A stretch of DNA of 64,000 nucleotides, from the NCBI GenBank assembly GCA_963823665.1, contig CAWGMQ010000010.1, positions 352,001 to 416,000 of the forward strand, read 5' to 3'. The stretch is from an uncultured Planctomycetota bacterium (lineage in GTDB: Bacteria > Planctomycetota > Planctomycetia > Isosphaerales > Isosphaeraceae). The notes beneath the pieces were generated by a model. That model worked only from the letters and a program-made list of their open reading frames with translations, was not told the origin of the DNA and made no database searches. A program made the position numbers and the translations under genes. Shown one piece after another: positions 1 to 64,000 of the stretch. Position 1 is the stretch's first letter. The number at the start of each line of letters is the position of its first letter.

Positions 1-330
1 GCCATCTCCGGGGTAGGAGGCGGGCCCGTGAATCAGCTCTTGAAGGACGAGGTGTCGTGTGGGGTGCTTCTCGAGTGCCGCAGTGACGAGTACTTTCTTG
101 AATGTCGGAATGTTTCCGTGCAGGTCGCCGACGACCATTACATCGGACGCATCTTCGAGGGAAATGATGCCGCCAGATCGGCCCGGGGTGTTGCGAAACA
201 GGTCGGTCGCGCGGCGGATTGTCGAGAGAACTTTGCGTGGGTCGGGCATGAATTGGGCTCATCAGACGGTTGCGCGGAGCGGCTGCCGGCGATCTGGTGC
301 GTGGCTTTGCGGGCGGAAAAAAGCTCATCT

Positions 331-2247
<1,917 letters not shown>

Positions 2248-2451
2248 TTATGGAGATCGCAGGATGCTGCCCGGGAGATGCCCCTTCGCGGAGCGAAGGG
2301 CGACTCTGGGATGAGGATCGTTTAGGGCTCAATTGTCGCAGATCGGCCTCGACAAGGGCAAGCTCTCTGGCTGCAAGGCCCGCACCAGTTGGGATCGAGG
2401 GCCAGCCTTAGATCGGCGATAATAACGATCGAACCCTGAGGGAGGTCCTCG

Positions 2452-3009
2452 ATGGCAACCGCCGAGATGCTCGAACGGATGACGGCCGAGCAATTTCGCC
2501 AGCGACCTGATCCTGGCTATCCCGAAGAACTGGTACGGGGGAGGATCGTCGCCATGTCGGTGCCCGATCGAAGGCATGGTTATGTCTGTGGCAGGACCGT
2601 GCTCATTTTTGGAGGGTTTGTCGACGGGCACCGCCTTGGCCGCGTGATGAGCTACGACTCGAGTGTGGTCATCGATCGCGATCCCGATACGGTCCGCGGA
2701 GCGGATGTTGCCTATTACAGCTACGCCCGGCTCCCGAAGGGCCCGGTGCCGGCGGGATACGGGCCTGAGCTCCCGGAACTCGTGGTTGAGGTTTGCTCGG
2801 AGACTGACCGTTGGCCCGGAATCCTCGAGAAAGTTTCGGAATACTTGAATGCCGGCGTGCTGGTCGTGGTCGTGCTTGATTCCGAACCGCAGGTTGCGCA
2901 CGTCTTCAGCGCGCAGGCGCCGCCACGGACACTTGGAGCGGAGGATGAGCTGACGCTCCCCGGTATCCTGGAAGGCTTCGGTGTTCGGGTGGGGCGGTTC
3001 TTCGAATAG
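2452..3009 (+). CDS. Uma2/DUF820 family PD-(D/E)XK endonuclease-like protein
   Basis: ELVRGRIV...H...VRGADVAY...PELVVEV...YLNAGV pattern; GGAGG RBS upstream. Confidence 0.85.
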   Translation: MATAEMLERMTAEQFRQRPDPGYPEELVRGRIVAMSVPDRRHGYVCGRTVLIFGGFVDGHRLGRVMSYDSSVVIDRDPDTVRGADVAYYSYARLPKGPVPAGYGPELPELVVEVCSETDRWPGILEKVSEYLNAGVLVVVVLDSEPQVAHVFSAQAPPRTLGAEDELTLPGILEGFGVRVGRFFE

Positions 3010-3013
3010 CACG

Positions 3014-4117
3014 CTACCTTAGCTCGGCGGCAGGATGTGTTGCCCCAGCCATAGAAGCATCCGCTCCATGTTGTCGCGCAGGTAGGCGCAGGGAATGCGT
3101 TCCCTGGGGGTCGCGATCAAGCGTCACGGCAATTCCTCTGGTGGACGCCAGCCATGCGAACGACTCGACCTGGGCGTCGAAGTTGAAGTTGTCGCGTCCG
3201 CCGTAATTCGCGTAGATGGCGAGCTGGCCGGGCTGAAGATCCGACCGGAACAATCTGTCAGCGGGGTTCGTCTGGGCGACCTCGGGAAGGATATCGCCAT
3301 CACCGAACACGGGAGCCATGAACCGCTTGGCGCGTATCCGCATCAAGCCATGATAGTAGCTCCCGATCACAGCGTCGGGATCATAACGCTCATTCCACCG
3401 GTAGGTCGACGGGTCAAAGTCGTCAAAGTAGTATCCCTCGGCGTTGAAGTAGCGGAGGTTGAGCGCACCGGCCAGAGTGGCGACCGCACCGAAGTAGTCG
3501 TGATGGCCGATGGCCATGCTCACGGCGCCATATCCCCCCGCCGAGATTCCGATCAAAGCATGCGCTTCACGTTCGGGGCGGATCGAGAAATTCGCCGTCA
3601 GGAATGGAATCACTTCCTGAATGATGTGGTCTTCGAAGCGGCCGTTGGGGCTATTGATGAACAGGGAATGCTGCTTTTGGTGGAGCGGCGCCGGCGTACC
3701 GAAGATTCCGTCAGGGGCCGCGACGACGACCGGCGGGCACTGACCGGCCAAGATCAGCCGGTCGAGGGTCGTGAGCAGGTCCGAGTGGGTGAAGTAATTC
3801 TCGTCGAAGCCGGCCATGTGAAAGAACAGGACCAGCGGATACGCTCGGTGGGGGTCGTACCCTGGCGGTAAATAGACGCAAAGGTCTCGCCGCATCCCGA
3901 GGATCGGCGAAAAAATGCGGCGGTCGGTGCCGTGCTTGTTCGTGTAATTGACCAGCGTGCCCTGGAGCCGCCTTTCGAGGCGCCGGCTCGACAAATCCCA
4001 AGCTTGAGCTCGTACGGCCGAGACCATCGCGAGTCCGATCCACACCGCAATGACCGGCCGCGCCAACCAAGTGGTCAAGGACGAGCTCCTATCAACAGTG
4101 AGTCGTGCTCTTGGCAT
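3014..4117 (-). CDS. Putative secreted esterase (alpha/beta hydrolase); 3' end possibly frameshifted
   Basis: VYLPPGY, YPLVLFFH, GISAGG nucleophile elbow; hydrophobic N-terminal segment; start position uncertain. Confidence 0.8.
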   Translation of the reverse strand: MPRARLTVDRSSSLTTWLARPVIAVWIGLAMVSAVRAQAWDLSSRRLERRLQGTLVNYTNKHGTDRRIFSPILGMRRDLCVYLPPGYDPHRAYPLVLFFHMAGFDENYFTHSDLLTTLDRLILAGQCPPVVVAAPDGIFGTPAPLHQKQHSLFINSPNGRFEDHIIQEVIPFLTANFSIRPEREAHALIGISAGGYGAVSMAIGHHDYFGAVATLAGALNLRYFNAEGYYFDDFDPSTYRWNERYDPDAVIGSYYHGLMRIRAKRFMAPVFGDGDILPEVAQTNPADRLFRSDLQPGQLAIYANYGGRDNFNFDAQVESFAWLASTRGIAVTLDRDPQGTHSLRLPARQHGADASMAGATHPAAELR

Positions 4118-4237
4118 TCTCTGTGAGCAATATCGGATGCACCATTGCATGAGAAGCAATTCTCGTCCGGCAAATCGCGTGCTTCCGCGCCGGACGATTC
4201 CGTCGCGACGATCGTCCGACCTGAGCGGATTTTTCCG

Positions 4238-5566
4238 CTATGTTTCGTCGTCGAACGTCCGTTTTTTTCTGAGCAAGTGGTGATAGTGCTGAGCGAAACG
4301 ATGGGCCTCGTCGCGGACGTACTGGAGGAGCCGCAAAGCGAAGGAACGGCGGGAGAGAACGATGGGGTCGGGCCTGCCTTGCACAAAGATCTGCTCTTCG
4401 CGCTTGGCCAGGGCGATCACGGTTGGCGGCACGATCTTGAATGTGTCAAAGGCGGCCAGTGCAGAAGAGAGCTGGCCCTTGCCGCCGTCGATCAGCCAGA
4501 TGTCCGGCAGCGGCTCATCGCGCTCCTGCAGGCTTTTGATCCTTCGGGAGACGACCTCGCGAATCGCCGCAAAGTCGTCGATTCCTTCCACGCTCTTGAT
4601 CTGGTATTTGCGATAGCCCGGCTTGAAGGGCAAGCCGTCAACAAACCGCACCAGCGAGCCGACCATCTCATTGCCGCCCAGGTGGGCGATATCCACGCCG
4701 TCGATGGTGCGCGGCGTGGAATCGAGCTTCAACACGCGCTTCAATCCCTGCAAGCCTTTGCGGGGATCGACGTAAAACACCTCAGGCTGAGCGTGCCTCG
4801 CGAGGTTGCCCCGGAGGCTGAGATTCTCCAGCGACTTGATCTCGTCGCGCAGCCGGGCGGCTTTCTCGAACAGAAGCTGCTTGCTGGCCTCACGCATCTC
4901 GTCAGTCATTTCCTTGAGCAGAGCTTTCTTGTTGCCGTCGAGGAACATCTGGAGCCGGCGGATGCCTGCCCGGTAGCTCTCGCGATCGATCCGCAGGTTA
5001 CACGGGGCCGTGCACTGGCCGATCGACGCCAGCAGGCAGGGCCGGAACCAGCGCCAGCGCGGGTCGTCTTCCTCGATATCCAGCGAGCACGTGCGGAATT
5101 TGAAGACGCGCTGGAGGACCTGAATGGCCCCGCGCAGGGTCTTGGCCCGCGGGAAGGGGCCGTAAAGCTTCACGCCGCGGTCGCACGGCTCGCGGGTGAA
5201 GTTCACGCGGGGAAAGTCTTCGCCGGTCGTGATCTGCAAGTAGGGGAAGGTCTTGTCGTCCTTGAGGACGCGATTGTGCTTGGGCTGGATGTCCTTGACG
5301 AGGCGCGCCTCGTACAAGAGCGCATCGACTTCGCTGTCGGCGCTCAAGAACTCGATGTCGCAGACTTCGGAGATCCAATCGCAGATCCGGCGATCGCCCG
5401 TGGCCGTCTTGTGGAAGTACGAGCTGGCGCGGCTGCGCAGGTTCTTGGCCTTGCCGATATAGATCACCCGTCCCTGGGCATCCTTCATCAAGTAGAGACC
5501 GGGTGTCGTGGGGAACTGCTTCACCTTCTCGGCTGGGGAAACAACCGGCGATGGAGTGTCCGACAT
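4238..5566 (-). CDS. uvrC: UvrC-like excinuclease subunit (GIY-YIG + UVR + RNase H-like), no obvious C-terminal HhH
   Basis: PGLYLMK..IYIGKAKNLRSR, FEKAARLRD, DIAH, LIDGGKGQL, RDEAHRFA; start placed at MSDTPS. Confidence 0.88.
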   Translation of the reverse strand: MSDTPSPVVSPAEKVKQFPTTPGLYLMKDAQGRVIYIGKAKNLRSRASSYFHKTATGDRRICDWISEVCDIEFLSADSEVDALLYEARLVKDIQPKHNRVLKDDKTFPYLQITTGEDFPRVNFTREPCDRGVKLYGPFPRAKTLRGAIQVLQRVFKFRTCSLDIEEDDPRWRWFRPCLLASIGQCTAPCNLRIDRESYRAGIRRLQMFLDGNKKALLKEMTDEMREASKQLLFEKAARLRDEIKSLENLSLRGNLARHAQPEVFYVDPRKGLQGLKRVLKLDSTPRTIDGVDIAHLGGNEMVGSLVRFVDGLPFKPGYRKYQIKSVEGIDDFAAIREVVSRRIKSLQERDEPLPDIWLIDGGKGQLSSALAAFDTFKIVPPTVIALAKREEQIFVQGRPDPIVLSRRSFALRLLQYVRDEAHRFAQHYHHLLRKKRTFDDET

Positions 5567-6106
5567 ACGGCCCCCCGCGGACTTGAGACAGGTACGACAC
5601 TCTGCGATTGACGTCAAGGTCGCCGCCGAGCGGCACAAGGGACGTACCCACGCGGGGCGCCGGAGCGACCATCGCCGCCGCCGGGATCTCGCGGCCCGGT
5701 AGCGGTTGGTCCAGCCTGGTGGTATTTTTCGCTCAGGCAAGATGATTGGTCAAGGCGTGATGACGTGCACCCAAGCGAGCGCGGCGCACGTCAGCTCTCG
5801 CGAGCGTCCGTGGATGGGTAAATTGGTCAATCGAAGGGTCGCTCGCATCGCCCCCTCGTTCCGATGCTCCGCGTCGAAACGTCCCCGGTGCCGCTCTGCG
5901 GCGACGCAATCGTGGCCATCCACCCTGTCTCCGGCGCCCAACCAGTTCGTTTTGTATATTCGACGCGCAGCCCTTTCGCAGTAAGGATTAAGGGAACGAA
6001 ATCCTCCACGCTCGTTCATCGGAAACGCACCGGCAGATCCGATCCGATGGTCGCCTTTCCTCCGCGAAGGGATTCTGAAGTTATCCAGATTATTGCCCTT
6101 CGCTCC

Positions 6107-7758
6107 GAGGCTGTGATTTTTTCGGCGTTGGGGTTGATTTTGTATAGTGTTCACGTTCTAATACCATGCATGTAGTCCGCCGCATGAGCCCCACGCAGCC
6201 CCGGTGTTGCAGGACGAGCGTCATGACACTTCCTCTCTTTAGCCCAGAAGACTTGCCCGATCAGCCCTCTCCCGCCCAGGCTGCCCAGTCGATGCCAACT
6301 GGCAAGCCGCGGCTGCGGTGTCCCGTACGCGACCAGATCGAGATGCGCTGGGCATCGCTCGATGAATTGCTCGAGGCCGACCATCCGGCCCGGGTCGTCT
6401 GGGCGGCGGTCTGCAAGCTCGATCTGAAGGCCTGGCTCGGCGAGATCAAGGCCGTCGAGCGACATGTCGGCCGAGATGCCACCGACCCGCGCTTGCTGGT
6501 CGGATTGCGGGTTTTCGCCACATTGAAGGGAGTCGGCAGCGCCCGTGAAATCGAACGGCTGTGCGAAAAGAACCAAGGGAGTCTGCCGTACCAGTGGCTG
6601 TGCGGCGGCGTAACCGTCAACCACAGCATGTTGTCCCACTTCCTCGCTTGTGGGGGCGAGAAGTTGAACGAACTGCTCACGCAGATCGTGGGCACCCTGC
6701 TCCATGCGGGGTTGGTGAAAATGGACCGGGTCGCTCAGGACGGAATGAGAGTGCGTGCCAGCGCGGGCAAGAGCTCGTTTCGTCGTCGCGGTAGCCTGGA
6801 GGAGTGCCTGAAAGCGGCGAAGGAGCAGGTTGAGGCGCTGAAGAAACTGGCCGAGGAGGACACAGCAGAGCTGACTCGACGGCAGCGAGCGGCGCGGGAG
6901 CGTGCCGCCAACAAGCGACAGCAACGGATCGAAGAAGCGATGCGGCAGTGCGAGGAGCTGCAACGCGAACGTGACGAGTCCTACGGCCGCAAGGGGCGGG
7001 AAGCGCGTGCTTCGACCACCGACCCCGACGCGAGGATCATGAAGTTTCCAGACGGAGGATTCCGGCCGGGATATAACGTTCAATTCACAACAGACACCGA
7101 AAGCGGTGTGATTGTGGGTGTGGAGGTGACCAACGCAGGGAACGATGGCGAAGAACTTCCGCCCATGCTCGACCAGTTGGAGGAGCGTTACGAACGAATT
7201 CCGGATGAGGCATTGGTTGACGGTGGCTTCACGACCAAGGACTCGATCGATCAGGCGGCCCAACGCGGCTGCATCGTATACGGGCCGATCAGAGACGAGA
7301 AAAAGAAACAGGCAAATGGAGAAGATCCCTACACCGCAAAGAAGGGCGACAGCGAAGCGGTTGCCGCTTGGCGGATCCGAATGGGGACCGAGGCCGCGAA
7401 GCTGATCTACCGGCTGCGAGGCCAAACAGCCGAGTGGGTCAACGCCCAGGCTCGCAATCGAGGATTCTGGTTTATGCCCGTGCGTGGCCAACCGCGTTGC
7501 CGCGCCGTCGCATTGTTGTTTGCAATTGCTCACAAGCTGGTTGTCGCAGGGAGACTGCGCCCAGCGATGGGCAAACTGGCGGAATGAGCGGTACTTTGCA
7601 AAAAAGGGACAAAATAGGAAAGCGCGTTTGCGTCAACGGCTGGGCTATTGGAGAACTGGCGTGAATCGGCGGCACTAACCGAGCGACCAAGCGGTGAATC
7701 ACAGCCGACTAGGCCCAACGGCCGAGTTACCGCAACGCGGCCAAAAGATGACAGCCTC
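6107..7758 (+). mobile_element. IS1182-family insertion sequence
   Basis: Imperfect terminal IRs GAGGCTGTGATTTTTT (6107-6122) and AAAAGATGACAGCCTC (7743-7758), 14/16 match; TCC on both flanks (6104-6106, 7759-7761); single DDE transposase. Confidence 0.72.
6223..7587 (+). CDS. IS1182-family DDE transposase
   Basis: DHPARVVW, SAREIE, AQDGMRVRASA, STTDPDARIMK, GYNVQ, VDGGF, RGQTAEWVNA motifs. Confidence 0.85.
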   Translation: MTLPLFSPEDLPDQPSPAQAAQSMPTGKPRLRCPVRDQIEMRWASLDELLEADHPARVVWAAVCKLDLKAWLGEIKAVERHVGRDATDPRLLVGLRVFATLKGVGSAREIERLCEKNQGSLPYQWLCGGVTVNHSMLSHFLACGGEKLNELLTQIVGTLLHAGLVKMDRVAQDGMRVRASAGKSSFRRRGSLEECLKAAKEQVEALKKLAEEDTAELTRRQRAARERAANKRQQRIEEAMRQCEELQRERDESYGRKGREARASTTDPDARIMKFPDGGFRPGYNVQFTTDTESGVIVGVEVTNAGNDGEELPPMLDQLEERYERIPDEALVDGGFTTKDSIDQAAQRGCIVYGPIRDEKKKQANGEDPYTAKKGDSEAVAAWRIRMGTEAAKLIYRLRGQTAEWVNAQARNRGFWFMPVRGQPRCRAVALLFAIAHKLVVAGRLRPAMGKLAE

Positions 7759-8461
7759 TCCGCGAAGTGACCTCCCCGTTCCCGTGCACTCCATCGGAAT
7801 GACAATTGGAATAGGACATCTCGCGACGTGGTAATGGATGAAATGGGATTCGAGCCGCGGACCAACCAGCATGGTTGCCCAGGCTACGGCCAGCTTCACG
7901 ACGCCTCGCCGGGCCATCCGCGCCGACTGAATGCCTCCCCGCACCGTGGGGGAGATTCCGCAGTCTGCGGCGGTGGTGGGGGCGTGCGGGCAGACGGCCG
8001 CGCAGCCCAATGGTGACTCGACCACAATGCCCGCACCCGGCCCGCTGTTATTATTATGCGACAGATTCTTGGCATTAGCCATTTCTCGATCGCACTTGTC
8101 AATTCTCGTGTAAATCGCAAGCTCAATCGCCATAGGTGATTAACTGCTGAAGATTCTCACAATGTTGTGCCCGTTCAATACACTTTGAAACGCCATCCCT
8201 GCCCCCCACCGTGGGGGCCATGCCGCCGCACGTGGCGGTGGGAGGGCGGGCAGGCGTGAGGCCATAGCCTCCGGCAGCGTGACAAACGCGAGCGGATGTG
8301 AGACATCTTCCGCTTCCTCGCAGCATCAACGCGCCTGACAATGCCCGCTGCCGAAGCCTCCAGCGCGTCGCCGACGGCGAATTCCCTTGACCGGGCATTC
8401 GCCGGGCAGATAATGCAAATAGTTGAGCGAAAGCTCAGAACCACGTTCTGTTCGATTTACG

Positions 8462-8826
8462 GGGGGCGAACCAGGATCGACCGGATGTCTGACGCGACTG
8501 GTGGCGTGCCGAGGTTGGTCAGCGGGCCTCGTAAAAAGCAGACCAAAACTTTAAGTGCCAACAGCAATGTTGCACTCCGTCTCGCTGCCTAAAAAACAGC
8601 AACGGCCTCGCGCCGCGTCTTCGCCCGAGAGACGCGGCCGGGGACGCTAATTCGGGATCGCTCGAGCCTAACCGCCGGTTGCGGCTCGGGTTAAATTCAT
8701 GACTGGCTACGCCGAATAGAACCCTGCCGATCGGGGTCTCAAGGCCGACAATCAAACGATCGGATACGCACGTAGAGGCCGTCGTTGATGCTTCTCGGGA
8801 CGCGGGTGCAATTCCCGCCGCCTCCA
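8462..8826 (+). ncRNA. ssrA: tmRNA (transfer-messenger RNA)
   Basis: 5' GGGGGCG...GGATCGAC; 3' T-arm and acceptor GACGCGGGTGCAATTCCCGCCGCCTCCA; internal tag ORF 8557-8592 = ANSNVALRLAA* preceded by TTAAGT. Confidence 0.96.
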
Positions 8827-8828
8827 CT
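8812..8828 (+). repeat. attL core (17-bp direct repeat, 3' end of ssrA)
   Basis: TTCCCGCCGCCTCCACT, identical to 63542-63558. Confidence 0.92.
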
Positions 8829-8833
8829 ATCTG

Positions 8834-8866
8834 ACCCGGCTTGCGGAATCGCAAGCCGGGTTTTTT
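8834..8866 (+). terminator. Intrinsic terminator after ssrA (supplied by the island)
   Basis: ACCCGGCTTGCG-GAAT-CGCAAGCCGGGT followed by a T run. Confidence 0.9.
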
Positions 8867-8918
8867 CATGGATTTACATCAATGCCATAGGCTGCGAAAA
8901 GACTTACGGAAACGCACT

Positions 8919-8963
8919 GTGTCAGATAACGTGTCAGATAAAGGGCTTGAAGGTGTCAGATAA
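8919..8963 (+). repeat. Three GTGTCAGATAA repeats (putative integrase arm-type sites, left)
   Basis: Copies at 8919, 8931 and 8953; same motif twice near attR. Confidence 0.75.
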
Positions 8964-9016
8964 GAGCCGGTAACATGGTCCCGTTTGGTGGACAGAGACC
9001 CAGATGGACCAAAATC

Positions 9017-10714
9017 ATGGCGACACGCAAGCGTGATCTCCGGCCGGATGCCAAAGGGCGTTATCGCCCGTACATCGGGTGGTATCAAGGTATCAACGAC
9101 GACGAAGAAAGGAGGCAGCCTCGGTTCAACCTCGGCACCGATCTGAAAGAAGCCGAGCGACGGCTCACGAGGATCAGGGAGCTTTACGAGGATAACTGCC
9201 GAGCGGTCAATCGGGACGGGTGGTCGACACAGGCGCTTGGATTCGCAAAAGAGATCGCTCGGGGTGACCGGCGTATTGTGTACCCGACATTCTCGGATGT
9301 GATCGACCAGGACTACCCGCTGCTCGAATTCGCCCAGATGCATCACAACATCCGGGACATGTACCCCTCTGTCGAGTTCGTCGCAGATCCGCAACTCTAC
9401 AGCGAGTCGCTTGAACTCAATAAGAAAAATGTCTCCGAGCGTCTGAGATTACTAGAAGGCGAGCTTCGGCAAGAGGGTTTCCTTCCGCCGAACGCTGAAC
9501 TTCCACACGAAATTATCCCCGGCACGCTACACGAAGCCCTCAGCGCCTACATGCAGGATATTCAGAGGCATAACGTTGCTCCGGGAACCAGCGAAACGAC
9601 AAGCTATGGTCTGCGAAGGCTGGAACGGATCGAGACGTTCAGAGAACACCATCCTGACATCGACCTGCATTCACTAAACTACGACGAGTGCAAAGCGATG
9701 GTTGACTACTGGCGTAGCCGTCCTCCTCGGAAAGACGGCAAGCCGTCGAGCCATGCCAACTCCCGGCATAATGTCGGAGAGTTGATGCGGTTCTTTCGCT
9801 GGCTCGACTCGTCTTCGGCGTTTGGCTGGCAGATGCCAAGGACGCTGGAACGAGTGGAACGCAAGGTTCCGAGAACTGATGGCGAGCGGCGGCTCTCGGC
9901 GATCACGAAGGAAATTTATACTGTCCATGAACTTGCAGAAATAAACCGCCACGCCACGCCCGTTGAACGGCTATTGCTCTATCTGGGACTGAATTGTGCG
10001 ATGGGTGCTGCGGAACTTGGGCGACTGGTCCAGTGCGACTTTTTCCTTCGCCAACCCCATGAGCTTGCTGACCGTCTGCACTTTCAATCGACACCCGAAG
10101 ACTCGTTCGCCCGATTCCTACGTCCCAAGACGCAGGTTTTCGGTGAGTGGCTCCTTTGGGCCGAGACCGTGCAGATGGTCGAATGGGGTCTGAACGAATC
10201 CAGACGCCTCAAGTCCGACGTACTCTTCGTGTCTGAACGTGGACAACCCTGGTATCGGGAACGAACTCAGAATCCGCACTCGAAGTTCACAAACGTTTGG
10301 GACAGATTGATTCGTCGAGTGCAAAAGTCGGACTCTGGGTTCCGACGCCTGCCGGTAGGGACATTGCGGGATACGCTTCCTGATCTGCTTCGCCACCGAT
10401 GTACCGACGAGATTGCGTCATTGTCGCTGGCGCACGGCTCCCCGTTCCACGGGGACAGCCTCCTGGAATGCTATGCGGGCAGGCCGTTCGGGCGATTGCA
10501 CACGGCCTTGAGGGAGATTCGTGCCTACTTCGACCCAGTCTTTGCTGCCGCTCCTGCTGATTCGACCGAGGAGGGAAAGCACTATCTGCCGATCGCTGTT
10601 CACGAGAAGGTCCGAGCGTTGATCGCCGAGGGCAAGACCGCACCCCAGATTGCCAGGGAATGCGGTGTCTCAGCGATGACCGTGTATCGAGCGATGGGAC
10701 GTTACGACTACTGA
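9017..10714 (+). CDS. Atypical tyrosine recombinase/integrase with C-terminal HTH
   Basis: Adjacent to attL; LGLNCAMGAAEL, RPKT, GTLRDT, LAHG, LECY resemble degenerate box I/II; C-terminal IARECGVSAMTVYR HTH. Confidence 0.72.
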   Translation: MATRKRDLRPDAKGRYRPYIGWYQGINDDEERRQPRFNLGTDLKEAERRLTRIRELYEDNCRAVNRDGWSTQALGFAKEIARGDRRIVYPTFSDVIDQDYPLLEFAQMHHNIRDMYPSVEFVADPQLYSESLELNKKNVSERLRLLEGELRQEGFLPPNAELPHEIIPGTLHEALSAYMQDIQRHNVAPGTSETTSYGLRRLERIETFREHHPDIDLHSLNYDECKAMVDYWRSRPPRKDGKPSSHANSRHNVGELMRFFRWLDSSSAFGWQMPRTLERVERKVPRTDGERRLSAITKEIYTVHELAEINRHATPVERLLLYLGLNCAMGAAELGRLVQCDFFLRQPHELADRLHFQSTPEDSFARFLRPKTQVFGEWLLWAETVQMVEWGLNESRRLKSDVLFVSERGQPWYRERTQNPHSKFTNVWDRLIRRVQKSDSGFRRLPVGTLRDTLPDLLRHRCTDEIASLSLAHGSPFHGDSLLECYAGRPFGRLHTALREIRAYFDPVFAAAPADSTEEGKHYLPIAVHEKVRALIAEGKTAPQIARECGVSAMTVYRAMGRYDY

Positions 10715-10798
10715 TTTTCTTTGAAACCGACACCGTCTAGAAGGGCGTTCGACCAATCAACGTGGTTGGTCCTGAAACCCTCTGATAACGGTGTCTCA

Positions 10799-12116
10799 AT
10801 GTCCGAAAACCAATCCGTTTGCTGCGCCTTCTGCTTCAATCACGATGTGCCGCTCTTTGAAGGCGGCTTCGATCCACCCGTCCACATCTGCGCCTTCTGT
10901 GCAACCAGAGCCCTTGCCGAGATCTCTCCCCAACCAGTCCCAGAACCAGCCCCGCCTCCTGAGCGCCCAACCAAAGAGGCACGCCTCGCCTCGATCCCAT
11001 CCCCGAAGTCATTGGTTGCCCATCTCAATCAACACGTTATCGGGCAGGATGTCGCCAAAAGGCGGCTGGCTTTGGGCGTCAGCAACCACTTCAAACGTCT
11101 CGTCGATAACTGGGATCGTGACGATCCCGATCCAATCATCGCCGACGCCGATTTGCACAATGTGCGAATTGAGAAGAGCAACATCCTGCTCATTGGTCCA
11201 TCGGGCAGCGGCAAAACTCACTTGGTGAAGTCTCTGGCTTCCCACCTCAACGTCCCGGTCGCCATCGGTGATGCCACGTCACTGACCGAGGCCGGATACG
11301 TCGGCGAGGACGTGGAGAGCCTGCTCTCCAGATTGATTCTGGCAGCCAACGGCGACCTCAGTGCCGCCCAGGGCGGCATCATTTACCTCGACGAGATCGA
11401 CAAGATCAAGGCAAGCGGTTTTGGCTACAAGGACATGAGGCTCGGCGTCCAACACGGCTTGCTCAAGATTCTCGAAGGGTGTATCGCCACTGTCCCACCC
11501 CTTGGCGGCTACAAACATCCGATGCAGCCGGGCATTCCCTTCGACACGACCAATGTCCTGTTTATTTGCGGCGGGGCGTTTGTGGGGCTGGAGGAAATCA
11601 TCGCCAAGAGGCTCGGAAAGGGTGGTTTCGGATTCGATCAGTTGTCTGAAGATTACCAGGTAGAGGCTGATGGGTTGCTGCGGTTGGTCAAGCCTGAAGA
11701 CTTGGAGGCGTTCGGCTTGATCCCGGAGATCATCGGTCGGCTGCCGGTGATCGCACCGCTGGATGCCTTGGACGTTGAGGATCTGGCCCGCATTCTACAA
11801 TCCACGAAAGGGTCTTTGATCCAGCAGTTCAGAAAGCTCGTCAGGTTTCACGGTGGGGACTTGTCGTTCACCGATACTGCGATCAAAGAGATCGCCAGGA
11901 TTGCCTTGGAGCGTGGTACGGGAGCCAGGGGCGCTTCGATCGGTCGTTGAGGAGGTTCTGGAAGGGGTTTTGTTCGATGTCGAGGCGGGCGTGAGGTACA
12001 TCGTGAACGAACAGACTGTCAGAGGCGGGGAGCCAACGACGCAGAGCATGGCGTTGCCCAGGGCACCATTGAATTCTTTTCTGATCAAGAGGCGAATCTC
12101 TAACAGATTGTCTTGA
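10799..12116 (+). CDS. clpX: ClpX-like AAA+ unfoldase; one-base frameshift near 11930 (ORFs ending 11950 and 12116)
   Basis: CAFC..CAFC Zn finger, KSNILLIGPSGSGKT, DATSLTEAGYVGEDVE, LDEIDK, FICGGAFVGL, FGLIPEIIGRLP; removing one G restores ERGTGARALRSVVEE. Confidence 0.88.
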
Positions 12117-12266
12117 AATAGTTTAAATGCACAATGGCTCGTGGCGTTGTTCCAAATCATCACTTGCACGCCAATCTCTAGATTGTATTCTGCGTGATTA
12201 ATTGACTTCAATGAATGCATTCAGTATTATTCACGGGGACAAGAGAGTTCTTTCAGGAGCGCAGAG

Positions 12267-14462
12267 ATGGACGACACCTCGAAGAAAGATTCGATCGCCT
12301 GCTATCTGGGGGCAGTTCGTGAAGAGGCGGGACTGACCCAAGCCCAGTTGGCTGGGAAGATCGCTTACAGTCCAGCCAGCATTTCCCGAATTGAGTCCGG
12401 TGATAAGGCAGTCACAGCGGAAGAATTGGATGCGATCCTGAAGGCGATTGGCACGCCGAAGGCTCGTCAGCTTATGGAGTTCACCAAACAAAAATGGGAT
12501 GTCCTGGAACGTCCCGACTTTGCTCATCCGAACCGTGATTCCTTATGGTCTGCGAATGTCGGCCTCCGTAAACTGCGAAAACTCCGCAATAACCCAAAAC
12601 TCAAGAACGTCGTCGTGCGTCAAATCGACCTGTACGAAAAGGAAATCCGGCGACTGGCCGGGTTTCTTGAGTCCTGCGCTCACCAGATCGCATTCATCGG
12701 CAGTATCGGTGTCGGCAAGTCCACCGCCATCTGCAAACTGGCTGGGTTGCTCAAGCCAGATGAGTCGAGATTAGAGCGAGAGATTGTCCTGGACACGGGG
12801 GCGGGTGGGACGACGATCTGCCAGGTCCACATTAACCAGGGTCCGCAGTACGGGCTTCGTATTGAGCCCAGGTCGGATGCGAGCATTCGACGAGATGTCG
12901 AGGATTTCGCCGAGTACCTCCTGTATCTAACCCGTGGCCCCTCACCAGTCCCGAAGGCAGACGGAGCCCAAGATGATTCGCCCGGCATCTCAAAAGAGGT
13001 GGAACGGGCAATCCGCAATCTGTCTGGTCTCGTCGAGAAAAAACACAAAGATGAGACGGGCAAAATAATTCGCCACGATCCCGCACGAGAGTTGGCGACT
13101 GAATTCGCTCAGATCGACGAGCTTACGATCGAGATTCTCACGAGGATGGACTTGGTGCGTCGGTCAAAGAGGGACGCCTGGTTTCAACAGGATTGCGGCG
13201 TACCTCCGATGCAGTGGCTACAGAAGATGTTCTCAGATGTGAACAACGGCAGAAGTCCAGAGTTCACCATCCCAGACAAAATCGAAGTGCTATTGCCCGA
13301 GCACGTTTTGTCATCGCCCGACTACTCGTGCGAGATTATCGATACAAGGGGGATCTCACAGGACGCCTACGCTGCTCGCCAAGACTTGGATTCACACTTC
13401 GACGACCCTCGCACTCTGGTGGTGCTCTGCTCCACCTTCCTCCAAGCACCAGAGGTCAATGTCCAGACGCTGCTGAGACGTGCGAAGGAAGGTGGGTTAA
13501 GAGACGTGGAGTCGAAGACCATAGTTCTCGTGCTTCCCCACGATGATGAGGCTTGCAAGGTCAAAGACAACGCAGGCAATTTCGTCGAGACTGATGAAGA
13601 GGGTTACGAGTTGAAGGCTGAAGCGGTAAATCTCGCCCTAACGCAGATGGGGTTCGGTCAGGCGATTGTTCGGTTCTTCAACTCGAAGCAGGATTCTCCC
13701 GAGCCGGTGCTTAAGGCCCTTTTGGCGCAGGTAACCGAGCTTCGCCGCATTTACGCCGCCAGGATCGTCCAATTTGTCCAGGCGGTCGATCTTGTGATCG
13801 AGGACCAAGAGAACGAAGAGGTAAGGCACATCTTCGAGACGGTTGGACACCATCTTTCCGCTTGGGTGGAAAGCCATCGAGAACTGCGCTGGGACGGTCG
13901 GCCTGTCCAGGAATCGCTGATCACTGCAATCGACAACACACCACGTGCTCCCACTGTCTGGGCTTCCGTGAGGCGCAATGGCATCTGGGATAACCTCAAT
14001 TATTACCACCATCTTGGCTTCGGCGCACGTCGCATCGCTGTAGGCGTGGTTGGCAGTAAGATCGAGGATTTGAAGAAAAACCTTCAAGACCTAATGAAAA
14101 ACGATCAGTTTTCGCCCGCCCAAACCTTCGTCGGTGGAGTGCTTGCCCGCTTAGAGAATGAAGTTGACGAGGTCTACAAGCGAATGCAGTTTGTCGGTGC
14201 TGAAGTGTTCAAGACCGACGTCCAGCGGGACTACGACTTCTGGAACAAGTGCAATCGTCGTTGGGGTCAGGGGCGTGGTTTTCGGGATGCCATCCGAGAC
14301 TACACCGCTAGTCAATTCAAGTCGAATTACGAGGACGCTCACCTCCGCATTAAGGAATTGATCGGCCGTGAGTGGGAAAAGCTCGTCAGCCTCCTCAACG
14401 GGATGATTCGGGACGAGGTGAAGCAGCTTGAGGCTGTGTCATCGGGGGCGCTAGAGAACTGA
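12267..14462 (+). CDS. XRE-HTH fused to a dynamin-like P-loop GTPase with helical C-terminus
   Basis: REEAGLTQAQLAGKI..ISRIESG HTH; G1 GSIGVGKST, G2-like GGTT, G3 IIDTRG. Confidence 0.65.
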   Translation: MDDTSKKDSIACYLGAVREEAGLTQAQLAGKIAYSPASISRIESGDKAVTAEELDAILKAIGTPKARQLMEFTKQKWDVLERPDFAHPNRDSLWSANVGLRKLRKLRNNPKLKNVVVRQIDLYEKEIRRLAGFLESCAHQIAFIGSIGVGKSTAICKLAGLLKPDESRLEREIVLDTGAGGTTICQVHINQGPQYGLRIEPRSDASIRRDVEDFAEYLLYLTRGPSPVPKADGAQDDSPGISKEVERAIRNLSGLVEKKHKDETGKIIRHDPARELATEFAQIDELTIEILTRMDLVRRSKRDAWFQQDCGVPPMQWLQKMFSDVNNGRSPEFTIPDKIEVLLPEHVLSSPDYSCEIIDTRGISQDAYAARQDLDSHFDDPRTLVVLCSTFLQAPEVNVQTLLRRAKEGGLRDVESKTIVLVLPHDDEACKVKDNAGNFVETDEEGYELKAEAVNLALTQMGFGQAIVRFFNSKQDSPEPVLKALLAQVTELRRIYAARIVQFVQAVDLVIEDQENEEVRHIFETVGHHLSAWVESHRELRWDGRPVQESLITAIDNTPRAPTVWASVRRNGIWDNLNYYHHLGFGARRIAVGVVGSKIEDLKKNLQDLMKNDQFSPAQTFVGGVLARLENEVDEVYKRMQFVGAEVFKTDVQRDYDFWNKCNRRWGQGRGFRDAIRDYTASQFKSNYEDAHLRIKELIGREWEKLVSLLNGMIRDEVKQLEAVSSGALEN

Positions 14463-14578
14463 TCCCCGAACGAAGTGCGAAGCGGTGTGGATCTAGCGAA
14501 CCGCCCATAGCGCTTTGGCTTCAGTAGATGGGAGTTGCTCGTCTCAGCACCTTCGTTTATGAGAAAGCGTCTTAAGAA

Positions 14579-15325
14579 ATGGCTGATGAAGTTCGATGCG
14601 CAAGTTGCAACAGCATGGTTTCCGAAGAGTCTTCGCCTTGTCCGAAGTGTGGCGATACTCACAAGACCATATCAGTCTCCGCAAAAACTGGATTCAGGGT
14701 GTTCAATGAGCTTGGAATGCAAGCCCGAGATGTGGGTGACCGGCTCCGTCGTGAATATCAATCGAGGGCAGATGGAACTAAGGAGGGAATCATCGATCGA
14801 GATCTCTCTGGCCCCGAGGAGATCATCCGCCGTTTTGGTACCCGCTCTGGGCCGCTCCGGAACTTCGATGAGGAGATCAAGTATGTCGAGACGTTCGTCT
14901 CGGCTCTCAACCTGCATTTGGGCCGCTCGTATGAGATTGAGGCCAAGGCAAAGGAGGACTCAGACTTCCCCGATCGCTGGCTGATTGATCAAGCCCTCCC
15001 TGAAGAGTCGCCCGATCGCAGAGTCGGCGTCGAGGTCACTAATCTCGACCAGAATGCCATCGAAGGGCTCAATCGAGACGAGCGATTTGATGCTTCGGGC
15101 TCGATCGAAACGATCGTGGATTCGACCGCCCATGCGGTCCTAAAGAAGTGTAAAATCGAACCGGCAGCCGCATCTCGCACCTATCTGCTTCTGACGTGCC
15201 CTTATCCAATTACGCCGACCATGCACGACGAATTCAGAAAGCACTTCCTGTTCAAGTCACCCAAGAAATACTTCAGGGAGGTCTGGGTTGCGCCCTTCAA
15301 AGAACCGGCCTTCCGAATCCTATAA
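14579..15325 (+). CDS. Zn-ribbon + putative PD-(D/E)XK nuclease-like protein
   Basis: CASC..CPKC at N-terminus; DFPDRWL...VGVEVT. Confidence 0.5.
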   Translation: MADEVRCASCNSMVSEESSPCPKCGDTHKTISVSAKTGFRVFNELGMQARDVGDRLRREYQSRADGTKEGIIDRDLSGPEEIIRRFGTRSGPLRNFDEEIKYVETFVSALNLHLGRSYEIEAKAKEDSDFPDRWLIDQALPEESPDRRVGVEVTNLDQNAIEGLNRDERFDASGSIETIVDSTAHAVLKKCKIEPAAASRTYLLLTCPYPITPTMHDEFRKHFLFKSPKKYFREVWVAPFKEPAFRIL

Positions 15326-15493
15326 AACTAATCTGGCGGAAGACGGGAGACCGGCCCAGAGCCAGACAATTGGGGCGTGCGCTTGTTCGTCGCAATGACT
15401 GCTGGGCGGACCGGTGGACCGGTGTCTCCCACGGTTCAACGGTGTTATTATGACGTCTGTAGCCGTTTTGATTTGAGCGACGGAAAAAATCGA

Positions 15494-16042
15494 ATGTCAG
15501 ACAGAGATCCAGATGACAACGAAGCCGGCCCAGTCAAAGCTCGGGGAGCATCGCTTCGTGCGTTGGATGTCGGGCTCACGATTAGCGAATCGACAGTCAG
15601 GGACTTGTTTGAGGAACTGCGTCGGCTGATCAGGGAAACGGTAAGAGAAGAGTTTTCACAACAAAACTCAAGGGTCCATGAATCAAAGAATCAGGACGCC
15701 TTGCGAGATCAGCCGAAGCCGCTCCCAGGAGGGATTGAACTGCCAACGACCGAGCAATTGAAGGCAAAGGACCTTCGGATGGCGCTGCTCCTCGGCAAGT
15801 TGCCAGAGGATTCTGGTTTGCTGATCGATATGAACACGACCGCCAAACTCTTGAGCATTACCAGGCGAACGCTCGATCGTATGGTCTCGGCGCACGAGAT
15901 TCCCTCGCCAATCTGCATCACCGGCAGAATGAAACGTTGGCGGCTAACTGAATTACTCGAATGGATTGAGGCGGGTTGCCCGCACCCGAACCATTGGTCG
16001 TATAGCTCGGACTCCGGGGTGCGTAGGAAGGTGAAGAAGTAA
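15494..16042 (+). CDS. AlpA/excisionase-like HTH protein
   Basis: TAKLLSITRRTLDRMV..IPSPI..RWRLTELLEWIEAGCP. Confidence 0.75.
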   Translation: MSDRDPDDNEAGPVKARGASLRALDVGLTISESTVRDLFEELRRLIRETVREEFSQQNSRVHESKNQDALRDQPKPLPGGIELPTTEQLKAKDLRMALLLGKLPEDSGLLIDMNTTAKLLSITRRTLDRMVSAHEIPSPICITGRMKRWRLTELLEWIEAGCPHPNHWSYSSDSGVRRKVKK

Positions 16043-16064
16043 AACGGAAGGAGAGGGTTGATTC

Positions 16065-16367
16065 GTGGGATCTCGCACGTACCGTCACATTCTAAGACCC
16101 TCGGTAGACTGCCTTCGGCAGCAAGGCAAATTCTTGATCGGCACCAAAGGCTTAGCCGAGTTCCTCGGCGTCGAACGGAAGATCATCCAGCAACTCATTT
16201 ACTGCGACCGAATCCCCCTTCCAGTGAGTCTTGGACTTGCGGAATGTCATCGTTGGAGCGTGATCGAGCTACTGGAATGGTTAGAGGCGGGTTGCCCCCG
16301 TCGAACCAAATGGATCGAGGCACGGGGCCAAAGCGGATGGTCTCCCTACTGGCGAACACGACCTTGA
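16065..16367 (+). CDS. Second AlpA/excisionase-like HTH protein
   Basis: LAEFLGV..IPLPVSLG..RWSVIELLEWLEAGCP; paralogous to the upstream gene. Confidence 0.7.
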   Translation: MGSRTYRHILRPSVDCLRQQGKFLIGTKGLAEFLGVERKIIQQLIYCDRIPLPVSLGLAECHRWSVIELLEWLEAGCPRRTKWIEARGQSGWSPYWRTRP

Positions 16368-16738
16368 TGACATGGAAGAGTTCCTGCCACCAGACTGCGT
16401 TTTTTTCGGCGGCGGATTTTCCGGACCTCGACTTTCTGGTGATTCTTGTAGCCCCCTGCGGAAAGCTCGGAAGTTTGAAGTAACAAATAAGGAAACCACC
16501 TCGTAACTGTTCCACCCGCCCCCCATCGGTATCCTTTTTTTCACAAATAAACCTGGAATTGTTGCTTCAAAAACTACGGTACAGACCCGCCCTCGTGGTG
16601 CCCTCTCAACTCTCACACATATCTCCTTGGTGTCAATTGGTAGCCTGATTTCCCCGCTCCTTGCTGTCGTCTAGGTGCAGGTGATCCTGCCGCCCGGTCA
16701 ACCTCAAGAATCGACTGAATAATGTTCAGCCGATTGCG

Positions 16739-17344
16739 TTACTCGGCGCTGTGCGTATGGCTCAGTACCCGGTAGATCGTTGGCCGAGAGAGTCCGGTAA
16801 TGCGGGCGATTTTGGCGATCGGCGTCCTCGCCGCTTTCATCTCTTGGATCGCACTGACTTGCTCATCGGTAACCCGCCATCGCCAACCCTTCTCGCTCCC
16901 GCCCCAAGTTTTGCCTTTCCGCCTGGCAACCTCTTGCCCGGCGTGAATCCGCTCTCCCCTGACCTCCGTCTCATACTCAGCGACCGATGCAAGAATTCGG
17001 GCGTGAAGCCGCCCGGCCGGTGATGAAAGAGTGAACCCGTCCTTGAGAGAGACGAGATCGACTTTCCTTTCCTGGAGTTCGTCAAACAACTGGCAAAGCC
17101 CTTGGGTCGTTCTCCCCAAACGATCCAGCCGCCAGACCACGATGCGGCTAAGTCGGCCGGCTCGCAATTCCGCCAGGAGCCGATCCATACCCGGTCTGTT
17201 CATCGTGCGCCCGGTGAACGTGTCTCGGAACCACTCAACGGGACCATCATGAGCTTCCACCCACCGTTCCAGGTCGGGCAACTGGCTGGCGTGGGTCTGA
17301 TCTCGATGGCTGACCCGGACGTAGTTGGCGGTGATCTTGGACAT
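16739..17344 (-). CDS. Serine recombinase (resolvase/invertase) with C-terminal HTH
   Basis: YVRVS catalytic Ser, RPGM, VWRLDRLGR, IARITGLSRPTIYR. Confidence 0.93.
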   Translation of the reverse strand: MSKITANYVRVSHRDQTHASQLPDLERWVEAHDGPVEWFRDTFTGRTMNRPGMDRLLAELRAGRLSRIVVWRLDRLGRTTQGLCQLFDELQERKVDLVSLKDGFTLSSPAGRLHARILASVAEYETEVRGERIHAGQEVARRKGKTWGGSEKGWRWRVTDEQVSAIQEMKAARTPIAKIARITGLSRPTIYRVLSHTHSAE

Positions 17345-17523
17345 CTATGTGAGACCCGAATTGTAAACTGTCGATTACAAGCGACACGATGCGCCGACTC
17401 TGACTATGAGATCCCGTTTTTTCCAGCGTCTGGACGAGCCGTTTTGGAGTATAGTGAGACGTTACACTTTCAGCTTGTCTGAATTGATCGGGCAGGCATC
17501 GCTTCCTGCCCTTGTCGTTGGTG

Positions 17524-17745
17524 TCATTCTGCCGGCGTACCGCTCCAGGTGATGTGACAGTTGTTGATGAACCGGCAGATCCAAGGGCCACCCTTGCCCT
17601 TTTGTAGTGCTTGGAACACCACGTCTCCATCGTGGTAAGCCTTGGCTGTTCCACCAGACTTGTCGTGTTCCACATAGCAGCCTTTGCTTACTGCATCACG
17701 CAGGATCGATTCGACTGCGTTGGTCGTCAAAAGTGCGACTGGCAT
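17524..17745 (-). CDS. Small hypothetical protein
   Basis: ORF starting MPVALL, 50 nt from the leader motif; TGA stop lies in the next motif. Confidence 0.6.
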   Translation of the reverse strand: MPVALLTTNAVESILRDAVSKGCYVEHDKSGGTAKAYHDGDVVFQALQKGKGGPWICRFINNCHITWSGTPAE

Positions 17746-17798
17746 AGGTCTTTCTTCTGGTAAGAGGGGCGTCGTTCCCAACGCCCCCTTCACCGGTG

Positions 17799-18050
17799 TC
17801 ACTTTTTATGCGGCTCGAAGCCGTAGTAGAACCGAGGACTGTGTTGGAAGAAGAGACTGCCCTTTTGGTTGTCGGACTTCCTTGTCACCACCACGACTGG
17901 TGCCATGAATCCGATGACGTCGAAGTCATCGGACAACTTGGACGTGTTCCACACTTGCCCGTGCTTGGCTTCCAAGTACTCCCTAGAGCCGGGTTCGGCA
18001 TTGATCTCGGCAACCATTTCCTTGCGGATCGACTCGGTTGAATCGGTCAT
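17799..18050 (-). CDS. Small hypothetical mobile-element protein
   Basis: MTDSTES start with AAGGA RBS; FDVIGFMAPVVVVTRKSD..GSLFFQHSPRFY. Confidence 0.7.
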   Translation of the reverse strand: MTDSTESIRKEMVAEINAEPGSREYLEAKHGQVWNTSKLSDDFDVIGFMAPVVVVTRKSDNQKGSLFFQHSPRFYYGFEPHKK

Positions 18051-18135
18051 ACGTATTCCTTTCGGGTTGAAGGGCGTTGATCTCACATCGCTCTCGACGG
18101 TGTCAGTTTGAAACGGGACGGAACGGATCGCCGGT

Positions 18136-18438
18136 TCAATATTCCTCGGGCCTCAAAGTCGTCGTGCAATAACGGAGACCGACCTCGTTGACCGCCTCGG
18201 TGATGACCCAGAGGCGCTCCCCCTTTCGGGTCACATACGCCGACAGGATTCGGCTTCCATTGATCAACGCCGCATCGTTGGCCTGGCGATCCTCTTCGTC
18301 GAGGTCGCCCCAATCGCCGGTGACGTGCCTGGCGAGGAACTCGCCCGCCGTTTGACCGGCATTCTGAAGGGCTTCAAGGGCACCAGGCGTGGCGACGATC
18401 CGCCCGATGCTGAATTTCTTGGTCTCATTGGGACTCAC
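18136..18438 (-). CDS. Small hypothetical protein of a type common on plasmids/ICEs
   Basis: GRIVATPGA..RHVTGDWGD..RILSAY..LWVITEA..TTLRPEEY. Confidence 0.75.
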   Translation of the reverse strand: MSPNETKKFSIGRIVATPGALEALQNAGQTAGEFLARHVTGDWGDLDEEDRQANDAALINGSRILSAYVTRKGERLWVITEAVNEVGLRYCTTTLRPEEY

Positions 18439-18529
18439 TTTGTCTCTCCTGAGTTGGACTTGTCGTTGTTTACGGTTTGAAAGGCGGTGTCGGGTGGGAT
18501 GCTGCTACCACCGCCTACCCGTGACTTGT

Positions 18530-18964
18530 TAGCAGTCGGCGTATTCGCTCTCGTTTGGTTCACCGTGCAAGGATCGGCCTCATCCTCGGCGTCGATCTGT
18601 GACCAATATTCAGCCAGGGTGAGCGCTTCATGGCGGGCTTGGTCTTCGGTCGCAATCCGTCAGTAGTTCACCACGGAAGAGCATGCCGTCGTCGCCCAGG
18701 GCGTAGCCGATCACGAACCGACCATGAGTCAGCCTGAACATCAGGGCGATGGAGCCGTCGTGAAACTGCCGAATGATCTTCGCTGCGACAGGCGAGCATC
18801 GTGCTGCCGTCCCAGCGGGTCAGGCTGATGAACCCATGACGGTGGCGGGTGTAACCCGTTACATTGCGACCATTTATCGATGAGCCGAAGGCGGCGAAGA
18901 CATGACCGTTATGGGTTACGATCCCGATCTCAAGTTGCCCACGCCGTTCGCACTTTGTCTGCAT
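18530..18964 (-). CDS. Hypothetical protein, probably frameshifted; 3' end approximate
   Basis: Start with GGAGG RBS (ORF 18668-18964); coding-like sequence appears to continue in another frame. Confidence 0.4.
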
Positions 18965-19012
18965 GGTGATCCTCCCGTTGAGGTGTTGTTGGTTACGGGA
19001 GGATCGGCGGTG

Positions 19013-19949
19013 TCAATTGCTGCGTTGCTTGGCGAGCAGGCGGAAGAACGAAGCCCGGCTCTTGCCGGTGACACGGCACCAAAATGCCTGTTGATCACTT
19101 ACAGAACTTGGGAAATGTTCGATGGCTTGCTCAAGAGTGCGAAGTTCTTGAACCTTGGCGTCGATTCGGCGTGATGTGTCTTCCTTGTGGACCAGGCTCT
19201 TTAGTTGCGTGAGTACCAAGTGTCGCCAGTCGAGAACCCTCTGATCGGGCGTAGAGAACTTTCTTGAAGGACGGTTCCAGCAACCGCATCGAAAGCGCCC
19301 GGTCGTCGCCGTTGCGTTCGATAAAATCGACCACCTCCAGACAATCGCCTGGACTCAAAGATTCAAAGCCCGCCAATGCAATTCGTCGCATCAACTCCAG
19401 AACCTCTTCCCGGCTCGCTTCCAGCGAGAAGATATCGACTCGGGATAACACGGCTTTGAAGGCGTCGTTGCGCTTCGGGACGATATTGGCACAAAATATG
19501 AGCCTGCTCTCGAAGACAAATGAAGCAGGCAAGTCATCCAACTGGCTTGACGAGTAGGTCAAGATGCGGGGAGTACCCCACAATGCCGACCGTAACAGTC
19601 CGAGGTGCGCCATCGAACTGAAGATGCTGTCAACGTCGTCAAAAAAAATCACTTTGCCCTGACGGTTATGGTAGAGGCATGCGTATAAGCTTAGAGGGGT
19701 TATGTGACTGTTCACAAGAATCGGTAATACGCCTTCGTCGGCAAGCGTGCGAACAACAGTCCGTGATTTTCCAAGGCCCCCCGTTGAGCCATACACGAAC
19801 AGCCCCACGCTCATGCCACGTGCCAACAACCGAACGTGGTGCGCCAAGAGGTCCTGGCGTTGCTCAAGGGCGGTTAGCGGTCCCTCGTCTGTGACTAAGT
19901 TGGCGGTATCGTCTTGGATTTGCGTGATCAGGTTCAAAGTGGTCTGCAT
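19013..19949 (-). CDS. P-loop ATPase with C-terminal HTH-like tail; frameshift near 19235
   Basis: GSTGGLGKS Walker A, IFFDDVD Walker B; continues in ORF 19013-19219 (GKSRASFFRLL); paralog at 55636-56655. Confidence 0.7.
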
Positions 19950-20003
19950 GGCGATGGTCCGAGTTAGATTGAAAGGGTGTTCCTCTCAGCCCTTTCGTCG
20001 GTG

Positions 20004-20183
20004 TCAGGCGGCGTGCTGGACTCGCCGGATGATCAACGGGCGACGAACAGTGGTGGGCAATTCCTTTGTCAATTCCCGCCTCTCCCGAACGTGTGAGGGG
20101 ACAGGAACGGAAACGGCGATGGCAGCTTGACGGCGGACAACCAAGGCTTCAGCGGGCGATCCGGGGCGAATCTTGATCAGCAT
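20004..20183 (-). CDS. 59-aa hypothetical protein (below the ORF-track cutoff)
   Basis: MLIKIRPGSP...VQHAA*; ATG 42 nt from the motif at 20225; TGA inside the motif at 20000. Confidence 0.5.
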   Translation of the reverse strand: MLIKIRPGSPAEALVVRRQAAIAVSVPVPSHVRERRELTKELPTTVRRPLIIRRVQHAA

Positions 20184-20279
20184 CTCTCTGACTCCAGGGG
20201 TGATTTCCTCACACCCCTTTCGTCGGTGTCGATCGGAGGATTCTGGGGGGCGTTCGTTTCGCCCCCCGTGTCTCCGTTG

Positions 20280-21172
20280 TCACCCAGGCGTTTCACCGAA
20301 AGACTTATCCCAGTACTTGGCCATCTGGTCGTCCGACTTCTTACCCGCCAAGTAATCCAGCACATACGAGGCAAGTTTGTGTCCCGGATCGGCAGGACCG
20401 GTCTTACCTTCCAGGAACGCCCTCAATTGCTTGAGGTTCCTCGTAACGGGTCCACCGTGACCGGTTGCCTCATGGTCCTCCTGACGTTTTTCTTTGATCT
20501 TGGCGGCCGTGACTTTTCCGCCACTGGACGCAACTTCGTCGAATGTCTTGACTTGTTTGTCGGTCGGCACTTTGGTCAATTCCAAAGCAGCCGATACGGG
20601 GGTTTTCCCTTTCGCCACACTTTCTTGGATATGCGTGGGCAACATCACGAGGTTGAGCAGGTTCGAGAGCCACTTCTCAGACCGCTTGAGCCGTCCCGAG
20701 ACTTGCTTGAGGGTTAAACCATAGTCCTCGGTTAGTGACCGAACTGCATGGGCCAACTGAATCGGTTTGGGGTCTTCCCGTTGTATGTTCTCACTAATGT
20801 TGACGAGTGCTGCCTCGGCATCGGAGAGGCGGGAAATCGAGTATTTAATCTTGAAATCGGGACATTCGCCACTCTCGATCAGCCAGAGGGCTGCCCGCAT
20901 ACGTCGAAACCCGCCGATGACTTCCAATCGACGATCAGGAAGGGGACGGACAAGGATCGGATTCAACTGCCCGCTGGTGCCGTCTTCGGTGTCGTTTGAC
21001 CCTTTCTTTGGGAGCATATCCCTGCCAAGTTCGACGAGTGCATCGTCGATCGGCGGTTCTTCGCCACCACGGCTCAGATTCTTCTTCCAGTCGATGACGA
21101 GCGCCTTGGATCGACAAGGAAAATGTCAGAACGTGTAACCTTGTGGTCGCCGGTGTCTGCTGCAAAAGCCAT
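20280..21172 (-). CDS. ParB/Srx-family protein with HTH; frameshift near 21105
   Basis: LNPILVRP..EVIGGFRRMRAA, ENIQRED, YGLTLKQVSGRLKRSEKWLS; start MAFAAD has a GGAG RBS. Confidence 0.82.
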
Positions 21173-21449
21173 AAATCAGTCTCCTGGGTTGTGGTTGTTT
21201 GTCTCGTTTGTCGTCGGTGTCAGTTTTCTAGTGGATTCGTCGTCGCCTTGGTTCGTTGCTGTGTTGAGCCTGCGGTGTCGAGATCGCCGCTCCCTGGATC
21301 GGAATCGGCGATGACTTTCTGGTCGATTGGCGTTGATTTGCATGGATGACGCTCCGTCCAACATTCGTAATGTGTGTGAATAGTCCGAGGCGGTTTGATG
21401 GCTGTCCCGTTCGCACTTCCTTCGACGGTGTCAGTTGATCTGCCTGGGG

Positions 21450-21773
21450 CTAGGGACGGCGAATTTCACCCGCCGAGGTGTAGCCGTAAATCTTGCGGAG
21501 GAACTCGATGGCCTTTGGATCGAGATGAGCTTGGTCGTTGGCGGTGCCGATGATGGTGCCGTCTCGCAGAAATGTGAGATGCCAACCGGCGTGTTCGTTT
21601 ACCTGGACGGCATCCAGGCTGGGGTCGGCAGCGAAGGCTTCCCTGGCAACCTGGCTCATCAGTTCATTGCCCCACTCTGACGGTCCCAAGTAGATCCAGA
21701 GCTTCTTCGCATAGACGTTTCCATTTCGCTCGATGAGCGCCATTACGGGCTCTCCGGTGTTGGTCGAGATCAT
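21450..21773 (-). CDS. Hypothetical protein
   Basis: ORF in the co-oriented cluster, preceded by the leader motif. Confidence 0.55.
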   Translation of the reverse strand: MISTNTGEPVMALIERNGNVYAKKLWIYLGPSEWGNELMSQVAREAFAADPSLDAVQVNEHAGWHLTFLRDGTIIGTANDQAHLDPKAIEFLRKIYGYTSAGEIRRP

Positions 21774-21830
21774 CAGATTCGTCCAATTTTTGTATTTGTG
21801 GTCGTTGGCTCCGTACGGTGATCGTCGGTG

Positions 21831-22232
21831 TCAGTCCGTGTCCCAATCTGAGAGTTGTCTTGGGTCGATGCCTTCGGCGGGCATCCCCTCGCCGTGGTAT
21901 TTCACCGGGAAAGGCACTTCCGACCGTTCCGCACCGTGGATCAGCAAGTGATCCAGGTCGATAACTCGCCCTGACCCGTCAAAGTGGCGGTCGTTCTCGG
22001 GATAGTCAGAGAGGTCGCTATCGGGGACGTGAAGTTGATGACCGTAAGTTGCGTCATCGCTGAGTTCGTCGATGGCATCGGACATGGAGTCGGCTTCGAC
22101 GATGAGGAATAGCGGCGTGTAAGAACCGCCGAGTTCAAGGAGCCACGTCTTGCCGAACCAGCCATCGGGGTTGAGTACGGGGATGTCGGTGAGGTCATGT
22201 CCGTGGAACTTGCATGAGGCGGCGATCTTCAT
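21831..22232 (-). CDS. Acidic hypothetical protein
   Basis: Start MKIAAS with GGAG RBS; TGA stop inside the leader motif. Confidence 0.65.
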   Translation of the reverse strand: MKIAASCKFHGHDLTDIPVLNPDGWFGKTWLLELGGSYTPLFLIVEADSMSDAIDELSDDATYGHQLHVPDSDLSDYPENDRHFDGSGRVIDLDHLLIHGAERSEVPFPVKYHGEGMPAEGIDPRQLSDWDTD

Positions 22233-22284
22233 GGGTTTGCTCCGTCTGGGTGAGTGTTCTTCACACCCACCCCTGCGGTGTCGG

Positions 22285-22950
22285 TTAGCCTCCCTCTTCA
22301 ACCTGCACATATCCCAGGGCATCAAACGCTGCCCTCAGATCGTCTTCTGACGGATACCCGCCCTGATCGTCACGGTTCTCCACACTGCTGGAGCGGTTCT
22401 CGCTCAGCCAGGAATAGACTTCACACTCCCAGCCATCAGGAAGTTCATACTCGTGCTTGACCCGCCATGCGGCATCATTGATGTTTTCGAGGGTCGCTTC
22501 GTATTCACGCCGGGAGTAATCCTCTTCGCTGAGAATCGGGTATCCATCCATTTGTTCGCATAGTTCGTGATAGGTCTTGAACGCTTCCGTAACCTCACCG
22601 TCCCGGTAGACCCTGATGGAAAAACCATCGACGTGACCGACCGCCCAATGACTGTGAGATTCGATCACCACGTCCGGATCGTCTTCGTCCGTGAACGGTT
22701 CCATCGCATCGGCGATGGCATCGGCGTTGGATTGGTCCAGGAGACCGCTGTCACGATTGTGCGTGTAGATGATCGCCCAGTTGTCAGGGTCGTTGAGATC
22801 CCGCTCTCGGTCCCAAACGAAACACTGAAAATGCTGCCAGTTGCCAGCCGCTTCCTTGGCGGCATCTTCGACGGTTAGTTCACCAAGTGCGGTCATCTTG
22901 ATCTCCGTTGGAAGGGGTTTTTTCACGCCCCTTTCGGTGGTGTCGGTCAT
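22285..22950 (-). CDS. Acidic hypothetical mobile-element protein (start may be MTALGEL near 22896)
   Basis: HWAVGHVD, YPILSEEDYS motifs; very acidic composition. Confidence 0.7.
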   Translation of the reverse strand: MTDTTERGVKKPLPTEIKMTALGELTVEDAAKEAAGNWQHFQCFVWDRERDLNDPDNWAIIYTHNRDSGLLDQSNADAIADAMEPFTDEDDPDVVIESHSHWAVGHVDGFSIRVYRDGEVTEAFKTYHELCEQMDGYPILSEEDYSRREYEATLENINDAAWRVKHEYELPDGWECEVYSWLSENRSSSVENRDDQGGYPSEDDLRAAFDALGYVQVEEGG

Positions 22951-22992
22951 GCGTGATCAGAGACAACGAAGTCGCAGGCGAGATGCGCTCTG

Positions 22993-23223
22993 CTATTCGA
23001 TTCGCACAAGCCCGTAGTGCACATTCCGGACTCGCTTGTGGTAGTGCCGGGGCACGCTCTTCCAGGACCCGTCTGGGAACTCGATCTTGATTCGTCCATT
23101 GGCGAATACCTCTGTGACAGTCACTCGCTGTTTCCTGGCCTGCGGGGAAGCGGGAAAGTAGAACGCCGAGTCGCCGAGTTCAGGTAATGCAGCGACTTCC
23201 AGGGTCATTTCACCCACGCTCAT
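22993..23223 (-). CDS. Small hypothetical protein
   Basis: GGAGG RBS; leader motif 47 nt upstream. Confidence 0.6.
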   Translation of the reverse strand: MSVGEMTLEVAALPELGDSAFYFPASPQARKQRVTVTEVFANGRIKIEFPDGSWKSVPRHYHKRVRNVHYGLVRIE

Positions 23224-23507
23224 AACTACCTCCGTTTGAGGGGTAGTTTGCTTTCATGCCCCTCTCGTCGGTGTCGGTTGAGAAGAGACCGAACAGGGAG
23301 CACCGTCGTCGATCCGAGGCGGCTTCGAGCGTTCGCATGGGCAGCAGAATACCGCCCGCCGCTGGCCAGTCGGGAGCGATTCACGCTGCTTCTTGATCGC
23401 AGAAGCCGAGCCGCAACTTGATCGACTTGGGTGTCCCTGTCAGGTTGCCCACGATCGGGACGATTCGCACGGCGGTGTCAGTTGTCGACACTCTGTTCTC
23501 GCAGGGG

Positions 23508-24449
23508 TCATGCCTGGACAAGCTCTTCCGTTTGCTCGGGCACGTCCTCGGGCTTACGTGAGAAATCGAGGATGTAGGAAGCGGCTTTACTGGCTTGTGC
23601 GGAAGCCAAAAATATAAAACGAGGGTCGCCCTTCATGCCTCTGAGCCAAGAGGCGAGGTATGCCGTGTGGTTCGACAAGTCCTCGGAAGACGGGACGTTC
23701 AACTCACGGCAGACATAAACCCCTCCCAGTTCGGCGATCAACTCTCCGAAGCCGTACGAGTTTTCCTTGATCTTCCGGCTCCAATCGAGCCGTGACGGGT
23801 GTTCCGTGGCATGAACACATTCATGGAAAGCAGTGGCGTAGTACTCATTCAGCGACTCGAACGTCGCTTTGGACGGCATCTGGATGCAATCTCGTTTTGA
23901 GTCGTAGAACGCTCGTCCCCCGCCATAACGAAGGCTGATGCCCATGCCACACGTCGCAGCTTCGAGAGCTTCCTCTGCGGGCAGGTAATCAATTGTTAAG
24001 GGTCCGGTGCCTTCGGCCTGCTCGGCACAGAGATGGGCGAGTCCTTCCGTCTGGTCTGCGTTAAAAATCGTATACATTCTGAGTACGAAGAACCGGTCTT
24101 CGGTTTCATCACCGTTCTCGTCTCGGTCGGTCTTCGTGACCGGCGTCCAGAAGCAGATCTGCGTTCCCCAACGCCCAGGTGGCACATGACTTGGACGAGG
24201 CAGCACTCTGCCTTTCAAGTTCTTGATCTGTTGAAAGGTTCCCCACCAGTGGGAGGTAAACCCATGCGTCTGCGAGGCGAGGTCCAGCAAGATAGGATTC
24301 AAGCCCCTGTATGCCCGCTTGCTGATAATGTTGCGTTGAACGGAGTTATTGGATCGCCAAGGTCTTCGCCACGGAGGCAGCGACCCGCTCTCAAGTGCGG
24401 CGATGATCGTGTTGGTGATCTGCTCCCGAATCTGATTCTGGTTCGCCAT
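23508..24449 (-). CDS. ardC: ArdC-family ssDNA-binding antirestriction protein (DUF1738 + metallopeptidase-like domain)
   Basis: PWRRPW, YRGLN, WGTFQQ, YTIFNADQ, HECVHAT (HExxH), ELIAELG, YLASWL. Confidence 0.9.
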   Translation of the reverse strand: MANQNQIREQITNTIIAALESGSLPPWRRPWRSNNSVQRNIISKRAYRGLNPILLDLASQTHGFTSHWWGTFQQIKNLKGRVLPRPSHVPPGRWGTQICFWTPVTKTDRDENGDETEDRFFVLRMYTIFNADQTEGLAHLCAEQAEGTGPLTIDYLPAEEALEAATCGMGISLRYGGGRAFYDSKRDCIQMPSKATFESLNEYYATAFHECVHATEHPSRLDWSRKIKENSYGFGELIAELGGVYVCRELNVPSSEDLSNHTAYLASWLRGMKGDPRFIFLASAQASKAASYILDFSRKPEDVPEQTEELVQA

Positions 24450-24839
24450 GACTGCTCACCTCCGGGTTGGACGTGGTAGGTAACTCACGTCCCCTTCGTC
24501 GGTGTCAGTTCAAAAAAGAGGATGATTCCCTGAGATCGGCGAGAAGTAAGAAAGGGCTTGTCTCACAATGTGTGTGAGACGCTTTCGCTGCGATGGGATC
24601 GCCGGATAGAAACTCTGGCAAGAGAATGAGTTGAGTGGCGATGGTCTAGGTCGCACGTCAATTCAGGTACGCCAACCGGTTCCCTAGATATAGAGAAGGC
24701 GACCGCCGCAGCACGTACGCAAACCGACACCGACGTCATAGACTAGGGGGGAGCGTCGAAGAATCATTCATCCTCAGACGATTTGTAACCGCACCATGTC
24801 CGAGGTGAAAAACGCTAACACCGAGGCAAGCGGCGATCC

Positions 24840-25040
24840 GTGATCATGAGGCATCTGGACAAGTTCTTCCGGACACGGCAGATTGAGAAAGGCTTTTCCC
24901 CTCGTCAACTGGTCGCACTGGCTGGTTCCACAAACTTGAACAAAGGCACCAACCTCATCCAGAAGTTCGAGTCCGGTGGCACGATCGCACCCGAACCGTT
25001 CACCAAGCTGTGCTCAATCCTGGAGGACGTCCGTCGTTGA
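24840..25040 (+). CDS. Small HTH-like protein or remnant
   Basis: RQIEKGFSPRQLVALAG..IQKFESGG resembles an XRE HTH; divergent from the leading-region cluster. Confidence 0.4.
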   Translation: MIMRHLDKFFRTRQIEKGFSPRQLVALAGSTNLNKGTNLIQKFESGGTIAPEPFTKLCSILEDVRR

Positions 25041-25127
25041 CAGAGGCGGCAAGTCGCTGATTCAACGGGTTAGACGATCAGCGTGAATAAGAAGCCAGCC
25101 CTGTCCGCTGGTCTGGCGCAAGTTGCG

Positions 25128-25895
25128 TCACCCGATTTGCTCAATCTGAGAGTCATGCACGCCGAATAATGTCTCATCCTGAAGAGCGGCTCGGACGATT
25201 ATTGCTCGTTCTTCGACGTCCTCATCGGGAATAAGTTGCATCGCCTGAGTGGCCGTCACATACGCCGGCGATGGGTTTAGCCAAACTCGATGCTGCCAAA
25301 TCTCAAGGCCACCAGCCGGATGAACTGCCGCCACGAGCGTGCCTAACTCTTGTCTGTAGTCATGCGGATCAGCAGCGATACCAAAGAGTTGATAGACCAT
25401 GACCTTTCTTTGGACCGGCATTGAGCAGACGGATGCCGTTCGATGGAGCATTTGGTAAACGACTTGATTGACTAATCCTCGGTCAACTTGCCCGGTTGTA
25501 CCTTCTATCAATTGAATCCAATGCTGAAGAACCTGCGGCTTCCGACTGCGGGCGTTCGCTCTAGCCAGCCAAACGCCTACTGTCTCGTACATCGGCTCGG
25601 TGGACTTGCCCTCTACTCCAATGGCCGTTTGGGTCGAACGGTACATAATATCGGTGTAGGAGGGAGTTTCTCCCTGAAATGAATCGACTTGGAACTCGCA
25701 ATGGACGATAAGATCGGTTTCGAGTGGAACACTTAAGTCGTTGAACAGGTTATCGACTCTAGCCTGCTCGCTCCAGTAGAAAAGGAGTGGGACCGTCGAA
25801 CGAGTGATCTTTGCAAACTCTGCGGACGGGTAACGACCGAGTATTCCAGCGAAATCGCAGACGTTCGGTCTACCGTAGTGATATCGCATGATCAT
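25128..25895 (-). CDS. Putative PD-(D/E)XK nuclease (resembles DUF6946)
   Basis: SYTDIM..IGVEGK..EP, YQMLHR. Confidence 0.55.
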   Translation of the reverse strand: MIMRYHYGRPNVCDFAGILGRYPSAEFAKITRSTVPLLFYWSEQARVDNLFNDLSVPLETDLIVHCEFQVDSFQGETPSYTDIMYRSTQTAIGVEGKSTEPMYETVGVWLARANARSRKPQVLQHWIQLIEGTTGQVDRGLVNQVVYQMLHRTASVCSMPVQRKVMVYQLFGIAADPHDYRQELGTLVAAVHPAGGLEIWQHRVWLNPSPAYVTATQAMQLIPDEDVEERAIIVRAALQDETLFGVHDSQIEQIG

Positions 25896-26268
25896 GTTCT
25901 CGCTTTCGCTACCATGAAGTCCATGATCTCCAGATCAAAGTTGTGCTATTCGGTCTCGATCGTCTCAGTCGGAGCAGGCATTGTAGTTGCCTGCCCCCCG
26001 CATAGAGTTGAAAGACCTCACGATCGGCTTCCTCTAGCACGTCACGCACTTCCCCACATTCGCCCCAAGCAGACTACAGGATGCTTCGACATCAGCTATC
26101 ACACAAAGATAAAAGGTAATGCGTTGTTGCGTGATTATGCGAGGCATCATTAAACTCCGGGAAATGGTGGCAACATGACTCGTCGGAGCTTGCACGATTC
26201 TGTATGCCGAGGAGCCAAAGCCACAGGTGATACGCCCTCGGATATGACACCACCGCTCTTTAACGAGG

Positions 26269-27108
26269 TCAAACAATTGTATCTGGGTGTGCATCAAGCC
26301 AAGTCTTCACGCTGTAAAGCTTGATGCAATAGTCTGGGAATACCATGAGTAGGGCATACATCTCCTCGTGAGATCGAGCAGCAGGCGGATCTTGCGGGTG
26401 ACCTGCCTCATTACGACGATCTCGGATCAGATCGGCAATTTTGTTGATCAGGAGTGGACGCTCCTGAGTGCGCCATTCATCCGGAAGTTGATTCTTATTT
26501 TGCGACAGCCATTCCGTGACGGCTCTTACACGCTCAACCATGTTGCACTTCGGCGCAGTCCGCTTCCCAAAATTCGCACGAGATTGAGTATCCTGAATCG
26601 CCCCGGAGATTGCGGTGCAGACCTCAATGAATAGCATCTCCGACGCTGCCCCAAGCATGACCGCCGAAGCTAAGTAGTTTGAAGATCGGAACGTGGAGAC
26701 TGCCTCCTGCAAGTAACGGTGGATTGTGGGGCTCAATCCCCCAGTCGCTTTCTCAAGGCGTGCGAGGTATCCATCGGGGTCGTAAGGTACGGGATGACGT
26801 TCGCCGACGACCTTCAAGCCGTGATCCGTCAACGACAGAAAAGGCCACCCCGAATCCGAGTTCGGCGTTCCGGGGATCAGGATTCGATCGATGATCAGAT
26901 CCCAAACGACGTGCTTGAGGCGGTTCATGTCCGCTCTTGGAATTTCCCAGTTTGGGTCGTGGGACTTGTTTAACTCCCGCCGTAAGAGGTCGGAGACGTT
27001 ACGAACACAGTCATTCCACTGGCATCGACCCTCGTCCTTGATCGACGCCAGATGGACGAGAAGGAATGAACGCAGTTCTTCAGTCGTCATCGATCCTGCA
27101 CACCTCAA
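26269..27108 (-). CDS. Putative HEPN-domain protein
   Basis: EAVSTF..YLASAVMLGAASE and RNEAGH (Rx4H); adjoins the helicase 3' end. Confidence 0.6.
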   Translation of the reverse strand: MRCAGSMTTEELRSFLLVHLASIKDEGRCQWNDCVRNVSDLLRRELNKSHDPNWEIPRADMNRLKHVVWDLIIDRILIPGTPNSDSGWPFLSLTDHGLKVVGERHPVPYDPDGYLARLEKATGGLSPTIHRYLQEAVSTFRSSNYLASAVMLGAASEMLFIEVCTAISGAIQDTQSRANFGKRTAPKCNMVERVRAVTEWLSQNKNQLPDEWRTQERPLLINKIADLIRDRRNEAGHPQDPPAARSHEEMYALLMVFPDYCIKLYSVKTWLDAHPDTIV

Positions 27109-30100
27109 TAGATCTGAATCAACGAATTCTGAGAGGTCACCGAATAGTTGCTCGTACTTCTCGATCCGGCATTTCGTGCTTGTACCAACTGTCCGAGCGC
27201 CTCGCCCAGCTTGACCTTCGCTAGCTCGAAGCGGCGGGTCAGCACATCGGGATAGGTTTCACGAAGGCGGATGTAGTTCGGGTCGTCGGATCTCGGCTGC
27301 ATGTCCGAGACATCGACGAGCTTCAGGGCACCGGCGAAGGGGATTTTGTGGCGTTTGAGGCGACGGATCGCCTGGTCGGAAAAGTCAAGCGGCATGACCT
27401 CACCATCATCAAACAACCCACGGTTCGCAGTTTGGGCAAGCTCGACGTAAGCCGCTTGAAGGAGTAGCTGCCGGATGGTTTCCTTGAGCGAGGCGACGTG
27501 CGCCTTCTGGTTCTGCTCGGCAACCAGGGCGTCTTGGGCACCGTACCGCTCGATCGCTTCGAGGAAGCGTCCCCGTATCTGAGCCAACTGGTCGGCTGAG
27601 AGCTTCGGCGGGGAGGCGTCATCCAGTTGCTTTCGCAGTGAGGTGAGGGAAAGGATGGGCTCGGTTTCACCATCCTTCATTGGTCCGTAATACCCGACCA
27701 AGGGAACTGGCTCTCCCACCTGACACCGTGCCAGCAACCCGTCCGATTCCCTCGCAGTCGGTGGCTCTACAGCTTGCAAGATCTCGTCCAAGAGTTCGGA
27801 GCCGAATGACAGAAGGGTCAGCGTATTGGGGTGATCGTCGAATAACTCGGGATTGAACGTGACCTCTTGGTCCTCTCCGTTCCAGTCCAGCAGGTGCGCC
27901 CTGGGATCGATGGATGCGGACGGAACCGTGAGCCCAGGGCCTTCGATTGAATGAGGGCCCGTTCCATTTCCGTCAGCGTCAGGGGCACGGGCAGATCCGC
28001 AGGGGCTTCCACGGCGTCACCGGAAATTCTGTCGAGCCCAATGCCGGTGGTTTCCCCCTGCCCGACCATGCGGTTGATTTCTTCCACCTGGTCCCGAATC
28101 AGAGCCTCCCGCTGTTCGTCACCAGCCATGACCGCCGACTCGATAGCACGGGCGACCCGACTGAGGATCGGCTGAAGTTCGCCCACGACGTTCTCGAACG
28201 AACCGATTCGGTCGTCGAGGCGCTGGTAGATCGTTGCTTCGACGGTCTGATCGTAAAAGTAGTTGCGGACCCAGACCCGTGAGTAAACCTGTCCGATGCG
28301 GTCGATACGTCCGATCCGCTGCTCGACCCTCATGGGGTTCCAGGGCATGTCGTAATTGATGAGAACGCCGCAAGTCTGGAGGTTGAGACCTTCGGATGCG
28401 GACTCGGTGCAGAGGAGGATCTTGACCTCCGTGTGCTCCCGGAAGGCGTTCTTGATGTTCTCCTTGCTAGTCCCCGACCAGGCTTTGCCATTCCACTGCT
28501 CGCCGCCCCGGCCGCTGTAGCAGGCGACCTGGGCACCGTAAACCTGACGGAGCTTGCCACGCAGGTAGTCCATTGTGTCGGTGTATTGAGTGAACACGAT
28601 CACCGAGTCCCGCCACTTCAAGAACTCGTTGAGCTGCTGGACAAGCCGCTGGAACTTGCTGTCGGTGCCGATAGTTCTCAGCCCGGTAAGAAAGTCCTCG
28701 ACGTACTGGATCTCGCCTTGGAAGAGCTTGCGGGTCTCCGAGGCCGCAAACGCAAAGGTCTCCGTCACGTCCGATTCGAGGTCGTCTTGGTCGGTGTCGT
28801 CGTCGTCGGTCAACGATGTGTCCATGCCTTTCAGGAACTCAAGCCGACGCTCTAGGCTCCGCTGGATGGCGTAAAAGCTACTCGTCAAGCGGCGGCGGTA
28901 GACTGTCATGATGAAGCCGAGTCCTTTCCGCTCGGCTTCATATTTCTGGTAATTATTGCGGATGTACTCTTCGATCTGGTCGTAGAGGGTCTTCTCCTCC
29001 GACCTCATTTCGATCCATTCGGACTTGGGGTCACGGTAGGGAACGCTTTCCTTGAGAAGCCCCTTCTCGTGATAGAGCCGCAGCAGACGCCGGGTGTTGC
29101 GGAAGACGAACCGCTGGAGCGGCGTGTGCGCCCGTGCTACCGCCACCAGGAGCTTGCGTCCGTTAGCGTCGAGCCCCCTGATGGTCGGCTCGGGGTTGGA
29201 CGACCACGGGAGGTTCTTGATTTGATCCCAGATGACCGGTCCCACCGACCGCTCGGCGTCTTCGCAGAAACGATCGTCCCACTGCCCGCCCGTGCCGAAA
29301 AAATCTCGCAACATGGCGAGCAAAAACACCCAATCCATGTCAGCGAAAGGAAGGCGGAACTGCTGGAAATAGCGGACGAAGTTCTCCTCCCCGGCACCCC
29401 AGCGACCGCCCATCCCCAGGAGCTTCAGGAGATCCCAGACCTCAATCGGGTCGATCTGCATCGGGGTCGCCGTCAGTAGTAGCAACCCCTTTGTGCGATC
29501 CTTCAGTCCCGGCTTGGCGTTTGTGCCCTGGAGCAGTTCGAGGAGGCGGTTGGGGCGGTACTGCTCCCGGTTCAGGAAGTCTTTGCGACGGGCGTGGTGC
29601 GCCTCATCGACGACGATCAAGTGCCAGGGTTGAGCCTCGCCCAACTGATCCTGGCGTTCACGCCGCTTCGCTAGGTGACTGGACGCCAGGAACACCGGAT
29701 GGGCGTCCCATGGGTTGGTTCCCGTGGGCACCTTTAGCGCCCTGCCGAATACGTCGTAAAATGCGCTACCGTCGTATCGGGGGATGTTCAGGACGAACTT
29801 CTCGTAGAGTTCCTCCTGCCACTGAACCAGGACGCTCTTCGGAACCAGGATGAGCGCTCGCTTGACCCTCCCCGAGAGAATCAACTGGCGGATCGCCAGA
29901 CCCGCTTCCACAGTCTTTCCCAGACCCACTTCGTCGCACAGCATGAACGAGTGGGGAAACCGTTCGATCACCGCATCGCTCACCTTGATCTGGTGGGGCC
30001 ACGGTTGGACCGTGCTTGTTGCCATTCCGAGACGATGGGCGTTCAGGAGGTGAGGCGCATCACGAAGGAACTGGAAGACGATCCGCTCCTTCTGCGTGGC

Positions 30101-30868
30101 GTCGATCGGCGGTCGAACGGGTGGTGGTTTGACCGGAGCCTCGGGCTCGCCTACCTCTCGGGTGGGCGGCGTCATGGTGCGGTACTTGAGAAGCTCTAGC
30201 TTGACCGCCTCGGGTATCGGTAAGGCGATCCAGTCTTTCTCCTTGCCCTTCCAAAGCTTGTCGAACTTGATCTGGATCTGCCCGAGAAAGGGCTGGCTGG
30301 TGTCCCAAGAACGGAAGACCATGAAGGACTCGTAGTTGTCCTCTAGGGCGGTGGCGGACTCGTTTACACTGCCCGAGAAGCCGACTTGATTTCCCTCGGC
30401 GTCGGTGAAAAGCCCCTCTTTGGGGTGATAGTAGCTTTCCGTCTGAGTGGCGGGCAAGGGCGTCCGATTTTCGTCCGTGGGCAGGACGACCTTGATCTCC
30501 ATCTGACCGGAGCCGACGAGCCACGCCAAGGCTTCAAGGCGTTTCTGGACGAAGGTACTCTCCGGGATCGCCCGGTACGTCCTCACCATGTTCAGCGTCA
30601 GAGTGGCTTCCAGGTCAGCTTCGCCCTTGCGGATCGCCTCAACGTCCTCATCGGAGAGTTGCGCTCCGCACAACAGCCGCATCTTGCCGCCGTTTGCGAT
30701 GAGACGTGTCACACCCGCCGCCGCCACGGCAAGCATGGTGCTGGAGAAGTAGCCTGCGGAGCGGTCGTAGCGGATCGAGGCGGCAAGAGCCGGGATGAAG
30801 AAGGCACCGAGCCGGTCATCACTCGGCCCGTAGGCGATGTGAGGTGGGAGATCCCGGAGGTTCGTCAT
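27105..30868 (-). CDS. PLD nuclease-SNF2 helicase fusion; frameshift near 27900 joins ORFs 27818-30868 and 27105-27791
   Basis: HPKEG..D..GSVNE PLD motif; CDEVGLGKT, VDEAHH, LTATP, SEGLNLQ, PWNPMRVEQRIGRIDR. Confidence 0.9.
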
Positions 30869-30874
30869 CGCAAA

Positions 30875-31426
30875 TTATCCGCTCTCATCAACGGGAATCG
30901 CATCGGAGGTTGGCTTAGCCTTGACCCTTCGCCAGTGCTTGAGTCCGTCAAGAATTCTCAGCAGATTGGACGACGCCCCTGAATCTCCCTGTGCGTAGAG
31001 CACCTTTGCGAGTAGCGGAATGATCTCTTTGAATTCGTCCAGGTCAAAGTCGGACTTCATGTCGTTAATTGCAGCAGCAACCACGAGCCATCCGCCGTGC
31101 CCTTTTCCTGGGGCGGTATGTTCCAAGGTCGGATAGCGGGGAGATTCCGGTGAATCCGGCCGCAATGGCACCCCGCTCAACATGCAGCGAAAGCAGCGAG
31201 CATCGCTATCCCAAGAAGTGCGGAGCACGTCGAACCATTCACGACGAGATGGGATCTCGACGATTCTATCTCGCTTGCTACCTCGCCTCTTGTTGAACGA
31301 ACGAAAGACCAGATTGCCACACGGCTCGCATAGTGCAATCCGGGCACCCTTTCCCTTCCCAACGGAACGGCTGCGCTCTACTTCCGGGGTTGCGCGAATA
31401 GCGCAAGTATTCTGGGACTTTGGCAC
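30875..31426 (-). CDS. HNH-like nuclease
   Basis: RCMLSG..PTLEH..INDMK pattern plus N-terminal Cys residues; sits between methylase and helicase. Confidence 0.55.
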   Translation of the reverse strand: MPKSQNTCAIRATPEVERSRSVGKGKGARIALCEPCGNLVFRSFNKRRGSKRDRIVEIPSRREWFDVLRTSWDSDARCFRCMLSGVPLRPDSPESPRYPTLEHTAPGKGHGGWLVVAAAINDMKSDFDLDEFKEIIPLLAKVLYAQGDSGASSNLLRILDGLKHWRRVKAKPTSDAIPVDESG

Positions 31427-33130
31427 CCTTACTCCTCCGACTCTTCGTCCTCGGCGTCTTCGTCAAGTTCCTCGTCGGCAACGTCGCCTTCCTCTTCATC
31501 GACATCGGTCATGCCTGGCAACAAACCAGTCTTTTCGATCTTGGGTATCTCCTCCTCGGGCGGTGCGGGGAGGTCTTCCCAGACCAGCAACCGCAGAGCA
31601 TCGAGAATGGTCATCTCGGGGCGCAGAAACTTACCGTCCTTGCCTCGGGTCGTGGGAATCGCCTGCATCGCCGCCTGCACGAGTGCCTTGATCCGGCTGT
31701 CGTTCCGCAGCCCAAGTCGGTCGATGAAGACTTGGCACGCTTTCGAGCCGTCCTCCTCGTAGACCAGCATCGCCGTATGCAGGGCGTCGATCAGATGCGT
31801 GAATGACTCGGATTCCGGGTCCACCACGCCCTTCTTGCGCCGGGTCGTCGGGAGAGCGATCGTGACGTTCTTGCCTTTCTTCGTGACGAGCCGTTTGTCA
31901 CGGATAAGATGCGCTTCCAAGTCGAGCCCGAGAGCCAAGGCGAGCTTGCGAGCCTCGTCGGCGGGAAATTCCTGGGCACGGAAGGCGTCCCACGCCATGA
32001 GATACCAGTCGGTCACTGGGTCGAACTCAACGGAGCGACCGAGCAACAGTCCCTGCTTTCGCAGGCTAATAACCTCACTACGGGCCAAGTCAAGGGCTTC
32101 ACCCGGCAGGAGCGGGACGGGGTCGCCGGTCTTGGGATCGGTATTGCTTGTCAAGACAGGCCAATGTTCTGAGATGATCGAGAGCACGGGACCGAAAGTG
32201 CTGATGTAGAGATCGACTCCCCGAATACCTTCTCGCTCAAACCGCTTCGCAGTTTCACGGGCGGTCTCTCTCACCTGGCCTTTGAGATCGTCCCACCAGG
32301 CGGATTCGCCCGAGGCTTCTCTCTTCCGACAAACGAGAAGAATTGTGCTGGCGGCAGCGTTTTTCTTTGCTTGGTGGAGGCTCGCCTCGCTCTCGGTGTG
32401 GACTGGCCAGGAAGCATCGATGCGGAAACCGGCACGCATCAACGAAGATCCGAGCGTGTCCCATGCTTGCACTTGTTTGTGAGTGAACATGACGGTCAGC
32501 ACACCATCTGGGTGCAAAATCCGGTCCATCTCCTTGAAGCAGGCGAACATCTTGTTCTCGTAGTCCGCAGTCGCCAAGGGCTTGGCTTTCTTGCCCATCG
32601 ACTTGAAGCGAGCCGCATTCATTACGGCCTCGTCTTCGTCATTCGTGAGTTCGGACGAGAAAAGGTGAGGGAACTGGTCGCCTAGCGTCCGCTTCATCCA
32701 AATGTAGAAGAAGTTGGAGCACTCGGAGTACATCACATTGTCGTAGTACGGCGGATCAACACAGATGCATCGGACTTGTCCCTTGCCCACTTCGCTCATC
32801 GCTTGCGCCGGTCCAGTCTCGATTCTCAGGCGATGGACAGGCTGCTGGATTCCTGTTGAGAGCCACGTGTCCTGTGGGAAGGAAGACAGTTTGACCAATC
32901 CCTGAGTCGCATCGCAAACCTGAGAAACCGTCCACGGAAGCAGGTTCCGGCTCGAATCAAATTCAGCGAAGCTCCAACGCATGCTGAGGTCATGGCGAGC
33001 GAACGAGTTGACGATCTTGTTCCTCGTGCTATCCCACCGTACCTGTTTGGAGTTGTAGTCGGCTGACTTGCCGATTGCGAGAGTTAGATAGGTTCTGACT
33101 GCGGCGAAGCGATCTGGAGCAAGTTCTCTT

Positions 33131-34685
33131 GCCTCCTCAGCAGAATCTGTGGGTAAATTCTGGCTCAGGCAGGGCGCCAAGGCTGTGATACAAGGCGTTT
33201 TTCACTGCATCGAACGTCCGAAAACCGTACGCCTTTCTCGTCGTCAATTTCACCTTGTTGTTCAGGCCCTCTGCAATGCCTGCGGAAATCGTCCCACGGG
33301 CCTTGAACCAATTCAGGATCAATTCTTCATGGCTGCGAAGCCTTCGAGCCACTTTCTTCATTGGCTCGATCTTTGATCGCATCGTCCTGGTGCACCACTC
33401 GTGCAGAAATCGACTCGCCCAGCCGTGATATTGGTAAGTCCAGAAACGCTGAAAATCCTCCCGCAAAAGATAGCTTCTCACGGACTTTAGGTTGTACTGC
33501 ACCAGTTCGGCCAATCTCACGGTCTGCTTCTTTGTTAGGTTCTCCGGCCGCTTCAGCAGGCACCATCGCGCCCGTTTCAGGACTGGCTCGTAGCCATCTC
33601 GCTTCAGCCGGCGCGCTTCCTCGGCACGTACTTCGTCGATCGCCTTATTCATCGCTTGCATGATGTGAAAGCGGTCGAGCACGTGGATCGCGCCAGAAAC
33701 CTCTTGGGCCAGCACGTTGAGGTACGGTTTCCACATATCGCTGCATAGATAGCGGATCGAGTTCTTGGTTCTCGTCGGTTATGGTTTGGAAAAAGCCACG
33801 CAGGCTTTCCTCCGTCCGGTCCAACCCAATCCAGAGCAACCGCCTGAACCCAGCGTCAATCTGGTAAACCAGCGTCAGGTAATGATGGCCCCTTTGCCAC
33901 TGCACTTCGTCTACAGCGATGGCCTTGATTCCGGTCATCGTCCGTCTCGCCAAGCCCCATGCGACTGCATACTCGACCGAGCGGTACACAGTTTCCCAGG
34001 TAGTATGGAATATCAAGGCGACTTCCAGCCACGAGAGCCGCTTGGCCCAACCGGCTAGAAACCATCGGTAGGCCGTAGTCACCGGGCTCTTGCCGTCACT
34101 CCACGGGACCTCTTCGACGATCACACCGCACTTCGGGCAGTCAACGCGCCTCATTGCGTAGACAAAGAACACAGCGATCTGCCACAGCGGCACGAACTCG
34201 AACCTTCGTACAGGTAGTTGATCATACCCGGCTCGCTTACGGTGGCACCCGGAGCAAACAGCTCGGCTGTTGCGGCGGGCTTCAATTTCTACCTCCAAGG
34301 CAAGTTGCTTTCCTTTCGAGACCAAACTTACCTTGCCGTACACGAAGGACTTTTGCGGTGCAATGCGATTGAGGATAGTCTTGAGGAGCATCGTGTGGGG
34401 CCTCTCGATTGGGATGGTCTTGGTAACCCTTCCCTAACCGACGGCCGCGCACGATGCACTACCCTACCTTCTTCAAAAAAACCTTTCTCAAGAACGAGTC
34501 CGCGAAGAGCTATTTAAAACTGAACCATCAAATGTGAACTTCGCCTACCCCTCCCGCCTTCACCTTCGCTTCGCCCTCAACCTAGCAGGGCGGACCGAAT
34601 GTGAAGGTGGGAGGGAGAACCCTCCTGTCGAGCCCGAGCCGAGCTGCTGCATCGTTTTTCAACCCACAAATTCTGCCGAAGACCC
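33131..34685 (-). mobile_element. ISL3-family insertion sequence
   Basis: 8-bp TSD GTTCTCTT (33123-33130, 34686-34693); IRs GCCTCCTCAGCAGAATCTGTGGGT and GGGTCTTCGGCAGAATTTGTGGGT. Confidence 0.93.
33137..34391 (-). CDS. ISL3 transposase; frameshift near 33760
   Basis: CSGC/CPKC Zn finger, IAVDE, LDRFH, EGLNNKVK..RKAYGFR. Confidence 0.88.
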
Positions 34686-35990
34686 GTTCTCTTTTTGCAC
34701 TCTCGGTAGCCTCTTTCAGTGTTTCGGTCAACGTGGTGAATGAAAGGAGTTGTCGTGGCGAGTAGGTGTCACACCATCGATTCGCCCCATAGATCTGGCA
34801 GGCCCAATCCGCTCGACCCTCTCGGCGTGGCTCTTCGGGGATCATGCCCTGCGCTTCCCAAGTATTCCATTTTGTCTTGACCTCCTGCTCTGCCCGCTTG
34901 ACGGCTTGCTCGTCGGCATCAGTTGGCGCACGGAACGAAAAGTCGCCGTCCCTCTTGATTCCCAAGGCGTAGAGTTGCTGCCCCATTCGTCCCGCTTGGG
35001 CTTCAGACTTGATGTAATCGCCGTCGATCGTGTCTCCCGTCCACGGGCTCAGGCCGGTGCCACGCTTGACGGTGCCCCTGTCGGGGATCACTTTCTTGCA
35101 AGCAGCCGCACCACGAACGATCTCGAAACGGCACCGATCCGACTTCGGGTCAGCGATGACATTGACCGCCATAGGCGCAGTGCCCTTTCGTAGCCACCAG
35201 TTCGGTGACAACGGCACCTGCTTTCCCGTCTCGGGGCATGCGACGGTGCGAGCCCAGAGGTAGCAGAAGATGTTCTCGTCAGATTTTGCGAGCGGGAAGT
35301 AGGGCTCAAGCCGTTCTCGAACTCGCTCGGCCCAGATCTTGCCGTACTTCCTGATGTTCTCGACCAGTGACGGACCAAAGCGGGCGGGGAAATCGAGGGT
35401 CGCCTTTAGAATCACGCTGGCGACGGGATTCAACTCGTTGGCATGGACAGTGAGTCCGTAGCGAAGAGCCTCGAACGGGATCGAACCGCCTCCCGACATC
35501 GGATCGCAAAAGGTAATCTCCCGAGATCCCCAGGTCCATTCCAGTAGGTCGTAGAGCTGCTCTAGCTGCTCCTCACTCGGGTTGATAGTAAAAGCACGAG
35601 CGTAACCGTACGGATTGACCTTGAGCTTTATGTTCCCCTTCTTCGCCCACTCGACGAGCTTCTTTCCAGCTATGGGGTCGCCCAAGATACCAATCAGACG
35701 GATGAACCATGCCTTATAGCTATCGAATTCGGGGAACAACGATCGAAACCGATCCGGCCACGGACGGCCATCCGAGGCTTCGTCTGTGGGATATGCGGGC
35801 AACAGACTCGCCAGGATTGCCGCCCGGCTCACCGTCAACGGACGCCGAGCCCACCAGACGTGAAGGAAATAGAGGGGCGGTAGCGCCGAGGACGCTCCCC
35901 GCTCCCGCATGCACTCGGCACCGATCGCCTCGATGGGGAGCCACTGTTCGATAAGGAGCTTGGGTGAAGTACCTGACATAATTTCTTCTA

Positions 35991-37766
35991 TCACGCTACT
36001 GGTGTTGGTTTCATTTCGAGGTCTTCTATTGCTTTCAGGACTTCCCGATGTCGGACCTCGAATGCGGGGAGTGAGTACGGTTCAAGGGCCTTGTCGTATT
36101 GTTCCAGGGCTTTCTCTTTGTCACTCCTCTGTGCGTAGATGTCGCCGATCGACTTATAGGACTCTCCCATGAACATCACGCTTCTGGGCGTCTGGATGAA
36201 TTGGGCGACCGCAAGATCGTATTCGATGAGGGCATCATCATCTCTGGCGAGCCTTCTGAGGCTGTGACCCTTGAAGAGATGCAACCTCCCTAAGTCCATC
36301 GGATCTCTCGCTACGCCTTCCGCTCGAGATTCTGCTTCGAGCAGACGATCGAGCACTTCGAGGGGAGGACGCTCTGCATGGAGCGAGGCGACTGCGAGAT
36401 TGAATCTCGGCGTGAAGTTGCTCGGACCAATCTCGACGGCCTTCCGATTCGCTTCGATTGCCTGCTCGTATCGGCCAACGTGGTCGTAGAGAAATCCTAG
36501 ATTTGTCCAAGTGAAGAAATCGTTAGATCCGAGTCGGATAGCCTTCTCATAGTAAGAGATTGAATCGTCCACCCGACCCCCTCGCATCAGTTCGCTCGCT
36601 TTGAACTGAATCCTGGCCAGTAAGTCGCCATGGAAGAGTTCGAGCAGTTCGGGGTCGGATTTAAGGAGTTCCAATACTGATAACCGGCGAATCTCCCCTC
36701 CAGGCGACTCCGATTGTCTCTTGTTGATTTTTAGGTGGCCCAATCGCCGTAGACCATCATTGTCAGTTTTTCCGCTGATAATCCGAGGAATCCAACCCCC
36801 ACCATGGCGGTCGTAGCGCCGTAACCATACCTCACCACTACCACTGTCCAGATCGATTCGGACGAAGCTGTAGCCGTTTTCTCTATCGGAACGATCATAA
36901 CAAGCGGCTGAGGCGATCCTCACGTGTCCGTCCGAGGAATGATGGACCCATGCCTGATGTTCGTGGCCGTGGAGACAAAAAGCAAAGTCCTTCTCGATCT
37001 CCTGGAAAATGAGCGGATCTTCATCTGCTCTAAACCAGTTGACTGGATGGTGTATCAGAGCGATCGAGAATTGAACCTCATCAAGCTGTCCGAGCAAGTT
37101 CTCGATTTGCCACCTGCCCCCTAGCCATAGCTTCGCCTTTTCATCTTCACGGCAACACGACCAAGCCGAGTTGAGTCCTGCAATGCCAACCTTGATTCCA
37201 TGGAACTCCCTGATGTTTGCATAGGTAACTCTGTCCTGGTCTAACAAGAGATGGGCGTAACCAGCTTCTTGAAGAAATGATTTATAAGAAAATAGCCTCT
37301 CCATGTATCGTTGCAACTGGAGGCCGTTTTCGTTCAGCATCCTCTCGATGGGATCAACCTCTTTTTGATTATCCAGCCATTCCGTCTGTTCTGGTGTCAC
37401 CTCGTTGCGGTTCACATCGTGATTACCCGGTATCAGGAAAACATTTGACACTGAGATCGGCCTGCTAAATGAATTACGCACGCTTTCTAAGAAAAGCTGA
37501 GCATCACTGAATTGATCGGCGATCGACTCCCCACGTTTCGTCCCGACGTTCCCGTATGCCAGATCCCCTGTGAAGAATATGAGATCCGGTAGCAGACCAT
37601 AGCGATCTTCCATGCTCTTCAGGTCAGGAACGAGAGTCTTGAGCACTCGTCGAGCATCCCAGCCAGTCCGAGGCAGGCAAGTGTGCAGGTCGGAGAGGTG
37701 AAGCCAAGTCAGAGTTCTAGCCATTACGATCTGCTCCCCAATGAGCGCTTCAATCGCCCGAATCAC
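35991..37766 (-). CDS. Calcineurin-like metallophosphoesterase fused to TPR repeats
   Basis: HLSDLH, TGDLA, PGNHD, IHHP, HGHEH; C-terminal TPR-like helices; overlaps both neighbours by GTGA. Confidence 0.85.
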   Translation of the reverse strand: MIRAIEALIGEQIVMARTLTWLHLSDLHTCLPRTGWDARRVLKTLVPDLKSMEDRYGLLPDLIFFTGDLAYGNVGTKRGESIADQFSDAQLFLESVRNSFSRPISVSNVFLIPGNHDVNRNEVTPEQTEWLDNQKEVDPIERMLNENGLQLQRYMERLFSYKSFLQEAGYAHLLLDQDRVTYANIREFHGIKVGIAGLNSAWSCCREDEKAKLWLGGRWQIENLLGQLDEVQFSIALIHHPVNWFRADEDPLIFQEIEKDFAFCLHGHEHQAWVHHSSDGHVRIASAACYDRSDRENGYSFVRIDLDSGSGEVWLRRYDRHGGGWIPRIISGKTDNDGLRRLGHLKINKRQSESPGGEIRRLSVLELLKSDPELLELFHGDLLARIQFKASELMRGGRVDDSISYYEKAIRLGSNDFFTWTNLGFLYDHVGRYEQAIEANRKAVEIGPSNFTPRFNLAVASLHAERPPLEVLDRLLEAESRAEGVARDPMDLGRLHLFKGHSLRRLARDDDALIEYDLAVAQFIQTPRSVMFMGESYKSIGDIYAQRSDKEKALEQYDKALEPYSLPAFEVRHREVLKAIEDLEMKPTPVA

Positions 37767-38206
37767 TCCTCAGCCAGCAACAGCCGCATCGCCTTTTGTG
37801 CTCGCCGCCCGGTGTTTGCCGAGGTCGTCTTGCTGAACCAGTAGTAAGCTTCTTCGTCTGTCATCCCCTGTACGTGCTCGGAGATGTCGCCCATTCGGTT
37901 GGTCTTGCGCAACGGCTTCACTGCCAGGAACAGGAGCCCCAGGCGCACGCCAACGTTCTCGTTCAGATGGAATGGTTTCTCCCGACTGCGTGACAGGTCG
38001 GATGCCTTGTAGCCTGCCTTCTTGATCGTTGCCAAGACCTGATCGAGCACTGCCTTCATCGGCTGACCGTGGACCCGGACAACTAGCCGCCATTCTTCGA
38101 CCTTGCCGCTCCGGTCGAGGTCACGGTGGGGCTTTTGGAAAAGGGCGAGCCCGTAGTGAGAATCGCCGTTGGGTTGAACTCGTAACTCAAACGCCTCGTC
38201 AGCCAT
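37763..38206 (-). CDS. Small accessory subunit of the DUF499 system (DUF3780-like position)
   Basis: Directly after the DUF499 ATPase; GVRLGLLFLAVKP..EEAYYWFSK. Confidence 0.6.
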   Translation of the reverse strand: MADEAFELRVQPNGDSHYGLALFQKPHRDLDRSGKVEEWRLVVRVHGQPMKAVLDQVLATIKKAGYKASDLSRSREKPFHLNENVGVRLGLLFLAVKPLRKTNRMGDISEHVQGMTDEEAYYWFSKTTSANTGRRAQKAMRLLLAEE

Positions 38207-41200
38207 CACTCGTCTCCGGATTCGCCGGAACGGCCTCAACGGCAATCTTGCCAATGCTCAGGCTTTCGAGCACGTCTCGGATCATGGTGAACTGGTCGCC
38301 GCCCACAACTAGGTCCGAGTCGAATTCCGCTCGAAGAACGAGTTTCACGTTTGCGTTCGATGCTTCCTTGCTGAGTTCGTCTGTCAGCGTCTTCACCCGC
38401 TTGTACCGGTCTCACGACCCGGCGAAGGTCACCTTGAAACTCTCGCCGTTGCCAAATTCCAGGACCATGTTCTGATCCAGGGTGAACTTTGCTTTGCCCA
38501 TCTGCGGAATTGCCAGACCAAGTGACCGCACGGCGGTTGCGGCGTTCTTTCCCGGACCCTCGACCCTGATGAACAGCCGCTTCAAGCCCTTGATCTTCTT
38601 ATCGTGGCACTTGTCAGCAATTGCCTGAAACGTCTGGGCTGGGGTTCCATCCACAGTGATGCGGGTCAGGTTCTCGCCGTGGTCATCGTCGTCATCGTCG
38701 TCGCAGACGCAGGGGAATTGACCGCAGACAGGACACTTCTCATCGACGACCGTCTCCCCTTTGATCTTTATACCGACACGCTGAGCTTCCTCGGGCGTGT
38801 AGAGGGTGACGTTATCGCTGATCTCGACAAGCGGGGCGGGTGACACGGTGCCGTATCCAATCTCTTCCTCAGAGGGGTAATAGATCCAGATTCCTTTTGT
38901 CACACCGTCCTTGACGGTTTTCTTGAGTTGGTTGATGTCGAGCAGCATCTTTAGCCCGAGCCGCTGGGCGAAGGCTCGGCGCAATTCTTCCGTAGTCAGG
39001 GAGGGCGTGTTCGTGGGCCACGCCTTCGCCTTGAGGTACTGCGGGTTTAGAGGGTTGTCGTCGGCGGTGAGGACTTTATCGAGGCTCTTCAACACTCGCA
39101 GGAGCACGGTGGTTTGGTCGGTATCGACCTCACCTTGGTCAGCGGGCTGAAGCAGGTGGTGCGCAAGGTTGCCGTTCTTCTTAGGGGCATCGGCAGACGG
39201 GTAGTAGAGGTGCCGGTACGCCTTCGTGATGGCGACCCGAAGGTCGAGTTCCGCTGCCTCAGCCATCTTCTTGAGCTTGCCGACCTGCTCCTTGTTGAAC
39301 TCCATCATGCGATCTTGGTCGCTGACGATCCGGTGGACAGCGAGGTAACGTTGGGCAACCTCAATCATCCGTTCGACCTGATCGGCGTCGGCCAAAAGGA
39401 AGACGAGATTGTTCTTGTAGGTGCGGTATTCCTCCAAGCTCCCCTTGTGCTCGAAGAGCTTGAGAACGATGTCGGGGGGCGGGCTGGTCTGGGTCGCTTT
39501 CACGCTGGAGGCGTCGTAATGGATGACGCCTAGCTTCGGGGCCGCAGCATCGTCATCCAGGTCCATTGCTTCGGTCGGGAAGAAGGTCGGCGTGAAGATC
39601 CCCTTCTTCCACACTTTACGAATGCGGTCGTCGAGTTCCGACTTCGCCTTGACCTTGCCCACCAACCCCATCTCGTCATCGACGATCTTGCGGAGCGATG
39701 GCTCGGTCTTAAAGCGGTAACGAATTCCGTCGTAGTCGAAGAACCAGCAGCGATCCAGGAGACGCTGCATCGCCTTGTCGATGAGGGCGGGGTCGTCACC
39801 CGGTTGGAGCACGGCCAGCCGAAGGTCACCCGGCTCGACGCCGCTCTGCCCTGTCTGGACAATGCTGTGCAGGAACGCCGCCGTTGCGACCCGCTGCGCA
39901 TACGGCGGTTTGCCTGCCTCTATCCAATCTCGATCGATCTCTTGAGCATGCGAAAGCGACCCCTGACGGGGGCTCACGATGTCGGCTTCGATGACCTGCT
40001 TGAATTGCGGTCGATCCAGGCGGCTGGTGAGGTCGTTCGCCGTCTGATCCGTCCCGAGGCTCAGTTGATTTGGGCCAATCAGAAAGCAGTCATCCGGCCG
40101 GTTCTGCCAGAGGTCACGGATCGTTTGAGCCAAAAGTCGAAGCACACCACGAGTCTTCTGGAAGTTGGGGATCGTCGACGTCTTGCGGTTTAGCGTTGTG
40201 AGCAACTCGGGGTGGAACGGGTAGTCCTGAACAATCTCGGCTTCGTACTCGGAGCGGGTCGCCCGTTGTGGCAAGTCGGCTCCCTGCTCGATCATCTTGG
40301 CGAAATAACGCACGTACTCTTCACCGACTTGTTCGGCTGCCCCGTGGTTCAGGCTAACGAACATTCGGTGGCTAACGATGGCGCTGATCTCGTTTTCGGC
40401 AGTGGGCGTCAGGATGTGCTCCTGCCGGGACGACACGCTTCGAGCCTCGGCAAGCTCCTCCCGCAGTTCGTCGGTCTCCTTGCCGAAGGCATCGGACGAG
40501 TCTGTTAGCGTGTAGACCAAAACAGCCCGCTGGCTCTCGGCTGCGAACTTGATGAGCGACATAAGGAAAGCCACAGTCTGCTTCGCCAGACTGGTGGAGC
40601 CCACGATTGTGCCTTTCGCTGCCCGCAGATAGGCGGCGATCTCATCGATCATGATCAGGGCGGGCTCGTCGCCGATCAGCTTCTCCCACACCTGGGTGCC
40701 CGGCGTGGTGCGCTGTTCGTCGCTCTTTCGCACAATGTCGTAACCCGCCTTTCCCCCAATCTGGTAGGCGATGTCTCCCCAGATGGTGTACGTCCTGACG
40801 GTCCCATGATCGATCCCGTTAGCCACATCCATATCGGGACCGACGATCCCGGCGATCTTCTTGACCGGCTGTCCGGGAAGTAATTCGGACGACACGAAGC
40901 GAGCTACCGCCTTGGGAGCGATCCCGCCACGGCAGAGATGGAGCAAAGCAATCAGATTGTGGGTTTTGCCGCCACCGAAGCTCGTTTCGAGACGGATGAT
41001 CGGGGCGTTCGACGGTTTCATGGCGGTCAACCGACCAAGGGCTTCCCCGAGCAGGGATTTCAGACCGCCTGTCGGATACGTATTCGCAAAAAACTTGGGC
41101 GGATCACCATAGACTTCGTCAGCTTCGTTGCGCAGTACCTTGGTGAGCGAGGCAGCGAATTGCTGTTCCCGCAACTCGCCCTTGAGCACCTCATCACGAG

Positions 41201-41228
41201 GTTTGCATGTCTCGAAGATTGTCTTCAA
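38199..41228 (-). CDS. DUF499 AAA+ ATPase; frameshift near 38412
   Basis: CKPRDEVL, FFANTYPT, LETSFGGGKTH, IMIDE, YPFHPEL, FQKTRGVLRLLA; C-terminus continues in ORF 38199-38396. Confidence 0.9.
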
Positions 41229-41387
41229 GGACGTAGCCCTAAATCCTTATTCTGAACAGTCGTTCGACGACTCTGGTGGCGATCTGCGACCGAGCCCATA
41301 TTGTCCTAGAATGCCAAACAGCGAGTCTCGCACGCCGGTCAAGGTCCAGCAAGAGCCTACTGAACAAATGAGACCGGGGCGTTTAGA

Positions 41388-41645
41388 ATGGTGGAGATGA
41401 AGGACCCGAACGTGGTCGAAGTGTCGAAAGTTACGCCGATGGACGATCTCGAAGTGCGAAAGGGAGAAGCCATGCTGAAAGTGCTGCCTCTGATGCCGCA
41501 CACAACGGCAAAACACTTGTTGCTGAGACGCAACCTTGATCGCTGGTTCCCGATTTTTGGAAACCATGAGAAGGCAACTATCTACCTCGTTGATTTTGCG
41601 GGTCCAGGAGAACTCCTGATTGGCGATGGGTCCTCGTCATTCTGA
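41388..41645 (+). CDS. Small hypothetical protein
   Basis: ORF between divergent operons; no recognised motif. Confidence 0.35.
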   Translation: MVEMKDPNVVEVSKVTPMDDLEVRKGEAMLKVLPLMPHTTAKHLLLRRNLDRWFPIFGNHEKATIYLVDFAGPGELLIGDGSSSF

Positions 41646-43253
41646 TATGGTCGCCTATACTCTTGGAGCCGAACAATGGATCTCGATGTAAAGGGCAAAG
41701 TGAGCAATACGAAGCTGCCTTTGTCCAACGGCTTATATCCGGTGTTTGAGGCGATCAGCAATTCGATTCATGCGATTGAAGAGAACCAAGGAGAAAAAGG
41801 GTTTAATCGAGGTCGAGGTTGTCCGGGAGACGCCGCTTCGAGGGCTCTATGGCGGCGACACATCAACGAACCTGCCTATTTCCGGCTTTGTGGTTCAGGA
41901 CAACGGCGTCGGTTTCAATGATGCAAACTTCAAGTCCTTCGAGACATCCGATAGTACGAGGAAAAAGACCAAGGGTGGTAAGGGCGTGGGGCGATTCTTG
42001 TGGTTGAAAGCCTTCGACCGGGTGAAGGTCGAAAGCGTATTTGACCGGGACGGTACATTCTTCAAGCGTAGCTTTGAGTTTCAGTTGACAGAAAAAGGAG
42101 TCGACAAGGAAAAAGTCGGAAAAACGGATGCTACGTCCCGCAAAACAACGATCTGGCTGACCGGCTTCAAGTCTGAGTTCCGACAACATCAGAGTTGCCC
42201 GAAATCCGCTGTGACCATTGCCCGCCGCATCGTTGAGCATTTTCTGGAATCGTTCATTCTCGATACCTGCCCGAAGATTAGAGTACGTGACGATACCGAG
42301 CAAATCGACCTCGACCTGAACCACCTCTTCAAGTCTGAAATGAGGCTCGACATTGCTGCCAGAGACTTTCAAGTCAAGGGGCAGAAGTTCCACATCACCC
42401 ACGTCCGCCTGCTTGTTCCGCAAGAGTTGCAACACTCGCTTGCTTTCTGCGCCCACAAACGCTCAGTAAAGACGGAAGTGTTATCGAAGACCCTGCCGAA
42501 CCTCGAAACCGCCCTGACTGACCCTGAAGGCGAGAATAAGTTCATCTACGCCGGATATGTGTCGGGGACGCTGCTCGATAGTTGTGTGAACTCGGAAAGA
42601 ACACGATTTGACATACTCGACGAGACGACTAATACCTTGCTTGCGAACGAATTGGGTTGGCAAGACATCCTGGATGCTGCCGTAGCCAAGGCGAATGACT
42701 TTCTGGAACCGTTCACCCGACCACTTAACGAGGCGAAGAAAGAACGCATCAAGGAGTTTGTTGCCACTGAAGCGCCACAGTACCGTCCGCTTCTCAAGCA
42801 CAAGGCCCAACAGATTGACTCACTACGGTCGAATCTGACGAACGAACAGCTTGACGTTGAACTCTATCGCATCGGGCAGGGATGGGACCTAGAGCTTCGT
42901 GCCAAGTATCGAGAACCTCCTAGCCGAAAACGATGAGAAGGCCACGTCACAAGAAGAGTTTCGCCAACGTTACGAACGATTTCTCGAAGAATGGAACGAG
43001 TCTGGGATTTCAAAGCTGGCACGATATGTTGTGCACCGAAAAGCGACGTTGGATTTCCTCGATGAGCGCCGAGGAGTAAAGGAAAATAACAAATACCATC
43101 TTGAAGACGCCATTCACGAGATCGTGTTCCCCCTCAAGATGACAGCGGGCGCTCAAAACCAGCCACCATGGGGCGCTTCAAAACCAGCCACTAATGAGGA
43201 GACGCGGATTCGACATGTAGGCTTTCGGGAGACCCCTTTCCTGGAGCCGCACC

Positions 43254-44834
43254 ATGTCGAATTGCCTCAAAGTGGCCATGATAGACGCTATCTTGTCCCT
43301 GCATCGCAGGGGATGGTCCCAGCGCCAAATCGCCATCGAGCTGGACATCAATCGTGAGACGGTCGCTCGCTACCTCAAGCAGGCCAGAGAGGCGCCAAAA
43401 CCAGCCATTGCGCCCTCCGGCTCGAGCGGCCCTGAAATTGCAGCAAGCGCGGCTGTCCCGACACTCGCTTCGGCCAGCGACCGCGGCAGCCAAGCTCGCG
43501 GTCGACTCAGCGATTGCGAGCCTTGGCGAGACATCATTCAGTCCAAGCTTAACCAGGGCCTGAGCGCCCAACGCATTTACCAGGATCTCTCGTCCGAACA
43601 CGGCTTCCAGGGGAGCTACTACACCGTCCGTCGCTTTGTTCGCCGCCTCGAGCCGGTACAAGAGCTTCCCTTCCGGCGCCTTGAGTGTGAGCCAGGGGAG
43701 GAGGCCCAGGTCGACTTCGGCACTGGTGCTCCGGTTTACACAACCGACGGCAAGCGCCGCAGAACCCATGTCTTCCGCATCGTGCTGTCCCACTCTCGCA
43801 AGGCCTACTCCGAGGCCGTCTATCGCCAGACCACCGATGAATTCCTTCGCTGCATTGAAAGTGCCTTTCGCCACTTCGGTGGCGTACCGAGACGGTTGGT
43901 TCTGGATAACCTGAAGGCCGCCGTGACGAAGGCCGACTGGTTTGATCCCGAGCTCAATCCCAAGGTCCGCTCCTTCGGAGAGCACTACGGCTTTGTCTTC
44001 TGGCCCACGCGACCCCGGACACCTCGGCACAAGGGAAAGGTCGAAAAAAGCGTCGACTACGTCCAGAGCAACGCTCTCAAGGCACGGCGATTCCCCAGCC
44101 TGGAGGAGCAGAATGCTTTCCTACTGAACTGGGAGCTGACCGTCGCTGACACCCGGATCCATGGCACCACCCGTCGCCAGGTCGGCAAGCATTTCGCCGA
44201 GGTCGAGCGCGAGGCACTGGTACCGTTGCCATTGGGTCTATTCCCGTCGTTCCACGAGGGCCGCCGCACTGTCCACCGCGATGGCCATGTTGAGGTCAAG
44301 CGGGCCTACTATGCGGTGCCGCCGGAATACCGGGACCGGGACGTCTGGGTGCGCTGGGACAGCCGCCTGGTGTCGATCTACAACGATCGGATGGAGAAGA
44401 TCGCCGTGCATCTCAGGAAGGAACCAGGTCGTTTCAGCACACCGCCTGAACTGATTCACCCCAATAAGATCAGCGGGGTCGAGAAAGGGGCAGCCTGGCT
44501 TCTGCGCAGAGTGACCACTCGGCTGGGACCCAAGAGCACCGCTTGGGCAGAGGCGATGATCCGAGCCCGCGGAGTCGAGGGAGTGCGAGTGTTGATCGGC
44601 CTTTTGAACCTTTCCAGCCGGCATCTCGCCTCGGCAATCGATCACGCTTGCGAAATTGCGCACGGTTACGGCGAGTATCGCCTCCGGACAATCCGTGCGC
44701 TCCTGAAGCGCCAGGGACCCAAGCAAGAGTTGCTGCCATTCATGAACGAGCATCCTATGATCCGACCAATGAGTGAATATGGCCAGTTTGTCCGCGACGC
44801 ATTCCAATCTCGATACGAGGGGAACAACTCATGA
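43254..44834 (+). CDS. istA: IS21 transposase IstA
   Basis: N-terminal HTH, PGEEAQVDFG, VLDNLK, KGKVE. Confidence 0.93.
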   Translation: MSNCLKVAMIDAILSLHRRGWSQRQIAIELDINRETVARYLKQAREAPKPAIAPSGSSGPEIAASAAVPTLASASDRGSQARGRLSDCEPWRDIIQSKLNQGLSAQRIYQDLSSEHGFQGSYYTVRRFVRRLEPVQELPFRRLECEPGEEAQVDFGTGAPVYTTDGKRRRTHVFRIVLSHSRKAYSEAVYRQTTDEFLRCIESAFRHFGGVPRRLVLDNLKAAVTKADWFDPELNPKVRSFGEHYGFVFWPTRPRTPRHKGKVEKSVDYVQSNALKARRFPSLEEQNAFLLNWELTVADTRIHGTTRRQVGKHFAEVEREALVPLPLGLFPSFHEGRRTVHRDGHVEVKRAYYAVPPEYRDRDVWVRWDSRLVSIYNDRMEKIAVHLRKEPGRFSTPPELIHPNKISGVEKGAAWLLRRVTTRLGPKSTAWAEAMIRARGVEGVRVLIGLLNLSSRHLASAIDHACEIAHGYGEYRLRTIRALLKRQGPKQELLPFMNEHPMIRPMSEYGQFVRDAFQSRYEGNNS

Positions 44835-45124
44835 ATCAGAGTTGCTTTGAGCGGGAGTGCCTGAATCGACTTGGCAGACCTCCGCCGGTCACGGTGCAAA
44901 CAACGTTGCAGTGGCTACCGAGTTTCCGGCGAAAAAGAGGGGACGGGGCTCAGCTCCGGCTCGGCAAGAGGGATGCTCCCTCCCACCTTCGCCATCGCCT
45001 CGCCCAGTTCAAGTGAGGGCGAGGCGATGGCGAAGGCGGGAGGGACGGAGATGACATTTTGATTCTGTGATCGGCGATCGAGATCGAGCACGACATTTTC
45101 CACACCACACCAGGAGTTTTCTCC

Positions 45125-46048
45125 ATGAATGAACCACTGAGAAATGTATTGAGGCAACTACGGCTCTCCGGACTCTTGGAGAGCCTGGAGATTCGCCTAC
45201 AGGAGGCCGCTGGCCACGGCCTCAGCCACAGCGAGTTCCTTGAGCTGATCCTTCAAGACGAGCTGGCGGTGCGAGCCGATCGCCAATTCCAGCGACGGTT
45301 CAAAGCGGCTGAGTTTCGCGAGCGGAAGTCGTTGGAAGACTTCGACTGGTCGTTCAACCCGTCGATCCCCCGCAAGCAGGTGTACGACTTGGCGAGCTGT
45401 CGGTTCCTCCGCGAAGGGCGCGACGTGCTCTGGCTGGGACCGCCCGGCCTCGGAAAGAGCCATCTCGTACAAGCGATCGGGTATCAAGCCGTCAAGGCCG
45501 GTTACACGGTTCTTTACCGCTCGGTCTTCGACCTGGTCCGGGACTTCCTGCATGATCAGGTGTTGGGGCAGGAGGACAAGATGCTGACGATGTACCTGAA
45601 GCCCGAGTTGTTGATCATCGACGACATGGGAATGAAGCAATTGCCGAGGCGTTCCGGTGAATGTCTCTTCGAGGTCGTGATGCGGCGGTATGAGACACGG
45701 TCAACGATGATGACATCGAACCGTCCGCTCGAGGATTGGGGAAAGCTTCTCGGGGATGTGCCGAGTGCCACGGCGATCTTGGATCGATTCCTGCATCATG
45801 CCGAGCTCGTGCGATTGGAGGGCCGAAGTTACCGCCTGCGGCACCAATCGGCTTCGGGCGGAAACGGGTTTGAAGATTCAAAACCAGCCAAAGCGCCCTC
45901 CGGCTCTGAGCATGGTGGTTCGAATTCAAAACCAGCCAAAGCGCCCTCCGGGTCGGAAGAGAACCCACCAGATTCAAAACCAGCCAAGGCGCCATCTGGC
46001 TCCAACGCCAGCGGAAAGGGAGGAGGCAAGACCACAACGAAGCGTTAA
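45125..46048 (+). CDS. istB: IS21 helper ATPase IstB
   Basis: GPPGLGKSH, LLIIDD, TSNRP, AILDRFLHH..GRSYR. Confidence 0.94.
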   Translation: MNEPLRNVLRQLRLSGLLESLEIRLQEAAGHGLSHSEFLELILQDELAVRADRQFQRRFKAAEFRERKSLEDFDWSFNPSIPRKQVYDLASCRFLREGRDVLWLGPPGLGKSHLVQAIGYQAVKAGYTVLYRSVFDLVRDFLHDQVLGQEDKMLTMYLKPELLIIDDMGMKQLPRRSGECLFEVVMRRYETRSTMMTSNRPLEDWGKLLGDVPSATAILDRFLHHAELVRLEGRSYRLRHQSASGGNGFEDSKPAKAPSGSEHGGSNSKPAKAPSGSEENPPDSKPAKAPSGSNASGKGGGKTTTKR

Positions 46049-47003
46049 AATGAGGAGCCAATTCGGCTCCGCCGGAAAAGTCAAAGACCGATTCGGCCAA
46101 GCAAAGCAAGTTCTCAGTCAGTCGTGATTACCGTAGAGCTGTATTGAATTGACCAATGTAACTACCCGAACGGGGTGGCTGGTTTTGAACTACCGATAAG
46201 CGCCCATAATTGGCTGGTTTTGAAGCGCCCGGTGACACTCAAGAAGACGAGCGAGGATGTTCGCATCGAGAACATGAACTTGTGGATCATTGACGAGAAG
46301 TTGGCCTACCACTACTTCCTGGCGTCAGACAAGCCGCTGAACCAAATTGGTGCAACGATCGAGGTAGCGAGCGAGGACCGACCCGACTTGGTGATTTTCA
46401 ACCGCCCATTTGCCTTTGCAGATTCCGGCCCACCATTCTCAGCAATTGTCATTATCGAATTCAAACGCCCTGCCAGGAATGACTACAGCGACAAGGAAGA
46501 GAAAAATCCCATTCTTCAAGTGTATGACTACATCGGGCTTCTAAAAGAAGGGAAGGCGAAAGACAGACGAGGCGTTCCGATCACCGTGCCAGAGCACTTA
46601 CCGATCTACGCCTACATCGTTTGCGACCTGACACCAACGCTTCAAAAGCAGGCCAGGGATTACCAACTCAAGAAGACGCCTGATTCGCTCGGATATTTTG
46701 GCTATCACACGGAGTATGGAGCATACATCGAAATTATTTCATTCGATAAATTACTTGATGATGCGAAGAAGCGCAACAAGATTCTGTTCGACAAGATGGG
46801 GCTCCACGGCGAGGCTGTTCCGTTACCTAATCAGCACCGATGACCCTCGCTCAAAGCGGCGTTGAGGATGAGTTGATCGTGTGATCCTTTGCCCTTGAAA
46901 TAGTCGAGCCCGTATTGTTGATCAAGAGGCTCGTCGACGACTACAGGCATCGATATTGTGTACCACCGAAACTCCAACGAGTAGAAAGACTGATTGCACT
47001 TCA

Positions 47004-48719
47004 ATGAACTACTGGCTTGATCTGTTTACGGTGAAAACCCTGGAGGAGTTCCAGAAGGCTGGGGCTCACGTCTCTGGCTTCCGGGAGCGGCGGTTCCACA
47101 CTTGCGAGCAGATCCAGCCGAACGACAAGTTGCTTTGCTACGTTACCGGGATCAGCCGCTGGGTCGGCGTCCTGCGGGTCACCAAACCCGTTTACCGATC
47201 CGAGGAACGAATCTGGGACATGGAGGTGTTCCCTATCCGACTGGGCGTTGAGCCGGAAATCCTCCTCCCCCCGGAACACGGAATCCCGCATCAGCTATTG
47301 CAACCCACACTGCACTCCCCCGCCCGCTCTTGGTCGGGCTACTTGCGAGGCAGCCCGACTCGCCTCCAGAAAGAGGATGCCGAAGTCATCCTCAAAGCCA
47401 TCGAGGCTGCGCAACAGACTCCGGTCTTGCGTCCCTACGATAAGAAAAAGGCTGGGCGGGTACCGGTCGCTAACAAGCGGACGAAGATTGGCGGCGGGGA
47501 AGCTGCGCCAGCCGAACGCCCTGGTCTGTGTCCCTGGCTTCCTACGTTTTCGCAGCTTCGGGGTTACCTCACGGCAGTTGAGGGTACCCCTGTCGCTGAC
47601 CTGGAGTCTCTTGGAGCGGCGATCATGCGACTCCGGGGTACGCCGCAGGAGCCGGTTAGCTGGGAGAACCCGGAGACATGGATCGATGAGCGGCTGAAGG
47701 GTTCCGATCAAGTGTTAGCCAAACGAATCTGGTCTATGTCAAGTCACCGTATCAATCCTCGTTACCTCCGAGGACCGGGCATTGTCGCCGATCGGTACGA
47801 CTTGATCGAAGAAAGCGACAACAAATGCGTCGTCACGGCAGCCGGTAAGGATCTGCTCTCTTCCGAGTTCGGGGCGACGGAACGGGGAATCGATCTTCAG
47901 GAAGGCATGGGCGAGATCCTCAAGCTCATCCAGGTCAAGCCGAATGCTCGCCGTGGTGATCTACTGCCGGGGTGGCGTGAGTTTGTGGTCGGTCATTCCA
48001 ACGTGCGGCAGGAATCCGTCGTCAAGGACTTTCTCTATAAGCGATTCCAGAGCCTACGAGATCGCAAGCTCATCGAACGGGATGGGCAGCGCTACCGCCT
48101 GACTCAGCGAGGCGAGGAGTATCTCGGATCGCTGACATCAGGTCTGCCCGATACGGGGCAGAGTCGTACTACGGAGCTTCTGGCAACAGTCGAAACATTC
48201 AACCGAACCCAGCGGGAGATGCTCCGAGAACGGTTGGAGAACATGGACCCCTATGCATTCGAGCAACTCATATGCGACCTCCTGACTGAGATGGGGTACG
48301 AGGATGTCGAGGTAACGCAGCGGTCCAATGACAAGGGGGTCGATGTCAAGGCGGTCGCCCAGTTCGGAATCACCACGATAAACGAGGTCATCCAGGTGAA
48401 GCGACACCGAGCGAACATTCAGCGACCGGTCTTGGACATGCTTCGTGGTTCACTACATCGGTTCAAGGCGCAGAAAGGGACTATCATCACCACGGGTGAC
48501 TACGGCAAAGGTGCGAAGGACGCCGCCTTCGAGATGGGCGCTGCACCGATCACCTTGATCAACGGCGAGACCCTGATCGATCAGTTAATTCAGCACGAAA
48601 TCGGCGTGAAGAAGAAGACCGTGGACTACTACGAGTTTGATGAGACCGTGTTCGAGGCTTCGGAACCGGACGAGCCTGACGGCTTAACTGGAAACGACGC
48701 AGATGAAGACATGGGCTGA
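47004..48719 (+). CDS. EVE/PUA-like domain + Mrr-type restriction endonuclease
   Basis: N-terminal YWL..IQPNDKLLCYV; C-terminal FEQLICDLL..MGY..NDKGVDV..IQVKR (Mrr_cat). Confidence 0.85.
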   Translation: MNYWLDLFTVKTLEEFQKAGAHVSGFRERRFHTCEQIQPNDKLLCYVTGISRWVGVLRVTKPVYRSEERIWDMEVFPIRLGVEPEILLPPEHGIPHQLLQPTLHSPARSWSGYLRGSPTRLQKEDAEVILKAIEAAQQTPVLRPYDKKKAGRVPVANKRTKIGGGEAAPAERPGLCPWLPTFSQLRGYLTAVEGTPVADLESLGAAIMRLRGTPQEPVSWENPETWIDERLKGSDQVLAKRIWSMSSHRINPRYLRGPGIVADRYDLIEESDNKCVVTAAGKDLLSSEFGATERGIDLQEGMGEILKLIQVKPNARRGDLLPGWREFVVGHSNVRQESVVKDFLYKRFQSLRDRKLIERDGQRYRLTQRGEEYLGSLTSGLPDTGQSRTTELLATVETFNRTQREMLRERLENMDPYAFEQLICDLLTEMGYEDVEVTQRSNDKGVDVKAVAQFGITTINEVIQVKRHRANIQRPVLDMLRGSLHRFKAQKGTIITTGDYGKGAKDAAFEMGAAPITLINGETLIDQLIQHEIGVKKKTVDYYEFDETVFEASEPDEPDGLTGNDADEDMG

Positions 48720-48817
48720 ATAGGAACTGGCGTCTTTCCACGGCGATCTCTACTCATAAGAGTCATCGACTTCAGCGACTCTTGGGCAAACTGACGATCA
48801 ACAGGAAAGCTCGTCCG

Positions 48818-51127
48818 ATGCTTGACGACCGGATAAAGACTCGGATTCTTGAGGACCACAAGAAGCTCACCGCAGACGGAAAGCTCTATTCCAAATCGCA
48901 ACTGGAGGGGTTCTACCGAAACTTCCGAAACAGGTTCGGCCCCGACGCCCTGGCGAAGCTCGACGGCGAGGAACTCCTCGATTCGATGCACGCCATCGGA
49001 ACTAAGGACAGCCTCGTCTATTGGCTGGAATTCAAGAACGACGACGAATTCCCCGGTCATTTCGGCAGCATCGCAGGGGGAAGTGCCTTCAAATTCGGTG
49101 TCTTCCGAGGCAAGGAGACCGGCACATGGGTGACCGGCTCCCCCAACGCCGTAAAGGAACTGACTATTCCCGAAGCGGTTGAGATTGCTCGCAAGCATCG
49201 TGATCAACTCGTACAGGGGGTTGAACGAATCGGGAAACTCCCCGATCTCGCTGATGATACCGAGTACCGCAAGCTCCAGGATGACCTGGACCGGATCGCC
49301 CCATCCGTCAGCAACCTCGCCTGGGGGCATAAGTACTTCAGCCTGCTGGCACCCGAGAAGCTCGACGATTACCACAACGCCGATTACCAACGGTTCTACC
49401 TCATCAAGATGCTCCAGGTGCCCCCCGAGGGTGACGGTCGTTACGTGTGCGGAGGTCGATACGTTGCCGCCGCTCACGAACTCGGCATTCCGATAAGTCA
49501 ACTAACGACTACCCTCGACCACCAATACCCCCTACCACTCGCTTATTGGCGGATCGGCACGTCAAACGGGGAACAGCCCAGGAACCGATGGATGCTTATG
49601 CGAGACGGATCGTGCGTAGCCATCGGATGGGCTGACCTGGGTGACCTCTCAGGCTACGAGAGGGACACTGCGACTAGGGAGAAGCTTATCAAACTGCTCG
49701 GGGAGCGATATCCGGGGAGTCCCAAACAGCAGGGAAAGTCGGCAAGCCAGATCCTCCAATTCGTCAAAGGAATCGCTCGGGGCGAGACTGTCTTGGCGTG
49801 CGACGGCTCGAAGGTTCTTGGGGTCGGTCGGGTCACCGGGGATTATCGCCATGAGCCGGGTTCCGATTTTCCACACCGCCGACCAGTTGAATGGCTTTCC
49901 CTCGAAGAGTGGAAAATGCCGGAAGCCGAAGGACTCCAGACCACAGTCCATAAATTGAAGAAGTTCCCAATCAACCTCGTAGAAGCTGAGAAAAGAGTGC
50001 TTGGGACACCTCCGATCGTCCAGTCATCTCTCGCTGGGAAGCCGGTGGCCAAAGGTAGCGAATCGCCGGAATTGAAGGGCATCTTCGGTCGCATCCAGTC
50101 CGTGCTCGAACGGAAAAGCCAGGTGATCCTCTACGGTCCTCCAGGGACCGGCAAAACATACTGGGCCGAGCGATCGGCGATCGACCTTGCCGCATACTCC
50201 CTGGCGGGGAAGCCCTTCGAGGAACTGTCTCACGCCGAGAAAGCCATGATCGAGGGTGAAGCCGAGTCCCTCGGTCTCGTCCGCATCTGCTGTTTCCACC
50301 CGGCCTACGGCTACGAAGACTTCATCGAAGGCTACCGACCGGAACTTCAAGACGGGCGGATGTCGTTTGTCCTGCGGGACGGCATCTTCAAGCAGTTGTG
50401 TCGGGACGCAGAGAAACAGCCGAAGCGGCAGTTTTATTTGATCATCGACGAGATCAACCGGGGCGACATCCCTCGAATCTTCGGTGAACTGCTGACGGTC
50501 ATTGAGAAGGACAAGCGGGGCAAACCGATCATGCTGCCGTTGAGCGGATCGGCGTTCCGGGTGCCCTCGAACGTCTTTCTCATCGGGACGATGAACACGG
50601 CAGACCGGTCCATCGCACTCCTCGACACCGCCCTGCGGCGGCGTTTTGGTTTCGTCGAGTTTATGCCCGATTCATCTTTGCTGGAAAATGCCAACGTCGC
50701 CGACATTCCCCTGGGGCCTTGGCTGGAGGCCCTGAACCGCCGAATTTGCGAGCACGTGGGGCGAGACGCTCGCAATCTTCAGGTTGGTCACTCGTTCCTT
50801 TTAGAGCATGGCAAGCCCGTAAAGGAAGCCGCCCGCTTCTTCCGGATCGTCCGGGACGAGATCATCCCGCTCTTGGAGGAGTACTGCTACGAAGACTACG
50901 ATGCTCTTCACGCCATCCTCGGAAGCGGCTTGGTCGATCTGCCGAACCGCTCCATCCGTCATGACTTGTTCGAGGAGGCCATGCATCAGGAACTCGCTCA
51001 GGCTCTGCTGGCTCCGTGCCCCGACATCCTTACCTCGCTCAAGGCTGCCACGTCCCTTGAATTCGACCAGGGCGTGACGGAGCCCGAAGAAGGTGATGAC
51101 GACGATCCGGAGGTAGCAACCTCGTGA
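48818..51127 (+). CDS. mcrB: McrB-family AAA+ GTPase with extended N-terminal recognition region
   Basis: GPPGTGKT, FHPAYGYEDF, IIDEINRG, MNTADRS, ALRRRF. Confidence 0.92.
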   Translation: MLDDRIKTRILEDHKKLTADGKLYSKSQLEGFYRNFRNRFGPDALAKLDGEELLDSMHAIGTKDSLVYWLEFKNDDEFPGHFGSIAGGSAFKFGVFRGKETGTWVTGSPNAVKELTIPEAVEIARKHRDQLVQGVERIGKLPDLADDTEYRKLQDDLDRIAPSVSNLAWGHKYFSLLAPEKLDDYHNADYQRFYLIKMLQVPPEGDGRYVCGGRYVAAAHELGIPISQLTTTLDHQYPLPLAYWRIGTSNGEQPRNRWMLMRDGSCVAIGWADLGDLSGYERDTATREKLIKLLGERYPGSPKQQGKSASQILQFVKGIARGETVLACDGSKVLGVGRVTGDYRHEPGSDFPHRRPVEWLSLEEWKMPEAEGLQTTVHKLKKFPINLVEAEKRVLGTPPIVQSSLAGKPVAKGSESPELKGIFGRIQSVLERKSQVILYGPPGTGKTYWAERSAIDLAAYSLAGKPFEELSHAEKAMIEGEAESLGLVRICCFHPAYGYEDFIEGYRPELQDGRMSFVLRDGIFKQLCRDAEKQPKRQFYLIIDEINRGDIPRIFGELLTVIEKDKRGKPIMLPLSGSAFRVPSNVFLIGTMNTADRSIALLDTALRRRFGFVEFMPDSSLLENANVADIPLGPWLEALNRRICEHVGRDARNLQVGHSFLLEHGKPVKEAARFFRIVRDEIIPLLEEYCYEDYDALHAILGSGLVDLPNRSIRHDLFEEAMHQELAQALLAPCPDILTSLKAATSLEFDQGVTEPEEGDDDDPEVATS

Positions 51128-52434
51128 CCGCCGTCGCTGTCCGACTCGCCGAATGGCAAACAGTCTCTCCCGTCCCTGGAAGTTCCACAGAGAATGTCAA
51201 CCTCGGTTCTGATCCCGGCGTGCTTGATCTGGCTCGACGCCTTACTGAGAGCGGCATTTTGGAGATCTTGGAGCTTCGCAACGGTTTGACTGTAAGATCG
51301 ACCTCCTTCGTTGGGCGATTTCGGCTCGGGGAGATCGACATCACGGTTTTGCCCAAGTTGCCCTCAGACGCCCTCTTGAAATTGCTTCGGTACACTTATG
51401 GGCTGAGGGATCTGCGGCTCTTGCCCTCCACCACGCATTCGACGCAGGATCTGGGTTTGCAGGACATTCTTGTCTGGCAATTGATCGAAGAGGCGAAGGA
51501 ACTTCTGGCGAGGGGACTGCAACGAGCCTACGTGCGCCGGGAGGAAGCTCTGTCGTCACCCCGAGGCCGGATCGATTTTCAGACCATCGTTGCGCAGAGC
51601 ACCCTCGCCGAGCCGAGCCTGCCGTGCGTTCACCACCGCCGAGAAGAGGACCGGTTGATCAACCGAGTCTTGCTGGCGGGTTTGCGGCTGGCATCGTCCT
51701 TAGACGTTGAACGTGGACTGCGAATGCAAACGGGTCGGCTCGCCGATCTGCTCGCTGAGTCCGTTTCCTCTCTTCGGCTTGACCGGCGAATCTTCCAGCG
51801 ACTGGAGAGTGAGATGGACCGCACGACGAGGGCTTACGAGCCTGCCATCTTGATTATTCGGATACTCGCTGAGGCTGGTGGGCTATCCCTCGGTGGCGAG
51901 GCCGGGCCAAGACTCCCCGGCTTCCTCTTTGATATGAACCGCTTTTTCCAGGAGTTGTTGGGGAAATTCCTTGTGGACAACCTCCCCGACCATACTGTGT
52001 GCTCGGAGCACCGGCTCAACGGGATGCTCGCATACGTGCCGGGCTGGAACCCTCGTAACCAGCAAGCACCAGTTCCCCGACCTGACTTTCTGGTGGCGAA
52101 GGGGATGCAGGTCTTGGCGATCCTGGATGCGAAATATCGGGACCTTTGGGAGAACTCGCTGCCCAGGGAGATGCTCTACCAACTTGCGATTTATGCCACA
52201 ATCCACGAGTGCAGCACCGCCACTATCCTCTACCCGACCAGTCATGCCCAAGCGAGGGAGGCACGAATCGAGGTGCGTGACCCGCTACTTGGTAGTCGGC
52301 GTGCGTTGATCGTCTTGCGGCCAGTTGCGCTTGATCGGCTGGAAGGGCTCGTCTCGGCCAAGCAGACGGCGGCGGCGCTGAGGGAACGAAATTCGTATGC
52401 TCGTGAACTGGTCTTTGGGACCAAGCCCCTCTGA
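51124..52434 (+). CDS. mcrC: McrC-family nuclease subunit
   Basis: FDMNRFFQ, RPDF..LDAKY, LYQLAIYA; GTGA overlap with mcrB. Confidence 0.9.
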   Translation: MTAVAVRLAEWQTVSPVPGSSTENVNLGSDPGVLDLARRLTESGILEILELRNGLTVRSTSFVGRFRLGEIDITVLPKLPSDALLKLLRYTYGLRDLRLLPSTTHSTQDLGLQDILVWQLIEEAKELLARGLQRAYVRREEALSSPRGRIDFQTIVAQSTLAEPSLPCVHHRREEDRLINRVLLAGLRLASSLDVERGLRMQTGRLADLLAESVSSLRLDRRIFQRLESEMDRTTRAYEPAILIIRILAEAGGLSLGGEAGPRLPGFLFDMNRFFQELLGKFLVDNLPDHTVCSEHRLNGMLAYVPGWNPRNQQAPVPRPDFLVAKGMQVLAILDAKYRDLWENSLPREMLYQLAIYATIHECSTATILYPTSHAQAREARIEVRDPLLGSRRALIVLRPVALDRLEGLVSAKQTAAALRERNSYARELVFGTKPL

Positions 52435-52716
52435 TGGAGAAGAGCGACAGCACGACATCTTGCTTTCAGATCGACACGGCGTATGGCTTCTTCGCCTGGC
52501 TTTTCCGATTACCGGAACACTGCACGAATCAACCACATGACCAAGCTCAACACGACGCTGATCACGAACGATACAAGTCACGATCGGAAAGTAGTACCGA
52601 GCGTTCCCCCCTTCGATCCCGGTACGCTGGGCGAGCTTCACGAAGTTCTTCAAGTGGTCTTGGGTTGGGAGGCGTGAGAGCGCTATGAATCCCTGTCCTT
52701 CAATCAAGGTGATCAA

Positions 52717-53868
52717 GTGGCTGGTCGTATCTACCTCCTGAAAGAAGATTCCAAGCTCCTCGCAATGGAAGAGGCTTCGTACGACTCGGAGAGCCTGTTG
52801 CAGACGCTCTTGGCTGATCACCCGGATCTCCTCGCTGGGGATCAGATCGACGCCGAGGAGCCGAGGCGTTGGCTGCTTGTCACCCGTGAAATGGCTGTTC
52901 CCGGTGAACAAGATGGGGCGGCTCGATGGTCGCTCGACCATCTCTTTCTTGACCAAGATGCGATACCCACTCTCGTTGAGGTCAAGCGAAGTTCCGATAC
53001 CCGCATCCGGCGTGAGGTCATCGGTCAAATGCTCGACTACGCCGCCAATGCGGTCGCCTACTGGCCGGTCGAGGAGATCAAGGCCAAGTTCGAGAGCCGG
53101 TGCAAGGATGACGGCGACGATCCCGAGACCGAACTCATGGGGCTCCTTGGTGAAGGGCAAGACATTTCGACCTTCTGGCAATCAGTGAAAACGAATCTCC
53201 AGGCAGGGCGGGTCCGATTGCTTTTTATCGCCGACGAGATTCCAACCGAGTTGCGGCGGGTCGTCGAGTTCCTCAATACCCAGATGGACCCGGCAGAGGT
53301 GCTCGCCATCGAGGTCAAGCAGTTCGTGGGTGAGAACCTCAAGACGCTCGTTCCTCGTGTCGTGGGGCAGACGGAAACGGCTCGTCAGAAGAAGAAGGTG
53401 GAGCGGGGCGAACCACGGCAGTGGGATGAGTCGTCGTTCTTTTCGGATCTGAGTCAAAGACGGGGTGAACAAGAGGCGGCAGTCGCTCGGCGACTTCTGG
53501 ATTGGGCGAACAAACACGGTCTCCGTATTTGGTGGGGTCAAGGCAAGAAAGATGGATCGTACTTTCCGTCATACATTAGCAAGTTCGGCCAGCACCTTCT
53601 TTTCTCCGTCTGGACATACGGGAGCGTCGAGCTTCAATTTCAACACATGAAGAGACCACCGTTCGCCGAAGAAGGGAAGCGGAAGGAACTTGCCCAGCGG
53701 CTCTCGGCAATCGGAGTCTCGATATCCGACGAGGCGCTGAAGAAACGACCAACATTCGGTCTCAGCTTGCTGTTGACGCCCGGTCACTTGGACAAATTCG
53801 TGGGAGCCTTCGACTGGGTACTGTCGGAGATCAAGACGGTTGAGCAAGCCGGGACAACACCTTCCTGA
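52717..53868 (+). CDS. PD-(D/E)XK nuclease-like protein (NucS/DUF91-like N-terminus)
   Basis: ESLLQ..TRE..SLDHLFLD..LVEVKR..VIGQMLDYA. Confidence 0.65.
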   Translation: MAGRIYLLKEDSKLLAMEEASYDSESLLQTLLADHPDLLAGDQIDAEEPRRWLLVTREMAVPGEQDGAARWSLDHLFLDQDAIPTLVEVKRSSDTRIRREVIGQMLDYAANAVAYWPVEEIKAKFESRCKDDGDDPETELMGLLGEGQDISTFWQSVKTNLQAGRVRLLFIADEIPTELRRVVEFLNTQMDPAEVLAIEVKQFVGENLKTLVPRVVGQTETARQKKKVERGEPRQWDESSFFSDLSQRRGEQEAAVARRLLDWANKHGLRIWWGQGKKDGSYFPSYISKFGQHLLFSVWTYGSVELQFQHMKRPPFAEEGKRKELAQRLSAIGVSISDEALKKRPTFGLSLLLTPGHLDKFVGAFDWVLSEIKTVEQAGTTPS

Positions 53869-53930
53869 CGTCATGTTCGGGCTCCATCAGGCAGACTGGT
53901 ATCAAGAGACAGTACGAGAAGGAGCGACCC

Positions 53931-54302
53931 GTGTGGATTTTCACCAAACACGGTTTCTTCAGTGCGGTCTGTGCTCGACAGGGTGACGGGAAGCACGGCC
54001 AACCCGTCGATCTTGGCCGCATCATGGTGCGGGCAAGAATTAGAAGTCTTCTCGAAGCTCTCAAAGAGCGATTTCCCGACCTCCTTGACGAGTGCGAAAT
54101 CCAAGAGTCTGCCGGGACCGATTACGCCTATCGGTTGTTCGTTCCAAAGTCAGCCTGGACGCACGTGGTTGCGGGATTAGCTTCGGAAACCGACTACGAC
54201 AATTTCAAGTCAGAAGTTGCCCGCCATCAGGGAAAAGAAGGAGCGGCCTACGAGCACTCGCTCCACGAGGTCTGGTCCGTGATGCACAGATTGCAGAAGT
54301 AG
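53931..54302 (+). CDS. Hypothetical protein
   Basis: MWIFTKHGFFSAV..MVRAR..DYAYR..DYDNFK; AAGGAG RBS. Confidence 0.7.
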   Translation: MWIFTKHGFFSAVCARQGDGKHGQPVDLGRIMVRARIRSLLEALKERFPDLLDECEIQESAGTDYAYRLFVPKSAWTHVVAGLASETDYDNFKSEVARHQGKEGAAYEHSLHEVWSVMHRLQK

Positions 54303-54313
54303 GGGCATGAATA

Positions 54314-54736
54314 GTGCTTAATCTAGAGCCAATCGACCGTGACGTCTTGCTGAGGGAACTCAGAGAACTGCTAGGCGTTTCGATCCGTGAGGAAACGCAG
54401 CTTGATGGCGCTATCGTCATGGTCGGCGGTGATACTGGTGAGGTCATTGTCCGGGTCGGCGGAAGCAGGGTGTCTATCGCCCTTTTTCGTGTCTGTTGGG
54501 ATGGGCCGCACACCCCGGTCGTGCGACCGATCCACTTCGCAACCTTGAATTGGCGACGGCTTCCGGCTTCTACGCTGATGATGACGCTTCACCGCCTCAT
54601 CAACGCCGCCCGTGAAGTGCGTACGATGACGTATCGGCGGTGCGACCGATGCGGTAAGACAAAAGCGCCCGAATGGATGCACGACCAGAAAACGTGTCAA
54701 TCATGTGCCGAGCAGCATTTGGATGTTGTTCATTGA
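54314..54736 (+). CDS. Hypothetical protein with C-terminal Zn finger
   Basis: CDRC..CQSC. Confidence 0.6.
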   Translation: MLNLEPIDRDVLLRELRELLGVSIREETQLDGAIVMVGGDTGEVIVRVGGSRVSIALFRVCWDGPHTPVVRPIHFATLNWRRLPASTLMMTLHRLINAAREVRTMTYRRCDRCGKTKAPEWMHDQKTCQSCAEQHLDVVH

Positions 54737-54811
54737 ACGTTGGGCATCGAATTGACTCACAAGGCCCCTACCCATACAGATCGACGAGCATGACAGCGCC
54801 GGAAACAAGTC

Positions 54812-55444
54812 GTGATTGACCTCGCTGCCGAAACTCTCTTGACCATTGAGAAAGCCGCAGAGCGTCTGCTCGTTTCGCAGTCCACGCTCACCAGGTGGAT
54901 CACCAAAGGTTCCAACGGCGTTCGGTTGGAAGCGGTAAAGGTCGGGAGTCGATGGCGCACGAGCGAGGAAGCCGTTCAACGCTTCAGCGATTCTCTCACC
55001 CCAAGCCATGAATCAACGACCTCCCAGCAGGTTCCCGTTTCCACGTCCAAGGAGATGCAGCGGCGTCTCGATTTGATGAATCAACAACTCGACGAGATGT
55101 ACGGGACACGGCGATGCGAGACCTGCAAAACAGAGATCAAGGCTCCCGGTCGGGTGCTTCCCAAGCATGAGCAACTTTGGTGCTCCAAATGCTTGGTCAA
55201 ACGCAAGTCGGCCACTTTGGGTCAGCGGATTCGCACGTTCCGGTGGGCGGCGTGGCTGACACAGGAAGACCTGTCCAACCGGACGGGGATCAGCATCGAA
55301 AGTATTCGGTCTTACGAGTACAAGCGGAAAGAGCCTTCTGATTCTCACCTTGCGAAACTGATCGAGGTCTTGGGCGAAGAATTGGTGAGCAACTACCACG
55401 GGCATTTGCAAGGTGACCAGAAGCCCGCAGAGAATGAGGATTGA
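54812..55444 (+). CDS. Excisionase-like HTH + Zn ribbon + XRE-HTH regulator
   Basis: TLTRWITKG..RLEAVKVGSRWRTS; CETC..CSKC; LTQEDLSNRTGIS..SYE. Confidence 0.75.
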   Translation: MIDLAAETLLTIEKAAERLLVSQSTLTRWITKGSNGVRLEAVKVGSRWRTSEEAVQRFSDSLTPSHESTTSQQVPVSTSKEMQRRLDLMNQQLDEMYGTRRCETCKTEIKAPGRVLPKHEQLWCSKCLVKRKSATLGQRIRTFRWAAWLTQEDLSNRTGISIESIRSYEYKRKEPSDSHLAKLIEVLGEELVSNYHGHLQGDQKPAENED

Positions 55445-55635
55445 AGTCCATTGTGGGGCTTATGGGTTGCCCGAGGGAGTCGGCGATCCGGCTGCTCCTC
55501 CGGGGTATTGGATCGTTCCCGAGCGACGAGGCGAGCGGCTCGTCCAACTTTTGTAAGTCGGATGGGAGTTGTCCAACTTTTGCACCGCACTGGGATAGGG
55601 CGCTCATCGCCTTCCTGATTCGCACAATGTGCGAG

Positions 55636-56655
55636 TCAAACCGTGAGAGTCTTGCCCGTGGGGCTGGCCTGAGCAGAAGCGGGTGACCGTTTGTCGGGAA
55701 GCGCCCGAAATCGCCGCTGCAACTCCTCCGGTAGTTCCTTGAGGCGCTCGTAGAAGGCGGTCTTCTTTTTTTCGTTCGCCGTCATCCAGTCTTCGACCAC
55801 TGCTTCCTTCGACCCACCAGCCTCTGACATCTCCTCGATCAGATCGAGGATGTGATCCTGCTCGTGGGTCTTCCGTTCTTCCCGGCTGAGAGTCGGTATC
55901 GGAGCGTAATAATCCTGCATGCTTGATACGACTAACTGCTTCCAATGGATGCTCGCTTCGCCTCGCCAATATTGCTCGAAGTCACTGAGTCCGTGCTTGA
56001 GCAGCCGCAGGTCAATCTGTTGTTGGGAGTTCTCAGCTTCAGCGATAATGAACTCGCAGATCTCACGCCTTTCTTCCAGGTCCGTGTAGGAGTTATCGAT
56101 TGTCTCGGCGAGGTGCCTGAGCATCGCTATCAGTTCGCTTGTGGTCGGGCGGAAGTGGTATGTCCGAATCCTGCCCTGGAGCGCCCGTAGCACGGGCATG
56201 TTGGCGAGTCGCACATTGTTCGAGATGATGACACTCCCCGTGAATAGACAAGACTCACGGGTCTTCGACTTCACGTTCGTGATGAGCCGCTCGTTCCGGC
56301 CGGTCTCGGAGTTGTGCCTGCCGTCACCGCATAGATGGAGGAGGATCTGCTGGGAGAGCCGATCCTGGACAAGCGTCGGGTCGTCATCGATGAACAGTAT
56401 GGCGTCGGAAAAATCCCGAGCAAGCTCGTATAGCCCGAGCGGAGAACATTTCCCCGCCAGCTTCCGGAATGCTCGGACCCCTCGCTCCTGGGCGTCCTTC
56501 AAGGTCACCTCGATGTTCCAGGTCTTGCCTACGCCTGTGTCGCCCCAGACGTAAAGCCCGTTGTGACGGCGGTTGATGATCCCGTTTACACGGTCGATCA
56601 CCGTCTGCTGCTTCTGCCGATACGAGGCGAGATGCTGATGGTCGGTCTCTTTCAT
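55636..56655 (-). CDS. P-loop ATPase, paralog of 19013-19949
   Basis: LYVWGDTGVGKT, CSPLGLY, LFIDDD, FTGSVIISNN, ALQGR. Confidence 0.75.
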   Translation of the reverse strand: MKETDHQHLASYRQKQQTVIDRVNGIINRRHNGLYVWGDTGVGKTWNIEVTLKDAQERGVRAFRKLAGKCSPLGLYELARDFSDAILFIDDDPTLVQDRLSQQILLHLCGDGRHNSETGRNERLITNVKSKTRESCLFTGSVIISNNVRLANMPVLRALQGRIRTYHFRPTTSELIAMLRHLAETIDNSYTDLEERREICEFIIAEAENSQQQIDLRLLKHGLSDFEQYWRGEASIHWKQLVVSSMQDYYAPIPTLSREERKTHEQDHILDLIEEMSEAGGSKEAVVEDWMTANEKKKTAFYERLKELPEELQRRFRALPDKRSPASAQASPTGKTLTV

Positions 56656-56762
56656 AGTCCGCTCTCTTTGAGGCGGAAACCCGGAAAGTCGGAAAACGGC
56701 TCTCCGGGTTTCCTCGAAGTCGTGATTGGTCCGTCCACATCCACGATCACGGCGTGAGTAAT

Positions 56763-57013
56763 TCATGCGTCACGCCCGATAAACGACACGCACTCGGCGA
56801 TTGATAAAGACGACAAGGCGCTGCCATCGACCGTGCCCCCGCACGGATAGACATTCCCTCCCGGCCTGTAGAATCTCAAGTCGATGTCCGGTCCCCGAAC
56901 GAAGTACTCAGCATCTAAGTACCTCTGCTTCAACCAACGAAATACAAAGTCCTGAAGCCGACCGTGATCACGTGGTCGTTCCCGCCGATCAAAAGGCAAT
57001 CGTCCTTGTTCAT
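56763..57013 (-). CDS. Small hypothetical protein, possibly frameshifted
   Basis: ORF fragments 56763-56999 and 56930-57013. Confidence 0.3.
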
Positions 57014-57034
57014 AGAGTCTTGACTCATACTGGG

Positions 57035-57085
57035 TCGGAAACCCGGAAAGACGGAAAACCGATCTCCGTCTTTCCGGGTTTCCGA
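57035..57085. repeat. Perfect 21-bp inverted repeat built from CGGAAA units
   Basis: TCGGAAACCCGGAAAGACGGA-9nt-TCCGTCTTTCCGGGTTTCCGA; related copy at 56674-56713. Confidence 0.85.
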
Positions 57086-57092
57086 GTCTCGA

Positions 57093-57605
57093 TCAGCCCC
57101 GCAACTTCCACGGAGCATTGATGTAAGGCTCCAAGATCGGGTGGTCATGGAGCAGCTTCGCCCGAAACCCGGCGTCGAAGTGAGCCATGTCCAGGACGCC
57201 GGTCTCGGTCAGGTCCGTGATTTGATGGACCTGGGTCTCCTCCCCGGTTGCCAGGATGATCCGCATCGACGGAGGGCGATTCCGGCTATCGGCGAGTTTC
57301 GACGCAAGCCAACCGAAGTTGGGTGCGTCTTGGGTATCCACGGCGAGGAAGTCGAAGTCCGCCGCTTGCTCAACACCTCGCTCACGGGCAAGCCTGGATC
57401 GCTTGTGGACGGCGACAACGATAGGGTTCTTGATCCCCTCCTCTATGTACGCCTTCCACCACCGGGAGCGGATCTCCTTCGAGCAACCCTGGAGGTCCGA
57501 AAGATCTGGGTCACTAAGGATGATGGGTTTGTCTTGATCTTCGGCGACAACCACGACATCCCAGTCCTGATGACGGTTGCGGAACAGGCGTCTTGGCTTC
57601 TTCAT
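57093..57605 (-). CDS. Hypothetical protein
   Basis: ORF with GGAG RBS before MKKPRR. Confidence 0.55.
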   Translation of the reverse strand: MKKPRRLFRNRHQDWDVVVVAEDQDKPIILSDPDLSDLQGCSKEIRSRWWKAYIEEGIKNPIVVAVHKRSRLARERGVEQAADFDFLAVDTQDAPNFGWLASKLADSRNRPPSMRIILATGEETQVHQITDLTETGVLDMAHFDAGFRAKLLHDHPILEPYINAPWKLRG

Positions 57606-58144
57606 GCTGAACTCCATCGCTAAGCAGACGTGAAAGCGCACGACGATCGAGCCAGCGCAAAGCTGGTCTTTCGCCTCTTTCCAGGTCGCTCCCTCATGGC
57701 AGGTGGGATGGGCCGTCGCATACCCAATCGACCCCTGACTCGATGTTGCTATGTTACAAGTAGGCGTGGATTGGATCAAGCATAAACAAACTCGGATTGC
57801 GTCGATTCTGTGTGCCGCCTTTGAGCCGAACCCAGATCCATTGGTTTTCGACCCGAAACCAAGAAAACTTTCGACTTCGGTAAGGTTTTGAGCCCAAAAG
57901 GTACATTAGTAACTCGATCATGGTGCGTGGTCGGCGGCGTGTCGTTCTGCGAGGGATTTGGCATGTTCCATCGCCTGCTTTCCCGAGTCGAACACGGCTT
58001 CACACTTGCCTTGCGGTCGGCCCGAAACACCACGATCAATCGTCCTCTGCTATCTTGAAATTCAATCATAATATATTGTAGTATGGACATACAAAAGTTC
58101 TGTCGCAAAAAGAAGACGGACTGCATAGATAGCAAGGAGGCACT

Positions 58145-58528
58145 ATGAGAGATCATTTCTTACTGGGCGAGGTCGCCAAGGTGTTGGGTCGAAGACCCCA
58201 TCAAATCATTCACCTACTGACAAGCGGCAAGATCGCCGAGCCGAAGGCACGGATCGCCAACAAACGACTATTCGTTCCTGAAGATGTCGTCAGGCTCGCT
58301 CACCATTTCAAGGTGGTGCCAAAATGGGATGTCGTCGAACCGGCACCTGCGGATGCTGACGAAGATACATCGGAAAGACTGAGACTCCGACCACCGTTTG
58401 AGGTGGTATCAACGGGCCAGACCGCTCACGAGATCAAGGACGGGGATGGGGTGGTCTTCGGTTGGGCCGGGGATCGAAGCAAGGCGCTGGTCTTGGCTGG
58501 GCTGCTGGAGGCAGCGGCTCGGGGCTGA
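58145..58528 (+). CDS. MerR/excisionase-like HTH protein
   Basis: FLLGEVAKVLG..IAEP..KRLF; strong AAGGAGG RBS. Confidence 0.7.
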   Translation: MRDHFLLGEVAKVLGRRPHQIIHLLTSGKIAEPKARIANKRLFVPEDVVRLAHHFKVVPKWDVVEPAPADADEDTSERLRLRPPFEVVSTGQTAHEIKDGDGVVFGWAGDRSKALVLAGLLEAAARG

Positions 58529-58615
58529 TGCGCAACCAAGAAGACAAATAAGAAGTCGGACGCCGTGGCGGGTTAGGTCACGGCGTCCATAGTCCCTATT
58601 GAAAGGAAAAGTCTA

Positions 58616-60238
58616 ATGTATATACGTAAAATGTCCGGGATTTCCCCGGAAAGGAGAGTCCTGACTTGGATCAGAAAGCGCATTCACCCCTATTGCTGGG
58701 GGAGAAGCAACCGCTTCAAAAAGGGGTTCAGCCAGACGAGTAGTCGTCAAATCCTGGAGTTCTTCGGCTGCCTACGCTATGAACTGCCAAAGCGGTTCCT
58801 TCCCAGCATTAGTAACAAGGACTTCATGACCCACTTCACTGGTCAGGAGATCCTTTACTTTCAATCGAATGGTCGCTGGCGTGTCCCAGAGACCCTTATC
58901 AAGATTGACATCGACTGCCACACAATGGGGTCATACCAGGGGGCGCTGGAATGCGTTGAGTGGTTGAGAAACAATTTGTTCCCAGGGTTGTTCTGGTGTC
59001 GATCGACGAACGGCCGGGGAGCGCACGCATACATTGTGATCAGGAAGGCGGGCTCCGGTGACGAGATGCTCGACAAGGCCATCACGAAGCTGGAGCGGTG
59101 GCTTCAGTACCAGCATTACCTTCACGGTTGGGACTTCGAGATCATCGAGGTAAAGGGTAGACCTCCGATCTTTCGCTGGGCTGACGAGAAATATGAGTTG
59201 AGGGACGTGAGGCTGGGAACGTTGGCTAAAGTTCCGGTGGACGGCCTACTTCGCCCAGAGGAATTGATGGCGACTACCTCTGTGAGCATTCCCTGGCTCA
59301 ATCGACTTGGGCTGGAAGTCCCGAAGGGTTGGAACAAGAGTGATATATACTGTTCTACTTATAGTTTGCCAATAAGCGATAGTGGCTTTGGTGACATCAA
59401 CCTTGAGGATCTCAGGCTGTGGCAACCTGAAACTGGGAGCCGTGTCTGGTGCCCGTGGATTGAAAGGATGGCCAAGACCGGGTTGGTTGAAAATGACTCA
59501 ATGAGCAAGGTTGTTTATGAACTTGCGAAGTGGTTGCTCTGGATTGAACTATTTGATAGTGACGATCGTCAGGAACTTGCGACCGAGTTGCTTCAATCCT
59601 ACGTTATTTACAAACACAATGGTCATGTGAGTCGGTTAACTAATGGGCATGAAGCAGAGGTGTTGTCACAGGTTCAGCGAATTGTTGCTTCTGCTGTGGT
59701 AATCAACCCGGATTCTAACGAATTGTTCGCCCGAATTCGTGAAGGCCGAGACAACGGGAAGTATTGGCGTCCGATCAAGATAGTTCCCTTGCTCTCAGGA
59801 ACCAGGGCGACTAATAGTGGTGACGATACACATATAATATGTACTACTTATAGTTTGCCAATAAGAGAAGACCTTCTACCCCACATCATCGAAGACAAAC
59901 TTCTCCGATATGCGACGTCGAAGCGAATGAGACGATCCCAAGGTGATTACCCATTTGTTCGCTTTTCTCGACGACTACTGAATCACCTATATGATCGGAA
60001 GGGCTCGGCACGGCTCAGCACAGAGAGTCTAACCACGCTGGTTACTAACGTTCATCAACAAAACGATTTCAAAAAAGCGCTTCGGGATCTCAATCTGCTG
60101 CGGGACTGGACCGGAACCTACCGAGCCAAGAGCGCCTCTTGCCTCTATCACCTGACCGATGAGGCACTGACTCTTATTAGGAAGCACCAGTCGGACGTCG
60201 GATCTGAACATTCTGATCCGGTTTCCCTGTGCGGCTAA
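58616..60238 (+). CDS. Putative replication initiator / AEP primase-polymerase-like protein
   Basis: IKIDID (DxD) and STNGRGAHAY (His) motifs; follows an HTH gene as in satellite/IME replication modules. Confidence 0.55.
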   Translation: MYIRKMSGISPERRVLTWIRKRIHPYCWGRSNRFKKGFSQTSSRQILEFFGCLRYELPKRFLPSISNKDFMTHFTGQEILYFQSNGRWRVPETLIKIDIDCHTMGSYQGALECVEWLRNNLFPGLFWCRSTNGRGAHAYIVIRKAGSGDEMLDKAITKLERWLQYQHYLHGWDFEIIEVKGRPPIFRWADEKYELRDVRLGTLAKVPVDGLLRPEELMATTSVSIPWLNRLGLEVPKGWNKSDIYCSTYSLPISDSGFGDINLEDLRLWQPETGSRVWCPWIERMAKTGLVENDSMSKVVYELAKWLLWIELFDSDDRQELATELLQSYVIYKHNGHVSRLTNGHEAEVLSQVQRIVASAVVINPDSNELFARIREGRDNGKYWRPIKIVPLLSGTRATNSGDDTHIICTTYSLPIREDLLPHIIEDKLLRYATSKRMRRSQGDYPFVRFSRRLLNHLYDRKGSARLSTESLTTLVTNVHQQNDFKKALRDLNLLRDWTGTYRAKSASCLYHLTDEALTLIRKHQSDVGSEHSDPVSLCG

Positions 60239-60815
60239 TTCTCAGTGCCCCACCCCCCAAACCCCCGGCCCCGCCGCCAACGTCGTTAATAATCGACTCG
60301 TAGAATGTGCGAATTGACGACTCGATCATGAAGATTGACCATCCAGCACGGGTTGACCGTGGCACCGGAGCGCTCCTCGCGCACGAGGTCTCATCGTGAG
60401 CCCCAAGAAATTGATAAGGATTTCTTTCATCTCGACTCGGCGAAAGCCGTTAGCGAGATCGAACTCACACGGGCGACCCTCGTGAGCATTTACGGCGTGC
60501 CGCTTATTAGCGCTGATGGCGAACGGCAGGTACAAAGGTTGAACGGGCGTCGTTATTAGCCACCCGGCTTGCCGGGGTGCTTCCTGCGAGCCCGGCCGGG
60601 GCTAATAACGACCAAGAATCCTCCATTTCTCGCTGCTGGTAAAGATCTCAGCGTTACGTGGAATAGCGTCGGGTTGCGTATTGATGCGTGGACGGACGAC
60701 GATCGCCCGGCTGGGTGAGCACCGAACCGTCCACGTTCAGTCGGTTAAATGCGGGTAGCTGGACCTGGCGGTCGTCAGCTACACCGGTCGGGCATCGTAG
60801 CCCAGGTGGGAAAGG

Positions 60816-61637
60816 TCAGGCGCTCAATCCAAGAGTCATATTTGCCAGCCGCCTTCGGGCATGTCCGACCGCCTCATCCCAGGGTTCAAAAAGGAGGTAC
60901 TGACGACCAGCCATCAGTGCCGCCACACCTGTGGTGCCGGTTCCCCCACATACATCCAGAACCAAGTTTCCTGGACGTGAGTAGGTTCGGATCAGATCAT
61001 ACGCAAGTTGCCAGGGCATGATCGCCCCGTGGCGACTCTGCACCGCCTCCAAGTCTTCGCACGACTTGCCCCATCCGACTTCGTACTCCTTGATGCCGTC
61101 GTCTTCGTCGTATTCCCATACGTCACCACTGTAACCCATCTCCCTGGTTCTACGAATCATTCGTCGTTCGATCGTCCCATCGGGATTTCTGAAGTTCTGC
61201 CTATTCGTTGAACCAGCAGTGGAATTCCGAACGATCTTGAGCCGGGTCACTACGCCGGGTGTTCCTTTCGACAACACATAGACCTGGGACACCAATCTGT
61301 AAAATCGCCGGGGAGTCGGTTTGTAACTGTGAAGGATGATCGTTAACGTCTGGTGGACCCGGAACCCCAAGTGACGAAAGTATAAGAGTTGGCGGCAACG
61401 ATCTAGGGACTCCGACCCGTCTTCGATCTGATCCTGATGGTGCCAACAAACCACCCCGCCCGGTGCAATCACCCGCCATAATTCGGCGGCGATCGGTTCA
61501 AAGTCGAACCGGTGCTCCCCGTAGGTGCGGGTCTGGCCCCAGGGCGGTGACGTCACAACCAAGGGGATCGATTCTGACTGGACATCCGGAAGTCCTTGCA
61601 AGGCACCACACTGAAAGAGTTCATTCATATTTATCAA
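60816..61637 (-). CDS. Orphan beta-class N4-C/N6-A DNA methyltransferase
   Basis: VTSPPW (motif IV variant) precedes VLDVCGGTGTTG (motif I variant). Confidence 0.82.
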   Translation of the reverse strand: MINMNELFQCGALQGLPDVQSESIPLVVTSPPWGQTRTYGEHRFDFEPIAAELWRVIAPGGVVCWHHQDQIEDGSESLDRCRQLLYFRHLGFRVHQTLTIILHSYKPTPRRFYRLVSQVYVLSKGTPGVVTRLKIVRNSTAGSTNRQNFRNPDGTIERRMIRRTREMGYSGDVWEYDEDDGIKEYEVGWGKSCEDLEAVQSRHGAIMPWQLAYDLIRTYSRPGNLVLDVCGGTGTTGVAALMAGRQYLLFEPWDEAVGHARRRLANMTLGLSA

Positions 61638-61693
61638 ACCTCCTTAAGTAGAGTGAAGTGGGGCTGGGGAACAATCCCCAGCCCCGGAGTCAT

Positions 61694-62386
61694 TCAAGCC
61701 GAAACATCAACGGTGAGCTTCTGGATCAGATCGGTGACCTTCGCCGAAATTTGAGCCAAGACTTCGTTGCAACCGGGCGTCATGCCAACCTTCTCTGCTT
61801 CGATGAGCAGAGAGTACGCCTTACCCAGTACTTCTGACGCCGTCAGAGATGCTCCAACGTCTGACGTTGCGTATTTCTCAAGTCCGGGCCGATTGTAGTC
61901 GGTCGTCGTCATCTTCCGAATCGTCGTCTTTTCTGGGGCGACTTCGGTGGTCTCATCGTTCGCCACTTCTGGGGCGATATCAGTGATGTGATCAGTCCCA
62001 ACGTCCGAAGTGGTCGGAATGGGTGTCGCCCGACGACGCCTTTGGGGAGGGGGCGACTTGATGATCTCAAGTGCCGACTTCATGTCAGTGACGGTCATGT
62101 CATTGAACTGATTCAAATCATCGAAACTGACCCGTTCATACACTTTGATGGAATTCGTCGCCGTACTGAGTGAGTAGGGTTGGGTCTTGACCCAGGTCAT
62201 CCACTCACCCTTCTCCTTTTGTTTTTCCCGGATCAGGGACAGGGACTCCCCAAATAACCAGGTTTCAATGATCGTTTTTCGTCCGAAGTTGTTGATTTCG
62301 GACGCCCGATCCAAGGCGTACTCTTCCAGGGTTTCCAGAGTCCACGACTTGTCCGGACGGCCGTTCGTTGTGATGGTGGTATTCAT
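61694..62386 (-). CDS. DUF3102-like hypothetical protein
   Basis: WLFGESL..KGEWMTWV..STATN; AAGGA RBS; leader motif at 62452. Confidence 0.55.
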   Translation of the reverse strand: MNTTITTNGRPDKSWTLETLEEYALDRASEINNFGRKTIIETWLFGESLSLIREKQKEKGEWMTWVKTQPYSLSTATNSIKVYERVSFDDLNQFNDMTVTDMKSALEIIKSPPPQRRRRATPIPTTSDVGTDHITDIAPEVANDETTEVAPEKTTIRKMTTTDYNRPGLEKYATSDVGASLTASEVLGKAYSLLIEAEKVGMTPGCNEVLAQISAKVTDLIQKLTVDVSA

Positions 62387-62484
62387 CGGAGTAGGTGTCC
62401 TTTCGTAACGTTTTTCGTCAGCCTCTCAGTTGAGCCGATGACCCCTCGGTCGGTGTCGGTTTGACCGGCAAAAAGCCGCTACTA

Positions 62485-63417
62485 ATGACGCACACAATGG
62501 ACAACAGTCCACAAAACAGTCCAATAAAGCGGAAAAGAACGCCAAAGCCGGCGAAAACGGAGCGTCAGCAGAACTTCGTACGGAATCTGCGCTGGGCGAT
62601 TGAGCGACTTGGGCTGACGCTCAGAGCTTTGCATGAGAAGGCAGGCGTGGACGAGTTGTGGTTGAGGCGTGCCGCCACTCGGGGGATCAAGTGGACGAAG
62701 CCCTCGGGCACCGAGGCGGTCAACAAGCTCGAAGCCTTCCTGGGTTGTCCCACTGGTACTTTGTGGGACGAGGATGGTCATCGCTTCAGGTCTGCTGTCG
62801 CTGACAAGCACCTGCGGGGACGTGACCCGGTGAGCAACTTTGAGAAGGTATTTCGACACTTCGAGGCGAGCCCACCGCCTCTGCTGTCGAGGGTGATCGA
62901 AAACATAGAGTATCTCAGACGCACTATAGAGGAGCCGGGCGTTGAGCCCCCGAAAGAGGAGAATCCGCAACTACCGAATCAATCGAGTGGTGGAACGGCT
63001 ACCTGGGATCAATCCAGCGGATGGCGCTTCTCCGAAGCTGGAATTGACTATCTTATCGCATCTGTAAACGAAAGAAGTAATTACGCTGATAAGATAGGAG
63101 TGCCTGGAGCGTCAGACATGCATTTAGGTCGAGAGGAAATCGAGCGATTGCTAGCGGGTCTTGATTTTAATCTCTCTGCGCTTGCCTACGTAATTTGGAT
63201 GGATTCATATGAAGCAAAGTACGGGATTCCAACAGATGAAGTTGATCGACTATTCAGACAGAGACAGTCAGCGTACGAAGCCAGTTTGGCTGAGCAAACC
63301 GACCAACCAGCGAGGGAGGTCGAAGCGCCTCGGACACTCGAAGCCACTCAGCAAGAGAAGCGGCCACTCGCCGATAAGATGAAAACGAGACGTGCTACTG
63401 AAGGTGGGAAGACGTGA
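62485..63417 (+). CDS. HTH-containing putative regulator
   Basis: FVRNLRWAIERLGLTLRALHEKAGVD..WL..KLEAFLG; last gene before attR; start uncertain. Confidence 0.55.
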   Translation: MTHTMDNSPQNSPIKRKRTPKPAKTERQQNFVRNLRWAIERLGLTLRALHEKAGVDELWLRRAATRGIKWTKPSGTEAVNKLEAFLGCPTGTLWDEDGHRFRSAVADKHLRGRDPVSNFEKVFRHFEASPPPLLSRVIENIEYLRRTIEEPGVEPPKEENPQLPNQSSGGTATWDQSSGWRFSEAGIDYLIASVNERSNYADKIGVPGASDMHLGREEIERLLAGLDFNLSALAYVIWMDSYEAKYGIPTDEVDRLFRQRQSAYEASLAEQTDQPAREVEAPRTLEATQQEKRPLADKMKTRRATEGGKT

Positions 63418-63460
63418 TGTGATCATCGGAGGCGTGACGCACCCGACCTCACTTTATAGA

Positions 63461-63483
63461 GTGTCAGATAACGTGTCAGATAA
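63461..63483 (+). repeat. Two GTGTCAGATAA repeats (putative arm-type sites, right)
   Basis: Copies at 63461 and 63473; same 12-bp spacing as 8919/8931. Confidence 0.75.
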
Positions 63484-63541
63484 GAAATCAATCTATCGCC
63501 GTAAGTCCTTTGGTTTCAATAGTTCGGACGACGCAGGTTTG

Positions 63542-63558
63542 TTCCCGCCGCCTCCACT
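63542..63558 (+). repeat. attR core (displaced 3' end of ssrA)
   Basis: TTCCCGCCGCCTCCACT, identical to 8812-8828. Confidence 0.92.
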
Positions 63559-63560
63559 TG

Positions 63561-63598
63561 AGGCCACTTGCGCTTCGTCGCAAGTGGCCTTCTTTCTT
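63561..63598 (+). terminator. Probable original ssrA terminator
   Basis: AGGCCACTTGCG-CTTCGT-CGCAAGTGGCCT followed by TCTTTCTT. Confidence 0.85.
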
Positions 63599-64000
63599 CA
63601 AAAATCGTGTTCGCTTGGGTAGGTCGCCGGCGGTTGCACGCCTTGATTGCTGCGAACCGCTCGATATCGACGCCGGCGTTTCCACGCTTGCCCCGCCGGC
63701 GAAAAGGACGACGCTGGCTGGCCTCGAATCCAATCGAATTCCGGGCCTGCTGCCGCGACCGGGGCTCGCGAGCGAGCCGCTTACTTATAGAAACGCGACT
63801 TGCGCGGACGCCTTGCCCTGAAACCAGCGCGGTGAGCAACGCGGTGCGGCGTGCACAAGCGAGAGCTGGTCCTGCTCTTGCTGGTAATGTTGCTCGTGCT
63901 AGCGTTCGAGCTTCTTATCGCGGTGGCCGCGCTGCCGGGCCGCCTTCTGCAACGAAGCCGTCCAGCGACCGAGTCCTTCGCAAAATCAGCTTCTTCTTGA

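Follow-up and report, generated by a model that had tools for sequence, protein, structure and literature searches.

Late promoters of phages AR9 (nvRNAP) and T4 (gp55) lack a −35 element, the PeSLs of T4-like phages are early promoters in which a σ70-type sequence read by the host enzyme is joined to a stem-loop, and integron attC sites are long hairpins with an inverse core site at one end and a core site at the other. PeSLs have been described between small variable genes and linked to modular shuffling (PMC4122927). The late promoters of phage AR9 carry a motif that ends at −8, followed by six free bases and a pyrimidine-purine step, and have an element-specific reader (PMC5449584). In mycobacteriophages, the stoperators of Cluster A are asymmetric sites of ~13 bp, present in more than 20 copies, intergenic, oriented with transcription and varying from phage to phage (PMC9283540), and conserved 13-bp repeats (SAS/ESAS) precede many Cluster K genes, the SAS overlapping the ribosome site (PMC3203893). 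Repeated cis-elements are found before ard establishment genes as CUP (IncN, ArdK) and as EGeRS1 and EGeRS2 (pLS20/p576 family); EGeRS are 420-750 bp long, 62-95 % identical and located before 4-5 operons, EGeRS1 blocking read-through and clustering by plasmid and EGeRS2 containing a strong σA promoter with a repressor (PMC8708921, PMC6289460). Frpo elements rebuild canonical −35/−10 boxes within a stable stem-loop (PMC9849209, PMC11541004).

We analysed 64,000 nucleotides (the window) from an uncultured planctomycete of the family Isosphaeraceae, containing an island of ~55 kb integrated at the tmRNA gene between two attachment repeats (Table 1). A family of planctomycete mobile islands has its own short tag before nearly every gene of an anti-defence cluster, and from sequence comparison the most likely role of this tag is that of an unusual promoter, specific to the islands and with a reader of its own. 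The motif is very unlikely to be an Frpo, and it is not an EGeRS, an attC or a member of an Rfam family.

The repeat is genuine. Between 16600 and 24750 (8.15 kb) we identified 18 minus-strand copies of YGACACC and one plus-strand copy, where 300 dinucleotide shuffles gave a mean of 2.2 and a maximum of 7, bearing out the excess of GGTGTC cores noted in a preliminary description of this DNA. Nine sites have the strict bipartite form, for which the expectation is 0.01, and the remaining 55.9 kb of the window has none. We number the box as motif positions 1-12 and the putative +1 as position 20; the copies share only positions 1-12 and 19-23, a conserved span of 23 nt. All nine of the box-to-start pairs previously named were recovered, at 42-52 nt from the core end, with two more found here (22945->22896 and 18492->18438), and the outlying copies at 62452 and, inverted, at 24725 are both present. 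The copies at 20994 (within parB) and 21280 look weak. The "leading region" label given to the cluster was not confirmed, as relaxase and T4SS Pfam families matched none of 75 ORFs in the window and none of 136 selected ORFs from nine related islands.

Table 1 Features of the ardC cluster and island (window coordinates)
Feature	Position	Strand	Remarks
Left attachment repeat	8812..8828	+	3′ end of tmRNA (8462-8827)
Divergent tyrosine integrase	8975..10714	+	
Box directly after integrase stop	10728..10747	+	before ClpX-like gene; missing from preliminary description
Terminal box	16616..16635	-	then conserved non-coding DNA, with matches in 5 other loci
Box + hairpin	17507..17526	-	TGA = stop; upstream of resolvase 17344-16739
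Box + hairpin	17782..17801	-	TGA = stop; before 73-aa ORF 17745-17524
Box, no hairpin	18086..18105	-	before 83-aa ORF 18050-17799
Box, no hairpin	18473..18492	-	before 100-aa ORF 18438-18136
Box + hairpin	18996..19015	-	hairpin covers Shine-Dalgarno of ORF 18964; z −5.3; conserved in 5 islands
Box	19987..20006	-	TGA = upstream ORF stop; before AAA-type ATPase 19949-19131/19013 (frame split)
Box	20212..20231	-	before 59-aa ORF 20183-20004
Box	21203..21222	-	followed by parB-like gene starting at 21172, its reading frame split from 21017-20280
Box	21414..21433	-	no gene directly after
Box	21814..21833	-	its TGA terminates ORF 22232-21831; lies before the ORF that ends at 21450
Box + hairpin	22264..22283	-	before 133-aa ORF 22232-21831
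Box	22926..22945	-	before 203-aa acidic ORF 22896-22285
Box	23257..23276	-	before 76-aa ORF 23223-22993
Conserved structured non-coding element, ~180 nt	23283..23461	-	
Box ahead of non-coding element	23461..23480	-	putative +1 at 23461
ardC (ArdcN + zincin MPTase)	23508..24449	-	first gene of cluster
Head box before ardC	24488..24507	-	positions 1-12 = 24507-24496; putative +1 24488; same layout before ardC in related islands
Divergent box	24725..24744	+	back to back with head box; precedes short XRE-like HTH ORF
540-aa protein	58616..60238	+	primase-polymerase (AEP)-like motifs
Box	62439..62458	-	before DUF3102-like ORF 62386-61694 and DNA methylase 61637-60816
Right attachment repeat	63542..63558	+	17-bp copy of tmRNA end

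Related ArdC islands across Planctomycetota show the same layout, each with its own asymmetric box of ~12 bp. Box classes found within a single host family (YGACACC..CGR, ACACCGCCCA and ACCCTG) mostly track ArdC clades, which argues for a private promoter, as does the divergent back-to-back box, seen in 22 of 39 islands as compared to 21 of 424 control windows. The motif is at background level in host DNA and is island-specific: the complete genome G145 has 91 matches against 85 for the control, 16 of the 91 falling inside the island, and in the present genome (G000) almost all of the 17 non-island matches lie within long reading frames, none has a Shine-Dalgarno (SD) plus gene, and no host regulon of the motif was seen. 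Of two AAA+ types, one occurs in 20 loci and the other in 18, never together; which type is present does not follow box class, a point counted against the promoter reading. The family of the 203-aa acidic ORF is present in 39 related loci, and fold comparison gave no clear match for it. Relatives of the tyrosine integrase adjoin tmRNA or tRNA-Ala in 5 of 11 other extended islands; the core is shared by the integrase arm-type repeats of G000 and G093, by those of G145 in part and not by those of three others, which also counts against the promoter reading. The 540-aa protein has relatives in three loci (L057, L079 and L113) and no match in the profile library; its motifs were judged by eye, and we take it to be a likely replication protein.

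Comparison of the sites places the RNA 5′ end, by our inference, at motif position 20. A pyrimidine-purine step at 19/20 is present at 116 of 131 SD-led sites in 15 Isosphaeraceae-type islands; in 28 other loci, retrieved with patterns fixing positions only up to 12 or 13, 116 of the 139 sites have Y19 and 123 have R20, the test covering classes other than TTGTAC and ACCCTG, whose spacing differs. Bacterial transcription prefers a pyrimidine at −1 and a purine at +1, and the fit of the Y19-R20 step to this preference argues for a transcription start. None of the 139 SDs in the other islands begins before position 19, 19 begin at 19-23 and there is a pile-up at 21-23 (17 sites), while 123 of the 131 Isosphaeraceae-type SDs begin at position 34 or beyond. 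We counted three observations against this reading: an SD at position 15 at one of the 131 Isosphaeraceae sites, 22 of 152 starts at offsets 17-26 in a looser first pass, which accepted spacer purine runs, and a strong conservation of G20-T21 beyond the usual need of a start site.

The structured non-coding element begins at position 20 in 17 of its 19 copies, the other two starting at 19 and at 20 behind a degenerate box, and positions 13-19 ahead of it vary freely. It consists of a small 5′ hairpin, a long bulged rod and a pyrimidine/T-rich 3′ tail, with folding z-scores of −3.7 in the window and −1.5 to −7.8 over the 19 copies, and 33 of 49 pairs have changed on both sides. Rfam gave only three matches in the window, with E 1.8-4.6, far below gathering and none on the element, and no match at gathering in 6 related loci; neither motif nor element matches a family. 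The gene-by-gene expression signal proposed earlier is supported, as an island-specific one. The two-box (−35/−10-like) arrangement then implied is not supported: with the RNA beginning at position 20, the second box would coincide with its 5′ end and is probably the start site rather than a −10. An ordinary ECF-type promoter (YGACACC as −35, YGT as −10, start near position 32) is scarcely credible. The SDs at position 34 or beyond leave room for such a start and CGT resembles ECF −10 cores, but the ECF spacer is 4-5 nt longer than the one here, the SDs at 19-23 would be cut off, the non-coding element begins at 20, and no host regulon was seen in G000; judged by the early SDs and the non-coding element, the −10 of such a promoter would coincide with the RNA 5′ end instead of lying upstream of the transcript start.

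Hairpins reported over the motif are genuine at some sites and absent from about half. In the window their z-scores range from −5.3 to +2.5 (9 sites); over 152 sites 49 % have z < −1.5 as compared to 14 % of coding controls, with stems of ~7-15 bp. The sites without a hairpin, which include those before parB and two other gene families, argue against a universal structured RNA leader. Where present, the hairpin crosses the 19/20 point and its pairing follows the downstream gene whatever is upstream; at 18996..19015 the 5′ arm is mostly upstream of the putative +1. The 5′ arm pairs better with its own than with orthologous leaders (−14.5 vs −12.4 kcal/mol) at 50 of 77 sites, among which kin are not independent, and the 27 sites where its own pairing is not better were counted against this matching.

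A promoter of Frpo type, with incoming single-stranded DNA folding into the hairpin so that host RNA polymerase meets a duplex promoter, would share with the islands the association with establishment genes (ArdC and ParB) and the hairpin potential at about half of the sites. It is very unlikely, as we found no canonical σ70 −35/−10 sites in 16000-25200 (3.2 in shuffles), the stems are short, many sites have no hairpin, the complementary arm is downstream, in the transcribed leader, and no relaxase, part of the oriT/relaxase context of Frpo/ssi, or T4SS family was matched in the ORFs scanned here. A private factor reading the box on single-stranded DNA was counted under the preferred explanation. 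Just as improbable is a cassette recombination site (attC-like) used by the Xer-type recombinase or resolvase of the clusters. Gene content does differ from box to box, stops overlap the box and most extended islands encode an Xer-like recombinase or resolvase; however the hairpin spans the would-be crossover and its match is with the downstream gene, and conservation extends over just 23 nt. Three cluster recombinases reach 62-75 bits, where the integron integrase model TIGR02249 has a cut-off of 265 bits, and in the window the enzyme is a serine resolvase instead. A given box class may be accompanied by either type of recombinase, and the SD bound and initiator are left unexplained.

All five of the TGA stops reported to overlap boxes are real, each closing an open frame of 91-167 codons, although the window by itself shows just a modest excess over chance (5 of 11 boxes that start with T, vs 39 of the region's 135 other TGA triplets); in the set of 15 islands 69 of 230 sites have such an overlap. 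A terminator-like hairpin with a T tail lies just before the box at 17 of 145 sites of non-Isosphaeraceae islands (48 of 1450 random positions), which speaks for the promoter reading, with no excess in Isosphaeraceae-type islands (3/124 vs 30/1240). Most boxes have no upstream terminator, which we counted against the promoter reading. This fits the main rival, RNA processing, in which a sequence-specific endoribonuclease would cut a polycistronic precursor at the 19/20 step, 7 nt beyond the box, destroying the hairpin and freeing the ribosome site. Such processing would leave an equally fixed 5′ boundary, would assign the hairpin an immediate function and accords with stops abutting the box. 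We nevertheless regard it as unlikely: it needs upstream promoters where no σ70 type was found, the first and divergent boxes point away from each other, the cut would fall within paired RNA at roughly half of the sites and within unpaired RNA at the others, the Y/R step is a start-site signature, and the clusters have no nuclease family in common.

No cognate factor for the box was found among the clusters examined. No sigma factor was found in the window; a σ2-only family is present in nine clusters only and absent from this genome, and a wider sigma-like family was missing from 15 of the 35 genomes with an island, the complete G145 among them, in searches that could miss a very divergent factor. 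A sigma-like copy in an ACCCTG-class island keeps the predicted recognition helix of GACACC-class islands, which was counted against a sigma-like reader. An operator or stoperator array, with an element-encoded repressor on the asymmetric box silencing the resident cluster and absent after entry (zygotic induction), is improbable. The box does resemble Cluster A sites (PMC9283540) in its length of ~12-13 bp, its asymmetry, its uniform orientation, its intergenic location and its element-specific sequence, ardC operons elsewhere are repressor-controlled (PMC8708921, PMC6289460), and a copy within the ardC linker matches its own island's box better than those of other islands at 45 of the 63 loci, although this effect is weak. 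Yet such an array leaves the fixed Y19-R20 step and the SD lower bound unexplained, no σ70 promoter underlies it, and no HTH family is found in all clusters or behind the divergent box.

Compared with Cluster A stoperators, whose ~13-bp asymmetric, co-oriented, intergenic and element-specific character it shares, the island box is followed by a fixed initiator and SD boundary, and no cognate repressor was found to correspond to the two-domain, elongation-blocking one of stoperators. The islands are apparently non-conjugative and their copies share only 12 bp and the initiator, one per gene, unlike CUP and the several-hundred-bp repeats, >60 % identical, of EGeRS1/EGeRS2. For CUP, which are binding sites of ArdK-type repressors, no KorA/TrfB-type match stood among the best 5 families per protein for the window ORFs. 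PeSLs are likewise composites of promoter and stem-loop between small variable genes, but the island boxes have no σ70 consensus and an element-specific sequence. SAS/ESAS are set apart by the box lying at least 7 nt upstream of the SD, which begins from position 19 on, and outside the putative RNA. Closest in geometry are the AR9 late promoters (nvRNAP), with the same end at −8, six free bases and pyrimidine-purine at −1/+1. In contrast to those of AR9 and T4, the box is 12 bp, GC-rich and repeated ahead of nearly all genes on an integrated island, with no polymerase or cognate sigma visible, and no box arrays were found in 188 viral loci matching a single box.

We favour, with some reserve, an element-private promoter repeated gene by gene. 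Each unit would run from an optional upstream stop through the 12-bp box (here YGACACC RC CGR, −19 to −8), six free bases and a pyrimidine(−1)/purine(+1) step to an A/C-rich unstructured leader, SD and gene, forming a promoter without a −35 element. One element-specific trans-acting factor (a sigma-like subunit that lacks region 4, an activator beside RNA polymerase or a helper-element factor) would recognise the box and jointly turn on the ardC cluster, the small RNA and a few replication/integration genes as one short transcript per gene, presumably at entry or excision. The hairpin straddling +1 could not form in RNA begun there; it could form in read-through RNA or single-stranded DNA. In read-through RNA it may hide the ribosome site or start codon or slow elongation, and we propose that each gene would thereby be kept insulated as long as its own promoter has not fired.

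Because every gene would have its own promoter, genes may be gained, lost and reordered from box to box. A further possibility, which we put forward tentatively, is that these islands run a private transcription system in which an undescribed factor reads a −19/−8 box without a −35, possibly on single-stranded DNA, the candidates being a σ2-only subunit lacking region 4, a helper-supplied enzyme or the island's primase-polymerase-like protein acting as or recruiting RNA polymerase. Box and factor would then co-diverge, so that the expression channels of different elements across the phylum would be orthogonal to one another, and the 180-nt RNA would be a dedicated part of the circuit.

In the interval 16600-24750 of the window, which holds the cluster headed by the gene for the anti-restriction protein ArdC, YGACACC occurs 18 times on the minus strand and once on the plus strand, against 2.2 expected and a maximum of 7 in 300 shuffles, bearing out the excess of co-oriented cores over the 2-3 expected by chance in a preliminary description of this DNA. 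A strict two-part version of the motif was found nine times in this interval (0.01 expected) and was absent from the other 55.9 kb of the window. The box-to-start distances in that description were all confirmed on recheck, as were a copy at 62452 and an inverted copy. All five genes reported to have their TGA stop inside a box do so, although their excess in the window is weaker than it appears (5/11 T-boxes vs 39/135 other TGA); a stop codon overlapping the box recurs at 69 of 230 sites from 15 islands.

Numbered from the base preceding GAYACY, the sites gave the profile Y1GACACC7 R8 C9 C10 G11 R12, weak purines to position 18, Y19 G20 T21 and a following run rich in A and C; most start codons were at offsets 47-60, and nothing was conserved in the -35 region. 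A pyrimidine-purine step at 19/20 was present at 116/131 sites. The search patterns for 28 other loci were hand-chosen and fixed nothing past position 13; among 225 sites in these loci 139 were led by a Shine-Dalgarno (SD) sequence, with Y19 in 116 and R20 in 123. The SD of these 139 sites never began before position 19, the search having permitted starts from 9, and began at 21-23 in 17. As exceptions, one of the 131 sites had its SD at position 15, and a less strict first pass gave 22 early starts. Of the 19 copies of a conserved 180-nt non-coding element found behind the box, 17 begin at position 20; an eighteenth also does so but follows a degenerate box, and the last begins at 19. The Y19-R20 step, the lower limit of the SD and the start of the 180-nt element together place a boundary at 19/20. 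By this comparison the motif does not read as two boxes, and the second box of the preliminary description is probably the 5′ end of an RNA. With position 20 as +1, the box proper would span -19 to -8 and be followed by six free bases and then the initiator.

From its sequence features we regard the box, with modest confidence, as a promoter, while a site at which RNA is cleaved at 19/20 is an unlikely reading. The pyrimidine-purine step favours a start over a cut, as does a divergent box standing back to back in 22/39 islands vs 21/424 control windows. No sigma70-like site was present in 16000-25200 where 3.2 were expected, and the 180-nt element ends in a pyrimidine tail, as of a self-contained unit, both of which also favour a start. 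T-tailed terminator-like hairpins precede 17/145 boxes vs 48/1450 random positions in the non-Isosphaeraceae set, again in favour of a start, whereas the Isosphaeraceae set shows no such excess (3/124 vs 30/1240) and the majority of boxes have no terminator in front, as cleavage would allow.

Hairpins, previously described at many sites, accompany about half of them and not all, with z<-1.5 at 49% of 152 box sites vs 14% of coding controls. The 5′ arm covers approximately positions 6-23 and lies mostly upstream of +1. Compared with leaders from orthologous sites, the leader of the same site gave better pairing for 50 of 77 arms (-14.5 vs -12.4 kcal/mol), the related islands not being independent of one another. 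ardC and several further genes show the effect clearly; parB and two small genes lack it. The pairing is matched to the downstream gene regardless of the upstream sequence, which argues against crossover at 19/20. We infer that the hairpin would form only in read-through RNA (or ssDNA), where it would mask the SD or start codon, for example at 19015.

The 180-nt element lies after ardC and its 19 copies have z values of -1.5 to -7.8 (the window, L072, L074, L075, L078, L081-L083, L085, L090, L093, L097, L101, L104-L107, L119 and L120; L handles are loci from genome, metagenome or viral collections). Both sides had changed in 33/49 pairs, more than in any of 500 shuffles or any slid control, a count that leans towards the rod because the rod was derived by folding these same sequences singly; RNAalifold on the plain alignment gave the 5′ hairpin only. 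The element matched no Rfam family, and in size and rod shape we take it to resemble 6S RNA. A conserved non-coding stretch behind the terminal box, with matches in 5 other loci, may be either an origin or a further RNA. A primase-like gene lies near the cluster end in L057, L079 and L113.

Features of the island and of related loci (window positions unless a locus is named)
Feature	Position	Strand	Description
17-bp repeat of tmRNA 3′ end	8812-8828; 63542-63558		Island bounds
Arm-type repeats	8919-8960; 63461-63483		TTATCTGACAC, at both island ends
ClpX homologue	10721-11950		Above NCBIfam cut-off; directly after integrase, behind a box; on related islands too
Conserved non-coding stretch	16380-16635	-	Behind terminal box
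ATPase	19949-19013		Split or truncated relative to homologues
parB	21172-20280		Split or truncated relative to homologues
180-nt element	23461-23283	-	Small 5′ hairpin and long bulged rod, z -3.7
XRE-like HTH gene	24846-25040		Split or truncated relative to homologues
Defence cargo	27818-41228; 46956-52434		DUF499/DUF1156/SNF2-PLD set split by ISL3 element, Mrr-like nuclease, McrBC
ATPase	55636-56766		
Primase-polymerase-like protein	58616-60238		540 aa; no library matches; relatives on related islands
imuA-imuB-dnaE2-like mutagenesis cassette	L088:14270-19622	opposite to cluster	Inside box cluster
Sigma-like protein, ~200 aa	L076:18734-19309		Planctomycete family
Sigma region-2-only protein	L076:19685-20158		With relatives, alignment A2

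The island is ~55 kb and carries a divergent tyrosine integrase, a ClpX-like ATPase, a resolvase, ardC, parB, defence genes, IS elements, a methylase and a primase-polymerase-like ORF whose motifs were judged by eye. An integrase of the same type adjoins a tmRNA or tRNA-Ala in 5/11 other extended islands (in one, G093, only a tmRNA-like 3′ end was seen). The cluster had been labelled a leading region, which is not established because no relaxase or T4SS family matched among 75 window ORFs and a selection of 136 ORFs across nine related islands. The split or truncated state of parB, the ATPase and the XRE-like HTH gene may reflect decay or assembly indels.

The locus scan for relatives gave none with a single-protein query; an alignment query retrieved loci. 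ArdC relatives were present in 34/121 genomes of the order (the window's own included), at 55 loci of the genome collection (about ten of which overlap the 34 order genomes) and at 80 metagenome loci. In each of fourteen related Isosphaeraceae-type islands, 7-23 YGACACC follow ardC in a common orientation. In other islands of Planctomycetota the equivalent sites hold boxes particular to the element, namely AGACACCCGCTT, GGATACnnGCTA, TGATACTGACTA, TGACACCGACTW, GGACACCAACTA, TATACCCACTA and ACACCTGTTA, together with the more distant ACCCTG and GTTGTAC classes. In the GTTGTAC and ACCCTG classes the SD spacing differs and the gene-by-gene layout is kept (L109, L118, L121, L115, L103, L094; L060, L063-L065, L067). 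Motif discovery gave noise at several loci (e.g. L073, L077, L082, L103, L115, L117), whose boxes were read otherwise or omitted. Box types mostly track clades of the ArdC tree, and a single host family contains two or more clades that differ in their boxes; L060 has an ACCCTG box and an ArdC of the GACACC clade. A box copy also lies inside ardC, in the inter-domain linker at about codon 147 (L049, L050, L052, L056, L057, L095, L112 and others); it is weakly closer to its own island's variant than to others' (45/63 loci) and has been lost in the window.

Island and host frequencies were compared, a check proposed in the preliminary description, and the host was at background. A complete related genome, G145, had 91 motif matches vs 85 for the control, 16 of the 91 inside its island. 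Outside the island of the window's own genome, G000, the test comprised pattern searches, yielding 17 matches and 8 more via an earlier pattern, almost all within long frames, and none of the 23 inspected had an SD plus gene behind it. This background level outside the islands suggests that the determinant moves with the element and not the host. The viral collection yielded three distant ArdC loci, all without a box, and box-pattern scans gave single matches and no arrays in 188 viral loci; one contig rich in GACACC (L467) was rejected, its copies being antisense to repetitive coding sequence. Plasmid ArdC matches were all <60% identical.

A cognate factor was not found among the candidates examined, for which window ORFs were covered by a six-frame HMM scan. 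In nine clusters a box precedes the gene for a member of a ~155-aa protein family whose predicted fold is that of sigma region 2, region 4 being absent: a fold search placed ECF sigma region 2 on top with a middling score (Z 7.1, rmsd 5.6, 82 aligned), Foldseek gave nothing at E<=0.001, and distant relatives have Sigma70_r2/r4 matches. The family was not supported as the factor; it is present in 12/34 genomes with ArdC and 7/87 without (19/121 in total) and absent from G000; the protein is similar in look between islands of two box classes. The family derives from a Planctomycete sigma-like family of ~200 aa, and the two forms lie side by side in one island. Only ArdC (by ascertainment) and a merged 203-aa/133-aa family occur in 43/45 clusters, and the 203-aa family was set aside as it had no clear fold (best Z 5.0), no usable Atlas match, and was missing in L107 and L112. 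AAA+ ATPases occur in two types that do not track the box; a PHROG-1250-type ATPase (20 loci) and a RuvB-like one unaccompanied by RuvA (18 loci; L082, L086, L088 and others) are never together in one cluster. Nor do the arm repeats of the integrase vary with the box; a 7-bp core is common to box and repeats in the window and G093 and in part in G145, but G134, G141 and G153 do not show it (all related genomes). The gene behind the divergent box varies in identity among islands. Possibly the factor is supplied by a helper element, although the 188 viral loci showed no arrays of boxes.

By analogy the box would act most like a -35-less phage promoter; late promoters of phage AR9, which lack a -35, have the same motif-6N-YR spacing in the accessible part of PMC5449584. 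From similarly partial sources, its layout resembles that of stoperators (PMC9283540), and in purpose it is like CUP and EGeRS before ard genes (PMC6289460, PMC8708921) and PeSL cassettes (PMC4122927). The box fails features that were tested for Frpo and for SAS, as far as these appear in the accessible parts of PMC11541004 and PMC9849209 and of PMC3203893, and others tested for EGeRS, attC arrays and ECF promoters. Searches of TGACACC with promoter terms and of the planctomycete and ardC literature found no paper on the element, most subscription journals lying outside the search.

The box motif is real, conserved across the phylum and assignable to no described family. Repeated control elements ahead of establishment genes are already known as a kind, to which the box family adds a variant; that a private factor reads the -19/-8 box, which would be a new mode of transcription, we hold to be possible but rather doubtful. 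If such a factor exists, it would bring a new mode of promoter recognition and could supply short orthogonal promoters. The model makes the precise prediction that transcription begins at position 20, and natural variants of the box number in the dozens. As a marker, the box delimits small genes of unknown function, likely anti-defence factors, and it also led to a new structured RNA, the 180-nt element. Few solutions are known for switching on anti-restriction and establishment genes after arrival (Frpo; repressor titration, as in CUP/EGeRS2; EGeRS1), and the box array looks like another, in tmRNA/tRNA-integrating islands across Planctomycetota.
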